Shown here piece after piece: positions 1-56,535 of a stretch of 56,535 nucleotides of DNA (within the stretch, counting starts at the first letter, position 1; every line of letters begins with the position of its first letter). A model generated the notes under the pieces. The model did not search any database, had not been told where the DNA came from, and saw only the letters and a list, made by a program, of their open reading frames with translations. The DNA lies in assembly GCA_002841685.1 (NCBI GenBank), contig PHAM01000002.1:1-56535 (forward strand), given 5' to 3'. Source of the DNA: Elusimicrobia bacterium HGW-Elusimicrobia-2 (GTDB taxonomy: Bacteria; CG03). Both the position numbers and the translations under genes were made by a program.

Positions 1-108
1 CGACCGAAGGGAGAAATCTAAAATGCTTATAATACAAAGATTTCTCGTCGCTACGCTCCTCGAAATGACACCAAGAAGGACTTATTAGAGTGGACTCAAA
101 CATGATAA
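1..108. repeat. Dispersed ~100-nt intergenic repeat, copy 1 (upstream of the Na/Pi transporter gene)
   Basis: gagaaatctaaaatgcttataatacaaagattt...gctcctcgaaatgacaccaagaaggacttattagag recurs at 1915-2090 in the same orientation. The second copy carries two internal insertions. This copy may be cut by the window edge. Confidence 0.7.
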
Positions 109-141
109 GCGCACCGGCATGTTTTGAATTAGGCAGGCATT

Positions 142-150
142 TGATATAAT
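142..150 (+). promoter_or_regulatory. Extended -10 element TGaTATAAT, 6 nt upstream of the ATG at 157 (candidate leaderless transcript)
   Basis: ttTGaTATAATccgagcATG read directly. No Shine-Dalgarno fits between the -10 and the start codon. Confidence 0.4.
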
Positions 151-156
151 CCGAGC

Positions 157-1821
157 ATGACTGTGGAAATGCTGTTTATGCTGATGGGTGGCCTTGGGTT
201 TTTCTTTTTCGGCATGGAACTGATGTCGGACGGCCTTAAAAAGGTTTCAGGGGAAAAACTTAAATCATTCTTACACAGCGCAACCAAATTTCCCGTGATG
301 GGTGTTTTCGTCGGGGCAATTGTAACCTGTTTAATACAGTCTTCCAGCGCAACGACGGTTATGGTGGTAGGTTTCGTGAACGCCGGGCTTCTCTCTCTAA
401 GCCAGGCAATAACCGTTGTTATGGGCGCCAATATAGGGACAACATTCACCGCATGGCTGGTATCCTCAATGTCAATATTTGAAGTTACCAGCTATTCGCT
501 GCCCGCAATAGGAATAGGTTTTCTTTTAACAAAATTGGGGAAGACCCGAAAAATCAAGTCGGCAGGGCAGGTAATTCTGGGGTTTGGGATTCTCTTCACG
601 GGACTTTCTTTCATCAAGGACGCTTTTACACCTCTAAAGAACAGCAGTTACATAATCAGCGTATTTGCCGCATGGGGGTCTCGCCCTATATTAGGGGTCC
701 TGGCCGGAATCATTTTTACAGCTCTATTGCAAAGCTCAAGCGCAACAATAGCCATTGTTCAGGTACTGGCTTTTAACGGAGTATTAAGTTTTCCTACCGC
801 AATAGCAATTGTACTCGGGGATAATATCGGTACGACAATAACCGCTCAGTTGGCCGCACTAAATACAAATATAGCGGCAAAAAGAACAGCAATGGCGCAT
901 ACATTGTTTAATGTGATAGGAACGGTTTACATGCTGGTTTTTCTGTACACCGGCCTCTATGAAAAAGCGGTATATTTAATTATCCCCGGGGAAATATCCT
1001 CAAAGAGCATAATGTTCTACATTGCGGTGGCCCACAGCTTGTTTAATGTCGTAAACACCATAGTATTTCTGCCCTTGACCGGATGGCTTGAAAAAATCAG
1101 TGTATTTCTGGTTCCAAAAAAAGAAGGCGCGGTGGATATAGGAACTCAGTATCTTGAAAAACATGTTCTCGCAACACCGGCCATAGCGCTGGATCTGATA
1201 AAAAAGGAAACAGGGTATATGCTTAGATTGGCGGCAGAATCGGTTTCATTGGCCTTTGAAAGTTTCATGAAAAACGAAGTAAGCAATATAAAAAGAGTGG
1301 CAAGACTGGAAGATGCCGTCGATAATCTGCAATCCGAGATAACTCAGTATATTGTTGAACTGTCCGGAAAAGACCTGTCCGAGGATGAAAACAGTCAGCT
1401 GCCTGTGCTGATACACAATGTAAATGACATAGAAAGAATAGGAGATCACTCGGAAAATATTATTGAACTTGCCGAAAGAAAAATTGAAGACAGGCTTCCT
1501 CTGACCAGCGCGGCGATGGCAGAGTTAAATCTTATGTGGGCTGAACTAAACAGCATGATAATAGAAACCGGACGGCTTCTTGCCGGCAATGATATCTCCG
1601 GAGTAAAAAAAATATTCGCGCATGAAGAAAGGATAAACCGTTTTCAGAATGACCTGAAAAAAGGGCATGTTGAGAGGTTGAACAGGCGTGAATGCAACTT
1701 GAAAGCAGGTATATTGTTTCTTGATCTTGTGGACAATCTTGAAAAAATAGGAGACCATCTGTCTAATATTGCGCAGGGGATTGCGGGCGATATGAAATGG
1801 ATGGGCCGAAAACATAAATGA
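157..1821 (+). CDS. Na+/phosphate cotransporter family protein with C-terminal PhoU-like domain
   Basis: 554-aa ORF. Duplicated Na/Pi-cotransporter motifs are present (GLGFFFFGMELMSDGLKK; QSSSATTVMVVGF / QSSSATIAIVQVL; GANIGTT / GDNIGTT). Two PhoU-like helices follow (IERIGDHSENI, LEKIGDHLSNI). Confidence 0.9.
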   Translation: MTVEMLFMLMGGLGFFFFGMELMSDGLKKVSGEKLKSFLHSATKFPVMGVFVGAIVTCLIQSSSATTVMVVGFVNAGLLSLSQAITVVMGANIGTTFTAWLVSSMSIFEVTSYSLPAIGIGFLLTKLGKTRKIKSAGQVILGFGILFTGLSFIKDAFTPLKNSSYIISVFAAWGSRPILGVLAGIIFTALLQSSSATIAIVQVLAFNGVLSFPTAIAIVLGDNIGTTITAQLAALNTNIAAKRTAMAHTLFNVIGTVYMLVFLYTGLYEKAVYLIIPGEISSKSIMFYIAVAHSLFNVVNTIVFLPLTGWLEKISVFLVPKKEGAVDIGTQYLEKHVLATPAIALDLIKKETGYMLRLAAESVSLAFESFMKNEVSNIKRVARLEDAVDNLQSEITQYIVELSGKDLSEDENSQLPVLIHNVNDIERIGDHSENIIELAERKIEDRLPLTSAAMAELNLMWAELNSMIIETGRLLAGNDISGVKKIFAHEERINRFQNDLKKGHVERLNRRECNLKAGILFLDLVDNLEKIGDHLSNIAQGIAGDMKWMGRKHK

Positions 1822-1845
1822 GTCCGCTCTAAAAAGCGTTACGCC

Positions 1846-2090
1846 TGTCATTCCGAATCCCTCGCTCCTGTCATTCCGAGCAAAGCGAGGAATCTTGCTC
1901 GGGACAGGCTCCGTGAGGAATCTAAAATGCTTATAACACAAAGATTTCAAGCGAAGCGCTTGCAATTCTTGATACTTGTGCATTGTCTCGTCGCGGAGTT
2001 TACCCTGAGCGAAGTCGAATGGGCTCCCGCCACGGCGGACGAAGCTCCTCGAAATGACACCGAGAAGGACTTCTTAGAGCGAACTCATAA
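1846..2090. repeat. Cluster of short 'tgtcattccga...gaggaatct' repeat units (1846-1923) followed by copy 2 of the ~100-nt dispersed repeat (1915-2090)
   Basis: tgtcattccgaa (1846) and tgtcattccgagcaaagcgaggaatct (1869) are the reverse complement of the agattcctcacttcgttcggaatgaca units at 16554 and 16625. 1915-2090 aligns with 11-108. Confidence 0.7.
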
Positions 2091-2185
2091 ATAATATTGG
2101 TCAAATAGGAACCGTCCCCATTCTTGATCCCCATTCTTGATACTTATTGACGGGAGATTTGTTTTTTGTGTACAATCAAAAAGTG

Positions 2186-2215
2186 ATAGGTTAATCGGTT
2201 AACTGATTAACCTAT
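2186..2215. promoter_or_regulatory. Palindromic operator candidate upstream of the LacI-family gene
   Basis: ATAGGTTAATC-ggttaact-GATTAACCTAT has perfect 11-bp inverted arms. It lies just downstream of a possible TTGACG(2147)-18-TACAAT(2171) promoter. It overlaps a TATAAT at 2213 and sits 58 nt before the ATG at 2273. Confidence 0.55.
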
Positions 2216-2272
2216 AATTTTCCGTTGAAACATCCGAACAGTGCTGAAAAATAAGGAGCCCCGGGTACGTTT

Positions 2273-3325
2273 ATGTATGGAAATCAGAACATTAGAAAAG
2301 ACATAGGTAATACAGCGCTCCGCAATCATCATGTGACAATTAAGGATATCGCAAGTTCTGTTGGTGTGTCGACAGCGACGGTTTCGCTTGCTCTTTCAGG
2401 CAATTCAAGGATTTCAGAAGAGACCTGCCGGAAAATTATTATGACCGCGAAAAAATTCGGATACAGTCCGTCCTCCGCCGCCCGCAGTCTCGCTATGAAT
2501 AAATCTGGAAATATCGCTCTTATGATTCCCAATTTGGATCAAATATTTCAGCAGTCTTTTTTTGCGCTTGCCATGAATGGCGTGTATGACGCCTGCCTTG
2601 CGAAATCATATAGTCTCCGGCTGGAAGTCGTATCGGACAGCTTTGTAAGCAGCCGGCGGTTTATCAAACTTTTCCAGGAAAGAAGTGTGGACGGAATGCT
2701 GTATGCGGGTTCAACATCCGCGGATACTTATTTGAATCAATTGTACGAGTTGAAGTATCCTTTTATTTTTGCGGGGAGCTATCTTAACGGCAGTAATCTT
2801 CCTTTCGTCACGGGGGACAATAAAAAAGGGGGGGCTCTCGCGGTTGAGCATCTGCTGAATTCGGGCCGCCGGAAAATAGCTCATATCTACGGAGATTTTA
2901 ATATTACAAGTTCGCTGGATAGATTTAACGGATACAGGGATGCCCTGGAAAAAGCGGGCATAGTTTTTGATGATAGTTTAACTGCCCCCGGAGGATTCAG
3001 CGAAAAAGGCGGCGCTTCGGCGATGAAAAAACTTCTTAAACAAAAACCCGATGCTGTTTTTGCGGGGAACGATATTATGGCCGCGGGCGCAATAAGGGAG
3101 ATAAAGCGTTCAGGGCTCAGTGTGCCGGACGACATTTCGGTCTGCGGAATGGATGATATTCCTTTGGCTTCGGCGATGTCGCCCGCTCTTACGACGGTGA
3201 AATATGATATTTACGGCATTGCCCGGCGCGCTGCGGAAAAGCTCATTGATATAATTGAGGGCAGGCAGCCGGAACAGGTCAAAGAATTTTTGCCGGTTGA
3301 ATTGATTAAGAGAGATTCCTGCTGA
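2273..3325 (+). CDS. LacI-family transcriptional regulator
   Basis: N-terminal HTH VTIKDIASSVGVSTATVSLALSG. A periplasmic-binding-fold sugar-sensor domain follows (VDGMLYAGS, AVFAGNDIMAAGAIREI, SVCGMDDIPLA). Confidence 0.9.
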   Translation: MYGNQNIRKDIGNTALRNHHVTIKDIASSVGVSTATVSLALSGNSRISEETCRKIIMTAKKFGYSPSSAARSLAMNKSGNIALMIPNLDQIFQQSFFALAMNGVYDACLAKSYSLRLEVVSDSFVSSRRFIKLFQERSVDGMLYAGSTSADTYLNQLYELKYPFIFAGSYLNGSNLPFVTGDNKKGGALAVEHLLNSGRRKIAHIYGDFNITSSLDRFNGYRDALEKAGIVFDDSLTAPGGFSEKGGASAMKKLLKQKPDAVFAGNDIMAAGAIREIKRSGLSVPDDISVCGMDDIPLASAMSPALTTVKYDIYGIARRAAEKLIDIIEGRQPEQVKEFLPVELIKRDSC

Positions 3326-3385
3326 TAAACGCCGGAGGCAGCGGTGAATTTTTGACAAATTTGAGTTTAGTGTAAAGGAGATGTA

Positions 3386-5842
3386 ATGAAAAAAATTATT
3401 TTGGTTTTGGCGCTGATGATTGCCGGTGAATTGCATTTGTATGCGAAAAAGGAAGACGTCACTTTTGAGTATAAGAGCCCGGTAAAGGTGGAAGCTGTTT
3501 ATGTGACCGGGGATTTCGCCGACTGGAATGCGACAGCGCATAAAATGACGTATTACGAAGCCGAAGACATTTACAGGGAAACACTGAAATTTGAGGAGGG
3601 AAAATATCTCTACAAGTTTGTGGTAAACGGCAGTGACTGGAAGAGTGATCCGAAAAACAGCGAAAAAACCGACGACGGACAGGGAGGTTTTAATTCCGTT
3701 CTTTTGGTCGGCGCCTCTTATAAGGTTAAGTTTAACGAGAAAACCGGCGACGGGAAAATAAGGGACGAGGGGTTGTCGTTTGATATGAAAGACGCCGTGA
3801 GTTTTAATCCTTATGCGGAGAAAAGAATACGCTTTACGCTCCGCACGGCGGCGCATGATATAGAAAGAGCGGAGCTTTTGATTAAGGGCGCGGAAAAACC
3901 AAAATACGAGCTCACGCGTTTTTACAGCGACGGGAAGTTTGATTATTTTGTCTCTTATGTGACGTGCGCCAAAGATGATATCAGTTTTGTCTTCTGCGCG
4001 TATGACTCCGGCGCGAAAAAATATTTCGGTAAATCAGGGGCATCTGCCGATAGTTTAGCGGCCGGCGAATTTGAAAGCAGAAACACTTTTTCGGATTACC
4101 TCAAAACTCCGGAATGGGCAAAGCATGTCGTATGGTATCAGATAATGGTGGACCGTTTCCGCAACGGCGACAACTCTAACGACCCGACCTTTGACGTTCT
4201 GCCTTTTTCATGGGACTGGTTTAACCCCACACCGAATGAAAAAAATAAAGGATTTTACAACGCTGTTTGGGACAGAAAATTCGGTGGTGATTTGATAGGA
4301 GTAAAAGAGGAACTCCCTTATTTGCAGAATCTCGGTATAACCGCTGTCTATTTTAATCCGGTTTTTAAATCGGAATCATATCAGAAATACAACACCGCCG
4401 ATTTCAGGCACATTGACGATACTTTTTATCAGAAGGGGGATTTGCTCGCGGCTTCCGGTGAAACGGACGACCCCGCGACATGGAAATTTACAGCTACCGA
4501 TAAATATTTTTTTAAGTTTATAGATGACGCTCACAGCAAAGGAATCAGAGTCATCGTGGACGGCGTTTTTAATCATTCAGGCACGGAGATGTTTGCTTTT
4601 GAGGATTTGAGAATGAAAAAAAAGGCCTCAAAATACGCCGACTGGTACAAGGTGTCTTCGTGGGAACCTTTTAAGCATATAGGCTGGGCGGGTTTCGGTT
4701 CTCTGCCGGAATTTAATCAGGATGAAAAAGGTCTTGTGCCTCCGGTAAAAGAATTTATCTTTAATATCACGAGAAGGTGGGAAAAGCCCGGGGTCGGCCT
4801 CACGGGAATTGACGGCTGGCGGTTGGATGTGCCCATGTGCGTAAAAAAAGATTTCTGGGAGGGTTGGCGGAAAGTTGTGCGTGAATCCAATCCTGACGCT
4901 TTTTCGACCGGCGAGATATGGACGGACGCTTCCGTTTGGCTTAATGACGGTAAAACTTTTGATTCTGTAATGAATTATGAATTCGCGAAACTGCTTGTTG
5001 ATTATTTTATAGACAAAAATACTAAAATTTCAGCGAATGAATTTGATATGAAATTGAGAGAGCTTGCCGTGCGTCATCCCCAGCAGGTTGTTTTTGTGCA
5101 GTATAATTTGACGAATTCCCATGACACCGACAGGATTGCCTCAATGATTAAAAATCCGGACAGGGAATACAACACGCGCAACCGTCTTCAGAATGCCGAC
5201 GGCAGAAATTACGATAATTCCCGTCCATCGGAGAAAGACTATAATATTCTGAAACTTATCAGAGCCGCCCAGTTCGCTTTTCCGGGTGCCCCGGCGGTAT
5301 ATTACGGGGATGAAATCGGTATGTGGGGTTCCGACGACCCGAATAACAGGAAACCCATGTGGTGGGATGATATCAAATACGAGAATAAACAGTACAAGCC
5401 GAATAAGAAACTCAAAGAATTTATGCGTCGGCTGATAGCAGTCAGAAACACGTATCCTGTAATGAGAACAGGCGTATTTTATCCTGTTTCGGCGGATGAC
5501 GCGACCGATGTTGTTATTTACAGAAGAGAGCTCGGAGATGAAACGGCGTATATTTTAATCAATAACTCGGCGAGCAGGCAATCTGTGGAGTTGACGGCGG
5601 ATGAAGAACTGTGGGATGTTTTGAATGTTAAAGGTGAAATAAAAGCCGTGACAAAAGATGAATATGTTCAAAACGGCGCGGCTCACCCCGACGGTACAGG
5701 TATATATATAAACGGCAGTCATGCGGTTAACTGTGTATCAATAGATAAAAAACCGACGTATAAACCGTCCGGCGGTAGAGTGAAAGTGAAGTTAAAACCC
5801 AAAACAGGTCTTTACCTCATAAATAAAGCATATGTTTTCTGA
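3386..5842 (+). CDS. Exported GH13 alpha-amylase-family enzyme (neopullulanase/cyclomaltodextrinase-like) with N-terminal CBM48-like module
   Basis: AAGGAG RBS and signal peptide MKKIILVLALMIAGELHLYA. CBM48/AMPK-beta-like module (VTGDFADWN...YKFVVNGSDWKSDP...DDGQGGFNSVL). GH13 regions DGVFNHSG, GWRLDVPMC, TGEIW, NSHDTDR, YYGDEIGMWG. Confidence 0.9.
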   Translation: MKKIILVLALMIAGELHLYAKKEDVTFEYKSPVKVEAVYVTGDFADWNATAHKMTYYEAEDIYRETLKFEEGKYLYKFVVNGSDWKSDPKNSEKTDDGQGGFNSVLLVGASYKVKFNEKTGDGKIRDEGLSFDMKDAVSFNPYAEKRIRFTLRTAAHDIERAELLIKGAEKPKYELTRFYSDGKFDYFVSYVTCAKDDISFVFCAYDSGAKKYFGKSGASADSLAAGEFESRNTFSDYLKTPEWAKHVVWYQIMVDRFRNGDNSNDPTFDVLPFSWDWFNPTPNEKNKGFYNAVWDRKFGGDLIGVKEELPYLQNLGITAVYFNPVFKSESYQKYNTADFRHIDDTFYQKGDLLAASGETDDPATWKFTATDKYFFKFIDDAHSKGIRVIVDGVFNHSGTEMFAFEDLRMKKKASKYADWYKVSSWEPFKHIGWAGFGSLPEFNQDEKGLVPPVKEFIFNITRRWEKPGVGLTGIDGWRLDVPMCVKKDFWEGWRKVVRESNPDAFSTGEIWTDASVWLNDGKTFDSVMNYEFAKLLVDYFIDKNTKISANEFDMKLRELAVRHPQQVVFVQYNLTNSHDTDRIASMIKNPDREYNTRNRLQNADGRNYDNSRPSEKDYNILKLIRAAQFAFPGAPAVYYGDEIGMWGSDDPNNRKPMWWDDIKYENKQYKPNKKLKEFMRRLIAVRNTYPVMRTGVFYPVSADDATDVVIYRRELGDETAYILINNSASRQSVELTADEELWDVLNVKGEIKAVTKDEYVQNGAAHPDGTGIYINGSHAVNCVSIDKKPTYKPSGGRVKVKLKPKTGLYLINKAYVF

Positions 5843-5844
5843 AA

Positions 5845-5900
5845 AAAATGGGGACGGAGGTAATTTAATTTCCAAAAATACAAGGAATTATAATTAAAAA
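5845..5900 (+). mobile_element. Left-arm remnant of the REP/RAYT-associated element family
   Basis: aaaatggggacggaggtaatttaa (5845-5868) equals the left arm of the full unit at 28749. The next ~30 nt (tttccaaaaatacaaggaattata) resemble the spacer of the copy at 20236. No right arm was found before the next gene. Confidence 0.7.
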
Positions 5901-6023
5901 GGGCGAATGGGAAATGAATATTTTGGGAAAATATAATGTGATAGAAATAGCGTTGAATAGCGTCAATTTTCGCTATATCGGAGTGAAGTAGTTTGAAAAT
6001 GGTAAATTATGGGGGGAAATAAA

Positions 6024-6812
6024 ATGAAAAAAGTTGTTATGCTTTCGTTTTTTTGTTTGTTAATAGGCGCGCAAATAGTTAAGGCGAGCGACGTGAAGGT
6101 TAAGCTGAATTCCGCCGATGGTTCGACGTCCTTTCAGGTGAGGGATTCGGCTGATGTTGTTGTTTCAAGCATAACATCCGACGGCAATGCGGTGTTTGCC
6201 ACGATTACAACTACACACACAATCACTGCCGGGTCAGATATCCGTGTCAAGGGAAATGATATTTTTTTCGGCGATAGTCAGACTGACAGAAAAATTTATG
6301 ATGACGCGGCAAATTACGCAACACGATTTTCCTCCAATGTTTATATAGAGCAAGGGGCATTAAGAGACAGAACCGTGGAATCAGGGGATTTGATTGTAAT
6401 TTCAAGTTGCACATTTTTAACTGACACAGTTTCAGTTGATTCAGCATTTGATACCTTTGTAAGTATTCCCGGGATGTATGCAGAACTTAACGTTACCGCG
6501 CAACCGTCTATGATTTTTGTTAATTTTTGTGCTCCTGTTAAAAATAGCAATGCGGCTGAATGGGCAAGATGCAGGTTAAAAGCATATGTTGTTACCCCTT
6601 CCGAGTCCTATGTGGAAGTTGGATTTAGTGATGGAGTATGTCCAGTAGGGAATGCTAATAATTTACTCCCGATGAATGTGTGCGGTGCCTATAGAGCCAC
6701 TGTAACCGGAACATACAAGGTTTTAATACAATGGACTGACGGTGGGTTTGGAGGAGAAGCTACAACCGCAGGCGGAAGATCATTTTATACTTATTGGTTA
6801 GGGTGCAATTGA
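6024..6812 (+). CDS. Hypothetical secreted protein
   Basis: ORF track gives 6009. ATG 6024 is preferred: GGGGGG RBS 7 nt upstream, and it starts the signal peptide MKKVVMLSFFCLLIGAQIVKA. No family recognised. Confidence 0.6.
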   Translation: MKKVVMLSFFCLLIGAQIVKASDVKVKLNSADGSTSFQVRDSADVVVSSITSDGNAVFATITTTHTITAGSDIRVKGNDIFFGDSQTDRKIYDDAANYATRFSSNVYIEQGALRDRTVESGDLIVISSCTFLTDTVSVDSAFDTFVSIPGMYAELNVTAQPSMIFVNFCAPVKNSNAAEWARCRLKAYVVTPSESYVEVGFSDGVCPVGNANNLLPMNVCGAYRATVTGTYKVLIQWTDGGFGGEATTAGGRSFYTYWLGCN

Positions 6813-6889
6813 AATGGATAATTGTGTGAAAAAGGAGAATAAAATTGTCACCTAAACATTATCTGGAAATAGTTTTGCATGGAAAGAAA

Positions 6890-6994
6890 TTAGATTTTCT
6901 TAAAAGATTGTTTTTTGTCCTGAATATGAGCGACTATGCCGATTGCAAGGACAAAAATCAAAACACCCGTAAGAAGAATGTAAAGACCTGTCAT
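6890..6994 (-). CDS. Tiny single-TM peptide (34 aa), translationally coupled to the upstream small membrane protein
   Basis: Hand translation gives MTGLYILLTGVLIFVLAIGIVAHIQDKKQSFKKI. GGGAGGG lies just upstream. Its ATG overlaps the TGA of ORF 6991..7182 (ATGA). A positional analogue exists at 47241..47348. It is below the ORF-track size cutoff. Confidence 0.45.
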   Translation of the reverse strand: MTGLYILLTGVLIFVLAIGIVAHIQDKKQSFKKI

Positions 6995-7182
6995 TTTCCC
7001 TCCCTGTTAAAATTTGTCGCGATGACAAAAGATGCTATAAACAAGAACAACCCGAGTATGAAAATGGGGATGTCTAAACTTCTGGATATAAGCTGTCCGA
7101 TTACAAGGACGGCCAATAACAGTTTTCCGACATCATATAATGCTTTGGCTAATTCTTTTCGCTGGGTTTTATCTAATTCCAT
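6991..7182 (-). CDS. Small membrane protein (63 aa), paralog of 47351..47545
   Basis: MELDKTQRKELAKALYDVGKLLLAVLVIGQLIS...FILGLFLFIASFVIA aligns with MNFDKNQRKELARIFLNL...FILGVAVFTVLFIMG. The start is moved from 7221 to 7182 to match the paralog and the promoter at 7191-7218. Confidence 0.6.
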   Translation of the reverse strand: MELDKTQRKELAKALYDVGKLLLAVLVIGQLISRSLDIPIFILGLFLFIASFVIATNFNREGK

Positions 7183-7190
7183 ACACTTTA

Positions 7191-7218
7191 ACTTTAACAA
7201 AATAAGCGAATTTGTCAA
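7191..7218 (-). promoter_or_regulatory. Sigma70-like promoter TTGACA-16-TAAAGT, 8 nt upstream of the ATG at 7182 (leaderless geometry)
   Basis: Minus strand reads TTGACAaattcgcttattttgtTAAAGTtaaagtgtATG. Confidence 0.45.
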
Positions 7219-7262
7219 CACAAAGAAGTGTAAATGCGGGAACGAAGGATGATAGAGGATTG

Positions 7263-10200
7263 ATGAAGTTAAATAGCAGAATGCAAAACGCGAAATGCAG
7301 ATTGCAAAAGTTTAATCTCTTAATCTCTGTTCTCTCAATATTCTTATTGTCTTCTTACGTTTCCGCATCGTTTATAATTGACGGCGGGACGGTCACATTA
7401 AGTAACTCAGCGACGCTTGAGGTTTCAAGCGGGATTGTCGTCGGCGCGGGCGCTGTGCTTGACGGCGGAAGCGCTCATATCAATGTCGCGAGGCGCTGGC
7501 AGAACGACGGGACATTCAATTGCGGGACTTCCACCGTAACTTTTTATACGACATATTCAAGCACACTCACGGGCAACACGACATTTTACTGTCTTGAATG
7601 TAAGACCGCGGCAAAGGAAATCCGGTTTGCCGCTCTTTCAACGCAGACGGTTACGAACGTTTTGACACTTGACGGTTCTATAGGAAATAGAATAAAACTG
7701 CGCTCTACGATTGACGGAACCACATGGTATATTCGCTTGCTCAGCTCGCAGACGGCAAGTTATGTGGACGTAAAGGACGGGAACGCAATTGACCGTACGA
7801 TTTCATGCAGCGAATCTGTGGATTCGGGGAATAACAATGATAAATGGATATTTCTTGCTCCCGATGTGACCGCCCCCTGCGCTATATCAAATCTTACGGC
7901 GCTTACGGGAACGGCCAACGATGGAGATGTTAAACTGGCATGGACGGCCCCCGGAGACGACGGCACAAGCGGTAATATTTCGGGGGGCCTATACAGAATA
8001 AAAGCCGCCACATATTCTGTTACCGTGGATAATTTTGTTTCCATTGCTGATAACGGTTTTTATTCTTTCGCGATTGATATCTCAACTTCTTACAGCACGC
8101 AGGGGACGGAGCACTGTTACACAATGACGGGACTTAATCCGGGGACGACATATTATTTTGGCATTATGACCCGTGATGAAGCGGGTAACTGGTCTTCCAC
8201 ATGGACTGTTTCCGGCGTAAATTCAGAAAATAGCGACCAGTCACTTGACCTCGCACCGTCGGAAGCGGTGGTGTCGGTGATAAGCAACAGTTCTCATACG
8301 GTCAATGTGAGCTGGTCGAAACCGGTACCGGACTATGTGGACGACTTATCAAAATATTATTTATACAAAGCGACATTCAGTTTTTCTAACATAACAACGG
8401 CTAATGTCGTGCACATAGCGACGGTCCCTCATCCGACGGACGTTTATAACGAATCAGGGCTTGTGACAGGCACGACTTATTATTACCGTGTAGTTGTCTA
8501 TGACAAAGGTGATGTCGGTAACGGGCTTTTTAGCAATGTGCTGAATTCCGCTCCATCAAATGAAGCGAGCGCCTGCCCCTTGCCGACGGATCCGGCTAAA
8601 GTAAAAGTGAGTGTTGTTTACGATTCCCGCTCTAACGATAACAAAAATAATTACGGAGTTGTTGACGGGATTGAAGACTGCGACGGGAAAGTTACATTTG
8701 ACTGGCCGTTTATTCCTGACGGTGGCACAATCGTTAATTATTTTATTGAGGTGTCTTCAAATCTCAATTTTACAACTTACTTTTCATCGGCGACAATAGC
8801 GGCGGATGTGAGCACTTACACGGTCAGCGGTCTTTTACGCGGCGAATTTTATTGGGCGCAGGTAAAAGCCAAAAACAGCGAGGGAACGACCGGAGAAGGG
8901 ACGGTTTCAGACGGTATTTATATAAACCGCAAACAGACAGACAGCAATAACTCTGATTGGACGGGGACATATGCGACGGTTACGGACTCTATTACCGTTT
9001 CAGCAGGCGACGCGCTTTGGCGGGACGCTGTGGGCGATCAGAGGGGGGATTTGCACACTTCCAGTCAATTTGATATTTCCTCATTTACAATATCATGCGA
9101 CAAATACAATCTTTATTTTTATTTCAGTTTTGCCAGCACCTCAACTTCCGGATTTGACGGAAGGAATTATTTCCAGATAATGGTTGATAACGACGCATTT
9201 TCCACCGAAAGGGTGTTTCGCGGCAACGGCAATCAGTATCAGGATTCTTATTGCGCGGGTGATGTTCCATGGGAATATTTGATTGAGATTAAAACGGGCA
9301 ATGATATTGTCACCGTTGAAAATTCTCTTTTTTCAAATATGCGGTATGCGAAATATGCGGAGCACAACAGCGGTTATTTCTATGAAATAGCTGTTCCGCT
9401 TGATTTTATGGGCGGCGCCGGTAAGTTTTTAGGAAAAACCGTGAATTTTACCGCGGCTACTTTCTGGAATGACGGCGGCGGGGTCGGCTTGTGCGGCAGC
9501 GACAGCAATTCAAACATTGTTGACGTTGTCACATCATCCGGTACAAATACATGGAACGAGGTGCAGGATAAAGTTGTTGATTATTACTTGCAGGTTACAT
9601 TTTCTACCGCCGGCATTGTAACCTCCGCAGAAGGAAAAAAAGTCGCTCATGTTCCACCCCCGGAGGAGCCTGAGCCGATATCAAACGGCGTTCCGCCGGC
9701 GCCCCCGTCGGCGCTGGATTACATTTTATACAACATGTTTATTGACGCGTGGTATAACGGAGATACATCAAACGACGACATAAACGATACGAATGATTAC
9801 GGCGGTGATTTTCAGGGCGTTATTGACAAAATTGATTATCTTAACGATATGGGGATAAATATGGCATACTTCGGGCCGCCGACGGAATTCGGCGGCGGAA
9901 TATGGGGCTTTAACATAGACGACGCTTTCAGGCACGAAACAAAATTTGGCGGCACGGCAATGTACATTGAAATGGTGAAAGCGCTTCATAACCGCAATAT
10001 TGACGTGATGATTGACTGGGTTTGCGGTCAGGTTGGCAGCAAGGATTCTCCGACGGCAAAGAAAAATCCGACTTATTTTCAAGATGAACAGTTCGGATGG
10101 GGGACAAAACAGGAGTTCGCTGAACCGCGCGCTTTCTGGCTGAATAATATGGTATGGTATTTTTCCATCTGCGATGCCTTCCGTTACGATAACCCTAAAT

Positions 10201-13200
10201 TCTGGAATTACGATATAGGCCCCGAGGAAGCGGAATTCAACAGGGCTCTGAGAAAAATTTCGGACAGATGGGACCCGCAGCTTTTCATTATGGGAGAGAT
10301 ACCGCAAGATGTTGGTGCGGTGAATAATTATACAGGAACACGCGGACCTATGATTCACGGCGGCGAGGATATGAAGTCGGGAGGATATAAAAACGACAGG
10401 GCCGCCCATATTTGCTCGTGGGTAAGAGAAGGAGGCGATAAACAGACCACTGCAACGGCGGCACAGGGTATAAAAGACCAGCAGGTCAACTGGAAAAATG
10501 AATGGTCAATAAATCCGATAATGATGGAAAATCACGATGAGATGAGATTTATTTCAAGAGGTCGCGGCGACGACGGAGCGAGTTGGGGTTACGATTCGCA
10601 GGTGGGTTATATGACGGCGCTGACAGTAGCGGCTCCCGCAATAATTTTCTACGGCGGAGAAATAGGTCTTGAAGGACCTTATGACGGCGGCAATTCCGCA
10701 AAGATGGATCGGGACGGTAATGTCCGTCTTATGGAATTTGACAGAGTGAATATAGACCCGTGGAACAATGTTCAGCCGGCAATAAGACGAACCGTGCAGG
10801 CAAAGGCGAATTTCGCTCCATTGAGAAGCGACCCGTATAAAGATGGCTGGAGTTGGCCGTCATTCACAGCTGACGCCGGTGATGATGTCATGGTTTATTT
10901 GCGCAAATGGGGCGCTGACCAATATGTTCTCTGCATGATGAACCGTGATGATGTTACCAAAAATGTAACTAATGTGCATGGATTGCCTGCAAATGCAACA
11001 TGGAAAAACTGGATGACAGATAATTCCGAAGGCACTTATTATACGAATAATGACGGTTATCTTAATCTTGACGGAAATTACACTATTGATGTCGGTTCGC
11101 ATTATGGTCTGATTCTTGTTAAGGGAGGGTACAGTACTGCTACGGTTTCGGGTGTGGTGAGTGTTGCGAATGCAATCATTGATATTGATGGCAGAAGTCA
11201 CTGGACGACAACCGCCGATTCAAACGGTAATTACGAGATTAAAAGGGTTCTCGCAGGCGATTGGACAATAAAGGCGTGGGTTTTGGGTTATGCGATAAAT
11301 ACGAAGAACGAAACAATTTCTGCAGGAAATAACACTGTTAACTTTACTTTGACCGTTGATAATTCCGCTCCGGCGGCGCCTATATCGCTCGCCGGTCAGC
11401 CGAGAGACAGGGCGGCTATGCTCTCCTGGCAGGCCAACACGGAAGAGGATTTGCAGACATATCTGATTTACAGGAGTCAGTCGCATATTGCCGACGGCTC
11501 TTTTCCCGCTCCCGTTTTTGAAGTTTTTAAGACTTTTTACTATGACAATAATCTTGACGGCGATCTGGACTCGGAAGACAACAGCATAAACCGTCTGCAG
11601 AATGGCACAACTTATTATTATAGAGTTAGGGCAGTTGATAGAAACGGGAATAAGTCGGCTTTTTCAAATGAGATAACTGTTGTGCCGAGGAAGGTGAAAG
11701 TAACTTTCTGGCTGGATGCGCGGGACTGCGGGTGGACGCCTTCAATCGTGAACATCGCGGGAGGGGTGCTGGAATTCAGCGAGAACTATTGGGGGGAAGT
11801 ACCGTTGACATCAAACGGCGACGGAACATATCAGAGGACTTTTGAGTTTGATGACACGACGTTTTTGGAATATAAATATGTTATTGACGGTAACTGGGAA
11901 GGCGCGGCGGACTATAAATTTCTTGATGGGTCATGCAGCGACGCCAACCGTGGAGAACTGATGGATGACGCTGTGCCTGATGTTGAAATAATTGATGAGG
12001 GCGGCGGCAAAATGACAATTGCCAATGTCTGGAAGTACTATAACGACAGAGCGCCGCGTATTCCTTCAGGAATAAGTCTCGAGGCTGTTTTTTGTCAAAT
12101 CACTGTTTCCTGGACTAAGAATGTTGAGCCCGATATGGATTATTATACCGTTCTGCGTTCAACTTACAGCTCAACGGAAGGTTTTTCCGAAATAGCGCGC
12201 AAGAGCTCCGCCGCTAATAATTATGTTGACAAAAATCTGACAAACAATAACACCTATTATTACAAAATCAGCGCTAAGGACAGGAGAGGCAACGAAAGCG
12301 CCTACACATCCGTTTATTCGGATTTTCCGAAAAGCGGGGACACAACAGCTCCGGCCGCTCCGTTGGGGCTCGTTGCTCACGGATACGGTAACTATGGTTT
12401 GGGCGGCATTGAAATTAGTTGGGATTTAAATTCGGAAGGAGACCTTGCCGGATATAATATACACAGGTCAACGGAATCCGGATTTACACCGTCTTCACTG
12501 AATAAGTTAAACAGCACTCTTGTCTCCCCCGAAAAAGATTATTACACAGATACCGGAATTTCGCAGGAAACGACATATTATTATAAACTTGCCGCGGTTG
12601 ATTCGTCCGGCAACTCTTCTCCGTCCAGCTCTCAGCTTTATGCCCGGCTCGTACCGCTTGTTTTTAAGATAGACACCGGAAACATAAATCCGGTGGATGT
12701 CGGAATTTTGGGCAACACGGAACCTCTTTACTGGACGGCATCAAGCACAATGGCTGAAAGCGGAAATGTTTACAGCATAACTATGGGTTTTGTAACGGGC
12801 GCGACAATTCAGTATCAGTTCGGATATAATAATCTTCAAACGAAAGAACAAGGCTTTGCCACGGATTCCGGTTACAGGGACTATCTCGTATCGACGGCAT
12901 CAAGCACGCTGAATCAGAATTGGGAGGAAAACCCCGACGGTGTTTCCGGCGTAATTGCGTATCCCGGCGTGAGTAAGGCCTATATTTATTGGGACAGAGT
13001 GACAACGGCGGAAGATATTGCGGGATATAATATTTACAGAGACGACGGTGTTACGGGGAATCCGACGATTCTTGTGAATTCAAGTCCCGTGAGTTATTCT
13101 CAACCTTATACGGTCGCCGATTTGAATTCGGGAACGAATTATAGTTTTAAAGTGCTTGCCGCCGATTCCGGAAATACGGCGCTGGAAAGCAGCACATGGA

Positions 13201-15071
13201 CTGTTGTTTCGGCATATATAAGTAGTCAGGTTTTTGTTCATTTTGGCGTTCCTTATTCTGCCGGATTGAGTTCAAGTCCATGGGGAGACAGTACCCGCCT
13301 CAAAATGTATCTCGCGGTTATGTCTTCAACGCAGACTTCCGTGTGGAGTTCATCGGACCGCGCGGATGTAACGGGGGGGCGTCAGGAGATGACGGCAGAT
13401 GCGGCCGCGGGAACATACAAAACGGTTGTGCCACTTTTAAAGGGAGAGTATTATAATTTTTTGTTTTTTGCCGAAACCACATCAGACCCGCCGAATGGAC
13501 TCAAGGCGAATTATCAGTATTATGACACTGTCCCGAACACCGGAACATTTATAGTGTCAAATTCTTCAACTTCCATTGCGGGAGATCAGACAGGTGTTTT
13601 CTATCCCGTCGGCACCAACCGCGACGCCCGCCGCATGATACAGGTGCCCGCGTCTCTTGACGACAACTCGACGTGGTACGTTTACGCGAATTTCGGTTCC
13701 ACGCCGACGGCTCCGACTTATATTCAGGCTGTTCCGTCGGACAGCTCCGCCGCGCTTTACTGGTCGGCTCCCTATGGGGCGGCATGGGTTAATATAAGAA
13801 ACAATGAGCCGACGAGCGCCGGCGAGGAGATGAAAGCGGCCGATGTCGTCTGCGGCGGTTGTTATCATATTTATATGACGACTTTTATGCCCGGAAATTT
13901 TTCGTCATACAAAATAACAGCGACGGTCGCGGGCACAGTATTTTCAAAGAATTTTGCCGGCCTTACCAACAATGTGACATATTATTTTCTGATGAGGTCT
14001 TCCGACACTTTCAAAGCGAAGGCCGGAGAAATAGGCGCAAATAGTTACAGCGTTTTATCTTCAACGGTAAGCGTTTGTCCGAACGCGGACTTTATTATTG
14101 CGAAAATACGCGTAAACAGCAATTCCTCTTCACCATGGCCGGCGGTGAGAAAATCAATCGCTATACAGGAAGGAACAACCGTTTCGGCATGGGATAGCGA
14201 CGGGCGCTCAAATGTGACGCCGACCGGATGCGCTGTCGCGATGAGCGCGCCTGACGGACTGCCTGATGAACTTGAGTTTTCAGCGTCTCTCACCCCGGGA
14301 ACGACATATAATTTTATTCTTTTTGCTCATTCAACTTACAGTATTTCCGGCCTTCTCGCTAATACAACTTATTTTGATACGGTTCCCGCGTCGGGCAGCG
14401 CGGGCATGCTGACTTCCACATCAACTTTAACGACAACAAATCACGGCAGCGTCCGCTTTGGCGGGGTCGGAGGAACAGGGGAGACGAGGAGGATTTTTTG
14501 CGTTCCGAAAGAACTTGCAAGCGGTACAACCGTTTATGTTTTCTGCAATTTTTCGGGCGCGCCTAACACATCGGAAGTTTATGCCGTGCCGGTTAATTCT
14601 TACACAATTCAGCTTGACTGGTCGCCATACGGGTCGTGGGGAACAGGGGCAGAAACAAGTAAAGCCGCCGATGTGCTCGCCGGAGGAAGCTATGAAATCT
14701 ACCGCTCGAGCGTGAGTGAGGCGGGACCTTATATTAAGATACTTTCCACATCCGGTGTTTCCGAATTGACGGATAATGACCGGGTGGTTGAGGGGGATAA
14801 TGCAGGGCTTCTGAAGGAGGTGGAGTATTTTTATGTTGTTGTCTCTTCCGACGCCTATTGCGGAGACCCTGCGAAGGCGCAAATACCGAATCTCGCGCGG
14901 ACAGGGGCGCCGGAATTCAGCTCTTCCGACGGCAGCGCGATACCGAACGATGCAATACCCGTTTATTTTAAGGTGGATTACATCGGGCCGGAAAAGCAAA
15001 AAATATTTACGGCGATGCTTGCGCGGGGAATGAAAATTCGGGGCGCGGGAGCGCGGGCGGTGATAAGGTGA
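7263..15071 (+). CDS. Giant (~2600 aa) multidomain surface protein with embedded GH13 alpha-amylase-family catalytic domain
   Basis: Single ORF (track start 7212). ATG 7263 is preferred because 7212-7262 overlaps the divergent promoter/gene, and 7263 begins MKLNSRMQNAKCRLQKFNLLISVLSIFLLSSYVSA. Many FN3-like modules are present (W.APGDDG, TYYY[RK]V). A glucodextranase-C/CBM9-like module lies at ~8950-9600. The GH13 core lies at ~9700-10800 (GGDFQGVIDKIDYLNDMGINM; DVMIDWVCGQ; AFRYDNPKF; MGEIP; ENHDEMRF; FYGGEIG). There is a CarboxypepD_reg-like module (NGNYEIKRVLAGDWTIKAW) and CBM20/48-like beta-sandwiches. The C-terminus is a repeated module. Confidence 0.85.
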   Translation: MKLNSRMQNAKCRLQKFNLLISVLSIFLLSSYVSASFIIDGGTVTLSNSATLEVSSGIVVGAGAVLDGGSAHINVARRWQNDGTFNCGTSTVTFYTTYSSTLTGNTTFYCLECKTAAKEIRFAALSTQTVTNVLTLDGSIGNRIKLRSTIDGTTWYIRLLSSQTASYVDVKDGNAIDRTISCSESVDSGNNNDKWIFLAPDVTAPCAISNLTALTGTANDGDVKLAWTAPGDDGTSGNISGGLYRIKAATYSVTVDNFVSIADNGFYSFAIDISTSYSTQGTEHCYTMTGLNPGTTYYFGIMTRDEAGNWSSTWTVSGVNSENSDQSLDLAPSEAVVSVISNSSHTVNVSWSKPVPDYVDDLSKYYLYKATFSFSNITTANVVHIATVPHPTDVYNESGLVTGTTYYYRVVVYDKGDVGNGLFSNVLNSAPSNEASACPLPTDPAKVKVSVVYDSRSNDNKNNYGVVDGIEDCDGKVTFDWPFIPDGGTIVNYFIEVSSNLNFTTYFSSATIAADVSTYTVSGLLRGEFYWAQVKAKNSEGTTGEGTVSDGIYINRKQTDSNNSDWTGTYATVTDSITVSAGDALWRDAVGDQRGDLHTSSQFDISSFTISCDKYNLYFYFSFASTSTSGFDGRNYFQIMVDNDAFSTERVFRGNGNQYQDSYCAGDVPWEYLIEIKTGNDIVTVENSLFSNMRYAKYAEHNSGYFYEIAVPLDFMGGAGKFLGKTVNFTAATFWNDGGGVGLCGSDSNSNIVDVVTSSGTNTWNEVQDKVVDYYLQVTFSTAGIVTSAEGKKVAHVPPPEEPEPISNGVPPAPPSALDYILYNMFIDAWYNGDTSNDDINDTNDYGGDFQGVIDKIDYLNDMGINMAYFGPPTEFGGGIWGFNIDDAFRHETKFGGTAMYIEMVKALHNRNIDVMIDWVCGQVGSKDSPTAKKNPTYFQDEQFGWGTKQEFAEPRAFWLNNMVWYFSICDAFRYDNPKFWNYDIGPEEAEFNRALRKISDRWDPQLFIMGEIPQDVGAVNNYTGTRGPMIHGGEDMKSGGYKNDRAAHICSWVREGGDKQTTATAAQGIKDQQVNWKNEWSINPIMMENHDEMRFISRGRGDDGASWGYDSQVGYMTALTVAAPAIIFYGGEIGLEGPYDGGNSAKMDRDGNVRLMEFDRVNIDPWNNVQPAIRRTVQAKANFAPLRSDPYKDGWSWPSFTADAGDDVMVYLRKWGADQYVLCMMNRDDVTKNVTNVHGLPANATWKNWMTDNSEGTYYTNNDGYLNLDGNYTIDVGSHYGLILVKGGYSTATVSGVVSVANAIIDIDGRSHWTTTADSNGNYEIKRVLAGDWTIKAWVLGYAINTKNETISAGNNTVNFTLTVDNSAPAAPISLAGQPRDRAAMLSWQANTEEDLQTYLIYRSQSHIADGSFPAPVFEVFKTFYYDNNLDGDLDSEDNSINRLQNGTTYYYRVRAVDRNGNKSAFSNEITVVPRKVKVTFWLDARDCGWTPSIVNIAGGVLEFSENYWGEVPLTSNGDGTYQRTFEFDDTTFLEYKYVIDGNWEGAADYKFLDGSCSDANRGELMDDAVPDVEIIDEGGGKMTIANVWKYYNDRAPRIPSGISLEAVFCQITVSWTKNVEPDMDYYTVLRSTYSSTEGFSEIARKSSAANNYVDKNLTNNNTYYYKISAKDRRGNESAYTSVYSDFPKSGDTTAPAAPLGLVAHGYGNYGLGGIEISWDLNSEGDLAGYNIHRSTESGFTPSSLNKLNSTLVSPEKDYYTDTGISQETTYYYKLAAVDSSGNSSPSSSQLYARLVPLVFKIDTGNINPVDVGILGNTEPLYWTASSTMAESGNVYSITMGFVTGATIQYQFGYNNLQTKEQGFATDSGYRDYLVSTASSTLNQNWEENPDGVSGVIAYPGVSKAYIYWDRVTTAEDIAGYNIYRDDGVTGNPTILVNSSPVSYSQPYTVADLNSGTNYSFKVLAADSGNTALESSTWTVVSAYISSQVFVHFGVPYSAGLSSSPWGDSTRLKMYLAVMSSTQTSVWSSSDRADVTGGRQEMTADAAAGTYKTVVPLLKGEYYNFLFFAETTSDPPNGLKANYQYYDTVPNTGTFIVSNSSTSIAGDQTGVFYPVGTNRDARRMIQVPASLDDNSTWYVYANFGSTPTAPTYIQAVPSDSSAALYWSAPYGAAWVNIRNNEPTSAGEEMKAADVVCGGCYHIYMTTFMPGNFSSYKITATVAGTVFSKNFAGLTNNVTYYFLMRSSDTFKAKAGEIGANSYSVLSSTVSVCPNADFIIAKIRVNSNSSSPWPAVRKSIAIQEGTTVSAWDSDGRSNVTPTGCAVAMSAPDGLPDELEFSASLTPGTTYNFILFAHSTYSISGLLANTTYFDTVPASGSAGMLTSTSTLTTTNHGSVRFGGVGGTGETRRIFCVPKELASGTTVYVFCNFSGAPNTSEVYAVPVNSYTIQLDWSPYGSWGTGAETSKAADVLAGGSYEIYRSSVSEAGPYIKILSTSGVSELTDNDRVVEGDNAGLLKEVEYFYVVVSSDAYCGDPAKAQIPNLARTGAPEFSSSDGSAIPNDAIPVYFKVDYIGPEKQKIFTAMLARGMKIRGAGARAVIR

Positions 15072-15284
15072 GAGATATGGGGTGCTCAGCAAAAATTGAG
15101 AATTATGCAGATAAGATGCTTTTTAATAAAAGTGTTTTTTACCCTTCGGGCACGAAGGGTAGCCGCGGGCTTTAGCCTGCGAAATAACATGTCCCTTTGC
15201 GGGCTAAAAAGGAGGTGATAAAAAAGTAAAAGTCAAAATTTTGTTTAAATTTTAATGGACTGTTGGTAAATTTAGGAGGGAAAA

Positions 15285-16343
15285 ATGAAAAAGTTTTTGG
15301 TTATGGTTTTGTTGAGCGGCTTGATGGCGGCTCAGTCTTTTGCGGCAATGGGCGGCGCGGGAGCAAGTAGCGCCTGGGGAGATAAGAGAGTCCAGAAAAA
15401 AATCTCAATCCAGCAGGGGACTTCGGTCGGGGCATATGTGGATCGCGGAGATATTCTGATGGCTTCAACAATGACGGCTGTTGGAGACGGGACATATTAC
15501 ATAAAGGTTGAAAATCTACTTTGTCCAGGCGCGGTTTACAACTATCAGTTTATGGCGGTTTCAACTTCGGCGCCGACAGGCCTTACATCCGGAACAACTT
15601 ATTATGACCCCGTGCCAAGTAGCGGTAGTGATGCGGCTTTTGTTGTATCGGCAAGTTCGGGGGGAGCTGGCCAACCAGCCCTCAGCAACATATCGGGAGC
15701 GGGCTATTATGGTGGTACAGGAGACGGTGGGAGGAGAATTCTCAGTATCCCCTATGATGTTAGCCAACTGTGGGTGTATAACAATTGGGGTTCAACGCCG
15801 AGCGTCGCGAGTGTCCAGGCATCACCTACGGGAGCGGACAGCGTTACCGTGAGTTGGGTGCAGACGGACCCGTGGACGGGGGGAATATCCAAACCGATTG
15901 ACGTAATTATGGGCGGTAAATATTTCGTTTACCAATCCACGGGGCTCGCCTCGGTTTATGAATTTTCCACTTCAACGCATGGTTACAGCACTTCAATCAG
16001 CACACAGGGCCTTATAACGGGTTCGACTTATTATTTTGTTGTTGTTTCTTCCGACGCTTATGCGGGATTGACAAACACGCCGAACACGCCCGACGGTAAT
16101 CTTGCCACATACGCCTATAGCACCGTAATCTCAACAACGGCCGGCGGCACGGATGTTCCCTACAGCGCCAGCGCTCGTCCGTCAGCCGCTATTCCGGTTT
16201 ATTTCAAGGTTGAAAAACCGAACTGGGATTACATTGAAGCAAACGGCTATCTTGTTTATCTGACGCCGGTTGGCGAAGATGGCAGGTATTTCCGCAATAA
16301 GATACAGGGTAAAATTACCAGAGTGTGTATGCCGAGGACATAA
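15285..16343 (+). CDS. Secreted protein, free-standing paralog of the C-terminal repeated module of the giant GH13 protein
   Basis: GGAGGG RBS and signal peptide MKKFLVMVLLSGLMAAQSFA. ISIQQGTSVGAY, PGAVYNYQFMA...TTYYDPVPSSGS, RRILSIPYD...VYNNWGSTP, YYFVVVSSDAY and AIPVYFKV align with segments encoded at ~13215-15000. Confidence 0.75.
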   Translation: MKKFLVMVLLSGLMAAQSFAAMGGAGASSAWGDKRVQKKISIQQGTSVGAYVDRGDILMASTMTAVGDGTYYIKVENLLCPGAVYNYQFMAVSTSAPTGLTSGTTYYDPVPSSGSDAAFVVSASSGGAGQPALSNISGAGYYGGTGDGGRRILSIPYDVSQLWVYNNWGSTPSVASVQASPTGADSVTVSWVQTDPWTGGISKPIDVIMGGKYFVYQSTGLASVYEFSTSTHGYSTSISTQGLITGSTYYFVVVSSDAYAGLTNTPNTPDGNLATYAYSTVISTTAGGTDVPYSASARPSAAIPVYFKVEKPNWDYIEANGYLVYLTPVGEDGRYFRNKIQGKITRVCMPRT

Positions 16344-16553
16344 TTGGCTGGATTTTAATCCCGTGTGTAGGCGGAGATTAAACCCCGCGTTGTGAGAAAA
16401 TGATAAGGGGGTTGATGAATTAGTCCTGTTTATTGATTGCGAAGTTTTGTCCGCATACGGACAGAATTGCCCTTTTTGTAAAAAGGGGTGTTTCGCCTTA
16501 TGGCGGGACGGGGTATTAGCAGAGCTGCCTGTTCCTCGTAGGCGGGGAAACTG

Positions 16554-16654
16554 AGATTCCTCACTTCGTTCGGAATGACAGGAGTGAATGTCATTTCGAA
16601 AGAGTTTTTACGACTGAGAAATCTAAGATTCCTCACTTCGTTCGGAATGACAGG
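16554..16654. repeat. Two direct copies of the 'agattcctcacttcgttcggaatgacagg' short repeat
   Basis: gagattcctcacttcgttcggaatgacagg (16554-16582) and aagattcctcacttcgttcggaatgacagg (16625-16654). Same family as 1846-1923, in opposite orientation. Confidence 0.8.
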
Positions 16655-16784
16655 TGGGAGACTGTTCCTCGCCGGCGGATTTTCCGCGAACGCGCGAAAA
16701 GGAAGGTTGAATATAGATGATGGAAGTTGAGCGAAGGTGGAAGATGCGTAAAATCCGCGGTGTAATGTGGGAGGATTTTTGTAT

Positions 16785-19268
16785 ATGAATAAAAGTGTAA
16801 AAATGCGTTTTGCCTGTCTGACAGTAGGCGCGGCGTTTTTCATTTTTCATTTTGCTTGTTCCATGCTTCACGCCTACTCCGGTATTCCGTCGTCAGTGAG
16901 TATAAAAGGCGTTTATATAAGCGGTAAAACACCGTCTCATTTGAAGGAAGGCGATGTGGGCTTCTGGGAAGGCGTCGTTTCTTCAATGACCTGGCAGTCA
17001 ACGGGCACTTGCTGGGGAAAGCCGGTGAGTCTGATACCGGGAAACACATACTATTACAAGTATGCGCTTGAATACGGCACCGGCTCTGTGACGACGCGGA
17101 TATGGGAACAAACTAACTTCTGGCATTCGGTTTATGTCGGTTATGAGAATAATGTTTATCTTGACGGCAACTTCACAAAATCAATTCCGGCCTCTTCGGT
17201 TATGGATAACTGGGCGGGGGCTCCCTTCCCCCCGCAGGATCCTGTTGTGGAAGTTGACGACAGCCGCGTAAAAGTTAAATGGACGGTTCCGCATTTCGGA
17301 GGCTTCGGCCTGCTTGACAATAAGGGTTATCTCATTTATCTTTCGACCGACAATATAAACTGGAAAAATTACAACGACACTTCTACGCTGATATCGCCGG
17401 ATGCCGCGCAGGTTGAGATAGAGTCACTAAAAAACAACGCGACTTATTATCTGAGATTAAGATCTGTAGATAAGTACGATTACGCGGATATTGACATAAA
17501 TTCAGAACTCTATCCCGCCTCGTCCGCTGTCCGTACTTTCCGCTGGAATTATTCTCAAACCGTTAAGTTCAGGCCGAATAAGAGGATAAAATGCAGGTTT
17601 GCGCTGACGTATCCGGGACGGAATGAGATTTCCCTGTCGTTGAACGGGGAAAATTACGCCCTTAAAAAGGAAGGGGAATACTACACCTCATGGGTGACGC
17701 TTACGGAAATGGAGACATACAGTTATTCGTACCAAAGTCCGAGCGCGGAAGATCCCTCCGGCGCAAGGCCGGTAAAAATCATTGATATAGACGGCGACGG
17801 AAAGTTCTATGTTTTTGATACATGGGGAGTGAACACGGCGGATTCTCTGCCGGAGGCGATAATCGGCTGGAAAATTGTCGCAAGCACCGGTGATATTAAT
17901 TTTTCATGGAAGAAAAACCCCGAATACGACGATAATGTGACGGTTTACAAGAGCACCGACGGGCTGAATTGGAGTGTTGTTATTTCTACGGGCGGTTCGG
18001 GCTTTTTGTGGAACGTTTCGCTTGCGGGGAAGAAATATTATTTCGCGATAGGTTCTTTTTTACTTCAGTCCGCGCCGCAGGAAGTGGATACATCAACGGC
18101 TTCCGTCGTGAAAATACCGGAGGCGCTTTTTGTAAGCGGAATAGTGGATCAGAAATTTACAGCCGAGCCTTATTCCGATAAGGTAAAAATAACATGCAGC
18201 GCTCCGTTTAAGAATAATGACTCGTTTACCGGTATATACTGGGTTTTAAAATCGACGTATAATCGGAATATCGTTCAGGGGTCGGAGATTGACTGGGAGA
18301 AATATGAATTTGTTGCGAAAAGGAGAGGTTTTTCGCCGGCTGAGGCGCTGAAGTTTTATTCAAAAATTTCGGATATCCCTCTTCAAACATTTTATCTGTG
18401 GAATATGAATATTTTCGGCAATGGCGAAGTTTATTGTTCCAACCCTGATGTATTTGTCACGCCGCAGGAAGTGGATAAAAAAGGAGGTTATTATTGCAAG
18501 ACAGCCAGTATCTTTTTTCCGAAAACGTCGCTTCCCGCGAAAAAGGCATTTTTGACAATATATGACAGAGAAGAGCTCGCCGCGGCAAATAAGTTTAAAG
18601 AACTTTCGGCGAAGATAGAAGCGGCAAATACGCAAGCGGGGCAGATTTCATATCAGCAGGAAATGGCCACTTCTACGATATTTATGTTCAATCTCAGGAA
18701 AATGGACGGTACCTTGCTGGAAGAGGAATTCAGAAGGCCCGTTGAAATAACTCTGCCTTATCCCGCCGGAGCAGACACGGAGAACATCGCCGCTTTTTAT
18801 CTTGACGAGGAATATAATTTTTGGAAGAAGGTACAAATAGGACCGCATTTTGAAAAACCGGAGATAAACAGTTCCAGCGCTACGATTACTTTCAGGACAA
18901 TGCATTTTTCGGTTTTTGCGCTTATGACGGTTGCGGGAGAACCGGATCTTTCAAACGCTGTAATTTATCCCAATCCTTTTAAGCCTTTTGATAAAAAGTT
19001 TGAGACCGGGGCGGTTTACAGCGAGGGGAATAAGTACTCTGGAATTCATTTTACAAAGTTGACTTCAAATACGAAAATAAGGATATTTACTATTGACGGA
19101 GTGCCGGTGAGAGGCGGTTTGCAATCTTCTAACGACGGCAATTGTGTGTGGGATGCCAAAAATGACGATGGAAGAGATGTGTCTTCGGGGCTTTATCTTA
19201 TTCTTGCCGAGGATCCGAACGCGCTTGGCGAAAAGAAATTTATAGGCAAGGCGGCAATAATCCGATGA
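16785..19268 (+). CDS. Secreted multidomain protein (CBM-like + FN3-like modules) with FlgD-Ig/T9SS-CTD-like C-terminal domain
   Basis: GGGAGG RBS before ATG 16785 (track start GTG 16767). Signal peptide MNKSVKMRFACLTVGAAFFIFHFACSMLHA. FN3-like VKVKWTVP...ATYYLRLRSVD. C-terminal YPNPFKP...IRIFTIDGVPV...WDAKNDDGRDVSSGLYLIL. Confidence 0.75.
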   Translation: MNKSVKMRFACLTVGAAFFIFHFACSMLHAYSGIPSSVSIKGVYISGKTPSHLKEGDVGFWEGVVSSMTWQSTGTCWGKPVSLIPGNTYYYKYALEYGTGSVTTRIWEQTNFWHSVYVGYENNVYLDGNFTKSIPASSVMDNWAGAPFPPQDPVVEVDDSRVKVKWTVPHFGGFGLLDNKGYLIYLSTDNINWKNYNDTSTLISPDAAQVEIESLKNNATYYLRLRSVDKYDYADIDINSELYPASSAVRTFRWNYSQTVKFRPNKRIKCRFALTYPGRNEISLSLNGENYALKKEGEYYTSWVTLTEMETYSYSYQSPSAEDPSGARPVKIIDIDGDGKFYVFDTWGVNTADSLPEAIIGWKIVASTGDINFSWKKNPEYDDNVTVYKSTDGLNWSVVISTGGSGFLWNVSLAGKKYYFAIGSFLLQSAPQEVDTSTASVVKIPEALFVSGIVDQKFTAEPYSDKVKITCSAPFKNNDSFTGIYWVLKSTYNRNIVQGSEIDWEKYEFVAKRRGFSPAEALKFYSKISDIPLQTFYLWNMNIFGNGEVYCSNPDVFVTPQEVDKKGGYYCKTASIFFPKTSLPAKKAFLTIYDREELAAANKFKELSAKIEAANTQAGQISYQQEMATSTIFMFNLRKMDGTLLEEEFRRPVEITLPYPAGADTENIAAFYLDEEYNFWKKVQIGPHFEKPEINSSSATITFRTMHFSVFALMTVAGEPDLSNAVIYPNPFKPFDKKFETGAVYSEGNKYSGIHFTKLTSNTKIRIFTIDGVPVRGGLQSSNDGNCVWDAKNDDGRDVSSGLYLILAEDPNALGEKKFIGKAAIIR

Positions 19269-20257
19269 AAAAGAAAATAGGGACGGAGGTAATTAAATTG
19301 CCAAGAATTCCAATCTTTAGAATTAAATTGAGGTCGTTCACGGAAACAATTTCTTGGATAATTGGCATTTTTATATTTTTAATTACCTCCGTCCCTATTT
19401 TTGGAGCCGGAGAGACGGCGCTTAATTTTTTGAGGATAGGAACTTCCGCTCGCGGCGCCGCGCTTGCCGATTCTCTCGCCGCTGATTATTCTGATTCTTC
19501 GGCGGTGGAATATAATCCCGCCACTCTTTTGACTCTCGAAGGCCGGGAGATTCAGCTGATGCATATAAACCTTTATGCCGATATAGATTATGAATCGCTT
19601 ATTTATGTTGAGCAGTTTGATAAATTTAATCTTGCGCTTTCACTGAACTATCTTCATACAAACGCTCTCCGCACGGTGATAGATACTTCTGATCCATACG
19701 GTTATAAAAATATTGGTAAATTCGTTTTTCAGGATAGATGTTTTGCCGCTACATTTACCCCCCGAAAAGGGATATGGGGAGGGCGGGTGAAATATATAGA
19801 GGAACGAATAGAGGATGAGAAAGCAGGCACTCCCGCTGCCGATTTCGGATTTTTAGTTCCGGGTAAATTATCTTACGGGGCGGCGCTATGCAATATGGGA
19901 CCCGAAATCAAATTTATAGATGTTAAAGAAAAATTACCTCAGACACTGCAGATGGCTGTGAAGCTTAATTTAAAATACATATCCCTTTATTCGGCAGGGA
20001 ATTTTTATATTGACAGAAAAACTTCAGGTGCTTGCGCTATGGAGGCGAATATTATAAATGTTGTATTTCTGCGGGCGGGATATAAGTATATACCAGAGGA
20101 TAACGGGGAATTCCCCGGATTTACATTCGGTATCGGAATTAAGATAAGGGAAATAGGTTTTGATTATGCGTTTATTCCCTTCGGGGAATTCGGCGATACT
20201 CAAAGATTTTCGCTACAGGTGAAATGGGGAAAAAGAAAAGGGGACGGAGGTAATTAA
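19265..20257 (+). CDS. PorV/PorQ-like outer-membrane beta-barrel protein (putative)
   Basis: ATG overlaps the stop of the upstream gene (ATGA). An alternative in-frame TTG at 19298 lies 8 nt after GGAGG. The N-terminus is encoded by the mobile element (…WIIGIFIFLITSVPIFGAG). The mature part starts ETALNFLRIGTSARGAALADSLAADYSDSSAVEYNPATL, which resembles the PorV-family N-terminal motif. It is beta-strand rich and ends ...RFSLQVKW plus 9 element-encoded residues. Confidence 0.55.
   Translation: MKKKIGTEVIKLPRIPIFRIKLRSFTETISWIIGIFIFLITSVPIFGAGETALNFLRIGTSARGAALADSLAADYSDSSAVEYNPATLLTLEGREIQLMHINLYADIDYESLIYVEQFDKFNLALSLNYLHTNALRTVIDTSDPYGYKNIGKFVFQDRCFAATFTPRKGIWGGRVKYIEERIEDEKAGTPAADFGFLVPGKLSYGAALCNMGPEIKFIDVKEKLPQTLQMAVKLNLKYISLYSAGNFYIDRKTSGACAMEANIINVVFLRAGYKYIPEDNGEFPGFTFGIGIKIREIGFDYAFIPFGEFGDTQRFSLQVKWGKRKGDGGN
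19274..19401 (+). mobile_element. 128-bp REPIN/MITE-like derivative of the RAYT element
   Basis: Left arm aaaatagggacggaggtaattaa (19274-19296) is the exact reverse complement of right arm ttaattacctccgtccctatttt (19379-19401). The spacer starts attgccaagaattcc (the first codons of the transposase gene, with ATG changed to TTG) and ends ttggataattgg. It lies inside the 5' end of ORF 19265. Confidence 0.85.
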
Positions 20258-20385
20258 ATTGCCAAAAATTCCAAGAATTATAGAAAAATGGAAGCATGGG
20301 GTTTTGAAGTGAAGCGTTTATTTTCTTTAAAAAATCATTGGATAATTAGTATTCTTGTATTTTTAATTACCTCCGTCCCTATTTT
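20236..20385 (+). mobile_element. 150-bp REPIN/MITE-like derivative of the RAYT element
   Basis: Left arm aaaaggggacggaggtaattaa (20236-20257) supplies the last codons and the TAA stop of ORF 19265..20257. Right arm ttaattacctccgtccctatttt (20363-20385) lies in the 5' end of ORF 20288. The spacer has diverged. Confidence 0.8.
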
Positions 20386-23300
20386 TGGAGCAGGCTGGTA
20401 TTCTTCGCTGATTTTAAAATCGGGAGAGAATATCACGAGTTGTATATCCGGCTTCTCCGGAGTGAGCGTTATTTACGCCGGAGGCGTCTATGGAAGCATT
20501 TACAAAATAGATACATCTTCGGATTCGCCAGTTATGACATATATAACGGGGCTCGGTTCCGAAATTACTGATATGATTTACGAGGACGGTATTATATACG
20601 CCGTTAATAATAAATTGTGGCAAATTGATGCAGAGAGCGGTTTTTCCGTGGTGATAGCTACCAATAACTGCTCATATCAAGCAATTATTGTCTGCGGAGA
20701 TCAATTTTATCTCTCGGACGAATACGGCGTTTTGCGGGAATATAATTCAAGTACCGGAGAAATGACCGAAATCGGTTCTTCGGCTCTTGGTATGACGGAT
20801 ATAGCATATTATAGCGGCGCTGTATTTGCCGTCAGCAGAGACAAATGCCTGTACAGATTTTATAAGAATGCTGGTCAATGGTTACGGGAAAAAATATATA
20901 ATGCCGGAACAAAACTTTATACAATTACTGTTTCTTCTTTTTCCGGCGAGAGCAGGCTTTATATCGGCGGCGCTGATTCGTATCTAAGGGAAATTTATTA
21001 CAAAAACGGCTGGAAAATATTTCCCGTTGATTACACCTCGGGAGGAGTGAACGGTATAGTGACAGCGGATATTACGGGGAGTGATAATATCTATCTTTAT
21101 ACCGACGGAGGAAGCTGGTGGGAATTCTCAAATTCAACTTCCGGATATGTGAAGAAAAATATACTGAATTACGGAGCAGGAATAAATACGGCTTTGTCGG
21201 CGGGGGCGACCCTTTATTTTTTTACCTCGGATAGTTATATGAGTGCGCTGTATTATTCGTCTGTCGCGCTTTCAGGCAAAGGATACAAGCATCAGCCCTC
21301 GGGCAGTCTTGAAATCGGCGGAGCGCCGTTCCCTTACAGAAATCCTGTTTTCCCGCGGAAGGACGAAAAAACAAGTTTTTATTTCACGGATTCGGCAAAA
21401 TCGCTTTCACTTTCGCCCGTGCTTTACTGGAAGCAGAAGAGCTCTTCGTCCTGGCAGACATCGTCATTTGTCTATAAAGAAACGGGCAGCTCTTATTCCG
21501 TTTATTTTACAAGTTGGACTTTTAATTATTCCACGGGGACTGTTATTGATTATTTTATTGCCGCCGGAGGTTATTATATTTTCCGCTCCGGCGAAGATAA
21601 GCTGTCCAATAACTCAAATTATACTTTCGGCATTTCTTCGGCCGCCGCCGCCGCGAAACCGTTTACTTTTATGGTCGCGGGCTTAGGAAATTGTTTTCAT
21701 TATCCCGAAACATCTTTCGGCAATACGGCTTCAATGAGGGGGCCGCGGAATCCTCTGTCCGGGGATGAAATCACTTTTTTCGTAGGCAATCAGGCGTCAG
21801 GTTCGGGGAATTACGGAAATATGAACGGTGGGCAGTTCCATTATCGCGAAAACGGTGTATGGAAAACTTCGCCCATAAACTGGAGTGAAGATATAGGAGA
21901 TTATAAATACTGGAAAACAGTATTAACGTCGACGGGGATGACATCATATTATTTTTCGGTAACTTATGATGATCATAACACTACCTATGTTTATGGTGAT
22001 GACAGTGTTTCCGTGGCGTGCGGCAGTGAGGATGAGGCAAAGGCTTCTCCTTTTACGCTGAATTTTTCCACTGTCGCGTTTAATATAAACCTAACGCCGG
22101 CGGCCACGACTCCTCAGAATTTGCTGATTTATGAAGCCGGCACGTTTATTAAAGCTTATGAAAGCGCCGTAAGTTCTTTCGCAAGCGTGTCGCTTTACAG
22201 CGGCAATTTTGAACTGATTATAAAAGACGGCAATTATCAGACGATTTATGACACTGTTTCATTTTCTTCGGTTTCAAAAACTTATAACCTTTTATATTCG
22301 TCGACGCCGCATTCATTTACGCTCGATGGAAACTGCGAAGGGAATTTTAGCGCGAACGAACTGATAGGGGTTGATTCGCAAAGTGATTCTTCCTGGGGAG
22401 CAAAAAACGATATTTATAATTTGTGGGCCACATTTGATAAGGATAATTTATATCTGGGGCTCAAGGGAGTGCTTGAAAATAATTCCGTTGTTATTTATCT
22501 TGATTGCGGAGATTACCTTGGATCTATAGACGACGCTTCCGCTCTGCCGTGGGCGCAGTCCCGGAATCATAAATTTCCTGACGGTTTCCGGCCGGATTTT
22601 CAGTTTACGTTTTGGGATTTTACAGGGGGGTTTTTTTACAGAATAACTTCCTCAACGACTCTGGATGATGTTACATCGCAGGTTTCTCAGGCGGTTAAAG
22701 GAGGCGGCAGCGGCGAGACGGGTTCCCTTGAAATTAAAATACCTTTTTCTGTAATATACAACGGAATAACGGCATTCGGAATACCCGCCGGCGCGAAATT
22801 AGGCGTTGCCGCCGCTGTGTGCGGAGGAGACGGCACTTCGGCTAAAGACATTATTCCCGATCAGTCCGCGCCTTGCGGCGATACCTTTGACGAATTTTCT
22901 TTTGATAAATGGTTTGTTCTGCCGCTTGATGAAGATATCGACGGCGTTCCTGATACAGGCAGGTATATTGCAGATATAGCGTATTCAACATCCTCCGCGG
23001 CGGCTTCACAGATGGCCGTATCTTCGGGAGAGATAAGCTATAGTAATTTCAACGCGCCGGAATATTTTTACAAAGAGCGTGATATGCCTCTGTCGGTTTA
23101 CAGCGTTGATGCCGACAGCGCCGTTTTGAAATGGAAAAATGCCGCCGAAAGCGTTTATGCTACTTTATATCCGGCGCTTAATGCGTCAACGTTTACATTC
23201 GCGGTGTCTGCGGATTATGTGTTCGGCAGTATTGATTATTATTTTGTCCTCTATAAGGGAACGGAGTCTCTGAATACCGGTGTTTACAACATAGATGTTA

Positions 23301-23968
23301 TGCCTGAAATTGTTTTAACCCCGGGAAGCAGAGAATATTCAACCGGTAAATCTAAAATTATTTTTAAGGAGCCGCTTGAAGACAGCGCAAAACTATTTTT
23401 CCTTGAGCCGGAATCATTAATTACGGATAATATTCTTCCTATTAATCCCGAAATCAATATTTCTACGGATGGTATGCGCTTGCCCGCGGAACTTTATGAA
23501 ATAGAAGGGAATATTCCGCCCGCGTCACTGACTTTGTCTTACTTTGATGATGCGGATGAAGATAAATACGCCGTTTATTTTTATGACGGAAGTAATTGGA
23601 TTTACAAAAACTCGTCGCGTGATATATCCGCCAATACTGTAACTTTTAGCGTAAATCAACACGGGAAAGCCGGTATATTTAAAATAACATCAGCGTCTCT
23701 CGTTTCGGGGAAAAATATTTCGTCCATCAGCAAACCTGTTTTTAATCCCGGTCTCGGAGAGAAGATAGAATTCAATTTCATTCAAACCCCTGCGGTAATT
23801 AAAATTGAGATATTTGATATGAACGGGAGAAAAATAAAGGAGTTGTCGGGGGAATCAAGTTGGGACGGCAGGGATCGGAACAATAACACTGTTCCGGCAG
23901 GAGCATATCTTTATCATCTGGAAACAGATTCCGATGATTTTTGGGGCACCTTAGGCGTATGGAAATAA
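20288..23968 (+). CDS. Large secreted protein: beta-propeller-like N-terminal region, beta-sandwich modules, CBM9-like module, FlgD-Ig/T9SS-CTD-like tail
   Basis: The element-encoded hydrophobic N-terminus is HWIISILVFLITSVPIFGAG. About 6-7 blade-like repeats of ~45 aa follow (IYKID, LWQID, LREYN, LYRFY, LREIYY). CBM9-like module: LDGNCEGNF...NLWATFDKDNLYLGLKG...VVIYLDCGD...SLEIKIPFS. C-terminal tail: FNPGLGEKIEFNF...IKIEIFDMNGRKIKEL...WDGRDRNNNTVPAGAYLYHL. Confidence 0.7.
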   Translation: MEAWGFEVKRLFSLKNHWIISILVFLITSVPIFGAGWYSSLILKSGENITSCISGFSGVSVIYAGGVYGSIYKIDTSSDSPVMTYITGLGSEITDMIYEDGIIYAVNNKLWQIDAESGFSVVIATNNCSYQAIIVCGDQFYLSDEYGVLREYNSSTGEMTEIGSSALGMTDIAYYSGAVFAVSRDKCLYRFYKNAGQWLREKIYNAGTKLYTITVSSFSGESRLYIGGADSYLREIYYKNGWKIFPVDYTSGGVNGIVTADITGSDNIYLYTDGGSWWEFSNSTSGYVKKNILNYGAGINTALSAGATLYFFTSDSYMSALYYSSVALSGKGYKHQPSGSLEIGGAPFPYRNPVFPRKDEKTSFYFTDSAKSLSLSPVLYWKQKSSSSWQTSSFVYKETGSSYSVYFTSWTFNYSTGTVIDYFIAAGGYYIFRSGEDKLSNNSNYTFGISSAAAAAKPFTFMVAGLGNCFHYPETSFGNTASMRGPRNPLSGDEITFFVGNQASGSGNYGNMNGGQFHYRENGVWKTSPINWSEDIGDYKYWKTVLTSTGMTSYYFSVTYDDHNTTYVYGDDSVSVACGSEDEAKASPFTLNFSTVAFNINLTPAATTPQNLLIYEAGTFIKAYESAVSSFASVSLYSGNFELIIKDGNYQTIYDTVSFSSVSKTYNLLYSSTPHSFTLDGNCEGNFSANELIGVDSQSDSSWGAKNDIYNLWATFDKDNLYLGLKGVLENNSVVIYLDCGDYLGSIDDASALPWAQSRNHKFPDGFRPDFQFTFWDFTGGFFYRITSSTTLDDVTSQVSQAVKGGGSGETGSLEIKIPFSVIYNGITAFGIPAGAKLGVAAAVCGGDGTSAKDIIPDQSAPCGDTFDEFSFDKWFVLPLDEDIDGVPDTGRYIADIAYSTSSAAASQMAVSSGEISYSNFNAPEYFYKERDMPLSVYSVDADSAVLKWKNAAESVYATLYPALNASTFTFAVSADYVFGSIDYYFVLYKGTESLNTGVYNIDVMPEIVLTPGSREYSTGKSKIIFKEPLEDSAKLFFLEPESLITDNILPINPEINISTDGMRLPAELYEIEGNIPPASLTLSYFDDADEDKYAVYFYDGSNWIYKNSSRDISANTVTFSVNQHGKAGIFKITSASLVSGKNISSISKPVFNPGLGEKIEFNFIQTPAVIKIEIFDMNGRKIKELSGESSWDGRDRNNNTVPAGAYLYHLETDSDDFWGTLGVWK

Positions 23969-23973
23969 ACAAA

Positions 23974-24101
23974 AAAATGGGGACGGAGGTAATTAATTTG
24001 CCAAGAATTCTAATTTTTAGAATTAAATCAAGGCTGTTTGCGGGAGCAATTCCTTGGATAATTGGTTTTTTTATATTTTTAATTACCTCCGTCCCCATTT
24101 T
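23974..24101 (+). mobile_element. 128-bp REPIN/MITE-like derivative of the RAYT element
   Basis: Left arm aaaatggggacggaggtaattaa (23974-23996) is the exact reverse complement of right arm ttaattacctccgtccccatttt (24079-24101). The spacer is colinear with the copy at 19274. Confidence 0.85.
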
Positions 24102-25332
24102 TGCATATTATAGTTTTGTGGATTTGAAGACAAAAAGTTTGGCCGGGTCACTTGTCTCCTCCGCCTATTCCAATCCCGCTTTGATATGCGGAGAGAAGTC
24201 GCCGTCGCTGTATGCGGAATACAGCGATTTATTTTACGGTTTAAATAAACTTGATAATCCTGTCCAGGGATATTATCCTCCCGATGCGGATAAGATGGTG
24301 CTCGCGGCGATTTTTCCGTATAAAAACTATGGTATGGGAGTGAGCCGTAATTTATTGACCACGCCCATACACAAAGAATCAAAAACTTCTTTTCTGCTGG
24401 CAAGGAATCTCAATGACTTGATAATTAGAAGATTTGAGGAAAGTATAGATGTCGCCGCTTCGTTTAACATCTGCTCTTTAGAGTTTTCTCATTTCCCGTA
24501 TGAAAATTATTCCAACTCCGCCACAACATTTTCCTGGGATTTTTTTATCAGTGCCAAATTCACCGACGGTTTTGAATATGGAATGGCTTTTAAAAACCTC
24601 GGCAATACGGATATAGGTTTTAAGGAAAAAGAGCCTTTGCCCCGCGAATTTAATTTTTCGCTGGCTAAAAAAATTTCAAATATCAAACTGATTTTTTCTT
24701 ATATGGATTGTCAGCAAATACCGGATTACGGGTTTGCGGCCGAATATAATATAAAAGGATTGAATATCATGACGGGAATAAATTCAAACTATTTTTCCGC
24801 GGCCGCTCAGTTCCTTCTAAAAGAGCGCATAGAATTTTCATTTGGGGTTTCCGTGCCTTTTGTCGGAGACATAGCTTTTCAGCCCGATATAGCGGTTAAA
24901 TATTATTTCAGTACAGCCGTCGCGCAGGTTGATAAATTAGGTGAAATGAAAATTTATTATAACAGGGCTTATGAAGCCTATGTCGATAAGCGTTTTGAAG
25001 AAGCGATCCAAAATTGGGAACAAGTGCTTAAACTGAATCCGGAGCATATTCTCGCCAAGAAAAATATTGTTAAAGCCCGGGCAGATTCAAAGAAATATTA
25101 TTTTAATTTAGCCACTTACGAATATAAAATGGGCAATTACGAAAAAGCCATAGATTTTTGGCAGAAAGTTCTTGCTATAGATCCTTCTCATGATTTATCA
25201 AAGCAGAAGATAGAGAAGGCGAGAAAGCGCCTTGAATCCGGAGAGAAACTTTTACCGGCGGTTCCGCGGGATTATGAAAAATTAAAGGAAGAGGGCGGCG
25301 ATAAAGCTCCGCGCGTTGAAAATGAGCGTTAA
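23977..25332 (+). CDS. Putative outer-membrane barrel protein with C-terminal TPR repeats
   Basis: The track start 23941 overlaps the upstream gene. ATG 23977 (or in-frame TTG 23998, 8 nt after GGAGG) lies inside the element. N-terminus MGTEVINLPRILIFRIKSRLFAGAIPWIIGFFIFLITSVPIFA. The segment SLAGSLVSSAYSNPALI resembles the N-terminal motif of the neighbouring barrels. Two TPR units are present (YYNRAYEAYVDKRFEEAIQNWEQVLKLNPEH; ATYEYKMGNYEKAIDFWQKVLAIDPSH). Confidence 0.55.
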   Translation: MGTEVINLPRILIFRIKSRLFAGAIPWIIGFFIFLITSVPIFAYYSFVDLKTKSLAGSLVSSAYSNPALICGEKSPSLYAEYSDLFYGLNKLDNPVQGYYPPDADKMVLAAIFPYKNYGMGVSRNLLTTPIHKESKTSFLLARNLNDLIIRRFEESIDVAASFNICSLEFSHFPYENYSNSATTFSWDFFISAKFTDGFEYGMAFKNLGNTDIGFKEKEPLPREFNFSLAKKISNIKLIFSYMDCQQIPDYGFAAEYNIKGLNIMTGINSNYFSAAAQFLLKERIEFSFGVSVPFVGDIAFQPDIAVKYYFSTAVAQVDKLGEMKIYYNRAYEAYVDKRFEEAIQNWEQVLKLNPEHILAKKNIVKARADSKKYYFNLATYEYKMGNYEKAIDFWQKVLAIDPSHDLSKQKIEKARKRLESGEKLLPAVPRDYEKLKEEGGDKAPRVENER

Positions 25333-26362
25333 TGTAAAAAAAACAATTGATGTTAAGTTGTTGAGCATATATAGATTTTTACTGATTGCTTTCTATTTTT
25401 CATTTTTTATGGCGAGCGCACTTCTTTGCGCGCCGTATCACAGGATTGATATAGACGGGAATCTTGATGAATGGCCGGAGGGGGAAAAGATTGCGAATGA
25501 TATTCACGACGGAGAAGTCATGAATAGAATAGACGCTCTTTACGTCACATGGGATGCGGACAATCTTTACATAGGGGTTAACTATAAACTTGATGACTGC
25601 GGCATGCTGCTTTATCTGGATACTGATTACGGCTTGTCATCCGGCTTTGATGACCTGACAAAAATAGACACATGGAACAAAGGCGCGAAGTTTTCGGCGG
25701 GCGGCTTTCTTCCCGATTTTATGTACGGTTCATGGGACGGTGACGGCGGCAGTTTTTATCAGATTACGAGTTCCCTATCAGCGTCGGGCGTTTCCGCAAA
25801 CTGTAAGACGGATTTCAGTTCGTATGCTCCGGGCACCGAAATATCCATAGGATGGGATACCCTTTTTCCTTCTGGTTTTCCGGCGGGAACAAAAATCGCC
25901 ATGTTTTGCAGTCTGGCCGACGGAACTGCTCTTGCTCTTGACTGCGCGCCGGATAATATTGCGGTTGTGCTTCCTTTAGTGGATACCTGCACGGTGATAA
26001 ACTGTGATTCAAACAGCGATGGTGTGCCGGATAGTTTAAGTTCTTCTAATTTTGAAATTTCCTATGTGCGAATGGCTAAAATATTCTCACCCAATGCGGA
26101 CGGCATAAACGATGATTTGAATATAACTGTCGCACTCACGCAGAGTGCGGATATATATATGAAAGCTTTCAATATTGAAGGAAAAAAAGTGTGGCAAAGC
26201 GCCGGACATTCAGCTGAAGCGGGGGAAACGACGATGACGTGGAACGGCAGGGATTTTTCGGGGGCGATGATTAGAAACGGTGTTTATATTCTGAATATCA
26301 GGGCGGTGAATTCATCGGGTGAAGAAGTGTATAAAAACAAGCCGGTGGCGATAGTCAAATAA
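25322..26362 (+). CDS. Secreted CBM9-like-domain protein with FlgD-Ig/T9SS-CTD-like tail
   Basis: The track start 25316 is TTG; ATG 25322 is used here. Signal peptide ...LLIAFYFSFFMASALLCA. CBM9-like module: IDIDGNLDEWPEGE...LYVTWDADNLYIGVNY...LLLYLDTD...EISIGWDTLF. C-terminal tail: FSPNADGINDDLNITV...IYMKAFNIEGKKV...WNGRDFSGAMIRNGVYILNI. Confidence 0.75.
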   Translation: MSVNVKKTIDVKLLSIYRFLLIAFYFSFFMASALLCAPYHRIDIDGNLDEWPEGEKIANDIHDGEVMNRIDALYVTWDADNLYIGVNYKLDDCGMLLYLDTDYGLSSGFDDLTKIDTWNKGAKFSAGGFLPDFMYGSWDGDGGSFYQITSSLSASGVSANCKTDFSSYAPGTEISIGWDTLFPSGFPAGTKIAMFCSLADGTALALDCAPDNIAVVLPLVDTCTVINCDSNSDGVPDSLSSSNFEISYVRMAKIFSPNADGINDDLNITVALTQSADIYMKAFNIEGKKVWQSAGHSAEAGETTMTWNGRDFSGAMIRNGVYILNIRAVNSSGEEVYKNKPVAIVK

Positions 26363-26363
26363 A

Positions 26364-27230
26364 ATGATAAAAAGATTTGAAATTAAAAATAAGGGAGTGA
26401 AGAAATACTTAATGTCCGTGGCGCGGTTTGATGCGCTGTCTGTTTTAATTATTATTTTCGCGTTTTTAATTTCCTTTCCGGCAGCAGCCTCTTTTGAAAT
26501 GTGCCCCGTCTCCGCGGAGCTGCTGGGGAGGGGCGGCTGGTCGGTCGCCGATGACCGTTTGTCCAGTCTTGATAATTCTGCGGTTACGAGCGAAGTTTTT
26601 AACTGGGAAGCCGGCAGGGCCAATTATTACGGAATAAGCGAACTTAACGGAGGATTTTTGTCATTGCAGATACCGTCCAAAGCGAACAGTTTTAATTTTA
26701 TATACTCCACATTGAAATTTTCTTCAGTTTATCAGGAGAGTGTTTATTCGTTTGCTCTGGCGAAAAATCTGACAAAAAATCTGAACGCGGGCCTGCGTCT
26801 CAACACATACCGGATTGACATCGCGGAATTTGAAGACGGTATTAACACCCGCACAATGTATTCGAATTACGATTTCGCGATTCTGCGCGAAGGGCAATAT
26901 TTTAATTTCGGAGTCTCTTTCAAGCAGCTTTCTTCAAAAGATGTGACGCTGAAAAGCATACCGGAGCGAAATTCTCAGGAAATTTGCTACGGGATTATGG
27001 TTAAACCTGTTAAGGGAGCGAATCTGGGTTTGGATTACGAATTCGGTGAACCGCTGAAGGCCGGGGTTGAAGTTGAGGTGGCGGATGCGCTTAAATGCGA
27101 GATTGGAATAAGAAAAAATATGTTTACGCTCGGATTTTCGCTGAGGATGCCGGGGTTTAGGCTTAATTTTTCAACACTTCTGCACACTGAAATGGGCGAA
27201 ACTTATTTTATATCCATAAGCGGAAAATGA
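26364..27230 (+). CDS. Small putative outer-membrane beta-barrel protein (PorV/PorQ-like N-terminal motif)
   Basis: Starts 2 nt after the upstream stop (alternative ATG 26412). Signal peptide LSVLIIIFAFLISFPAAASF. The segment SAELLGRGGWSVADDRLSSLDNSAV is followed by alternating-hydrophobic strands. Confidence 0.45.
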   Translation: MIKRFEIKNKGVKKYLMSVARFDALSVLIIIFAFLISFPAAASFEMCPVSAELLGRGGWSVADDRLSSLDNSAVTSEVFNWEAGRANYYGISELNGGFLSLQIPSKANSFNFIYSTLKFSSVYQESVYSFALAKNLTKNLNAGLRLNTYRIDIAEFEDGINTRTMYSNYDFAILREGQYFNFGVSFKQLSSKDVTLKSIPERNSQEICYGIMVKPVKGANLGLDYEFGEPLKAGVEVEVADALKCEIGIRKNMFTLGFSLRMPGFRLNFSTLLHTEMGETYFISISGK

Positions 27231-28738
27231 TAACGCATATAAAAACGATTAAGAAAATCCTGACGGTTTCGCTTCAAGCGCTGTTTCTGACGGCTGTTTC
27301 CTGCGGTGTTTTGAGAGCATATTACATAGACGGATATTATGAGAGTTATTGTGAAGCTCAAAGAGACGGAGAATACAGGTTTAATATTTCGCAGCCCAAG
27401 CATTATCTGCAGATGAATCTATGGGCTGACCCGCTGCCGTATTCGGGAATTTATTCCCAGTTTTCGGCTTCTACTTTGGAAGAATCCGCTCGCATAAAAT
27501 TTGACAGAGGTTATGCCGAAAAAACTTTTTTTGAGAAAACCAAACTCATGCTGCTTTACAAAGAGGAACGTCACTGGATATCCTCGCCCTTGCTTTATCT
27601 GATTGATACGGGAAAAGTGCAGAGGAACGCACGGGGGATAAGAGCCGAAATGTGGAATGTTGGCGGTTTTGCGGGGCAATTGATTGCTTCAAAAGACGCG
27701 TCCGAAAAAAACGATGAGTGGTATGGCAACTATTTTGACACTGATGGAAATTCAGTTGTTGGAAGGCTGAATTATTCTTATGGTATTTTTAAAATCGGTT
27801 CTGATATGATTAAACGCGAAAAAAGATACGAGAAATACGATTCCGCCGGAGCGTTTTTAAGCGATACAAAATATGGGAATACGGTGAATTCCGCGGATAT
27901 GAGTTTGTATTTCGGAAAATTTACACTGCTTGCCGAAGCCGCCCGCAGTGAATCGGACTGGCATGACACTTCGGACGACAACGGCGCATGGCAGGCTGAA
28001 ATCAGAGATTTTGTTTACGGCCCGCTGGGCTTAAATTTATCTTATTTTGATTACGGCAAAAATTTTCACGTGCAGAGTTCAAAAAAGTTTTCGGGTTATG
28101 ACGGCAATTCCGAATTCGGCAGGAAAGGCTTTTCCGGTGAATGCCTTTTCCTTGTGCCTAAAAAAGCTGTAAATTTGACATATAAATATTCAGCTTATAA
28201 GGCCGAAGGGATAAGCGTTTCAAACAATACGGATTTGAGAGAGGATTATAATGCGGTTTATTCCGGAGAGCAGAATAAAAATGTATGGAGTTTTACCGAA
28301 TTGTATATGAGGATGATGGGCGGTATAAACATGAGATTGGGTTTTGAAACCAAATCCGGTGATGCCGACGCCAGAAATTTCCTTTTTCAACTTGACGGTG
28401 AAACCCCGCTTTATTACTGCGGTTTGGTCGCAAAAGTTGTGGATATCGGCGGTGAAACTTATCCCGGCCAGAAACTTGTGCTGGCGGCGGAGCAAAAAAT
28501 TAATATAAGCGACAGACTACAGATGTTTATGCGTTTGGCTGACGCGAGAACTGACTCTCTTTCATGGAGAAGCGGTTTTTTTCAGCTCAAATACTTTATA
28601 GGTTATGATTTTGAAATATATCTGGAATGCGGTCAATCATGGCCCACGGAATCTCTCTATTCCAGCACGTCATTTTCGGATAACACTGGCCTGGATTTTG
28701 ATAAGGTTGTGAAGTTTACGATGAAGATGAATTTTTAG
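27227..28738 (+). CDS. Putative outer-membrane beta-barrel protein (503 aa)
   Basis: ATGA overlap with the upstream gene. Signal peptide ILTVSLQALFLTAVSCGVLRA. It is rich in Y/G/D/N strand-turn patterns and has a C-terminal ...VKFTMKMNF with a terminal Phe, as in the OMP beta-signal. No family recognised. Confidence 0.45.
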   Translation: MITHIKTIKKILTVSLQALFLTAVSCGVLRAYYIDGYYESYCEAQRDGEYRFNISQPKHYLQMNLWADPLPYSGIYSQFSASTLEESARIKFDRGYAEKTFFEKTKLMLLYKEERHWISSPLLYLIDTGKVQRNARGIRAEMWNVGGFAGQLIASKDASEKNDEWYGNYFDTDGNSVVGRLNYSYGIFKIGSDMIKREKRYEKYDSAGAFLSDTKYGNTVNSADMSLYFGKFTLLAEAARSESDWHDTSDDNGAWQAEIRDFVYGPLGLNLSYFDYGKNFHVQSSKKFSGYDGNSEFGRKGFSGECLFLVPKKAVNLTYKYSAYKAEGISVSNNTDLREDYNAVYSGEQNKNVWSFTELYMRMMGGINMRLGFETKSGDADARNFLFQLDGETPLYYCGLVAKVVDIGGETYPGQKLVLAAEQKINISDRLQMFMRLADARTDSLSWRSGFFQLKYFIGYDFEIYLECGQSWPTESLYSSTSFSDNTGLDFDKVVKFTMKMNF

Positions 28739-28748
28739 AAAATGGTAG

Positions 28749-29492
28749 AAAATGGGGACGGAGGTAATTTAAATGCCAAGAATTCCAAGATTTACAATTA
28801 ATGATGGGTTTTATCATGTACTATGCAGAGGGCATAATAAGCGGGAAATATTTCATGAGGATAGTGATTTCTTAAAATATTTGAAAACGCTGAGAGAAGC
28901 GAAGACTGTATATAGTTTGAAGATTTATCATTTTTCACTAATTCCCAATCATGTGCATTTGATAATAAATGCTCAAAAAGGTGAAGATTTAACAAAGGCG
29001 ATGAGGTTTTTAAATCAGAATTATGCTCAATATTACAGAGCTAAATATGGCGGTTGCGGATATGTTTGGCAGGACCGATTCAAAAGTTTTTTAATACAAA
29101 GTGGAATCTACCTGATACGGTGCGGTATTTACATAGAGCTGAATTCCGTTATGGCCGGACTTGCGAATAATCCCGAGGATTATAGGTGGTCAAGCTGCGG
29201 CGTTTATGTTAGCGGAAAGAAAAGTAATTTAATTGATATTGATCCGGAATACGCGGCAATTTCGGAAAATAAGGATGAACGAAGAAGAGTGTATTCGGAA
29301 TATTTAAGGGACGGATTAAAAGAAAAAAGGTCTTTGCAAAGATATTTCAGGGACGGCGTTTATGGAGACGAGGGTTTTGTTGAAAAACTAAAAAAGAGCG
29401 GCTTACAGCAAAGAACCTGGCATAAAGGTAGACCTAAAAATGATTAGAAAACTTGGAATAATTGGAAAATTAATTACCTCCGTCCCCTTTTT
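28749..29492 (+). mobile_element. Full-length REP/RAYT-type unit: HUH-Y1 transposase gene bracketed by the family's inverted arms
   Basis: Left arm aaaatggggacggaggtaatttaa (28749-28772). Right arm ttaattacctccgtcccctttt (29470-29491). ORF 28773..29447 lies between them. The short copies share both the arms and the adjacent internal sequence. Confidence 0.8.
28773..29447 (+). CDS. IS200-like/COG1943 HUH-Y1 transposase (REP-associated tyrosine transposase, RAYT-like)
   Basis: GGAGG lies 8 nt upstream, inside the left arm. Motifs: MPRIPRFTINDGFYHVLCRGHNKREIF, HUH motif PNHVHLII, YVWQDRFKS, YIELNSVMAGLANNPEDYRWSS. Confidence 0.8.
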   Translation: MPRIPRFTINDGFYHVLCRGHNKREIFHEDSDFLKYLKTLREAKTVYSLKIYHFSLIPNHVHLIINAQKGEDLTKAMRFLNQNYAQYYRAKYGGCGYVWQDRFKSFLIQSGIYLIRCGIYIELNSVMAGLANNPEDYRWSSCGVYVSGKKSNLIDIDPEYAAISENKDERRRVYSEYLRDGLKEKRSLQRYFRDGVYGDEGFVEKLKKSGLQQRTWHKGRPKND

Positions 29493-31164
29493 TCTTTGTG
29501 CTGCGTTCGGAGAGGAGTATGAATTAAAGTATTATGCGCCGAAAGCGGAAAAAGTTAATATAGCGGGAGATTTTAACGGCTGGAACCCCGACGAATTTAC
29601 TATGGATAAAACTGAGGGGGGCTATTTTCGCAAAACGCTTGAACTTGAGCCGGGGATTCACGAATACAAAGTGATAATTGACGGCGAGTGGCTGAACGGA
29701 GCAAATCTCAAATACGATACAGCGCTGCGGCAGACAATAATAACTTCAAATTTTGCGTGGTCGCCGAAAATATTCTGGAGCGGAAAATTTCTTGTGAACG
29801 TTTCCTCCTCATCCGCTGAAAGCTGCCATTCGCTTCAAGGTAAAATAACACTCAACAACAATGTTTCGGGGATGTTCATTATAAATTCTTCCGGGCGGGA
29901 TGACCGATTAAATTCTAAGGTGGAAAAGCTCTCCATGGTTTACAGAGCAGGGCTTTTTGATTTGAACTCTTTTTATAATCTGCGTGTTTTTCAGTCACCT
30001 GATCCCATGAGGCTGCTTCAAAGACAGTCACCTGCGCCTCTGCGGCAGCAGGAGATTGTTTTTTGCGATGAGACCAATCCCGCCGAAGACTTCGGCCTCG
30101 GTATGCAGGGGATCCTTATGGGATTCGGGGGCGAGGGCATTACGAGCGCGAACTTATTAATCAGCGATGATTATGAGACCGAAGAAGATACTCTTTTCGC
30201 TTCGGCCGGCATAGGCGGCATACGCGCGGAATATCTTTTGAAAAAAGGGATTGATTTTCCTTTCGCATCGTCCAGCCACTGGTTTCCTGATCCCGATGTT
30301 GCGCAGACATGGTTTGGAAGTTCCAACGCTCTTGATTGGTACAAGGGCTTTAACGAAGAAAGCGAATTATCTCTTGACGCGCAGGCTGAGCAGGGGCGGG
30401 CTGTTTATTTCGGACAGTGTGTTCTGATAAATAAAATGCTGCATGCAGTCCGCTGGAATGAAGGAGGCCTCGGAGATTCGGGCATTGATAAGAAGTGGCG
30501 TTTCTATGAAGCTAAAAAATATACGGCCGGCGTGAAATACAAAGGCCCTGTTTCCGCACAGTGCTCATACGCGTCGGAAAACGGAAAATTCTCGGAGTTC
30601 TGGAATTTTAATACGAAGAGCGAAAAATATTCTTTTCTCGCGAGGTGGAATTTTGCTGACTCGTATATAGGCGCTAAAACAGCGATAATAAAAAACCATA
30701 TTCCCGCAGGCTATAATGTGCATGATGATTTTGATCCGTACAGCATAAATTATTACTACGGAAAAACAGGAAGGTACGAAAGCTGGAAAGAATACTGGCT
30801 CCTGGGTAACTTCAAGGGGCGCAATTATAATCTAAAATTAGCCGCTAAATTTTTCCCGGCCGAAAAAATAAAAGAAGCTGTGATAACGGCCGAAAAGAGC
30901 ATCTCGCTTTTTTCATTTAAATTTTCACCCATGTATTTTTCAGACGGTGTGAAAAATTATTTATGCAGCTCATTTTCGGTAGGCGTTAAGAAAGGCGCTT
31001 TAAGTGTTGAAGCGGGAGCGGGAATGTCGCCGGAAGATTTTTCTTTGACTGATGAGAGTGATAGAAGGGAGGATTTTTTGTATAATCAGAACAGTTGGGA
31101 TAAGGGCTATGAACTTCTTAGAGAACAGGAGAAAATATGGTTAAGAGCTGTTTTAAGTTTCTGA
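29440..31164 (+). CDS. CBM48-like module fused to a putative outer-membrane beta-barrel
   Basis: The start overlaps the transposase 3' end. The N-terminus MIRKLGIIGKLITSVPFFLCAAFG is encoded by the element's right end. CBM48-like module: YELKYYAPKAEKVNIAGDFNGWNP...HEYKVIIDGEW. The ~480-aa C-terminal region is strand-rich and ends ...IWLRAVLSF (terminal Phe). Confidence 0.55.
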   Translation: MIRKLGIIGKLITSVPFFLCAAFGEEYELKYYAPKAEKVNIAGDFNGWNPDEFTMDKTEGGYFRKTLELEPGIHEYKVIIDGEWLNGANLKYDTALRQTIITSNFAWSPKIFWSGKFLVNVSSSSAESCHSLQGKITLNNNVSGMFIINSSGRDDRLNSKVEKLSMVYRAGLFDLNSFYNLRVFQSPDPMRLLQRQSPAPLRQQEIVFCDETNPAEDFGLGMQGILMGFGGEGITSANLLISDDYETEEDTLFASAGIGGIRAEYLLKKGIDFPFASSSHWFPDPDVAQTWFGSSNALDWYKGFNEESELSLDAQAEQGRAVYFGQCVLINKMLHAVRWNEGGLGDSGIDKKWRFYEAKKYTAGVKYKGPVSAQCSYASENGKFSEFWNFNTKSEKYSFLARWNFADSYIGAKTAIIKNHIPAGYNVHDDFDPYSINYYYGKTGRYESWKEYWLLGNFKGRNYNLKLAAKFFPAEKIKEAVITAEKSISLFSFKFSPMYFSDGVKNYLCSSFSVGVKKGALSVEAGAGMSPEDFSLTDESDRREDFLYNQNSWDKGYELLREQEKIWLRAVLSF

Positions 31165-31514
31165 CGGTAATTCTGCTTTTTTCATCATGCGCTTTGAGGT
31201 GGGTGAAAGAAAGAATCCCGCCTCCATCGCAGCGTGCGGACGGCAAAGTGCTTTTTCTCCTGGACGCGCCGTCCGCGAAAAGCGTTTTTGCCGCCGGAGA
31301 ATTCAACGGCTGGGAGTACCAGCCGTCGGGACAGCGCTCCATAGCGCTTAAAAAAAATAAAAACGACGTGTGGGAAGCCGCCGCGATTATTCCTTCTGGA
31401 AGGTACACTTATAAATATGTGCTTGATTCCTACACGTGGATTCTTGACCCGCACAACCCGCTTACCGTCGATGACGGCACGGGTAATGTTAATTCGCTTT
31501 TAATTGTGAAATAA
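31137..31514 (+). CDS. Small lipoprotein with a single CBM48/AMPK-beta-like glycogen-binding module
   Basis: Lipobox LLFSSC. AAGEFNGWEY...YTYKYVLDSYTWILDPHNPLTVDDGTGNVNSLLIV. Confidence 0.75.
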   Translation: MVKSCFKFLTVILLFSSCALRWVKERIPPPSQRADGKVLFLLDAPSAKSVFAAGEFNGWEYQPSGQRSIALKKNKNDVWEAAAIIPSGRYTYKYVLDSYTWILDPHNPLTVDDGTGNVNSLLIVK

Positions 31515-31583
31515 ATAATGTATAATGCGCTTGAGTTTTCAATGTTTTGTTTTTGTCCTTTGTTTAAAAATTAGGGAGGAATA

Positions 31584-32588
31584 ATGAAATCTAAATTATC
31601 GTTTGTCTGCTCGTTTCTTTTGTTTACCGCCTGCGCTCCTCTTCCGAAAGAGACTGTTTCATCTTTACCCGGCCAGGGTGGGGCGGGGCCTGTTACAGGG
31701 AAGAACGGCACAATTTTCAGTTATACAGGGGTAGCTGATAAGGTAGTTATCGCGGGCAGTTTTAATGATTGGTCACAGGAGGCAAATCCTCTGCGCAAAT
31801 TGGGAGAAGACAGGTGGGAGACGACTTTGAAACTGCCCTCTGGTGCGCATCAGTACAAATTTGTGGTGGACGGAAACTGGATAACCGATTCTGCCAATTC
31901 CAATACGGCGGACGACGGCGTTGGCGGCGTAAACTCCGTTGTTACTGTCAGCGGGGCAGCTACCGGTAAAGCGGCTGGAGTGGTGTCCGCCGCAGGGGCA
32001 CCTAAACAGGTTAAAGGCGGAGTTCTTTTTACCTGCGCCGCCCCAACCGCGAATAAAGTTGTCCTCGCGGGCAGTTTCAATAATTGGTCTCAGGACGCTA
32101 ATCCTATGAGCAAGAATGCGGCGGGAGTATGGTCGGCGATTGTGCCTCTGGCAACGGGTGCGCATCAATACAAATTTGTGGTGGACGGAAACTGGATAAC
32201 CGATTCTGCCAATTCCAATACGGCGGACGACGGCGTCGGCGGCGTAAACTCCGTTGTTACTGTCAGCGGGGCAGCTACTACTGGTAAAGCGGCGGGAGTG
32301 GTGTCCGCCGCAGGGGCACCAAAGCAGGTTAAAGGCGGGATTCTTTTTGCCTGCGCCGCCCCAACCGCGAATAAAGTTGTCCTCGCGGGCAGTTTCAATA
32401 ATTGGTCTCAGGACGCTAATCCCATGAGCAAGAATGCGGCGGGAGTATGGTCGGCGATTGTGCCTTTGAGCTCCGGATCGCATCAATACAAGTTTGTGAC
32501 TGACGGAAACTGGATAATTGATCCGTCCAATTCCAATACGGCCGCGGACGGGCTCGGCGGAAATAATTCTGTTATAACTTTGCCATGA
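31584..32588 (+). CDS. Lipoprotein with three tandem CBM48/AMPK-beta-like glycogen-binding modules
   Basis: GGGAGG RBS and lipobox LLFTAC. The pattern AGSFN[DN]WSQ[ED]ANP...HQYKFV[VT]DGNWI[TI]D[SP][AS]NSNTA[AD]DG[VL]GG.NSV occurs three times. Confidence 0.85.
   Translation: MKSKLSFVCSFLLFTACAPLPKETVSSLPGQGGAGPVTGKNGTIFSYTGVADKVVIAGSFNDWSQEANPLRKLGEDRWETTLKLPSGAHQYKFVVDGNWITDSANSNTADDGVGGVNSVVTVSGAATGKAAGVVSAAGAPKQVKGGVLFTCAAPTANKVVLAGSFNNWSQDANPMSKNAAGVWSAIVPLATGAHQYKFVVDGNWITDSANSNTADDGVGGVNSVVTVSGAATTGKAAGVVSAAGAPKQVKGGILFACAAPTANKVVLAGSFNNWSQDANPMSKNAAGVWSAIVPLSSGSHQYKFVTDGNWIIDPSNSNTAADGLGGNNSVITLP
31842..32585 (+). repeat. Near-identical in-frame tandem DNA repeat (periods 315 and 318 nt, ~2.3 copies) inside the 3xCBM48 gene
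   Basis: Copy 1 starts at ggtgcgcatcagtacaaatttgtgg (31842) and copy 2 at ggtgcgcatcaatacaaatttgtgg (32157). A more diverged partial copy runs from 32475. By manual alignment, copies 1 and 2 differ by about a dozen substitutions and one 3-nt indel. Confidence 0.85.
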
Positions 32589-32633
32589 CAGCTCAGAAAT
32601 TAAAACGGCAAAAGAGTAAAGGGAGGCTTAATT

Positions 32634-33752
32634 GTGGCTGAAGTAATCTTAAAAAATATCGCGAAGATTTACAAGGGTGATGTCGTCGGATGCAAGGATA
32701 TCAATCTGCATATAAAAGACAGAGAATTCTGCGTTTTGGTAGGGCCTTCCGGATGCGGAAAATCCACGACCCTGAGGCTGATAGCCGGTCTTGAGGATAT
32801 CACGGAGGGAGAATTGCGGATAGGCGACAGAATAGTTAATGATATTCCTCCGAAAGAAAGAGATATAGCGATGGTGTTTCAGAACTACGCCCTTTACCCG
32901 CATATGAAAGTGTGGGATAACCTCGCTTTCGGGCTGAAACTCCGAAAATATCCAGCGGATGAGATAAAAAAAAGGGTTACTGAAGCGGCGCGGATTCTGG
33001 AAATAGAGCATTTACTTGAACGTCGGCCTAAGGCGTTGAGCGGCGGGCAGAGGCAGCGTGTGGCGCTGGGCCGCGCGATAGTCAGGAAGCCGAAAGTTTT
33101 TCTTTTTGACGAGCCGCTTTCAAATCTTGACGCCAAACTCAGGGTGCAGATGCGCGTTGAAATAAAAAAACTGCACGCGAAACTTCAGATAACCTCAATT
33201 TATGTCACGCATGATCAGATTGAGGCTATGACAATGGGCGACAGAATTGTCGTGATGAAAGACGGTTTCATTCAGCAGGTTGACGACCCGATGAAACTTT
33301 ACGAACGGCCCGTGTCAAAATTTGTCGCGGGCTTCATAGGCTCTCCCCCGATAAATTTAATTAAAGTGAAAATTTCCCGTGACGGCGAAAAGTTTTTAAT
33401 AAGTGAGGCGGCCGGCGGATTTAAGCTGAAATACAGCCGCAAAGGATTTGATTTTCTCGCGGCGTTTTCCGGAAAAAATTTAATTATGGGCGTTCGTCCG
33501 GAGAACATAATAGACAGGATTTACGCGGGTGTAAAGGAAGCGGAAAATACCGTGCCTGTCGTCGTGGAAGCGGAAGAGCCCATGGGAAGTGAAAATTATA
33601 TTCATCTGAAAACGGTGGGCGGCTCCGAAATTGTGATGAAAACAGAAGGTTCAAACAGGGTAAAACCCGGGGATCGCCTTGAATTGATTTTCAACGCGGA
33701 AAAGATGCATTTTTTTCACCCCGATACAGAGAAGAGAATAAATGAAAATTAA
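32634..33752 (+). CDS. Sugar ABC transporter ATP-binding protein (MalK/MsmX/UgpC-like)
   Basis: GTG start after GGGAGG. Walker A GPSGCGKST, signature LSGGQRQR, Walker B VFLFDEPLSNLD, H-loop YVTHD. A C-terminal MalK-type regulatory domain is present. Confidence 0.9.
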   Translation: MAEVILKNIAKIYKGDVVGCKDINLHIKDREFCVLVGPSGCGKSTTLRLIAGLEDITEGELRIGDRIVNDIPPKERDIAMVFQNYALYPHMKVWDNLAFGLKLRKYPADEIKKRVTEAARILEIEHLLERRPKALSGGQRQRVALGRAIVRKPKVFLFDEPLSNLDAKLRVQMRVEIKKLHAKLQITSIYVTHDQIEAMTMGDRIVVMKDGFIQQVDDPMKLYERPVSKFVAGFIGSPPINLIKVKISRDGEKFLISEAAGGFKLKYSRKGFDFLAAFSGKNLIMGVRPENIIDRIYAGVKEAENTVPVVVEAEEPMGSENYIHLKTVGGSEIVMKTEGSNRVKPGDRLELIFNAEKMHFFHPDTEKRINEN

Positions 33753-34671
33753 CGGCAAAAACATTCATAATAACATAACGGCGTATTTGTTTCTTGCGCC
33801 TTTTCTCATAGTTTTCTCCTTATTTCTCGCCTATCCGGTAATATATTCACTGGTGCTGAGCCTGCATAAGGTGAGCTGGACAACCAATCTGTATAATATT
33901 TTTTCAGACATGAAATTTGTGGGCTTTGATAATTATATAAAGCTTTTTCATGATTCGCGTTTCTGGTGGTCGCTGATTGTGACGGGTTATTACGCCGTGT
34001 TGACGATTCCGCTCACGGTGTTTCTGGGCTTGATCCTGGCGATACTGCTTAATAATAAACTTCCGGGAGTTTCTCTTTTCAGAAGCGCTTATTTTCTACC
34101 CAGCGTTCTGGATATTCTGGTTGTGGGCATTATCTGGACGCTTATATACAGCCCGCATTTCGGCATTCTTCCGAAAATACTGGATTCTCTCGGATTCAGC
34201 GCTTTTATGGATAAGGGTATTCTGGCAAATCCGCGGACAGCTTTACCCGGTGTGGCGATTGCGATGGTTTTAAGGGGCGCGGGTTTCGGCATGATACTTT
34301 TTCTTTCCGCCATACAGAATATTCCGGTTTCGGTTTACGAGGCGGCGGAGATTGACGGAGCCAACGCATGGCAGAAACTTATCTATATAACGATTCCGCT
34401 GGTTAAGCCCATAATACTTTTTCTTGTTATTATGGGAACAATAGGTTCGCTGAACGCTTTTACGGAAATATATTCAATGACTCAGGGCGGTCCCTATGTT
34501 GTTGAATTTATGGGGGGAATTCAGGGCGCCACCAGAGTTTCGGGCTATTATCTGTTTGAAAAATGGGAAACGATGGAATACGGTTACGCCGCCGCTGTGA
34601 GTTATGTACTGCTCTTCATAACGTTGGGAATTTCACTTGTTAACGCGAAAATGATGAGGAAGAAAAACTAA
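33742..34671 (+). CDS. Carbohydrate ABC transporter permease (MalF/UgpA-type)
   Basis: About 6 TM segments. EAA loop VYEAAEIDGANAWQKLIYITIPLVKP. Confidence 0.88.
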   Translation: MKINGKNIHNNITAYLFLAPFLIVFSLFLAYPVIYSLVLSLHKVSWTTNLYNIFSDMKFVGFDNYIKLFHDSRFWWSLIVTGYYAVLTIPLTVFLGLILAILLNNKLPGVSLFRSAYFLPSVLDILVVGIIWTLIYSPHFGILPKILDSLGFSAFMDKGILANPRTALPGVAIAMVLRGAGFGMILFLSAIQNIPVSVYEAAEIDGANAWQKLIYITIPLVKPIILFLVIMGTIGSLNAFTEIYSMTQGGPYVVEFMGGIQGATRVSGYYLFEKWETMEYGYAAAVSYVLLFITLGISLVNAKMMRKKN

Positions 34672-35510
34672 TGGATGTAGAAAAAATAAGGGAAAGTTTG
34701 AAGAAAACTCTGCTGATGCTGGCTTTGATATTAGGCGCGCTGGTGATGCTGTTTCCTTTTTTCTGGATGCTTTTTGTCGCCGTCAAAGCGGAAGGGCATG
34801 GATTTAAGCTGGATTTTGTTTTTGCCCAGCCGCTGTTTAAGAATTTTGCGGCGGTGTGGAATAACGAGTCCTTTCCTTTTTCAAAGTTTTTTATGAATTC
34901 CCTCATTGTGGCAACGTCGGGGGCTTTTATGACGGCTCTTTTCTGCTCAATGGGGGCGTATGTTTTCGCAAAAAAGAAATTTATTTTTAAAGAAACACTT
35001 TTCTGGATACTCCTTTCCACTCTTATGATTCCAGGGATGATGTACATGGTGCCGCAGTTTGCCATAGTCACAAAACTCGGCTGGATCAACACCTACAAGG
35101 GTATGATTATACCGCATGTGGCGAATATATTCGGGCTTTTCCTGTTAAGGCAGCACATGGAAACGATTCCAGACGCTCTGATATCTTCGGCGGAGATTGA
35201 CGGCGCGAGCGAATGGCAGATTTTCAAAAATATCATGGTGCCGCTGTCCATGCCGGTCATAACGACGGTTTTTCTTTTGACCTTTCTTTTCCAATGGACA
35301 AATTTTCTCTGGCAGCTTGTGGTGAATACCCCCGACAGCATTAAGCTGACGCTGCCTGTCGGGCTGGCTCTTTTTAGAGGACAGTATGCCACTCAATGGA
35401 CATTGCTTATGGCGGCTTCGGCGTTTTCCATAATACCGATTGCCGTGCTTTTCCTCGGTCTCCAAAAATTTTTTATAGAAGGCCTGACAGCGGGAGCGGT
35501 GAAGGAATGA
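34671..35510 (+). CDS. Carbohydrate ABC transporter permease (MalG/UgpE-type)
   Basis: About 6 TM segments. EAA loop LISSAEIDGASEWQIFKNIMVPLSMP. Its start abuts the upstream stop. Confidence 0.88.
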   Translation: MDVEKIRESLKKTLLMLALILGALVMLFPFFWMLFVAVKAEGHGFKLDFVFAQPLFKNFAAVWNNESFPFSKFFMNSLIVATSGAFMTALFCSMGAYVFAKKKFIFKETLFWILLSTLMIPGMMYMVPQFAIVTKLGWINTYKGMIIPHVANIFGLFLLRQHMETIPDALISSAEIDGASEWQIFKNIMVPLSMPVITTVFLLTFLFQWTNFLWQLVVNTPDSIKLTLPVGLALFRGQYATQWTLLMAASAFSIIPIAVLFLGLQKFFIEGLTAGAVKE

Positions 35511-36772
35511 AAAATCAAAAATTAAAATTATTTGTTTTTTTTATCGCCGCTATCGCCGCAATAAATTCCTGCGGAAGGCCCGGCGCGGAGGGAAAGGATA
35601 TAAAGAAAGTTGTTCTCTGGGAAACATACAACAATGAAGAGCACAAAGAGCTTGAAAGTATTGCAAGGGAATTTGAAAAAAACAATCCGGGAACACAGAT
35701 AAGCGTTCAGAGAGTTCCGTGGGGCGGTCATGAGTCCAAGCTTATGACGTCAATGATAACGAATACGGCGCCGGATATAGCCCGTGTGGATGTCGCTTTT
35801 CTGCCGCGCCTGGTGATATCCGGTTCTGTTTTGGAACTGACGCAGTATGGGGAAATAAATACGGAAGATTATGTGAAGGCAGCGATAAACTCAAATGTGT
35901 GGATAGAAAACGGCGTTAAAAAAATTTACGGTTTGCCCGATCAGACAACAGGCGCCGCGCTTTTTTACAACAAAAAAATGTTCAGGGCAAGCGGTATCAA
36001 ATCCCCGCCTGAAACATGGGACGAGTTCCTCGTAGCGGCGAAACTGCTGACGAAAGATAAAAACGGCGACGGACGTCCCGATCAGTTCGGCTTTGCCATG
36101 GATAAGGAACTGTGGTGGACATTTCCGTTTTTTAACACATACGGAGTGAAGTTTCTAACGGATGACGGAAAAAGATGCATCCTTAATTCGGAAGCCGGCG
36201 TTAGGGCTCTGCAGTTTAAGGTGGACCTTTATCAAAAATATAAGGTTGAGGCTGGCGCCTGGCAGAGCGGCGCGATCGCGCCTGATACGGGCTTTATTAA
36301 CGAAATGTACGCGATGATTTTAACAGGGCCCTGGAATATAAAGAGATTTCGGGACGCGGGACTGGATTTCGGAATTGCCCTTATTCCGCGCGGTCCGGCC
36401 GGCACTTCAACAAATGTCGGAGGCTCTAATATGGTTGTTCTTAAAAAAGCCCGCCATCCCGAACTTTGTTTTAAATTTCTGAAATATCTGACCTCTGACC
36501 GGGTTCAGGCAAGGTGGGCTTCTGATCTGACTCAGATTCCGGTTAACATTAACAGCGCAAAATACATAGATTTTTCAAAGCAGCCGGACATAGAAATTTT
36601 TTTTGAACAGATGAAAACGGCAGTTGCCCGTCCTAAAGTTGTTTCTTATGCGGCTCTTGCGAATACGGTGAATCCTTATTTATATGCAGCGCTTGCGGGC
36701 AAGAAAACAGTCAAAGAGGCTCTTGATACAATTGCTGAAAAAATAGATGAAGAAGTCCTTGTTGAAAAATAA
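35507..36772 (+). CDS. Extracellular sugar (maltodextrin-type) ABC substrate-binding lipoprotein
   Basis: ATG 35507 overlaps the upstream TGA (ATGA). The track start 35396 lies inside the permease gene. Lipobox AAINSC. Family-1 SBP features: KKVVLWETYNNEEH, ITNTAPDIARVD, GLPDQTTGAALFYNKKMF, LTGPWN. Confidence 0.85.
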   Translation: MKNQKLKLFVFFIAAIAAINSCGRPGAEGKDIKKVVLWETYNNEEHKELESIAREFEKNNPGTQISVQRVPWGGHESKLMTSMITNTAPDIARVDVAFLPRLVISGSVLELTQYGEINTEDYVKAAINSNVWIENGVKKIYGLPDQTTGAALFYNKKMFRASGIKSPPETWDEFLVAAKLLTKDKNGDGRPDQFGFAMDKELWWTFPFFNTYGVKFLTDDGKRCILNSEAGVRALQFKVDLYQKYKVEAGAWQSGAIAPDTGFINEMYAMILTGPWNIKRFRDAGLDFGIALIPRGPAGTSTNVGGSNMVVLKKARHPELCFKFLKYLTSDRVQARWASDLTQIPVNINSAKYIDFSKQPDIEIFFEQMKTAVARPKVVSYAALANTVNPYLYAALAGKKTVKEALDTIAEKIDEEVLVEK

Positions 36773-36907
36773 TAGGGACGGAGGTAATTTAATTGCTAAT
36801 AATTCCAAGATTTCAAGAAAACAAGTTATTTAATTTATGCCATTTTTAAAAGTAATTTTTAGAATAATTGGATTTGTTGTAATATTAATTACCTCCGTCC
36901 CTATTTT
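36771..36907 (+). mobile_element. 137-bp REPIN/MITE-like derivative of the RAYT element
   Basis: Left arm aatagggacggaggtaatttaa (36771-36792) starts inside the TAA stop of the SBP gene. Right arm ttaattacctccgtccctatttt (36885-36907) lies in the 5' end of ORF 36837. Confidence 0.8.
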
Positions 36908-39155
36908 TGCCACGGAGCCGAGGGCGGGTTTGCCAGGGGAAGTGATACGCGCAAAGCTTTTTATGAAAGGGGTGACAGACATTGTTTCGCCTTTTGCCGG
37001 TTTCACTTATGAGAAAGATGATTCTTTTTTTCTGAAGCTGCCTGAAAAAGAAGGCATTGAGCTTATAGACTTAAAAATTACCAAAGCGGACGGGGAAATA
37101 TCCGAAATAACTCTGCCGCTCATGATAAAAAAAATTTCTTCAAAATTATTCACTTATACGAGCGAAGGTCCGGTTCCTGCGGAGAAAGTGTCTGTCGCCG
37201 GAAGTTTTAACGGCTGGAATGCCGTTTCTGATGTTATGACGAAGAAGGCATCGGGTAATTTTGAAATTCTGATGCCCGTGCCGCCGGGTATTCACAGTTA
37301 TAAATTAGTCGTTGACGGGAAATGGATAACTGACCCGGCAAATCCCGAAAAATCCGCGGACGGCTTCGGCGGTTTTAATTCCATTTTAACTATCAAGGAA
37401 AAAAAAGTTAAAACACCTTTTCAGGAGAGAGAAAGTCTTGAGGGCGGAAAATGGAACCTCGTATTCTCGTATTTTGACGACGCTTTTAAAGGCTATAAAG
37501 TAATACTGTATTACCGGGGTGAAGTGAGAGAGAAAGTTTATGACGGAACTTCAGTAAGTTTTTCCCTACCTGAAGGAAAAGGCCTGGAAACCGCCTATTT
37601 ATGGGCTTCGGACAGGGTTGGTAATTTCTCGCCTATGTGTATAATACCGAAAAATTTTTCAGAAGACCCCTCATGGCCCCAGACTGTTATATACAGCATT
37701 GTGACCGACAGGTTCAAAGACGGCGATAAATCAAATAATAAGCCCCTCGTGCAGGAGGGGCTCAGCCCGAAAGCAAATTATATGGGCGGTGATTTCGCCG
37801 GAATAAAGCAGAAAATAGAAGAAGGGTATTTTGACCGTCTCGGCGTGAATTGTTTATGGATATCTCCCGTCGCAGACAACACTGATGAAGCTTTTAAGGA
37901 TGCGCTTCCGCCGTACCGTTATTTCAGCGCTTATCACGGTTACTGGCCGGTTTCATCCGTAAAAACCGAAGAACATTTCGGAAGCGCGGCTGATTTAAAA
38001 GCTATGATTAAAACGGCTCATGCTCACGGTATAAAAGTGATAGATGATATGGTGTTCAATCATGTCCATAAGGAGCATCCGTGGTATGGAGAACACCCTG
38101 AATGGTTTGGAAAACTGGAACTTCCCAACGGAGAAAAGAACATAAGAAAATTTGATGAGTATCCTTTCACCACATGGTTTGATTCTTTTTTACCCTCATT
38201 TGATTACAGTAATGGCAAAGCCGTTGAGGCTGTGGTAAAAAACGCGCTGTGGTGGATAGAAGAATTCGGCTTTGACGGAGCGAGGATGGACGCGGTTAAG
38301 CACATTCCTTATAATTTTTGGAAAGCTTTCGCTGGGGCGACGGAAGAAACCTTTGGCCGTAAATTTTATATGGTGGGGGAATCCATAGCGTCAAGAAAAG
38401 ACATAAACAGTTTTGTTTCCGCGGAAATGCTGGACGGACAGTTTGATTTTCCGCTTTACTGGCCCATAAGAGACGTGTTCGCCCTCGGGAAAGAAAATTA
38501 CAAAATGCTTTCAGAACAGCTTGGGGATTCGCTTGAAAACTACAAGAATGTTTATTATATGTCGCCTCTTTTGGGAAATCACGATTTTCCGCGTTTTATG
38601 GCTTATGCCGACGGCGATATTACGGGAGATGAAAAGAAAATAGGATGGGAGAATCCTCCCCGGGTAGATAATCCCGAAAGTTATGGAAAGATAAAAAACG
38701 TTTTCACTTTTCTTTTGACAAATCCGGGCGTTCCGATGATTTATTACGGGGATGAAATAGCTATGACGGGCGCCGCCGATCCGGACAACAGAAGAATGAT
38801 GACGTGGGATAATACGGGAAAAAATGAGAAGGACGTTTTTGACCGTGTTTCAAAACTTCTTCATTTCAGAGCGAAATCTCCCGCCGTCACAATGGGGCGT
38901 CACGACGATCTTTTGACGGAAGATAAACTGTGGGCATACATAAAACATTATTTTCAGGACAGCGTTATAGTTGTTTTCAACGCCCACCAGCAAAAGCGCA
39001 AGCTGGTTTTAAAGCTGCCTGAATATGTTCCCCCGGGCGGCTTTTACAAAAGCATATTTACGGGTATAAAATATAAAATTAAAAAAGGACAGGTTGTGAT
39101 AAAAATGCCCGCCGCAAGTTCCGACGTTTTCTGTTTTGTAAAAGAGTGCGAATAA
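36837..39155 (+). CDS. GH13 alpha-amylase-family enzyme with CBM48-like module
   Basis: N-terminus MPFLKVIFRIIGFVVILITSVPIFA is encoded within the element. CBM48-like module: VSVAGSFNGWN...HSYKLVVDGKWITDP...ADGFGGFNSIL. GH13 regions VIDDMVFNHV, GARMDAVKH, MVGESI, LGNHDFPRF, YYGDEIAMTG. Confidence 0.88.
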   Translation: MPFLKVIFRIIGFVVILITSVPIFATEPRAGLPGEVIRAKLFMKGVTDIVSPFAGFTYEKDDSFFLKLPEKEGIELIDLKITKADGEISEITLPLMIKKISSKLFTYTSEGPVPAEKVSVAGSFNGWNAVSDVMTKKASGNFEILMPVPPGIHSYKLVVDGKWITDPANPEKSADGFGGFNSILTIKEKKVKTPFQERESLEGGKWNLVFSYFDDAFKGYKVILYYRGEVREKVYDGTSVSFSLPEGKGLETAYLWASDRVGNFSPMCIIPKNFSEDPSWPQTVIYSIVTDRFKDGDKSNNKPLVQEGLSPKANYMGGDFAGIKQKIEEGYFDRLGVNCLWISPVADNTDEAFKDALPPYRYFSAYHGYWPVSSVKTEEHFGSAADLKAMIKTAHAHGIKVIDDMVFNHVHKEHPWYGEHPEWFGKLELPNGEKNIRKFDEYPFTTWFDSFLPSFDYSNGKAVEAVVKNALWWIEEFGFDGARMDAVKHIPYNFWKAFAGATEETFGRKFYMVGESIASRKDINSFVSAEMLDGQFDFPLYWPIRDVFALGKENYKMLSEQLGDSLENYKNVYYMSPLLGNHDFPRFMAYADGDITGDEKKIGWENPPRVDNPESYGKIKNVFTFLLTNPGVPMIYYGDEIAMTGAADPDNRRMMTWDNTGKNEKDVFDRVSKLLHFRAKSPAVTMGRHDDLLTEDKLWAYIKHYFQDSVIVVFNAHQQKRKLVLKLPEYVPPGGFYKSIFTGIKYKIKKGQVVIKMPAASSDVFCFVKECE

Positions 39156-39232
39156 TCGGGGCCAGATATTGACATTGAATAGGAGTATAGTATGTCAAAT
39201 GTCAAGACCTGACCCCATTATAGGAGGATAAA

Positions 39233-39544
39233 GTGAAGAGCAAGGAAGAGCTGATAGCCAATTTGAGAAAACAGATGCAGGATATTAAGAAAATGCCTGT
39301 CAGTCTGAAAAAAATGAAGGGCGAGATAAAATTTCTGATTGAGCAGCTTGAGGATGAGAGCAAAACCGGCACACCGCCGACGTACAATCTCGGTTCAAAA
39401 GAATACAGAGCAGCTCTTGATGATGTTATAAGAGAACTGAAAATTAATATAAAAATTCTCAAAAAAACCGGTGATTTTATAATGTCTCTGCAGAAGGAAA
39501 GCAGCATACCGCTTTCTCAGGAAGCCGTTAAATTTGACGACTGA
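39233..39544 (+). CDS. Hypothetical small coiled-coil protein
   Basis: AGGAGG lies 5 nt before GTG 39233. 103 aa, charged and helical. It overlaps the next gene by 11 nt. No family recognised. Confidence 0.45.
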   Translation: MKSKEELIANLRKQMQDIKKMPVSLKKMKGEIKFLIEQLEDESKTGTPPTYNLGSKEYRAALDDVIRELKINIKILKKTGDFIMSLQKESSIPLSQEAVKFDD

Positions 39545-41351
39545 AAGCAGAAAAAACATAAAGCCCGCCGAGGAATGGCTTCTGACAAATGAGTTAGGCG
39601 GATATTCTTCACAAACATCCGGTAGAAAAAACTCCCGGAGATTCCATTCCCTGCTTATGGAATCCCGCAATCTGACGCGGTATAATCTGCTCAATTCCGT
39701 TAAAATCGCCGGCTTGACAAAAGTTGTTCTTCTGCAGGTCTCCCCGAGCGTTAAGTACGCTTTGTCGGGAAAAAATTTTACGCTTATTGAAGAAATATCA
39801 TTGTCCCCCCGTAAAAACGCGGTGGAGCTGTGTTATCGCGCCGAAAACGGGAAATGCGTCAAGCCCTTTGAAATCCGGCCTTTTTTTTCAATGAGGTTGA
39901 GTCATTATCTGAGGGCTAATGCTGATGATATAATTTTTCGCGCACACGCGCTCGGCGGCAGCCTGAAAACGCCGGAAACAGTTTGTTTTTTTAAAGGTGA
40001 CAGCGCTTTTATAAGCAAAAAAAAGATTAAGAACGCTTATTATTCCGAGGACAAAATAAGAGACGGAAGCTGTCGCGAGATGCTGTTTTCTCCCGGATTC
40101 TGGAAAACGGATATCAAAAAGGGCGGTGAGTTCAGAATTGTTTTTTCATCCGGCGCCGCCGCTTTGAGCAAGTATCAGAAGATGAATTTTTCCGGACAGA
40201 GGCTGCGCAGGGGAAAAGAATTTTTGAAAAATTTCAAATGCAAAAATTCTTTTTTTGAAAAACTTCTGTTGAAATCTCCTGATTTTGACGCGCACGGAGA
40301 AATTGTCGCCGGCTTCCACTGGTTTGAGGCATGGGGCAGGGATACGATGATTTCCATGCCGGGGCTTCTTCTATGCACGGGGCGAAAAGAAAAGGCAAAA
40401 AAGATTTTCAGAAGCGCGGCCGCCTCGCTACGGAACGGCCTATTGCCGAATATTTTTTCAACGCAGGCGAATAAAGCGTCTTATAACGCTGTTGACGCGT
40501 CGCTGTGGTTTATCTGGGCTCTTTCCCAATACCGCAGAAATTTCGGCGCCCGCGATAGTTTTTTAAAAGAAATGAAAAAACCGGTGAGCGAAATTATAAA
40601 AAATTACAGAAGGGGAACGGAATTTGGCATAAAAATGGATCCCTCGGACGCGCTTATAACGGCGGGGCAGAAAGGCAAGGCTCTCACCTGGATGGACGCT
40701 GTTTTTCAAGGCCGCCCGATAACGCCCAGAGCGGGCAAACCTGTTGAAATTCAGGGCTTGTGGTATAACGCCTTAAAATTCGCAGCCGCTATGGGCGTGA
40801 AGGATGCGGGAATTCTTGCGGCGCGAGCTGCCGAATCAATTAAAGAAAAATATTTTCTTAAAGAGGGCTATATGGCTGATTTAATAGATCTCGACGGTCA
40901 AGCTGATAAGAGTTTGAGGCCGAATCAGATAATAACTCTCGCTATTATGAAAGATGTTCTTCCGTCCGCTCCCGTTTCAAAAGCTATGAAAATTATTGAC
41001 GAGAAACTGCTTACGCCTTTCGGACTGCGGACGCTTGACAGAAAAGCGCGCGAATACAAAGGGATATACTGGGGGAATCTTGAAAAAAGAGATAGCGCGT
41101 ATCATCAGGGAACAGTGTGGCCGTGGCTTCTGCAGTTTTATTATGCTCTGCGGAAACCCTCCCGCGCGAGGTTTGAAAAAATATGGACGGGCCATTTTAA
41201 AAAAGCGGGAATTGATTGTGTCTCCGAGATATTTGACGCTGACGAGCCTTATTACGGCAGAGGATGTATCCACCAGGCATGGTCAGCGGCGGCGCTGATA
41301 TATACGAGTTTCGCCAACGGCTGGATAAAAGCCCGCGGCAATCATAGATGA
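39534..41351 (+). CDS. Amylo-alpha-1,6-glucosidase / glycogen debranching enzyme (GDE_C-type)
   Basis: EEWLLTNELGGYSS at the N-terminus. HWFEAWGRDTMISMPGLLL, LPNIFS, ASLWFIWAL, LTWMDA, GKPVEIQGLWYNAL, HQGTVWPWLL, CIHQAWSAA. Confidence 0.85.
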   Translation: MTTESRKNIKPAEEWLLTNELGGYSSQTSGRKNSRRFHSLLMESRNLTRYNLLNSVKIAGLTKVVLLQVSPSVKYALSGKNFTLIEEISLSPRKNAVELCYRAENGKCVKPFEIRPFFSMRLSHYLRANADDIIFRAHALGGSLKTPETVCFFKGDSAFISKKKIKNAYYSEDKIRDGSCREMLFSPGFWKTDIKKGGEFRIVFSSGAAALSKYQKMNFSGQRLRRGKEFLKNFKCKNSFFEKLLLKSPDFDAHGEIVAGFHWFEAWGRDTMISMPGLLLCTGRKEKAKKIFRSAAASLRNGLLPNIFSTQANKASYNAVDASLWFIWALSQYRRNFGARDSFLKEMKKPVSEIIKNYRRGTEFGIKMDPSDALITAGQKGKALTWMDAVFQGRPITPRAGKPVEIQGLWYNALKFAAAMGVKDAGILAARAAESIKEKYFLKEGYMADLIDLDGQADKSLRPNQIITLAIMKDVLPSAPVSKAMKIIDEKLLTPFGLRTLDRKAREYKGIYWGNLEKRDSAYHQGTVWPWLLQFYYALRKPSRARFEKIWTGHFKKAGIDCVSEIFDADEPYYGRGCIHQAWSAAALIYTSFANGWIKARGNHR

Positions 41352-42751
41352 ATACGGAATTTAAGGATCCGGCCAACAAACAATCATTCGCAGGGAGAGG
41401 GCATGGGCGCCGGGATAATTCTCTGAAAAAATTACTTTTTGAGTGCGTCTCTTTTATTTTGATTAGCGCGGGTTTCTGGTTTGTCTTGTACATTCTGATA
41501 AAGGCGGAGTCGCCCGAACACTATTTTGTTTTTTTTATTTTTATTCAGATTGCGGCATTTCTCTTTTTTTCGACTTATGCGTCAGCTGTGATTGCTGTTC
41601 TGTCGACGCTGGTTGCTGCAGCGGCGTTTATTACGGGGTCCGACGGAGTGAAAGTTTTTGCCGCGCTTGCTGTTTTAATTTACTGGGCAATTATCTGCTT
41701 TTTGAATATGTACGAAAATAGAGAAACCGAAAGTTGCGGCCGGAATAAATTACTGCTGGAAAATATGCAAGGCGCGATCGCGGAACTTGAAACAGCCCTT
41801 AAGAGCGGAGCGAAACTTATTCCCGCGCTGAAAAAGGGCATAGCGAGTTATGAGAAAATGGCGGAATTTTCGCTGAAACTCGGCACGACTTTTTCTCTGA
41901 AGGATATTTCCATGTTTATAATAAAATTTACGCGGAGTATTTTTCAGGAAGCGGAAGTGAAACTTATAAAACAGGCGGGGGACGCCTGCGACAGATGGGT
42001 GTATTCAAGCCAGAAACCGGTGTATATAGAAAATACCGCCATGGACTACAGATTTGACCTGCACAATTCCGGCGACGCCTCGTCTATAATAGCCTGTCCC
42101 GTTTTCAACGGGGAGAACATACAGTCTATTATAAAAGTGATAGGGAGGCAGGGCGGGCTTTTACCGTCGGACTTGAGGGTTTTGACCTTAATAGCGACTC
42201 TTTCCTCGCTGGCGGTTGAGAATGTGAAGCTTTTTGAAACAACGCAGAATCTGGCAATAACGGATGATCTCACGGGGCTGTATAATCACTCGTATTTTAT
42301 GGAAAGACTGGCAGAAGAAATTTCAAGGGCATCAAGGCACGGCGAGGAATTTGTTTTCCTGATGCTGGACATTGATCATTTTAAAAAATTCAACGATGAT
42401 TTCGGTCATCAGGCCGGCGACGAGGTGATTAGACGCGTTGCCCTTGGAATTATACAAACAATACGCAACACTGATATCGTCGGCCGTTATGGCGGCGAGG
42501 AATTTTCGGTGATACTGCCGCGGACGGATTTAAAAAGAGGCCTCGTGATTGCCCGGCACATAACAGAAATGGTAAAGAAGGAAAGATTTAATTTTGACGG
42601 CAAATACGCGGGAGTCACGGTGACGGTGGGACTTTCAAGTTTTCAGGACTACAGGGAAGAAGATAAAATTATTACCGCCGCCGACGAGGCTCTGTATGAG
42701 GGCAAGAAAAAAGGGCGCGACAGGGTTGTGGCGCGAGGCAGCTTAAAATGA
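41348..42751 (+). CDS. Membrane-anchored GAF-like/GGDEF diguanylate cyclase
   Basis: N-terminal TM segments. LTGLYNHSYF, DIDHFKKFNDDFGHQAGD, RYGGEEFSVILP, ALYEGKKKGRDR. Confidence 0.85.
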   Translation: MNTEFKDPANKQSFAGRGHGRRDNSLKKLLFECVSFILISAGFWFVLYILIKAESPEHYFVFFIFIQIAAFLFFSTYASAVIAVLSTLVAAAAFITGSDGVKVFAALAVLIYWAIICFLNMYENRETESCGRNKLLLENMQGAIAELETALKSGAKLIPALKKGIASYEKMAEFSLKLGTTFSLKDISMFIIKFTRSIFQEAEVKLIKQAGDACDRWVYSSQKPVYIENTAMDYRFDLHNSGDASSIIACPVFNGENIQSIIKVIGRQGGLLPSDLRVLTLIATLSSLAVENVKLFETTQNLAITDDLTGLYNHSYFMERLAEEISRASRHGEEFVFLMLDIDHFKKFNDDFGHQAGDEVIRRVALGIIQTIRNTDIVGRYGGEEFSVILPRTDLKRGLVIARHITEMVKKERFNFDGKYAGVTVTVGLSSFQDYREEDKIITAADEALYEGKKKGRDRVVARGSLK

Positions 42752-44025
42752 ATTGCGGCAAAACGCGCATGAACGCGCTGCGGTTTTTTCTTGCGGCCGC
42801 GATGCTTGCCGTTTTTTTTACCGCTCCGGGGAGATACGGTATTTTTATAGCGGCCTCTTTGGGTATGATACTTATTTTTTCTATACCGCCGGGGAAAATT
42901 AACACAGCCGGCAAATTATTCGTTTCCGTTACAGCCGCCGTGCCGCTTGTGTCGTTCGGCGGCGCTATGCATTATATGTACGCGGCCCTCGCGCTGTTTT
43001 TAGTTATTCCCGATTTGAAAATACTTGCATCCCGGAAAAAGAATTACAGTGATTTTAAAATAAAATTCGGTGGGATTGAGGAGAAACTTCTTGCGCTGGA
43101 GAAAGAGAATTCCGAAACTTCAAAGGGAATTGAGGAACTTGAGAACGAAATTGAAAGATATGAAAAACTCTATGAGCTCTCAAAAACCATGGAATCTGTT
43201 TCCGACGGAAAAGAACTTGCGAAGAAATCGATTGAAACTTTTTCACTGAAACTCGGTGTGGATGCGCTCGCTTTTTTTAGCGCTACGGGCGGCGGCAACG
43301 AAATTTTATGCTCAAAAAATCTGTCGGCGGATGAATACGGGGTATGGAAATCCATGGTTGGCAAAATACAGAACAAACCCGGTGCGGAATACTATGAATT
43401 TGAACTTGTGGCCGGGGGGAAGAAGCTCGGCTCGGTCATGGCTGGGGGAAAACTTGACTCTTTGCAGATTAAAAGCGCCGAGGTTATAGCGTCACAGGTG
43501 GCGCTGGGCTGGGAAAAAATACTGCTTTACGAAAAAGTGAGGGAGCTTTCAAGAATAGACGGTTTAACAGGGCTTTTCCTCAGGAAGTATTTCATGGGCC
43601 GTCTGAACGAAGAAATTGTTCGCGCCGGAAGGTACAATTATAAAATCGCGTTTCTCATGTGCGATCTGGATCTCTTCAAAACCTATAATGATACCTATGG
43701 CCATCCTGTGGGCGATGAGGCGCTCAAAGCAGTGGCCGCTAAAATTAAGGAAAATATTTATAAATCCGATTTGGCCGGCCGTTACGGCGGCGAAGAGTTT
43801 TGCGTGTATATGCCGGTATCGGATGAAAGCGGCACACGCAAAAAAGCGCAGCGGATTGTGGAGGCGGTAAGATGCGAAACTCCCGTGACGATTTCTGCGG
43901 GGCTGGCTTTTTTCCCGGCGGATGCTTTGACCGCGGAAGATTTAATAAAGTCGGCGGATAAGGCGTTGTATAAGGCTAAAGAAAAAGGGAGAGATATCGT
44001 TTGCGAATATGAGCAAGGGGTGTGA
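42748..44025 (+). CDS. Membrane-anchored GGDEF diguanylate cyclase
   Basis: N-terminal TM segments and a coiled coil. LTGLFLRKYF, DLDLFKTYNDTYGHPVGD, RYGGEEFCVYMP, ALYKAKEKGRD. Confidence 0.85.
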   Translation: MNCGKTRMNALRFFLAAAMLAVFFTAPGRYGIFIAASLGMILIFSIPPGKINTAGKLFVSVTAAVPLVSFGGAMHYMYAALALFLVIPDLKILASRKKNYSDFKIKFGGIEEKLLALEKENSETSKGIEELENEIERYEKLYELSKTMESVSDGKELAKKSIETFSLKLGVDALAFFSATGGGNEILCSKNLSADEYGVWKSMVGKIQNKPGAEYYEFELVAGGKKLGSVMAGGKLDSLQIKSAEVIASQVALGWEKILLYEKVRELSRIDGLTGLFLRKYFMGRLNEEIVRAGRYNYKIAFLMCDLDLFKTYNDTYGHPVGDEALKAVAAKIKENIYKSDLAGRYGGEEFCVYMPVSDESGTRKKAQRIVEAVRCETPVTISAGLAFFPADALTAEDLIKSADKALYKAKEKGRDIVCEYEQGV

Positions 44026-44197
44026 AAAATAGTTGTGATATATGTCACAACTCGTGATTGAGGACATTTTGCGGTGTGAAAATCCCGTTCGTAAAAAATA
44101 ACTATTTTCCGACGGTATTCGTGCGCCCGCGAAAGCGGGAAGCGAACTACCCGGAAACAAGAAATCACCGTATAGCCAATAATACCAGAATTGCCCC

Positions 44198-44226
44198 TTG
44201 ACAAGATTGAACGAAGAGTTTATACT
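44198..44226 (+). promoter_or_regulatory. Sigma70-type promoter TTGACA-17-TATACT, 9 nt upstream of the ATG at 44236
   Basis: ccTTGACAagattgaacgaagagttTATACTttcaataagATG read directly. No SD lies between the -10 and the ATG. Confidence 0.55.
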
Positions 44227-44235
44227 TTCAATAAG

Positions 44236-44796
44236 ATGAGTAAAAAAATATTTACTACTCAAGAGGTGGCGCAACTGCTGTCATGCGATCTTACAACTGT
44301 TATTAAATGGGTGAACGCGGGCAAGCTCAACGCCTATAAAACCCCCGGCGGCCACAGGCGCATAGAGAAGCACGACCTCGTCAAATTCATCAGCCAATAC
44401 GACATGCCCATGCCGGAAAAACTCCGTGAGGTGAACAGGGTGCTCATCGTCGACGACGATCCCCTGTTCGTTGAGATGGCCGCGGCCATCCTGGGCAAGG
44501 TGGAGAACATCAGCATTGATTCGGCGAAAGAGGGTTTTGAGGCGGGGGAAAAGGTCATTTCGTTCAGACCCCATGTTGTCATACTGGACATGAAACTTCC
44601 CGGCATAGACGGTTTTGAGGTCTGCCGGAGGATAAAAGACAGGGAAGAGACAGCGGGGGTGAAGGTGATAGCCGTCACCGCCTACGGCACTCCCGACGAC
44701 AAAAAGCGTATTCTGGAATGCGGCGCCGATCATTATTTCCAGAAGCCGGTAAAAGCGGAACAACTTCTGAACACGGTTCAAAAACTACTGCCGTAA
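44236..44796 (+). CDS. Response regulator: N-terminal excisionase/MerR-type HTH + C-terminal receiver domain
   Basis: The start is moved from 44191 because that start lies upstream of the promoter. HTH: FTTQEVAQLLSCDLTTVIKWVNAGKLNAYKTPGGHRRI. Receiver: VLIVDDDP, VILDMKLPGIDG, IAVTAYG, FQKP. Confidence 0.8.
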   Translation: MSKKIFTTQEVAQLLSCDLTTVIKWVNAGKLNAYKTPGGHRRIEKHDLVKFISQYDMPMPEKLREVNRVLIVDDDPLFVEMAAAILGKVENISIDSAKEGFEAGEKVISFRPHVVILDMKLPGIDGFEVCRRIKDREETAGVKVIAVTAYGTPDDKKRILECGADHYFQKPVKAEQLLNTVQKLLP

Positions 44797-44888
44797 TGAA
44801 CAACAATTTGATTTTTAAGAATATTTTTTTGTTTTTGAAAGTGGTAAGTAAACAGCGCGCTTCATACAGCGCGGACAATGGTTGCGGA

Positions 44889-44945
44889 AAAAATGATCGT
44901 GAAAATAGGGATAGTGGGAAAATTAATTACCTCCGTCCCCGTTTT
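44889..44945 (+). mobile_element. Right-end remnant of the RAYT element
   Basis: aaaaatgatcgtgaaaatagggatagtgggaaaattaattacctccgtcccc aligns with the right end of the full unit, aaaaatgattagaaaacttggaataattggaaaattaattacctccgtcccc (29435-29487). No left arm is nearby. Confidence 0.65.
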
Positions 44946-45032
44946 TTTGTGCTGTTTGGAAGCGTCCGCTCTCATGCGGGCATTGGAGGATAAATGACAA
45001 GCGCGAAGAGGATCCGTCTGGGGAAGGGTTTG

Positions 45033-45242
45033 ATGAAGGTCGGCGAGATCGCCGAGGAAGCCGGCGTTATGCCGTCCACGGTGAAGTTTTACACCGAGGA
45101 AGGGCTTCTGGATGTGGCTGACCGCACATTGGGCGGCTACCGTCTTTACGACAGGGACAAGACCATCAGAAGGGTTATCGCCATCCGTGCGATGACATCC
45201 CGCCGTCTTTCTCTTTCCGAACTAAGGCCGAAGCGGAACTGA
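45033..45242 (+). CDS. Short MerR-family HTH protein
   Basis: MKVGEIAEEAGVMPSTVKFYTEEGLL...GGYRLYD. ATG 45033 follows GGGGAAGGG (track start 44994). Confidence 0.65.
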   Translation: MKVGEIAEEAGVMPSTVKFYTEEGLLDVADRTLGGYRLYDRDKTIRRVIAIRAMTSRRLSLSELRPKRN

Positions 45243-45267
45243 GGGATGATGAAAAGGAGCGATCTAA

Positions 45268-45609
45268 ATGTCTGATTTAGTGCCGGTTGAAATAATAGCG
45301 TCTCAGATTTTTTTGATTCGCGGTCAAAAGGTGATGCTTGACAGGGACTTAGCGGAACTTTATGGAGTAGATACTGCAATGCTCAAAAGGCAGGTGAGGA
45401 GAAACAAAGAGCGCTTTCCGGATGATTTTATGTTTGCGCTTAATGACAAGGAGGTCAAGGACTTGGTGTGCCATTTTGGCATACCATCGAAATCTTATTT
45501 TGGCGGCGCGTTGCCTTTTGCTTTTACAGAACAAGGCGTAGCTATGTTGCATCCGCCAGAGAAACCGAAAGGAAAAATGCTGAAAGTCCGCCGGGGCGGA
45601 GGATTTTGA
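45268..45609 (+). CDS. ORF6N-domain protein, apparently C-terminally truncated
   Basis: IRGQKVMLDRDLAELYGVDTAMLKRQVRRNKERFPDDFMF...LPFAFTEQGVAML matches ORF6N. The expected continuation after GVAML is replaced by unrelated residues just before the next gene. Confidence 0.6.
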   Translation: MSDLVPVEIIASQIFLIRGQKVMLDRDLAELYGVDTAMLKRQVRRNKERFPDDFMFALNDKEVKDLVCHFGIPSKSYFGGALPFAFTEQGVAMLHPPEKPKGKMLKVRRGGGF

Positions 45610-45611
45610 AA

Positions 45612-46697
45612 ATGAAAAAGAGAAAAAATTCGCCCGGTAGCTTCCGACCTGTCGACGGGGAGATAAAGGGACAGGAGCGTCCTCTGCTTGGCAAAATCTC
45701 AGGTTTGATTGAGAGAGCAAGAAGAAAAGTTGCCGCATCAATCAACCATGAGATGGTGCTGCTTTACTGGAATATCGGCAAGGCAATTAAAGAGGAAATA
45801 ATGAAATCCGCCAGAGCCGGGTATGGCAAACAGGTGATTCAGTTGTTAAGCGCCAAATTGACTGAAAAATATGGCAAAGGATTTTCTGTCCAGAATCTGT
45901 GGTATATGCTTCAGTTGTATGAGATTTATCCAATTCTCCACGCAGTGCGTGGAGAATTAGAAGGGCTATCCTGGACCCATATACGAACCCTTCTGCCGAT
46001 AAAGGATAAATTAAAAAGAAAATTTTATGCGATACTCTGTCTGAAAGAACACTGGAGCACGAGGACACTCGAAAACAGAATCGGCACTATGCTTTATGAA
46101 CGGACAGCGTTATCCAAACTGCCTGAAAAGACAATTGAAATGCAACTTAAAGAATTGAAAGAGAAGGACAAAGTGACGCCCGAGATGGTTTTCAGAGACC
46201 CTTATGTGCTGGATTTCCTGGAATTATCCGATACCTACAGCGAGAAGGATTTGGAAAGCGCGATATTAAATGCTTTAGAGAAATTTATTCTTGAAATGGG
46301 CAGTGATTTTTATTTTGTCGCCAGACAAAAAAGAATCACCCTTGACAATATTGATTACTACATAGACTTGTTGTTCTATCACAGGAAACTCAGATGTTTT
46401 GTGGCGATCGACTTGAAACTGGATAAATTCCGCGCGGAATACAAAGGGCAGATGGAACTGTATCTGAGATACATAGAGAGATATGAAATGGACGAGGGTG
46501 AGAATCCGCCTGTCGGCATGATTCTTTGCGCTGAAAAGGGCAGAAAGCAGATTGAATTATTGTGCTTGCCTCAGGAGAGGATCAGGGTTTCCGAGTATCT
46601 GACAAAGTTACCGTCGAAAGAACTGTTCGCTGAAAAACTTAAAAAAGCGATACGCGTTGCGCAGTTGGAGTTAAGGAGCGAAAAAGGAAGAAAATGA
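45612..46697 (+). CDS. DUF1016/YhcG-like PDDEXK nuclease-domain protein
   Basis: ATG 45612 is used; the track start 45468 would overlap the ORF6N gene. VLLYWNIGKAIKEEI, GYGKQVIQLLSAKL, RDPYVLDFLEL, EKDLESAILNALEKFILEMGSDFYFVARQKRITLDNIDYYIDLLFYHRKLRCFVAIDLKLDKF. Confidence 0.75.
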   Translation: MKKRKNSPGSFRPVDGEIKGQERPLLGKISGLIERARRKVAASINHEMVLLYWNIGKAIKEEIMKSARAGYGKQVIQLLSAKLTEKYGKGFSVQNLWYMLQLYEIYPILHAVRGELEGLSWTHIRTLLPIKDKLKRKFYAILCLKEHWSTRTLENRIGTMLYERTALSKLPEKTIEMQLKELKEKDKVTPEMVFRDPYVLDFLELSDTYSEKDLESAILNALEKFILEMGSDFYFVARQKRITLDNIDYYIDLLFYHRKLRCFVAIDLKLDKFRAEYKGQMELYLRYIERYEMDEGENPPVGMILCAEKGRKQIELLCLPQERIRVSEYLTKLPSKELFAEKLKKAIRVAQLELRSEKGRK

Positions 46698-46718
46698 ATA
46701 AATTAGCCGAGAGCAGAA
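46694..46718 (+). repeat. Copy A of the giant-gene 5'-end repeat (ATGAATAAATTAGCCGAGAGCAGAA)
   Basis: Its 25 nt are identical to 47175-47199 and 47599-47623. It overlaps the TGA of the DUF1016 gene. Confidence 0.85.
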
Positions 46719-46815
46719 AAGCTCATTTAGACGGGGCGCGAGAAGATATTAGGAACCGTGTGCCTCGTAACTCGCCAGAGGCGATGGTATGGGGTCACCA
46801 ATATCACTATAAGAA

Positions 46816-47085
46816 TTATTTTTTGAAAAAGAGAAAAAGAACGGCAGTAATGGATGCGAATTGCCCAATCCAGAATATGAACATCCATTTGATGATTTCT
46901 GTTCTGACTTGCTCCATTTTAATTTCTAATTTTCTTAAATCATCTTTTGTTGCAATTTCATTGAGCAAAGAAGAATTATTTGTTTCTAAAGCGGACTCAA
47001 CGGCAGAAGCAATTGCTTTTGATTTAGGTTCGTCAAAGACAGGTCGAAGCGCTTCAAAAATCTTTAATGTGTTTGCATATGCCAT
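46816..47085 (-). CDS. DUF1640-like coiled-coil protein with C-terminal TM segment
   Basis: AGGAGG lies 5 nt upstream. ...LLNEIATKDDLRKLEIKMEQVRTEIIKWMFIFWIGQFASITAVLFLFFKK. Confidence 0.65.
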   Translation of the reverse strand: MAYANTLKIFEALRPVFDEPKSKAIASAVESALETNNSSLLNEIATKDDLRKLEIKMEQVRTEIIKWMFIFWIGQFASITAVLFLFFKK

Positions 47086-47104
47086 AAAAACCTCCTATGC
47101 GGAA

Positions 47105-47134
47105 ATTGTAACGAATAATTATAGATTGTGTCAA
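47105..47134 (-). promoter_or_regulatory. Sigma70-like promoter TTGACA-18-TACAAT for the DUF1640-like gene
   Basis: Minus strand reads cTTGACAcaatctataattattcgtTACAATttccgcatAGGAGGtttttATG. Confidence 0.5.
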
Positions 47135-47174
47135 GCCCTGCAAGCTCCATATTTCTCGCGGGGCAAGGTAAAAA

Positions 47175-47236
47175 ATGAATAAATTAGCCGAGAGCAGAAC
47201 AGAGCGCTTTGAGGCGGCGTTCGCCGACTTCAGAGC
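47175..47236 (+). repeat. Copy B of the giant-gene 5'-end repeat (62 nt)
   Basis: ATGAATAAATTAGCCGAGAGCAGAACAGAGCGCTTTGAGGCGGCGTTCGCCGACTTCAGAGC aligns with 47599-47660 with only a few mismatches. Confidence 0.85.
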
Positions 47237-47240
47237 ACTT

Positions 47241-47348
47241 TTACTTAACTGGCTGGTGTTTTTCCTTTTTTGCGGAATAAATACCCACGCCGCCGAGTGT
47301 GAGAGCTATGATGATTACGACAAGAAAGAAAATAGAAATTTGATCCAT
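47241..47348 (-). CDS. Tiny single-TM peptide (35 aa) downstream of the small membrane protein gene
   Basis: Hand translation gives MDQISIFFLVVIIIALTLGGVGIYSAKKEKHQPVK. AGGAG lies 7 nt upstream. It starts 2 nt after the stop of 47351..47545. It is the positional analogue of 6890..6994. Confidence 0.45.
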   Translation of the reverse strand: MDQISIFFLVVIIIALTLGGVGIYSAKKEKHQPVK

Positions 47349-47350
47349 GT

Positions 47351-47545
47351 TTATTCTCCTGTTTTACTCAATAAAATTCCCATTATAAAAAGAACGGTAA
47401 AAACTGCGACGCCGAGGATAAAGGCAAGGTTTGTTATGCTTTCGGGCGTAACTATTTTACCGATGATTACAGCGATAAAGTCCGCCTGGCAAAGATTGAG
47501 AAAAATTCTTGCCAATTCTTTCCGCTGGTTTTTATCAAAGTTCAT
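47351..47545 (-). CDS. Small membrane protein (64 aa), paralog of 6991..7182
   Basis: MNFDKNQRKELARIF... shares the DK.QRKELA start and the two-TM layout with the 7182 protein. Confidence 0.6.
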   Translation of the reverse strand: MNFDKNQRKELARIFLNLCQADFIAVIIGKIVTPESITNLAFILGVAVFTVLFIMGILLSKTGE

Positions 47546-47553
47546 ATATTTGG

Positions 47554-47582
47554 ATTCTATTAAAAGCGAAAATTTCTGTCAA
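47554..47582 (-). promoter_or_regulatory. Sigma70-type promoter TTGACA-17-TAGAAT, 8 nt upstream of the ATG at 47545 (leaderless geometry)
   Basis: Minus strand reads cTTGACAgaaattttcgcttttaaTAGAATccaaatatATG. Confidence 0.55.
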
Positions 47583-47598
47583 GACGGAAGGTGGACTC

Positions 47599-50500
47599 AT
47601 GAATAAATTAGCCGAGAGCAGAACAGAGCGCTTTGAAGCGGCGAATGCCGACTTCAGGGCGTGCCTCGCTCATTTTGGCCTCGGCTTCACATATCTTTTC
47701 AGGTCGGTGTGGAACATCCGCCGTGGCGGAAAGCATCTGGTCACCGGCGTGCTGATAACTTTTATTTTTATCGCTCTTATGCCGGCAAAAGGTTTTGCAA
47801 CGACGAATAATACCATCACAATTGATGCCAGCCTTGCTGATTGGGCTGACGACGAGAAGTTGGGGACATCCTTTGGCCAGTTTTATTTTACATGGGATGC
47901 AAATAATTTTTATTTTGCTTATAATAAAGGTGAAACTTTTAACGCTGACCCTGACGTAGTATGGATTTATATCAGCACCGTAACCCCCACCTCTACAGCG
48001 GGAACTTTTACGTCAGTGGATTGGAGCGGTACGCATACTTTGCCGTTCCGAGCCGGATACGTCTATCTATTCAGGCCAAATAACGAATACAAAACTTATA
48101 GAAATTGGACGGGTTCGGCATGGTCAGGGGATTGGGCAGGAACCGCGGCAACAAGCCAGAATTATGGCGCGGGCATAGTGGAAATAAAAATCCCGCGGAC
48201 AGACATAGGCAGTCCTTCCAATATCAGAGTGACACTTTATATCACCAATGGGTCAAATAATTATGTTTTTGGCACTACTCCGAGGGAAAATCCAAACGGC
48301 GCTACGGGCAGGATAATGGGCTTGTCGTGGTATTATCCGAGCGCCGGCGCCAGCGGGGTTTTTCCGAATTTGATGCGGTACCGTTATCCCGGAGTAGTTA
48401 TTGCCGATATCTGTCATGACGCTGGTGCTGCAGCAAATGAATATGTGCAACTTTACAACCCTAATGATGAGCCGATTTATTTAAGTAACCTGCAATCTCA
48501 TCATGGATTGTCCCCGGGCATAGTTTTTTATTTGATGAGGTGGAATGCATCAACCGCTCAGACCGTAAACATCGCAACTGTTGTTTCTACAAATACAGTT
48601 AGATCGAGAGGTTTTAGTTTAATAGGAGCCGGAACCCTGCCTATATCAGCTGATATAACCGGCACTTCGAATATGGCTTTTGATGGAAGTAACGATGCCG
48701 CAGTTATTTCATATTCTAATCAAAGCACTGCGGCGAACAGAGCCGATCCAACTTTAAGTACTAACGTAGATAAAGTCGGATGGGGCGCCCCATCCGCAAA
48801 CGGGATAGAAACAACAGCTATCAGTGTGTTTGCGTCGGACAACAGCATTCAGCGCAAAGCGTGGTCAACAACTACCTCATCAGCCGCCATGGTGGTGGGC
48901 GGAGCAGATGAGTACGCCGCTCACTTTACGGACACTCACGACAATTCAAATGATTTTGTAACAATTGTCGGTTCATGGACACCGCGGAATAGCACATCGC
49001 CCCGCGAAGGGTTCTTAGGCAACTGCTGGCATATTCCGGATAATACCGATGACCTTGGCGTTTCTATGCGTGATCCAGTGACCGGGATTCAGCTAAATAC
49101 ACCTACCACTTTTTACGCGGGAAATCAATTCCAGGGAGCTGGAAATCCCGGTGATATGTCCGGAGGAAAGGTATATTATAAGTCAATCACTGAAACAAAC
49201 TGGCAGGAATCGGCACTAAGTTACTACAGTACGTCAGGAAATAACAAATTTTGGAAAACCATTATCACAAATTCTTATGCCGCGGGAACCACTGTGCAAT
49301 ATTATATTGACGTAAATTATGCGGACAGCCACGATACTACCAATCTTTACTGGACAAATTCCCTTGCCCGGCGGTCGTATGAAATTTTTATATCGTCTAA
49401 TAATCCTTATAGCTTTGTTGTGGCTGCAGGGGGAGCGGGAAACACCGCGCCGAACGATCCGCTGGGGCTGAATCAGTGGGACGCTTCAACAACGACTATT
49501 ATTTCTACGGGCTCATGGATAAGCAATACATACAATCAGACGGGTTTAAGCCTGTCAGTTAAGATGAGCGACCCTGATTCCAGCGAAACGCTGTATCCCA
49601 TTATTGAATATAAACCGATAGTCACGGCTTTTACGGGAGTGACTCTGACGACGGGAACAGGCGTCTCGTATTCCGGTACGGCGGTAATAGGAACAATAAC
49701 CGTTACCGGCCTGACAACGAATACGTCATATCACTGGCGGGCGAGGGTTTACGATGGGGACGATGTTTCGGGCTGGATAAGTTTCCCTTATAATGTTGGT
49801 CAGGCGGAAACAGAATCCGATTTCGGCTGCGACACTTCCTCTCCAACAAACGTTGGATGTTCAAAGCCGGCTGACGGGGCGTATAATCTTAACACTTCCA
49901 CATCTCTTACCGCTTTGACGGCGGCCGACGGAGGGTCGGGCGTTGATCAGTACAGTTTTGAGGTTTCAACCGCGTCTTCATTTGATAAGCCGGGGGATAT
50001 AGATTCCGGCTGGACAACATCGCCTTACAGCCCGCCGGGACTTGCGCAGAGCACGACTTATTACTGGCGGGTGAAAGCAAAAGACAATGTCGGCAATGAG
50101 TCCCCCTGGCGCGGAGAAGCAGATACGGCGGGGTACCGGAAATTTATAACGGCCGCGAAAATTGTTGACGGCAATCCGGCGGATTGGGGAAATTATTCCG
50201 GTTCGCAGCTTGATAACTCATCACTAATGTCCGGCACAGAATGGGTGTGGAAGGATAAGGAGTGGGACGAAAGACAGGATGTTGATACAGCGACGGATGA
50301 CCATTTTGAGTTTAAGGAATGGAGAATGTGGTCGGATGATACGGATTTGTATTTTCTTGTGAGATTTACGGGGGACATAACGGATACGCTCTATCCTTAT
50401 GTCGCGATATCTATTGATACTAATACCGCTTCCACGGGAATGAACTGGACGGCAGATGATTCGGGTGTGACGATGGGGGTGGAGTATGGAAGGGCAGGTG

Positions 50501-53500
50501 ACACATATCATTATCCCGAGCACAATCTCATTGTGCATCATACCAACAGCGGTTTAGCGGTTCAGATTGAGCAGTATAAAGAATCAGCGGCGGCTTGGGC
50601 TGCTCCCGCAACCCACGGCGGGGGCGCAAATTTTCTAAGCGCTGATAACGATGTTTTAGAATTCAAAATAGCCCGCTCTGACATTGGTCTTGACGGCAGC
50701 AAAACCGCGAGATTCACATTTTCACTTTATGCAGAGGCCCAATTGGCGGGCGAATGGTGGGCGACGGACGATAATACGACGGACTCAAACGGTATAAATA
50801 TGCCGCCGGACGCGTTGGATACGATGAGCATTATACGAATGTCTGACGGCTCAAACACATACAATGATAATTACGGGAGTATGAACGCAAATGACGAGGA
50901 TATAAACGACTCCGACCTTGATTTCTGGGTTGAACTGAGTTTTGACGCCTCAGGAATCGTCGCTAACAATGAGCCGACTGCTCCTAATACGGCTGTGTCG
51001 CCCGCGAACGCTTCCAAGATTTTTGACACGACTCCGGAGATTTCCTGGAGCGGGGCGACGGACGGCGACGCTGACGATATAACTTCGTATTTACTTCTGG
51101 TTGATACTGATACGACTTTTTATACGCCGCACACATACAAAGTCAATGTTTCAGAGACGGGCTCTTTCACGGTTCCTTCGCCTCTTGCGGGCGATAAAAC
51201 TTATTACTGGCGGGTTTATACGAGAGACAAACAGGGCGACCTTTCGCCTGTATCAACCACATGGTCTTTTTATGTAAAAGGCAGAACGATAGACGGGAAT
51301 ATTGGCGACTGGGGTTCTGAAACGCCATCCGTGGTGAACGCATCAACAATTGATACGGCGAAGAACGAGTATGTATGGAGAGACAAGATAGGGGAATCGC
51401 GGACAGTTTCCGCCGACCCCGCCAGCAATTTTGATATTGAGGAAATAAGGATCACGGCCAATGACACATACATATACTTCCTTATCAAGTCCGCGGACAT
51501 CACAGGAATTGACATACCGCATTTCGCGATTTCAATTGACACTGACACAAGTTTAACCGACTCCCAGCTGCCCTGGATAGATGATGATTCAACGGCTACC
51601 GGTTCAATGGGGCTGGGAGACGAATATAGTCAAAAGATAAGAGCGGAGAGAAATATCGTAATATGTTCAAGTGAAGCGGCAACCACAAGAGTTTTTCTGT
51701 ATGCCGACGACGGAAGCTCCTGGTATGTGCCCGTCTCAGGCGACTGGGAAGCATGCGCTTCAGAACCGAACAATGTGTTTGAATTTAAAATCAAAAGGTC
51801 GGATATCTGTCTTGATAACGCTAAGACATTCAGATTTGCTTTAGCGAGCGCTGATAATGTTATCGGCAACCCGCAGACAATTGACACAACCGAAGACTAT
51901 AATCCGGACTCTCTGGATTCAATGAGTATCGTGAGGATTTCAACGGGAAGCGGAACAGGGCAGTATCACAGCGACCCTGCTAATGATTTGAACGCCTGGG
52001 ACGAGGAAATATCCGATAGCGATATTGATTTCTGGTGCCAGCTGTCAATCTCCGCCGACGGCACACTTTCAAACAACGCCCCTGATGTTGAAGCTTCAAA
52101 CCCGAGTCCCGCGGACAACGGAAAATATTCAACGGACGCGAAGCCGCCGCTTTCGTGGACTCCGGGCTCGGACAGCGATTCAGGCGATTATGTGACTTCT
52201 TATCTGCTTGAATTCGCGACGCACACGGATCTCGGCAGTAACCTCGGCGGAGCGGGCGAATACGGTTACCGCGTGAATATCGGCTCTTCAACAAGCCCTT
52301 CCTGGACGATTCCGAATGATTTGAAAAACGACCTGACTTATTACTGGAGGGTTTTTTCAAGAGACGCTTGCGGGACTTTGTCGGCTTCGCCGGGCGTCTG
52401 GTCGGTGAAGGTGGATTCTGTCGCGCCTTCGGCAATCACGGCGCTCTCGGCATTGACAGGAGATTCCGGTGGGGAAGTAAATCTTAGCTGGACGGCGACG
52501 GGTGATAATGATTTAAGCGGCGCTCTGCCCGCGGGAAGTAATTTCAGGATTGAATACGCTTCCTGGACGGCTGTCGTCTGGAGTACAAACACGGCAACAT
52601 CGGGCGCGGGTTCTTATATAACGATAAGCACGGCTGTAAGCGCGGGAACGATATGTTCAAGAACGGTGGATTCTCTCACGGAAGGCGTGACATATTATTT
52701 CAGGATATGGACGGCGGACGAGATACCTAACTGGTCGGCGATTTCCAATGCCGCTACGGCTTACGCTTATGTGACGCCTCCCGCTCCGCCGCCGGATGAC
52801 GGAGCCATGGTGGTATATTATTCTACACTTTCAGCAGTAGCGAATATACCGCAGTATAGAACGCTAACAGAGGGAACGACGACATGGTCTTCTGTCGCGA
52901 GCGCAAATTCGGTCGGGCATTTGGTTCGGTATTGGCAGGTTCTCAGAAATTCTCCGCGAGAGAACGTCAAGCTTCTTGCAACTCTCGATCACGGCGACGA
53001 CCTGCAAACACAAAGATGGACAAGTTCCGGATGGGGCACGGTGCAGGATATAGACCTGAATGTCGGCGGACACGCCAAGCGCTGTTTTGATTTATGCTAC
53101 GAACACAATTCCGGCGACGCTCTGTTGGTTTATTATGACGGGACGGATACGACCCCGCATTATCAGACGCTTGCCAAGGGGCAGTCAGCGTGGGTTGACC
53201 ACGGAGCGGTATCGCCTTATGAAATATCGGGCGCTCCGACGTGGATTCGTCTTGAATCACGGCTCGGTTCCGATGCGATTTTACTTGCGGCGCAGGACGT
53301 CAACGCTGATTTGTTCGCGATGCTGTGGGACGGTTCAGGCTGGCTGCAGGTTTCATCAACAACTTTGACAACATCTCTTTCACATACAAATCAGTGCTTT
53401 GATGTCGCCTGCGAATATCAGTCAGGAAATTTTATGGTTGTTTACGGAACGCCGACAGTTTCCGTAAAATACAGGCGTCTTCTTTCGGGCACGACATCAT

Positions 53501-56500
53501 GGGAAGCGGAAGGCGGTTTAGCCGATGCCGATGCGGCGGTCAGATGGGTGAAACTCGCTTCAGAAAAGAGAGCCGGTTCAAATTACATTATCTGTGGAAA
53601 TCTTGATGACGGGAATGACCTTGATGTTCAGGTATGGGATGGTTCATCATGGGGGACAAGTGTTGAGGTTTCAGCAACGGTTGAGAGCGATGCAAAAAGG
53701 AGTTTTGATGTTGAATGGGAAGCAACTTCCGAACACAGGGGAATTGTTGTCTATGCCCAGAACAACTCCCAGGATTTAAGATATGGCACAATTGATGGCA
53801 AAACAGTAAATGATATAGACGGAAATTCTCTTGATGTTGATGACATAACTTCAGATGAACCCGATACGGTTCGGCTCTGCCCTGACCCTTATTCAGATGA
53901 TATATGGGCAATTTACAGTGTTGGACACACTGCCTCAACAGCAACAATCTGCGCTGAAAGATGGAAGGGAATTGCAGAAAGTTCCTGGGACGGAGCAAAA
54001 AAACTTACAACAACTTCCTATGAATCAGACCCTTATGAAAATTTTTCAATTGCCTACGGAACATATCCGGCGCCCCCTGCCGCTGATACAACGCCGCCGT
54101 GCGCGATAAGTAATCTGACGGCGATTGCGGGAAGCGACGACGGCGAGGTGACTTTAACATGGACGGCTCCGGGCGACGACGGTGCGGGCGGAAATGTTTC
54201 AGGCGGGCTTTACAGGATTAAGGCCGCGACATACAACATAACTTCGGCGAATTTTGGTTCGGTGGCAAACAACGGCTATTACAGTTTCACTGTTGATGTT
54301 TCAACGTCTTATAATACGCAGGGAACAGAACATTCATACGGTTTTACCGGCTTATATCCGGGAACGACTTATTATTTCGCGATGAAATTGAGGGACGAAA
54401 ATGCGGCCAACTGGGCTTCGTGGTCTGATACGGCAAGTTCCTCGGATACCGCCCCCGCGCAGGACCTTGCCCCTCCCGCTCCGTCAAATCTGACAGTACA
54501 GCCCGGGCAGAATAAAATATCACTGACCTGGACGGAAGTGACCGGCGAACCTGACCTTGACTATTACAAGATTTACAGGGATTCCTCCACTCCTTACAAT
54601 TACGCCGATGCCTATACAATCACGGTGGATACAGGCAATTCGTCTTATCTGGACACAGGCCTTTCAAATACGGTGACATATTATTACAAAATGACGGTTG
54701 TTGACCTGGGCGATTCCGGAAACGGACTTTTCAGCCATGCGAGAGAAAGCGCTTTTTCAAATGAAAAAAGCACCAGTCCTCTGGGCGAAATGCTGACGCC
54801 CGAGGCGTTTCTTGTTTATTTTGCGAGTTCCACTAACCAGGTTTTGAGGGAAACACCGCAGTGCGGTTCATGGAGCGGTTCTTCATGGGCGTCAGGATAC
54901 GATGTAAAGAGAATTACGCAGACGGCGACCGGATGGTATGTCGTGAAAAAATGTCCGACGGCGGACAAATGGATGTTTGGCATTCAGGACTCGGCGAAAG
55001 TTCTGAATGTGATGATTTACGATGAGACAGCGAAAGAGTGGTCGGCGCCGAAGAAATTGACAACGAATATTTCTTATGCCGGCAGCCGCGGTTTTGATAT
55101 TGAATTTGAACAGCAGTCAGGAAGGGCGGTTATCGTCTATAAAGACGCGAATACTAAAATTCCTCAGGCGGTTACCTGGACGGACACGGGCGGCTGGGGA
55201 ACGGCTTTCGCGTTAAGCATTTCAACTAACGGCGCGGGATATGTCGCCTGGCTGGAACTTATACCCAAGCCAAATTCCAATGATATGCTGCTTATGATAA
55301 GCGACAGCTACAAAGATTTGTCCGCCCATGTCTGGTTTGCTACTTCAACGCAAACAGGTTCAAGCATACTGCTTGATACAGAACTTGAAACGTATGGACA
55401 GAGTTGTTTTGACGGCGCTTATGAAATGCAGTCGGGTGACGCTATGGTCGCCTGGGATAATGATACCGGTCAGATTAGATACCGCATCTTAAGCGGTAGT
55501 TCGTGGGGCGCAGAGCAACCCGGTCCTCAGAATATTGGCGTTGATATTTGGTGGGTGCGGCTTGTTTCTGACCCAAAAAGCGACGCTATGATTTTGGGGA
55601 CTCTTGATGGAGCAACCCCTTTTGATATAAATGTTTCATCGTGGAACGGAACGAATTGGGGTACGACGACAGAAGTGGAAGCCAGCGCTTCTGTTTCCAC
55701 GACGAGGCCTTTTGATATCGCATGGGAAACAAGTTCAGGTGACGGCCTTGTCGTATTTAATGACGGCACATCTGTTCCGAAAGCAAGAAGATTGAGCGCG
55801 GGCGTCTGGGACGGGGCTGACACTTCGGCTTCCGATGTTGCCGCCGCTCCCTGCTGCGTTCAACTGGTTTCCGATAACAACACCGACGATATTATGCTTG
55901 TCACCTGCAACGCGGACGCCACGCCGGACATTTATGTTCAGAAATGGGACGGCTCGTCAAATTCTTTCGGTTCGGCGGCGCTGATTACAGACAATTCTTC
56001 AAATAAAAATGGTTCGGCTTATTCGCACAATTTCGCGGCAGCGTATCCTTATGTTCAGCCTACTGATAACACCGCTCCCGCGGCAATTACGACGCTTTCG
56101 GCGTCAACACGCACGCTGACGGGCGAGGTGGCTCTGTCCTGGGAAGCTCCGGGAGACGATAGCTGGACGGGAGAGCTCGGCGCTTCCGATGATGTGGCGC
56201 GGTTTGCGATCCAGTATGCGACATACACAGAAGTGTCGTGGAGTAAAGACAGCGCCGATGTCACAATAGACACATACACGGTGACACCGTACGATATACA
56301 GTCATATGACTTTTCCCTTAACAGCGAGACGACTTATTATTTCAGGATATGGACGAGGGATGAGGCCAGCGCCGGAAACTGGTCGGATATATCGGTCGGG
56401 GCGACGGTGTGGTGCAGAATTGCTCCGGCGGCGGTTACGGCGCTTTCGTCGCTTGCTGAAGACAACGGCGATGTTCAGCTTTCGTGGATCGCGCCGGGCG

Positions 56501-56535
56501 ACGACGGCACGACGGGAAGCATTTCGGACGGTCAA
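47599..56535 (+). CDS. Second giant surface protein, 5' partial (at least 2979 codons, runs off the window)
   Basis: It is not in the ORF track because there is no stop in the window. The frame of ATG 47599 is the frame of the last codon, 56533-56535. I hand-translated about 47599-50220, 52741-52920, 54781-55980 and the final ~100 nt without meeting a stop, and other-frame + ORFs in this span are all short. N-terminus: MNKLAESRTERFEAANADF...HLVTGVLITFIFIALMPAKGFA. Modules in order: CBM9-like (ITIDASLADW...FYFTWDANNFYFAYN); lamin-tail domain (ANEYVQLYNPNDEPIYLSN...SIQRKAW...DTHDNSNDF); FN3-like modules (TTYYWRVKAKDNVGNESPW); two glucodextranase-C/CBM9-like + FN3 super-modules; two WDGSxW repeat arrays; W.APGDDG FN3 modules. 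Confidence 0.85.
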   Translation, partial: MNKLAESRTERFEAANADFRACLAHFGLGFTYLFRSVWNIRRGGKHLVTGVLITFIFIALMPAKGFATTNNTITIDASLADWADDEKLGTSFGQFYFTWDANNFYFAYNKGETFNADPDVVWIYISTVTPTSTAGTFTSVDWSGTHTLPFRAGYVYLFRPNNEYKTYRNWTGSAWSGDWAGTAATSQNYGAGIVEIKIPRTDIGSPSNIRVTLYITNGSNNYVFGTTPRENPNGATGRIMGLSWYYPSAGASGVFPNLMRYRYPGVVIADICHDAGAAANEYVQLYNPNDEPIYLSNLQSHHGLSPGIVFYLMRWNASTAQTVNIATVVSTNTVRSRGFSLIGAGTLPISADITGTSNMAFDGSNDAAVISYSNQSTAANRADPTLSTNVDKVGWGAPSANGIETTAISVFASDNSIQRKAWSTTTSSAAMVVGGADEYAAHFTDTHDNSNDFVTIVGSWTPRNSTSPREGFLGNCWHIPDNTDDLGVSMRDPVTGIQLNTPTTFYAGNQFQGAGNPGDMSGGKVYYKSITETNWQESALSYYSTSGNNKFWKTIITNSYAAGTTVQYYIDVNYADSHDTTNLYWTNSLARRSYEIFISSNNPYSFVVAAGGAGNTAPNDPLGLNQWDASTTTIISTGSWISNTYNQTGLSLSVKMSDPDSSETLYPIIEYKPIVTAFTGVTLTTGTGVSYSGTAVIGTITVTGLTTNTSYHWRARVYDGDDVSGWISFPYNVGQAETESDFGCDTSSPTNVGCSKPADGAYNLNTSTSLTALTAADGGSGVDQYSFEVSTASSFDKPGDIDSGWTTSPYSPPGLAQSTTYYWRVKAKDNVGNESPWRGEADTAGYRKFITAAKIVDGNPADWGNYSGSQLDNSSLMSGTEWVWKDKEWDERQDVDTATDDHFEFKEWRMWSDDTDLYFLVRFTGDITDTLYPYVAISIDTNTASTGMNWTADDSGVTMGVEYGRAGDTYHYPEHNLIVHHTNSGLAVQIEQYKESAAAWAAPATHGGGANFLSADNDVLEFKIARSDIGLDGSKTARFTFSLYAEAQLAGEWWATDDNTTDSNGINMPPDALDTMSIIRMSDGSNTYNDNYGSMNANDEDINDSDLDFWVELSFDASGIVANNEPTAPNTAVSPANASKIFDTTPEISWSGATDGDADDITSYLLLVDTDTTFYTPHTYKVNVSETGSFTVPSPLAGDKTYYWRVYTRDKQGDLSPVSTTWSFYVKGRTIDGNIGDWGSETPSVVNASTIDTAKNEYVWRDKIGESRTVSADPASNFDIEEIRITANDTYIYFLIKSADITGIDIPHFAISIDTDTSLTDSQLPWIDDDSTATGSMGLGDEYSQKIRAERNIVICSSEAATTRVFLYADDGSSWYVPVSGDWEACASEPNNVFEFKIKRSDICLDNAKTFRFALASADNVIGNPQTIDTTEDYNPDSLDSMSIVRISTGSGTGQYHSDPANDLNAWDEEISDSDIDFWCQLSISADGTLSNNAPDVEASNPSPADNGKYSTDAKPPLSWTPGSDSDSGDYVTSYLLEFATHTDLGSNLGGAGEYGYRVNIGSSTSPSWTIPNDLKNDLTYYWRVFSRDACGTLSASPGVWSVKVDSVAPSAITALSALTGDSGGEVNLSWTATGDNDLSGALPAGSNFRIEYASWTAVVWSTNTATSGAGSYITISTAVSAGTICSRTVDSLTEGVTYYFRIWTADEIPNWSAISNAATAYAYVTPPAPPPDDGAMVVYYSTLSAVANIPQYRTLTEGTTTWSSVASANSVGHLVRYWQVLRNSPRENVKLLATLDHGDDLQTQRWTSSGWGTVQDIDLNVGGHAKRCFDLCYEHNSGDALLVYYDGTDTTPHYQTLAKGQSAWVDHGAVSPYEISGAPTWIRLESRLGSDAILLAAQDVNADLFAMLWDGSGWLQVSSTTLTTSLSHTNQCFDVACEYQSGNFMVVYGTPTVSVKYRRLLSGTTSWEAEGGLADADAAVRWVKLASEKRAGSNYIICGNLDDGNDLDVQVWDGSSWGTSVEVSATVESDAKRSFDVEWEATSEHRGIVVYAQNNSQDLRYGTIDGKTVNDIDGNSLDVDDITSDEPDTVRLCPDPYSDDIWAIYSVGHTASTATICAERWKGIAESSWDGAKKLTTTSYESDPYENFSIAYGTYPAPPAADTTPPCAISNLTAIAGSDDGEVTLTWTAPGDDGAGGNVSGGLYRIKAATYNITSANFGSVANNGYYSFTVDVSTSYNTQGTEHSYGFTGLYPGTTYYFAMKLRDENAANWASWSDTASSSDTAPAQDLAPPAPSNLTVQPGQNKISLTWTEVTGEPDLDYYKIYRDSSTPYNYADAYTITVDTGNSSYLDTGLSNTVTYYYKMTVVDLGDSGNGLFSHARESAFSNEKSTSPLGEMLTPEAFLVYFASSTNQVLRETPQCGSWSGSSWASGYDVKRITQTATGWYVVKKCPTADKWMFGIQDSAKVLNVMIYDETAKEWSAPKKLTTNISYAGSRGFDIEFEQQSGRAVIVYKDANTKIPQAVTWTDTGGWGTAFALSISTNGAGYVAWLELIPKPNSNDMLLMISDSYKDLSAHVWFATSTQTGSSILLDTELETYGQSCFDGAYEMQSGDAMVAWDNDTGQIRYRILSGSSWGAEQPGPQNIGVDIWWVRLVSDPKSDAMILGTLDGATPFDINVSSWNGTNWGTTTEVEASASVSTTRPFDIAWETSSGDGLVVFNDGTSVPKARRLSAGVWDGADTSASDVAAAPCCVQLVSDNNTDDIMLVTCNADATPDIYVQKWDGSSNSFGSAALITDNSSNKNGSAYSHNFAAAYPYVQPTDNTAPAAITTLSASTRTLTGEVALSWEAPGDDSWTGELGASDDVARFAIQYATYTEVSWSKDSADVTIDTYTVTPYDIQSYDFSLNSETTYYFRIWTRDEASAGNWSDISVGATVWCRIAPAAVTALSSLAEDNGDVQLSWIAPGDDGTTGSISDGQ

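Follow-up and report, generated by a model that had tools for sequence, protein, structure and literature searches.

Introduction

REPINs are doublets of REP sequences that form hairpins and are mobilised by a single-copy REP-associated tyrosine transposase, RAYT (Bertels & Rainey 2011, PMC3116915; PMC3337134; PMC5581495). Repeats that are inserted in frame in protein-coding genes were described as Rickettsia palindromic elements (RPEs) (Ogata et al. 2000, as described in PMC2229807 and PMC10969869), and in the fusions of Yersinia YPAL/RU-2 and of enterobacterial ERIC MITEs the MITE ORF is rich in hydrophobic residues (Delihas 2007; PMC2229807). The in-frame RPEs and the one YPAL anecdote are the closest precedents for the locus analyzed here. 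RPEs sit inside the mature protein, at positions presumed to be structurally permissive, and are not known to replace a functional module. For IS200, regulation by a stem-loop that occludes the ribosome-binding site has reportedly been found, and hairpins of the Correia elements of Neisseria are known to be processed by RNase III.

Here, a stretch of 56,535 nucleotides (the window) from Elusimicrobia bacterium HGW-Elusimicrobia-2 (GCA_002841685.1 PHAM01000002.1:1-56535) was analyzed. It harbors a family of inverted repeats which is probably a REPIN-like element that lives in Sec signal peptides and now functionally supplies them, export being inferred and not demonstrated.

Results

Inverted repeats in the window

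The 14-mer GGGACGGAGGTAAT was found 12 times without mismatch (six forward, six reverse-complemented; 0.36 matches expected from shuffles) and at one further site with 2 mismatches, and none of 100 shuffles reached the total of 13. It makes up the inverted arms (20-25 bp) of four short elements and one element of 744 nt, the right arm being the exact reverse complement of the left arm plus a T-run. This anatomy is established, and all five complete copies listed in an earlier note on this DNA were recovered (Table 1).

Table 1. Repeat elements and solitary arms in the window (coordinates counted from its first nucleotide).
Feature	Coordinates	Strand	Length	Left-arm core	Right-arm core	Other positions
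Solo left arm	5844-5894	+		5851-5864		intergenic, ~115 nt upstream of ORF 6009
Short copy 1	19274-19401	+	116 nt core to core	19280-19293		GGAGG 19285-19289; TTG 19298; right-arm LITSVP 19379-19396
Short copy 2	20236-20385	+	139 nt core to core	20241-20254	20366-20379	
Short copy 3	23974-24101	+		23980-23993	24082-24095	GGAGG 23985-23989; TTG 23998 in frame
Full-length element	28749-29492	+	744 nt	28755-28768	29473-29486	
Short copy 4	36771-36907	+	127 nt core to core	36775-36788	36888-36901	
Solo right end	44889-44951	+				intergenic; 81% identical to right end of full-length element

Copy 1 is located between a PorZ-like gene (stop 19266-19268) and a PorV/PorQ-family gene and is open in frame over its entire length. 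Copy 2, upstream of the gene for a 1226-aa protein with a type IX secretion (T9SS) C-terminal domain, contains the TAA stop (20255-20257) of the PorV-family gene, whose product thereby gains the 9-residue tail GKRKGDGGN. Copy 3 precedes the gene of a TPR protein, which in its mature form begins with YYSFVDLK, one residue past the element, and copy 4 lies between a maltose-binding protein gene (stop 36770-36772) and a CBM48/alpha-amylase gene. At nine of nine junctions checked, the stop of the upstream gene was situated between ~-17 and +16 nt relative to where the left-arm core begins, lying just 5' of the core or within the TAA of the arm.

Two extra copies, the solo arms, had not been counted before. 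The left one lacks a start codon at +18, and no gene is fused to it. The right end is read as a 34-aa ORF (44893-44997, MIVKIGIVGKLITSVPVFLCC...) without fusion to a long ORF, and the TGA of this ORF overlaps the ATG (44994) of a cytoplasmic MerR-like gene.

A RAYT-type transposase in the full-length element

The ORF at 28773-29447 encodes a transposase of the Y1 type (Pfam Y1_Tnp, 46.5 bits, cutoff 23, E 4.9e-12), in which the HUH motif NHVHLII and YIELNSVMAGL...YRWSS are legible. Its score with the model for REP-associated tyrosine transposases (NCBIfam NF047646, REP_Tyr_transpos) was 63.4 bits, under the curated cutoff of 80, and its remoter homologues carry the JGI name RayT. The gene is flanked by inverted arms in the window and also in L022, L026, L027/28 and the Rhodanobacteraceae contig L006. 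The left arm contains stop codons in two frames, a GGAGG Shine-Dalgarno (SD) sequence and a TTG or ATG start 8 nt downstream; in the full-length element this SD and start are the transposase's own translation start, at 28773.

Besides the arms, the short copies retain the first transposase codons (L/M-P-R-I-P; PRIP.F) and the 3' end of the 744-nt element, TTGGAATAATTGG, and are therefore deletion derivatives of it; they thus fit the definition of MITEs (terminal inverted repeats, derivation from an autonomous element by internal deletion). The copies are not flanked by a direct repeat; the A-run and T-run belong to the inverted repeat, and Y1 transposases are not known to make target-site duplications. 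The repeats are best read as autonomous and internally deleted copies of a REPIN-like element belonging to a RAYT-type Y1 transposase.

An identity as an autonomous IS200/IS605 element was rejected. Such elements were taken to have differing left and right subterminal hairpins, no terminal inverted repeats and often tnpB; here, the ends are perfect inverted repeats and the 744-nt element holds no second ORF.

Scans of whole collections for complete copies returned only 10 genome loci and 9 metagenome loci, a test that is limited by the incompleteness of the MAGs. Low-GC matches in both scans were all at sites orthologous to those of the window, apart from one new site.

Reading frame of the right arm

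As had been claimed in the earlier note, the right arm is read in one frame at all five copies (TTA ATT ACC TCC GTC CCN, giving L-I-T-S-V-P), and no stop separates it from the long downstream ORFs of 291-1200 codons. One of the possible frames of this arm contains a stop (TAA), one reads N-Y-L-R-P and one is the hydrophobic L-I-T-S-V-P-(I/F)-F. Every complete copy in the window, and likewise in related low-GC contigs, reads L-I-(T/A/S)-S-V-P into a long ORF, and at ~10 sites, with relatives and two further lineages included, not one complete copy was out of frame. Orthologous copies are not independent; the truly independent sites number ~8-10, which is modest, and no complete genome was part of the census.

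Two related claims also held. Past the arm every in-frame ATG, GTG or TTG falls within the region conserved in orthologues, and none of these codons is followed by a hydrophobic segment. In ORF 29440 the Pfam match of CBM48 begins at residue 26, ~10 residues past the arm-encoded Pro16.

Start codons and upstream ORFs

The proposal that the element is a portable cassette of ribosome-binding site, start codon and signal peptide was borne out only in part: GGAGG and TTG of the arm read straight into the gene at 19274 and 23974, but at no other copy. In the copy at 20236, the arm TTG (20259) opens an upstream ORF (uORF) of 18 codons, stop included, the TGA of which (20310-20312) overlaps a GTG at 20309. 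A start at this GTG would give a 1226-aa protein beginning MKRLFSLKNHW..LITSVPIFGAG. The stop/start overlap is GTGA here, and an overlap of the form TTGA is present in L010. In the copy at 36771, the arm TTG (36793) opens a uORF of 19 codons, stop included, whose TAA (36847-36849) ends 10 nt past the main ATG (36837) of the CBM48/alpha-amylase gene, which gives MPFLKVIFRIIGFVVILITSVPIFA followed by TEP. The ORF of the CBM48 glycosidase at the full-length element starts with ATG 29440 in the 3' end of the transposase gene, overlapping its TAG (29445-29447), and reads MIRKLGIIGKLITSVPFFLCAAFG followed by EEY. Which start is used is an inference, namely that copies without a direct arm start use coupled internal starts. 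GGAGG-type SDs were also found at operon-first genes of this genome.

Hairpins and conservation of the arms

The short copies are predicted to fold into hairpins of -43 to -54 kcal/mol (z -4.5 to -8.5) with stems of ~19-25 bp, the values being -50 kcal/mol (z -6.3) for the copy at 19274 and -54.4 kcal/mol (z -8.5) for that at 23974. This corresponds to the long hairpin of REPINs, consisting of two inverted units and a spacer. The hairpin and the U-run that follows look terminator-like.

Across species the arms are unchanged while interiors and synonymous sites of the flanking genes vary, which demonstrates their conservation. Within the 16-bp core, 366 of 368 cells were paired. Double changes occurred at three pairs (G-C to C-G in L024, U-A to C-G in L015, and A-U/G-C at position -1), and all seven one-sided core changes are G·U. 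The covariation score was 0.092 versus 0.063 in shuffles, with none of 500 shuffles reaching 0.092. Arm identity could reflect selection for pairing, or recombination between copies or gene conversion alone.

The SD is located within a near-perfect stem of ~20-25 bp, so that strong inhibition of initiation is expected unless the stem opens. From this we infer that expression probably needs co-transcriptional or coupled translation. At the copy at 19274 the upstream stop lies 5 nt before the stem, and a terminating ribosome would open little of it; the coupling idea thus fits the copies unequally.

Signal-peptide character and element-free orthologues

By simple measures, the element-encoded presequences have an n-region charge of +2 to +6 and a mean Kyte-Doolittle value of 2.0-3.1 in their best 12-residue window, a range equal to that of native signal peptides. 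Position -1 is occupied by A or G, and Pro stands at -4 in those copies whose arm runs directly up to the cleavage site; the CBM48 and Kelch proteins have host-coded residues between arm and cleavage site. The maltose-binding protein of L015 and a 132-aa protein of L025 have a Cys at +1. With charge, hydrophobicity and -1/-3 residues resembling those of native signal peptides, these heuristics agree with the claim that the element supplies the basic n-region and the hydrophobic segment. The uncharged stretch in the 116-nt copies comprises 20-24 residues, which is long for a cleaved signal peptide, and it could be a signal anchor instead. A role of the element-encoded peptide as Sec signal peptide is supported, with export and cleavage inferred from heuristics and homology.

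Relative L011 has kept the gene order PorV - 1209 aa - TPR and has no arm within 2 mismatches; its three proteins bear ordinary signal peptides. The PorV protein of L011 has the native signal peptide ..FAIRLHA before AGETAVNFLRIG, versus ..LITSVPIFG before AGETALNFLRIG in the window. Its 1209-aa protein reads ..FLVPPKAPA before DWYYSAILKSGE, compared with ..LITSVPIFGAG before WYSSLILKSGE in the 1226-aa protein, and its TPR protein reads ..SSGFVWG before YYSFTDVK, compared with ..LITSVPIFA before YYSFVDLK. Alignment of the window proteins with their element-free orthologues starts 1-3 residues past the element, at the predicted cleavage site.

The reverse situation was found at a sixth site, where the maltose-binding lipoprotein is element-free in the window (MKNQKLKLFVFFIAAIAAINS followed by CGRPG). 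In L015 this protein reads MKNKGDGGN...FFGYLIASVPFFA followed by CGKK, the element replacing the signal peptide up to the lipobox Cys, and the gene shows the same ATGA overlap with the upstream permease gene as in the window. Remote amylase relatives all have ordinary N-terminal signal peptides, indicating that the amylase family is exported. At the level of sequence comparison, these data demonstrate that predicted native signal peptides of unrelated secreted proteins have been replaced by the element.

Other lineages

Two more lineages, with transposases 59-60% identical, repeat the pattern of in-frame fusion. In L026 (59% identical) the right arm is continuous in frame with the gene of a Kelch protein that has a Por_Secre_tail, and a second short copy reads into a 477-aa protein. 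L025, whose transposase is 60% identical, has the arm variant FSSVP; its tandem arms continue into the downstream gene, and a variant arm is also in frame within an apparent transmembrane segment of a membrane+TPR protein. This copy favours the alternative raised in the earlier note, that of an element merely tolerated, here at any place that permits a hydrophobic segment and with later co-option, and argues against a dedicated signal-peptide cassette. In Rhodanobacteraceae MAGs, the arms are ordinary extragenic repeats beside a 33%-identical RAYT.

Discussion

In this Elusimicrobia lineage, each complete element fills exactly the interval from the stop codon of one gene to the first mature residue of the exported protein encoded next, where it takes the place of the native signal-peptide codons. 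In the explanation that we prefer, the ribosome would start on the downstream gene inside the element, either at the SD/TTG of the arm or at an internal start coupled to an arm-initiated uORF. The interior would encode the basic n-region and the initial half of the h-region, the remainder of which would come from the right arm together with a Pro-containing c-region, and 1-3 host codons would add the lipobox Cys or an A or G at -1. As n-, h- and c-regions would thus be provided, the peptide is inferred to act as a Sec signal peptide. This arrangement may have arisen by insertion of the element into or beside the most sequence-permissive coding segment of a compact operon; selection would have retained no copies but those in frame and co-oriented, and the native signal sequence, now redundant, would have been lost.

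Alternatively, the element itself, or recombination between its identical arms, may actively swap native signals and spread a shared leader of SD, start and LITSVP among genes of exported proteins. The repeat would then be a selected, domesticated cassette, possibly for co-regulation or a common targeting route, and not mere tolerated selfish DNA. We regard this as possible but doubtful. In its favour, native signal codons were replaced, not interrupted, at every site, with both junctions tight to the neighbouring coding sequence. Interiors do swap, since the PorV gene of the close relatives P0001, L003 and L016 carries the 139-nt interior found before the 1226-aa gene of the window; conservation of the sites predates a divergence of 71% PorV identity, and the arms are invariant at synonymous positions. 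However, Y1 transposases have no known mechanism for replacing a segment. Copy numbers are low in this family, and the copies found in four related MAGs are all orthologous to window sites, so that there is no sign of ongoing spread. The arms in the transmembrane segment of L025 and the extragenic arms of Rhodanobacteraceae speak against an active module as well.

Selection might instead act on RNA or DNA, the hairpin sequestering the SD for coupling, attenuation or as an RNase III site within the operon, with LITSVP as a by-product of an anti-SD sequence placed in a permissive coding segment. This is unlikely to be the explanation, even though a very stable stem buries GGAGG and the start codon, arm nucleotides are conserved at third codon positions too, and compensatory and G·U changes occur in the sense orientation. 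The upstream stop near or inside the left arm at nine of nine junctions and the uORF overlaps at 20309 and in L010 would also suit it. Yet it leaves unexplained the single hydrophobic frame and the abutment on the cleavage site of every copy. Symmetric arm changes can also arise by gene conversion or by hairpin repair on single-stranded DNA, and the geometry for coupling is poor at 19274. Because the exported proteins would still need a signal peptide, such a function complements the main reading and does not replace it.

That the repeats are untranslated and intergenic, with true starts downstream and frames through the element coincidental or over-extended, is very improbable: one gene caller did place the start of the L027 TPR protein downstream of the element, chance leaves one arm frame open and AT-rich codons for hydrophobic residues are frequent, but the downstream starts within conserved sequence would yield proteins without a hydrophobic N-terminus, the products (an outer-membrane PorV-family protein, T9SS cargo, a lipoprotein and secreted glycosidases) have relatives that all carry signal peptides, ~10 of 10 sites share the frame, and no room exists for a second signal sequence between element and mature domain.

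A REPIN-like element that supplies signal peptides remains our favoured reading. With REPIN/RAYT systems it shares a RAYT-type Y1/HUH transposase between inverted short repeats, non-autonomous short copies that form long hairpins, and a transposase whose chromosomal position is shared between related species, which fits vertical inheritance. In contrast to REPs, which are short imperfect palindromes usually tagged GTAG or CGTC, a single Elusimicrobia arm is no palindrome (a trivial fold of -3 to -6 kcal/mol uses flanking bases); the arm has no GTAG, and its CGTC is internal and not a terminal tag. REPINs number tens to hundreds and are extragenic, whereas the copies described here are very few and overlap coding sequence. 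The arm doubles as SD of the transposase, the arm complement is translated in neighbouring proteins, and the transposase scores below the RAYT cutoff of NCBIfam (63 vs 80).

The likeness to RPEs lies in palindromic repeats of ~100-150 bp that are translated in frame in conserved proteins, at permissive positions, and kept across species. An RPE-like pattern, i.e. an in-frame repeat in conserved proteins with empty-site orthologues, is met here; translation itself is inferred and no sequence kinship to RPEs is implied. RPEs differ in having no associated transposase. The Elusimicrobia element, moreover, supplies translation start signals and a whole signal peptide, and its niche is hydrophobic N-terminal or transmembrane segments. 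A hydrophobic-rich MITE ORF is common to YPAL and the present element. The YPAL case, however, is a single hypothetical protein taken as a possible new gene. The present element has taken the place of native signal peptides at ~6 sites in one lineage, in conserved exported proteins that can be identified; two other lineages show this pattern again, and empty-site orthologues serve as controls. Like IS200, the element has a Y1-family transposase whose ribosome-binding site is buried in an RNA stem, which is predicted in our case. In the Elusimicrobia element the far terminal repeat provides the second strand of the stem, and in the short copies this repeat falls within the coding sequence of the next gene.

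Anatomy of the element and its copies

Within 19265-19410 lies a 128-nt imperfect palindrome, the arms of which (AAAATAGGGACGGAGGTAATTAAA and TTTAATTACCTCCGTCCCTATTTT) pair over ~25 bp. Its 14-nt core GGGACGGAGGTAAT was found six times in each orientation in the window, compared with 0.36 occurrences expected from dinucleotide shuffles. An earlier note had described five complete copies with a right arm translated in the same frame and, for three of the genes, no usable in-frame start codon behind it. All five are present where it had placed them, the right arm TTA ATT ACC TCC GTC CCN reads L-I-T-S-V-P in 5/5, and this frame stays open for 291-1200 codons beyond the arm. The first in-frame start codons 3' of the arm all lie within conserved mature sequence, and overall the observation was confirmed. 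Positions are collected in the table, in which L-numbers denote loci or contigs from other genomes or metagenomes.

Positions of the element copies, associated features and other repeats (window coordinates unless an L-number is given)
Feature	Position	Details
Short complete copy	19274-19401	before PorV-family gene; arm TTG in frame with gene
Short complete copy	20236-20385	before 1226-aa protein gene; arm TTG opens 18-codon uORF (stop included), its TGA overlapping GTG 20309 (GTGA; MKRLFSLKNHW..); L010 orthologue with TTGA overlap and internal AGGAG
Short complete copy	23974-24101	before TPR gene; arm TTG in frame with gene
Long copy	28749-29492	before CBM48 gene (ORF 29440), start = ATG overlapping transposase stop
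Short complete copy	36771-36907	before CBM48 gene; uORF end 10 nt 3' of ATG 36837
Solo left arm	5844-5894	intergenic, unfused
Solo right end	44889-44951	intergenic, unfused; precedes cytoplasmic MerR-like gene
Core, forward (n=6)	5851, 19280, 20241, 23980, 28755, 36775	
Core, reverse-complemented (n=6)	19382, 20366, 24082, 29473, 36888, 44926	
Transposase ORF	28773-29447	224 aa
34-aa ORF	44893-44997	TGA overlaps ATG 44994
T9SS-like operon	16767-28738	
PorV/PorQ-family C-terminus	20228-20257	
Maltose-binding lipoprotein gene	35396-36772	no element
Tandem CBM48-like modules	31645-32577	in ORF 31584-32588
Further CBM48 segments	3488, 29545, 31275, 37179	
Three small genes with common start	46694-47660	46694, 47175, 47599
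Altered joins at 139-nt element	L018:4172-4310; L007:7681-7819; L003 (- strand) 113	
Spurious 34-aa gene	L027:994-1098; L028:854-958 (- strand)	
REP-like spacers	L011:7700-8000; L011:12560-13140	
RAYT-flanking arms	e.g. L006:158-181 and 945-1027	

The ORF in the long copy matched Pfam Y1_Tnp (IS200-like) above cutoff (E 4.9e-12), and its sole NCBIfam match was 'REP-associated tyrosine transposase' (RAYT; 63 bits, cutoff 80). The motifs HVH (HUH) and YIELNSVMAGL..YRWSS are readable in its sequence. It begins MPRIPRF, with the ATG 8 nt 3' of the left-arm GGAGG. In the short copies this GGAGG is preserved, with a TTG in the position of the transposase ATG and the codons PRIP(I/L)F; they also share the final ~20 nt of the long element (TTGGAATAATTGG) and are therefore internal-deletion derivatives of it. 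Since GGAGG-type Shine-Dalgarno (SD) sequences are used at other genes of this genome, the left arm is credible as a ribosome-binding site.

The 34-aa ORF of the solo right end (MIVKIGIVGKLITSVPVFLCCLEASALMRALEDK) could be a remnant leader ORF; the MerR-like gene that it overlaps has its own GGAGG, and the arm is not fused to the following protein. Other repeats of the window include three tandem ~315-nt units (64-87% identity), which form repeated CBM48-like modules within one ORF and have related segments elsewhere. Three consecutive small genes share their first 24-62 nt (ATGAATAAATTAGCCGAGAGCAGAA.., MNKLAESR..) and are a tandem paralogue family of unknown function.

Start codons, hairpin and arm conservation

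The proposal that the element is a portable ribosome-binding site plus start codon was only partly borne out: the arm start is directly in frame at 19274 and 23974, but not at 20236, 36771 or ORF 29440. At 9/9 junctions checked, the upstream gene has its stop codon between about -17 and +16 nt relative to where the left-arm core begins, either directly 5' of the core or within the arm TAA, the latter adding a GDGGN tail to the upstream protein. The window PorV/PorQ-family protein ends ..RFSLQVKW+GKRKGDGGN, its last 9 residues and TAA stop deriving from the A-run and left arm of the next element. Orthologues that lack the element or are joined differently have the usual aromatic residue at the C-terminus (..LWMRF, ..LGVKF). 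Placed behind the C-terminal signal of the beta-barrel, these extra residues could affect assembly into the outer membrane.

Folded as RNA, the short copies form a stem of 19-25 bp (-43 to -54 kcal/mol, z -4.5 to -8.5) that buries the GGAGG. Expression is inferred to need opening of this stem by co-transcriptional or coupled translation, a mechanism for which some copies have a more suitable geometry than the rest. A promoter and terminator scan of 18.5-37.5 kb, limited to loops of 3-8 nt and thus unable to reach the long hairpin, gave counts at shuffle level. Across 23 copies, 366/368 cells of the 16-bp core are paired. Two-sided changes occur at three positions (G-C to C-G in L024, read LISSVP; U-A to C-G in L015, read LIASVP; A-U/G-C at position -1), 7/7 one-sided core changes are G·U in the sense orientation, and the covariation score exceeded all 500 shuffles. 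Between species the arms do not change, while their interior and the synonymous positions in neighbouring genes do. Interiors also move between sites: the PorV gene of close relatives carries a 139-nt interior found before the 1226-aa gene in the window, so recombination between copies could contribute to arm identity.

This 139-nt interior lies at the PorV gene in the low-GC MAG VMTI01 and in L016. Some relatives lack the PorV gene (L018), and a 139-nt element links the end of the PorZ-like gene directly to the 1226-aa gene. Such joins are due either to recombination between adjacent copies or to collapse of the repeat during assembly, and the apparent PorV deletion in L018 is possibly an assembly artefact. 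Contigs often end at the element, at which MAG assemblies break. Gene callers place starts variably, leaving public annotation of these loci inconsistent; in L027 and L028 a spurious 34-aa gene was called on the opposite strand inside the element, and the TPR gene start was set downstream of it.

Relatives with and without the element

A genome scan for both arms, with one genome per species, yielded complete copies in three further low-GC MAGs (PEUP01 and JAYEJT01, Elusimicrobia/Elusimicrobiota; VMTI01, labelled only 'bacterium'), every one orthologous in site to a window copy. A metagenome scan agreed and added one new site. PorV-family homologues fell into two groups. Those with 71-94% identity to the window protein carry the element, with the junction ..LITSVPIFG/AGETALNFLRIG (LISSVP in one); those with 47-52% identity lack it and read ..QQALSA/AGETALNFLRIG, ..AIRLHA/AGETAVNFLRIG or ..SQIYA/AGETALNFLRID. 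In the element-free contig L011 the genes for PorV, the 1209-aa protein, the TPR protein and the CHU_C protein follow one another in the conserved order, and no arm is present even if two mismatches are allowed. Its 1209-aa protein has ..FLVPPKAPA/DWYYSAILKSGE versus ..LITSVPIFGAG/WYSSLILKSGE in the window, and its TPR protein ..SSGFVWG/YYSFTDVK versus ..LITSVPIFA/YYSFVDLK. At three sites, orthologues lacking the element thus have ordinary signal peptides where the window has the element. Homology begins 1-3 residues past the element, at the predicted signal-peptidase site. The element occupies the place of the former native signal peptide.

The reverse situation was found for the window maltose-binding lipoprotein, which has a native MKNQKLKLFVFFIAAIAAINS/CGRPG. 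In its L015 orthologue an element follows the third codon, giving ..FFGYLIASVPFFA/CGKK, and the upstream permease gene overlaps by the same ATGA as in the window. For the amylase, a search of 1.84 billion representatives returned one relative of 91% identity, also with LITSVP; the other nearest representatives were at most 48% identical and aligned only from residue 46-119 onward, precluding comparison at the junction. Distant amylase relatives all begin with ordinary N-terminal signal peptides.

Long intergenic spacers of L011 are filled with other repeats, including tandem units GTGAAAAAGTAAAAATGTAGCGGGCGATGTAAATCGCC, which look like classical REPs, as a GTAG tag is followed by a short palindrome.

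Reading frame in independent lineages and extragenic arms in another phylum

Homologues of the transposase subfamily have 223-232 aa and 37-81% identity. In the window, L022, L027 and L028 the gene lies in the same place, between a ~500-aa gene and the CBM48 gene. A transposase of 59% identity in L026 has a different neighbourhood and identical arms, the right arm being continuous with a Kelch protein of 1328 aa that has a Por_Secre_tail (MGKIRQLITSVPIFFFTSALFASA/IITED). L026 also has a second, short copy, located between a response-regulator gene (8132 region), the frame of which ends ..GDGGN-stop inside the left arm, and a 477-aa protein with the N-terminus LPKFHKIPKKFQVIFLGIVSIFIFLITSVPFFA/FTTAENLY. 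L025 (transposase 60% identity) has the arm variant GGGACGGAGGAAAA / TTTTCCTCCGTCCC, read F-S-S-V-P. Two tandem right arms 3' of its transposase are read from a GTG overlapping the transposase stop (MTKISTKLLKLFSSVPILLLSSVPIF/CGG), and two more lie in frame within a 654-aa protein directly before the TPR domain (..KKISSRFSSVPILLFSSVPILLYFSAL..), where they look like a transmembrane helix.

Counting orthologous sites once, ~10 junctions all use one hydrophobic frame, and no out-of-frame complete copy occurs among them, in the absence of a full-genome census. The chance of ten in-frame junctions would be (1/3)^10, or (1/2)^10 without the TAA-stop frame; how many events are independent is uncertain.

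An identical 17-nt arm, GGGACGGAGGTAATTAA, recurs in MAGs assigned to the Rhodanobacteraceae and Xanthomonadaceae (61-68% G+C; L004, L006, L009, L019, L023), in which the interiors are GC-rich and unrelated. Here arms form extragenic doublets and tandem clusters (four forward arms in L019). In L006 they flank a RAYT only 33% identical to the window transposase and lie between Pfam-verified genes, the classical extragenic behaviour of REPs. These arms serve as a natural control, indicating that coding use is specific to the low-GC lineage. Why an AT-rich arm is conserved across phyla while the transposase diverged is unexplained; a strict recognition constraint and horizontal transfer are both possible. 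The arm 17-mer had no match in viral contigs, leaving a phage vehicle without evidence.

Signal-peptide likeness of the encoded presequences

Assessed by simple measures only, the element-encoded presequences have a net n-region charge of +2 to +6, and their best 12-residue Kyte-Doolittle window (2.0-3.1) equals that of native signal peptides from orthologues and other window genes (2.0-3.1). Position -1 is A or G and -3 is I, A, F or G; at the latter, native signal peptides here also use L or I. Pro stands at -4 in copies whose arm runs right up to the cleavage site, but the CBM48 and Kelch proteins have residues encoded by the host between the two. Two lipoprotein-like cases have Cys at +1. 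In the 116-nt copies the uncharged stretch of 20-24 residues is long for a cleaved signal peptide, and whether these peptides act as signal anchors instead is left open. Searching a protein database with a profile built from 12 N-terminal sequences gave 2106 word candidates, none at E <= 10, the query being too short.

Proteins behind the element comprise a PorV/PorQ-family outer-membrane protein (NCBIfam, 121 bits), CBM48 glycosidases, a solute-binding lipoprotein and type IX secretion system (T9SS) cargo with C-terminal sorting domains. Part of the window looks like a T9SS attachment-complex operon in a non-Bacteroidota lineage, with elements inside it; it encodes PorZ-like (weak, 43 bits) and PorV/PorQ-family proteins, the 1226-aa protein with a T9SS C-terminal domain, a TPR protein and one with a PorU/FlgD-Ig-like C-terminus.

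Discussion

We consider it likely that a REPIN-like element acts as the Sec signal peptide of the downstream proteins. Comparative evidence supports this reading, with export inferred and without experimental proof. The earlier note had offered two alternatives, a portable cassette or insertions tolerated only in frame at hydrophobic positions; the latter, followed by co-option, fits best, since one copy lies within a gene at an apparent transmembrane segment, copies are few and the arms are extragenic in other genomes. As the native signal peptides are gone, the element-encoded ones are now probably indispensable. A leader shared by descent among paralogues was rejected, as the genes involved are unrelated and the arms both flank a transposase and are non-coding in another phylum. 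For the elements themselves, an assembly artefact was rejected because they lie inside contigs from many independent assemblies.

REPs and REPINs are extragenic by definition, and their benefit to the host is debated. The REPIN-like family described here persists within genes by being translated as a signal peptide, and a number of conserved proteins for secretion and starch utilisation now seem to rely on it both to initiate translation and to be exported. If so, signal peptides would be a niche for selfish DNA, since almost any hydrophobic sequence is tolerated, the ribosome-binding site of a transposon and its complement could be co-opted as a leader peptide, and this would be a natural case of signal-peptide swapping through mobile DNA. 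The element also provides a simple system for initiation at an SD buried in a 25-bp stem.

More speculatively, and on present evidence doubtful, the RAYT-associated hairpin may have been exapted as one module with three jobs for the same 20-25 bp duplex. The duplex would be the recognition repeat of the transposase as DNA, an SD/anti-SD hairpin gating or coupling translation in operons for exported proteins as RNA, and would encode the h/c-region of a Sec signal peptide at the protein level. Its identity would be kept by selection, with exchange between genes through recombination. Such a module would amount to a signal peptide that is mobile, common to several genes and equipped with its own translational control.

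The whole window had no Rfam match at gathering thresholds, suggesting that the element is not a described RNA family. Its anatomy agrees with a RAYT with REPIN-like satellites; unlike in such systems, however, one arm alone does not form a palindrome, copies are very few and they are not extragenic. The palindromic RPEs of Rickettsia are known to be translated in frame (PMC2229807, PMC10969869). Delihas described MITE ORFs fused to genes, including the Yersinia locus YPO1552 with a predicted signal peptide partly derived from a MITE (PMC2229807, PMC10969869). In the literature searched, no paper connects REPIN/RAYT with signal peptides and none contains the arm sequence (14-mer). What is new is the involvement of a RAYT-linked element, its systematic replacement, as judged from sequence comparison with empty-site controls, of native signal peptides of conserved exported proteins, and the use of the transposase SD and its complement as the two halves of the module.

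Follow-up and report, generated by a model that had tools for sequence, protein, structure and literature searches.

A putative tail-barrel anchoring module for starch or glycogen capture in an alpha-glucan utilisation locus of an Elusimicrobiota-affiliated bacterium

The main finding of this work is a block of seven envelope genes (nt 16785-28738), all on the + strand and probably forming a single co-transcribed unit, within the locus for alpha-glucan utilisation in an uncultivated bacterium affiliated with Elusimicrobiota. On balance, we lean towards reading this block as a tail-barrel anchoring module for the capture of starch or glycogen at the cell surface. Gene content, family assignments, synteny and the co-occurrence of tails and barrels were observed directly in the window (the whole stretch of DNA analysed, 56.5 kb) and in related sequences. 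The context of the block is that of a starch locus, with MalE-MalFGK ABC import, GH13 amylases, CBM48 proteins and a LacI-type regulator. The coordinates, order and spacing of all seven ORFs (Table 1) agreed exactly with the preliminary description of this DNA: A1 and B1 share an ATGA overlap, as do B3 and B4, A2 and B2 are separated by 8 nt, B2 and A3 overlap by 11 nt, and a 1-nt gap lies between A3 and B3.

Table 1. Genes, domains and repeat elements of the seven-gene block and its downstream flank.
Feature	Position (nt)	Strand	Description
A1	16785..19268	+	827-aa secreted protein
A1 C-terminal module	18699-19265	+	unassigned pre-CTD domain of ~90 aa, then PorZ-like Ig-fold CTD
B1	19265..20257	+	PorV/PorQ-family outer-membrane barrel, 14-strand FadL type
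REPIN-like element, A1/B1 junction	19269..19403	+	encodes B1 leader; DNA hairpin -30.1 kcal/mol, z -7.75
REPIN-like element, B1 stop to A2 start	20230..20388	+	encodes B1 extension GKRKGDGGN and A2 leader
A2	20288..23968	+	1226-aa secreted protein, CTD-like tail
A2 central domain, common to A3	22310-22960	+	~215 aa
A2 C-terminal CTD-like tail	about 23735-23965	+	
REPIN-like element, A2/B2 junction	23969..24103	+	encodes B2 leader; hairpin -33.3 kcal/mol, z -8.39
B2	23977..25332	+	divergent PorV-like barrel with C-terminal TPR
A3	25322..26362	+	346-aa secreted protein, CTD
A3 domain common to A2	25436-26080	+	
A3 CTD	about 26072-26359	+	
B3	26364..27230	+	288-aa divergent PorV/PorQ-family member
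B4	27227..28738	+	503-aa predicted large outer-membrane beta-barrel
RAYT-like Y1 transposase gene with arms	28749..29497	+	gene 28773-29447

A1, A2 and A3 are Sec-exported multidomain proteins, each with an Ig-like end of the T9SS-CTD/FlgD-Ig type. We hypothesize that B1, B2 and B3, by analogy with known systems, each bind the uncleaved tail of the neighbouring protein. The barrel would hold its neighbour non-covalently on the cell surface, as PorQ holds PorZ, PorV holds PorU and PorP/SprF barrels hold type B CTD proteins, and the tight translational coupling would provide matched amounts of cargo and anchor. The displayed proteins, which carry a shared, faintly CBM74-like beta-sandwich domain that may bind sugar, would then capture starch or glycogen together with the adjoining surface GH13 amylases and CBM48 proteins. 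The preliminary description had suggested a possible surface-anchoring or export module for a starch-degrading complex on the cell surface; because the genes lie inside a conserved alpha-glucan locus, a role in anchoring a starch-binding complex is reasonable. What we infer here is that tails and barrels bind physically, that the cargos lie on the surface and bind sugar, what B4 does and, above all, how the cargos would cross the outer membrane. This crossing, by proteins of 350-1200 aa, is the weak point of the reading; the window holds no T9SS core gene.

Profile comparisons place the three tails in the T9SS-CTD/FlgD-Ig superfamily, as had been suggested, mostly with scores under the curated thresholds. 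A1 carries a signal peptide of the ordinary kind and matches fn3 weakly; its tail is similar to the NCBIfam PorZ C-terminus (E 2.7e-11), and the tails of its orthologues match FlgD_ig in 6/6 and CHU_C in 3/6 cases. The tail of A3 exceeds the CHU_C cut-off (37.6 bits, cut-off 27), scores 27.0 bits with FlgD_ig (cut-off 27) and resembles the PorU C-terminus (E 1.2e-4), while that of A2 is sub-threshold with every model (CHU_C 22.5 bits, FlgD_ig 18.1 bits, TIGR04183 22.7 bits with a cut-off of 23). Each of the three tail subfamilies is conserved among its own orthologues, and BLASTP between the tails gave no significant match (E 0.26-0.79). The shared motifs previously listed for tails and barrels stood only in part: the literal regular expressions match 0/6 proteins, and what is common is a loosened core, namely [IM]x[IA][FY]xxxGxx[VI], W[DN][GA][RK][DN] and GxY for the tails and N[PS]A for the barrels. 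Upstream of their tails, A2 (residues 675-890) and A3 (residues 40-238) share a domain with 32% identity (E 2.8e-15), whose profile weakly resembles the CBM74 found in Sas6, a starch-adherence protein (E 0.004, 47 columns); profile and related searches identified no confident sugar-binding or catalytic domain in A1-A3.

The description of the small ORFs as PorV/PorQ-family barrels was likewise borne out. B1 passes the cut-off of the NCBIfam PorV/PorQ model NF033709 (121.4 bits, cut-off 90), and B2 and B3 belong to this family as remote members, linked to B1 by profile comparison. B2 consists of a barrel (about aa 44-310) followed by a TPR domain (about aa 320-420; TPR_1, 54.8 bits) that presumably lies in the periplasm, and in hhalign it aligned to the B1 family with 97% probability at full length and 75.5% (E 2.4e-5) for the barrel part. 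The same barrel+TPR build was seen in 4/40 tail-adjacent barrels and in protein P0008, which has a PF19572 PorV match. B3 gave no direct HMM match in Pfam or NCBIfam; with signal peptides removed, hhalign aligned it to the B1 family with 93% probability (E 3.3e-7, 230 columns). Moreover, 50 of the 53 proteins found with a B3 profile match NF033709, as does a B3 orthologue (locus L025, E 2.1e-9). The AF2 model of B3 is all-beta but unreliable (pLDDT 38.6).

Tails and barrels co-occur far outside the source genome, and the pair synteny is conserved in related MAGs. A PorV-family barrel gene directly adjoins the A1-type two-domain C-terminal module in 43/55 testable metagenome loci, compared with 3/21 for CTD-only matches; 27 of 46 pairs overlap by exactly 4 nt, and all 40 tail-adjacent barrels checked match both NF033709 and the PorQ model. 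In some pairs the barrel carries a fused TPR or OmpA-like peptidoglycan-binding domain. In related MAGs, labelled Elusimicrobiota or Omnitrophica, the seven-gene block is kept within their starch loci, and the order A1-B1-A2-B2-A3-B3-B4-CBM48-MalKFGE-GH13-GDE is retained down to about 45-50% identity. The tight gene coupling is ancestral: relatives that lack the repeat element described below still show junction overlaps of 4 nt and 16 nt. Among the cargo-barrel assignments, only A1-B1 has good support, and A3-B3 has somewhat less. Assignment is made ambiguous by the AUK228 contig (L002), which carries B1-A2-B2-A3 but lacks an A1 gene directly in front of B1, and by loci L003 and L074, in which the barrel gene precedes the tailed gene, the reverse of the A-B order; the L003 barrel is of the barrel+TPR build.

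The same observations bear on the possibility that the small barrels serve the starch locus as FadL/UPF0164-type channels for uptake or as general outer-membrane proteins, with the tails being generic Ig domains and the adjacency a matter of operon membership only. B1 additionally matches Toluene_X/FadL (19.9 bits), and both B1 and its relatives match UPF0164, the family of the FadL-like proteins of Treponema pallidum, which, like B2, combine a FadL-superfamily barrel with a C-terminal alpha-helical TPR domain and are regarded as transporters (PMC8407342). Maltodextrins also need an outer-membrane route upstream of MalEFGK. However, the sequence similarity to the Treponema proteins is only marginal and no CTD-tailed neighbour has been described for them, whereas the adjacency of A1-type module and barrel recurs in many unrelated contexts, mostly with the 4-nt overlap, and is far rarer for CTD-only matches. 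The paired contexts include giant non-starch proteins, such as one of 9032 aa followed by a barrel (L007), and three solute channels in addition to B4 would be redundant in a single locus. We thus regard this explanation as quite improbable.

An iterated cargo with a dedicated barrel had been considered foreign to the canonical T9SS layout, a claim that does not hold, given the precedents of type B CTD/PorP-SprF, PorU-PorV and PorZ-PorQ. Type B CTD substrates, of which F. johnsoniae has 12, are "often genetically linked" to cognate PorP/SprF-like 14-strand FadL-type barrels that shuttle and anchor them (PMC9143113, PMC12618676). As in SprB-SprF and PG1035-PorP, a dedicated gene for a 14-strand FadL-type barrel adjoins the cargo gene here and the pair is iterated, in those systems several times per genome. 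There the cargo is anchored through an Ig-like C-terminal domain that stays uncleaved and is bound by the barrel, a binding that may also occur here, and the tails of A2 (sub-threshold) and A3 match the type B model CHU_C. The TPR and OmpA-like fusions of the paired barrels echo PorP-PorE, in which PorE is a periplasmic TPR or peptidoglycan-binding partner (PMC9143113). Here, barrel and TPR form one protein, with no separate PorE as TPR carrier. The barrels also differ in belonging to the PorV/PorQ family instead of PorP/SprF; TIGR03519 gave only weak matches, in a few relatives. In the P. gingivalis T9SS attachment complex, PorV and PorQ hold the CTD-retaining PorU and PorZ on the surface (PMC5562754); the A1-type tail is nearest to the PorZ CTD and the best equivalog of B1 is PorQ. 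They are nevertheless not orthologues (PorQ 68.5 bits, cut-off 220; PorZ 42.7 bits, cut-off 260), the cargo bodies are unrelated to the PorZ beta-propellers or the PorU sortase, and the function is tied to starch use instead of A-LPS attachment. The cargo-plus-anchor layout is therefore already known from the T9SS of Bacteroidota; what differs is the PorV/PorQ rather than PorP type of the barrels, a lineage beyond the FCB phyla known for T9SS, and the setting in a starch locus that has a large barrel in addition.

These parallels are also what speaks for an ordinary T9SS, encoded in full elsewhere in the genome (SprA/Sov, PorK/L/M/N, PorU and the other components), with A1-A3 as routine substrates and B1-B3 as substrate-specific shuttles equivalent to PorP/SprF, transient at the SprA translocon, so that no part of the block would act independently of T9SS. 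The layout equals that of a type B CTD with its cognate shuttle, the tails match T9SS CTD models, and the NCBI names of these proteins in related MAG records are all of T9SS type ("PorV/PorQ family", "T9SS type A sorting domain-containing", also given to a fragment from the 90% cluster of A2, and "gliding motility-associated C-terminal domain-containing", given to the A3 orthologue in the AUK228 MAG record). Nevertheless, T9SS genes reportedly do not occur outside the FCB phyla (PMC11285876), to which the lineages named for the related MAGs do not belong, the barrels are not of PorP/SprF type, and no core gene appeared in the window or among the precomputed Pfam labels of the related loci retrieved, a search at the level of loci rather than of genomes. 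We consider this alternative unlikely.

The preferred reading, surface anchoring by tail-barrel pairs, leaves B4 as a separate component, a predicted large plug-less barrel and the best candidate for a maltodextrin channel supplying MalE-MalFGK. B4, ending in ...KFTMKMNF, has no match in Pfam or NCBIfam; its AF2 model is an all-beta barrel of ~24 strands without a plug domain (pLDDT 68.7, pTM 0.62), and the top Foldseek matches are FimD/PapC ushers and TonB-dependent transporters (TM 0.43-0.51). This usher-pore-like fold might instead point to a self-contained export module, a minimal T9SS-independent analogue of SprA+PorV in which B4 is the dedicated translocon and the PorV-like barrels collect the cargo. 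The order A3-B3-B4-CBM48 is retained even at 31% identity and the window shows no other translocon. Yet the B4 model is of moderate confidence only, such a module has no apparent energy source, and the pairs found elsewhere (L003, L007 and the metagenome loci) are without a B4 match or a comparable adjoining gene. B4 homologues were found in starch loci only, always beside CBM48 proteins, which follow B4 throughout the relatives, and this distribution is consistent with a sugar channel; export by B4 is thus very improbable. Two-partner secretion had already been dismissed in the preliminary description, and HMM searches against Pfam and NCBIfam indeed found no Omp85/POTRA or TPS-domain match.

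The Sus-type starch systems of Bacteroidota are a functional analogue of the locus, with GHs and non-catalytic glycan-binding proteins at the surface, a conduit through the outer membrane and import across the inner one. The same types of element are combined here under a LacI-type regulator, but without a SusC/SusD pair, with surface attachment predicted to occur through CTD-barrel pairs instead of lipidation and with import by the MalEFGK ABC system.

A separate observation concerns the junctions A1/B1, B1/A2 and A2/B2, which are made of a REPIN-like palindrome of 135-160 nt related to the flanks of the RAYT-like gene. The element provides the start codons of B1, A2 and B2 and 45-50 residues at their N-termini. 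In B1, it accounts for 48 aa at the N-terminus and 9 aa at the C-terminus, and the insertion replaced the terminal aromatic residue by W plus 9 residues, which might impair assembly; orthologues without the repeat have ordinary signal peptides ending just before AGETA and a C-terminus ...F. The RAYT-like protein matches Y1_Tnp (46.5 bits, cut-off 23), and the arms of its gene (28749-28809 and 29431-29497; inverted repeat I2, 61 nt, 75% complementary) are the junction-repeat arms in inverted orientation. As in REPIN-RAYT systems, two inverted REP-like arms with a spacer between them fold into a long hairpin, one Y1 (HUH) transposase gene lies between arms of the same kind, and vertical conservation of the element is seen at orthologous sites (PMC3337134). 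The transposase differs in falling under the NCBIfam RAYT cut-off (NF047646 REP_Tyr_transpos, 63.4 bits, cut-off 80), and the arms differ in overlapping coding sequence; the term "signal peptide" is absent from the REPIN/RAYT literature searched. The right arm is translated as a signal-peptide core, LITSVPIF, in five exported proteins, and that of the RAYT-gene flank additionally codes for the first residues of the CBM48 protein downstream.

The main result for the alpha-glucan (starch) locus of Elusimicrobia bacterium HGW-Elusimicrobia-2 was a gene block defined by the family membership of its barrels, by the CTD-type tails of the secreted proteins paired with them (CTD, the C-terminal sorting domain of cargo of type IX secretion, T9SS), by a conserved order and by a specific co-occurrence of tail and barrel. 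Its seven ORFs, namely three tailed secreted proteins (A1, A2 and A3), the small barrel following each of them (B1, B2 and B3) and a larger barrel (B4), lie where the preliminary description had placed them, with the same junctions and all on the + strand, which also carries all the sizeable genes of the window. The block is preceded by genes for a LacI-type regulator, for a GH13 amylase and for a GH13/FN3 protein of 2619 aa; downstream come a Y1 transposase gene and those of three CBM48 proteins, of MalK and MalF/G/E-like ABC components, of a further GH13 and of a debranching enzyme. The 442-nt gap upstream of A1 contains terminator-like and promoter-like sequences, at the level of consensus matches only; promoter and terminator scans barely exceeded shuffles, and an Rfam search of the window returned no match. 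Elsewhere in the window, direct repeats at 11-107 and 1915-2096 (34 nt with 94% identity, 53 nt with 87%), for which Rfam also gave no match, bracket a Na/Pi-cotransporter/PhoU gene.

Coordinates of the tail-barrel genes and of the repeat elements
Feature	Position	Strand	Remarks
A1	16785-19268	+	ORF
B1	19265-20257	+	ATGA overlap with A1
A2	20288-23968	+	30-nt gap after B1, filled by repeat element
B2	23977-25332	+	8-nt gap after A2
A3	25322-26362	+	11-nt overlap with B2
B3	26364-27230	+	1-nt gap after A3
B4	27227-28738	+	ATGA overlap with B3
REPIN-like palindromes, 135-160 nt	19269-19403, 20230-20388, 23969-24103, 36765-36909	+	two inverted arms
Further repeat arms	5844-5894 and 44889-44951		arm similarity
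Arms flanking Y1 transposase gene	28749-28809 and 29431-29497		inverted orientation
RAYT-like Y1 transposase gene	28773-29447	+	Y1_Tnp match

The small ORFs had been proposed to encode outer-membrane barrels, and they do belong to such a family, B1 by direct match and B2 and B3 as remote members by profile comparison. B1 scored 121.4 bits over the whole protein against the NCBIfam model of the PorV/PorQ family (NF033709, cut-off 90), a cut-off that neither B2 nor B3 itself reaches, and its best equivalog was PorQ, at 68.5 bits, under the cut-off of that model. The B3 family aligned with the B1 family over 230 columns (hhalign 93%, E 3.3e-7), the barrel part of B2, freed of its signal peptide and of the unmistakable TPRs at its C-terminus, aligned with the B1 family over 76 columns (75.5%, E 2.4e-5), and B3 aligned with B2 at 79%. 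A profile search with B3 among 1.8 billion representatives retrieved 142 relatives, and NF033709 was matched by 50 of the 53 that were sampled, as well as directly by the B3 orthologue on L025, a contig from a relative. Judging from these profiles, B2 and B3 are probably homologous to the PorV/PorQ family over the barrel, at the remote level of a superfamily and with a weaker case for B2. Direct Pfam and NCBIfam searches gave no family match for B3 and B4. The AF2 model of B3, built on a 6-sequence alignment, is all-beta with ~13 strands, but its pLDDT of 38.6 makes it unreliable; that of B4 is a barrel of ~24 strands (pLDDT 68.7), which comes closest in structure to usher pores and TonB-dependent transporters (TM 0.43-0.51) and whose C-terminus (...MNF) is typical. 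ComEA-like helix-hairpin-helix domains are fused to 10 of the 53 PorV-family relatives of B3 (among P0025-P0113), and GspK-like, TPR or OmpA-like domains to a few others, which suggests that PorV-type barrels are modular outer-membrane anchors in several systems.

For the tails, the claim of T9SS-CTD likeness was upheld in part. When the CTD models of type A (TIGR04183/PF18962) and type B (TIGR04131/PF13585) were applied at curated thresholds, the A3 tail matched Pfam CHU_C (PF13585) with 37.6 bits (cut-off 27) and just reached the FlgD_ig cut-off, while scoring 17.5 bits against TIGR04131 (cut-off 35); the A2 tail fell slightly under several CTD models (22.7 for a cut-off of 23, 22.5 for a cut-off of 27). 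In A1, the only CTD-type match is that of the final 109 residues to the PorZ C-terminus (E 2.7e-11). Pairwise BLASTP between the three tails was not significant; alignment of the orthologues resolved them into three distinct yet related subfamilies with a common strand pattern, [IM]x[IA][FY]xxxGxx[VI] … W[DN][GA][RK][DN] … GxY … [IV][IVW][KR], at the C-terminus. The literal motif strings of the preliminary description match none of the proteins because their spacings are off. In MAG records, NCBI annotates relatives as 'T9SS type A sorting domain-containing' or 'gliding motility-associated C-terminal domain-containing'. As to the bodies of these proteins, searching the PDB by sequence gave nothing meaningful for any of the three, and Pfam gave no family for the domain preceding the CTD of A1 and no match for a domain common to A2 and A3; the latter showed a faint, partial match to CBM74 of Sas6 (E 0.004 over 47 columns). 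The N-terminal region (...TIDASLADWADDEKLG...FYFTWDANNFYFAY) of an open frame of ~2980 aa resembles the domain common to A2 and A3; this frame opens with the ATG at 47599, is cut off by the end of the window at 56535 and is the third of three ORFs (46694, 47175, 47599) with a common N-terminal MNKLAESR... segment.

The synteny of the pairs is conserved in related MAGs. At 60-95% identity, relatives (L001, L012-L015, L017-L019) have the order A1-B1-A2-B2-A3-B3-B4-(Y1 transposase)-CBM48…, which also exists, split over contigs, in the MAGs AUK224 and AUK228 at ~45-50% identity, and a contig with only 31% B4 identity still retains MalE-like → A3-like → B3-like → B4 → CBM48. In the GTDB representative set, close B1 proteins were found in only five species-level genomes, all labelled Elusimicrobiota or 'bacterium', the other B1 matches of this genome-collection scan being ordinary Balneolia PorV genes. 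A 574-aa protein (29440-31164) with an N-terminal CBM48, then ~480 residues of unknown fold and the end ...LRAVLSF invariably comes directly after B4 in relatives, down to 25% identity, and may be one more component of the starch system in the outer membrane. Compared with 16670-25221 of the window, the closest MAG (L001) shows a mosaic of identities, with 94% for the A1-B1 DNA, only 68-74% for A2 and 65-80% for the giant amylase upstream, which suggests recombination or fast evolution of surface proteins.

Beyond the clade, the C-terminal 189 residues of A1, comprising the pre-CTD domain and the CTD (the A1-type module), were used to search metagenome contigs, and the 80 loci returned were scanned with barrel HMMs. 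A PorV-family barrel was directly adjacent to the two-domain module in 43 of the 55 testable loci (78%), against 3 of 21 for matches to the CTD only; the exact 4-nt overlap recurred in 27 of 46 tail-barrel pairs, and all 40 tail-adjacent barrels checked matched both NF033709 and the PorQ model, four of them bearing TPRs and two OmpA-like peptidoglycan-binding domains. The module ends a 9032-aa protein in L007, which a PorV-like barrel then follows, and it lies in a 455-aa protein of L003, preceded by a PorV+TPR barrel. Therefore, at least where the A1-B1 type is concerned, tail and barrel are associated in a way that is real, specific and widespread, and they do co-occur in other genomes. The evidence for the A2-B2 pairing is limited to synteny within the clade, and that for A3-B3 is this synteny together with L025.

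The premise that a cargo with a dedicated barrel is foreign to T9SS was incorrect, as the precedents SprB-SprF, PG1035-PorP, PorU-PorV and PorZ-PorQ demonstrate. Type A and type B CTDs are bound respectively by PorV and PorP-like proteins, which are 14-strand barrels of the FadL family; SprF anchors SprB, with sprB and sprF adjacent, and PorP anchors PG1035 (PMC9143113), while PorV holds PorU and PorQ holds PorZ on the surface (PMC5562754). The present locus is a variant of a known arrangement, a CTD cargo with its cognate FadL-type anchor barrel; what sets it apart is where its host stands in the phylogeny, that the arrangement is used three times in one starch locus, and how widely the A1-B1-type pair is spread across metagenomes. 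The arrangement here differs from the T9SS pairs in lying within a starch locus beside an additional large barrel, B4, and, from those of type B, in its PorV/PorQ-type barrel where they have one of PorP/SprF type: in Pfam and NCBIfam searches B1, B2 and B3 gave no PorP/SprF match (TIGR03519/PF11751), and TIGR03519 was matched by only two of six B3 orthologues (E 1.3e-3). A further difference is the fusion of one barrel, B2, to a TPR domain, an architecture described elsewhere for FadL-like proteins of T. pallidum (PMC8407342). T9SS genes are reported to be absent outside FCB phyla (PMC11285876), whereas the lineage studied here is labelled otherwise; the MAGs of close relatives carry the labels Elusimicrobiota, Candidatus Omnitrophica or 'bacterium', all submitter labels, and the NCBI lineage does not place Elusimicrobiota under an FCB group. 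The 56.5-kb window contains no gene of the T9SS core (SprA/Sov, PorK/L/M/N or GldK/L/M/N, PorU, PorT, PorW), and our search of the literature on PorV or T9SS in Elusimicrobia/Omnitrophota yielded no relevant description and no such pairs.

Two other secretion systems were considered for the pairing of an exported protein with a barrel. Two-partner secretion (TpsA/TpsB) was rejected, in agreement with the preliminary description, since no Omp85-type barrel with POTRA and no N-terminal TPS domain was matched in Pfam or NCBIfam by any of the seven proteins. The Slam system (surface lipoprotein assembly modulator), defined here by lipoprotein substrates and by a TPR placed N-terminally to a DUF560 barrel, was likewise rejected, since in B2 the domain order is reversed, DUF560 gave no match and TPR_Slam only E 0.011.

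In the most likely mechanism, each barrel would bind the retained tail of the neighbouring protein and so anchor that protein on the surface, with the TPRs of B2 making periplasmic contacts. The displayed proteins would help to bind alpha-glucan, possibly through the CBM74-like domain of A2 and A3, and B4 would be a maltodextrin conduit to MalE-FGK. Candidate routes across the outer membrane are B4, a type II-like system and a canonical T9SS encoded in another part of the genome. In Omnitrophota, large surface proteins come with type II-like loci, according to a preprint on giant genes that does not mention PorV-like genes (Omnitrophota giant-gene preprint), and L003 adjoins prepilin-peptidase, SurA-like and TPR genes. 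All elements can be joined in a single reading that we consider unlikely as a whole: the CTD tail and the PorV/PorQ-like barrel would form a stand-alone, T9SS-free surface display, widespread among environmental bacteria outside FCB phyla and recruited by T9SS for its attachment complex; it would be used here three times for a starch-capturing surface complex whose outer-membrane passage is provided by B4 or a type II-like system, and a REPIN family would have been exapted for the ribosome-binding site, start codon and signal peptide of five genes. If the pairs do act as anchors in a phylum that lacks T9SS, the interaction of CTD and barrel would be a more general, and probably older, means of surface display in diderms than T9SS, to which it is usually credited; 4-nt overlaps between a tailed gene and one of the PorV family would help to predict surface proteomes of uncultivated bacteria, and a starch-capturing surface complex of a non-Sus, non-lipoprotein design would be at hand.

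A second finding concerns the palindromic repeat at the gene junctions. Its left arm reads …AAAATGGGGACGGAGGTAATTAAATTGCCAAGAATTCC…, and the right arm is the reverse complement of the left; a 15-nt core of the element has 12 matches in the window (0.01 expected), and the predicted fold of the elements is a long hairpin (z -5.6 to -8.4). The Y1 transposase matches Pfam Y1_Tnp with 46.5 bits (cut-off 23) and its translation contains the HVH and YRWSS motifs, while the 63.4 bits obtained against the NCBIfam RAYT model NF047646 stay under the cut-off of 80. The repeat has the REPIN-RAYT layout, with a Y1/HUH transposase flanked by inverted arms and four inverted doublets elsewhere, the same arrangement of arms around a single transposase as described for REPIN/RAYT systems (PMC3337134). 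All close relatives have the element at the corresponding junctions; AUK224, AUK228 and L025 lack it.

The left arm carries GGAGG and the transposase start, with ATG in the copy at the transposase and TTG in the doublets. The right arm reads in frame as (F/I)LITSVP(I/F)F, which five exported proteins (B1, A2, B2, the 574-aa CBM48 protein and a 772-aa GH13) have as the hydrophobic core of their predicted signal peptide. Orthologues from element-free MAGs have ordinary, unrelated signal peptides, with unchanged mature N-termini (AGETA…, WY(Y)S…, YYSF…, EY/EF..YYAP…). The reported '8-nt gap' and the codons at which B1, A2 and B2 start also consist of repeat sequence. The N-terminal motif shared by these three proteins could be read as paralogy, an explanation that was rejected since the N-termini are themselves repeat-element sequence. 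Conversely, the ATGA overlap of A1 and B1 might be an artefact of the repeat, which was rejected as well, since the 4-nt overlap also exists in relatives without it. The tight coupling of the genes is ancestral all the same, with overlaps of 4 nt (A1/B1) and 16 nt (B1/A2) in element-free relatives. The C-terminus of B1 was altered by the insertion (20230-20257): relatives end in …RFSLxxxF, with the terminal aromatic residue typical of OMPs, and B1 ends here and in close relatives in …RFSLQVKWGKRKGDGGN. The term 'signal peptide' did not occur in the REPIN/RAYT literature searched, and REPIN-encoded signal peptides are an independent finding, arguably more unusual than the barrel pairs; should five proteins truly owe their signal peptide to it, the repeat would represent an unusual recruitment of a selfish element into coding sequence. 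In AUK228, two ORFs of the locus (L002:13465-14787 and L027:2626-4626) have a different repeated peptide-coding stretch, ...KRTPYLISPL[KE]GGRKRGGIFPYQLV..., in their 5' extensions, possibly a further REP-like family located at gene junctions.
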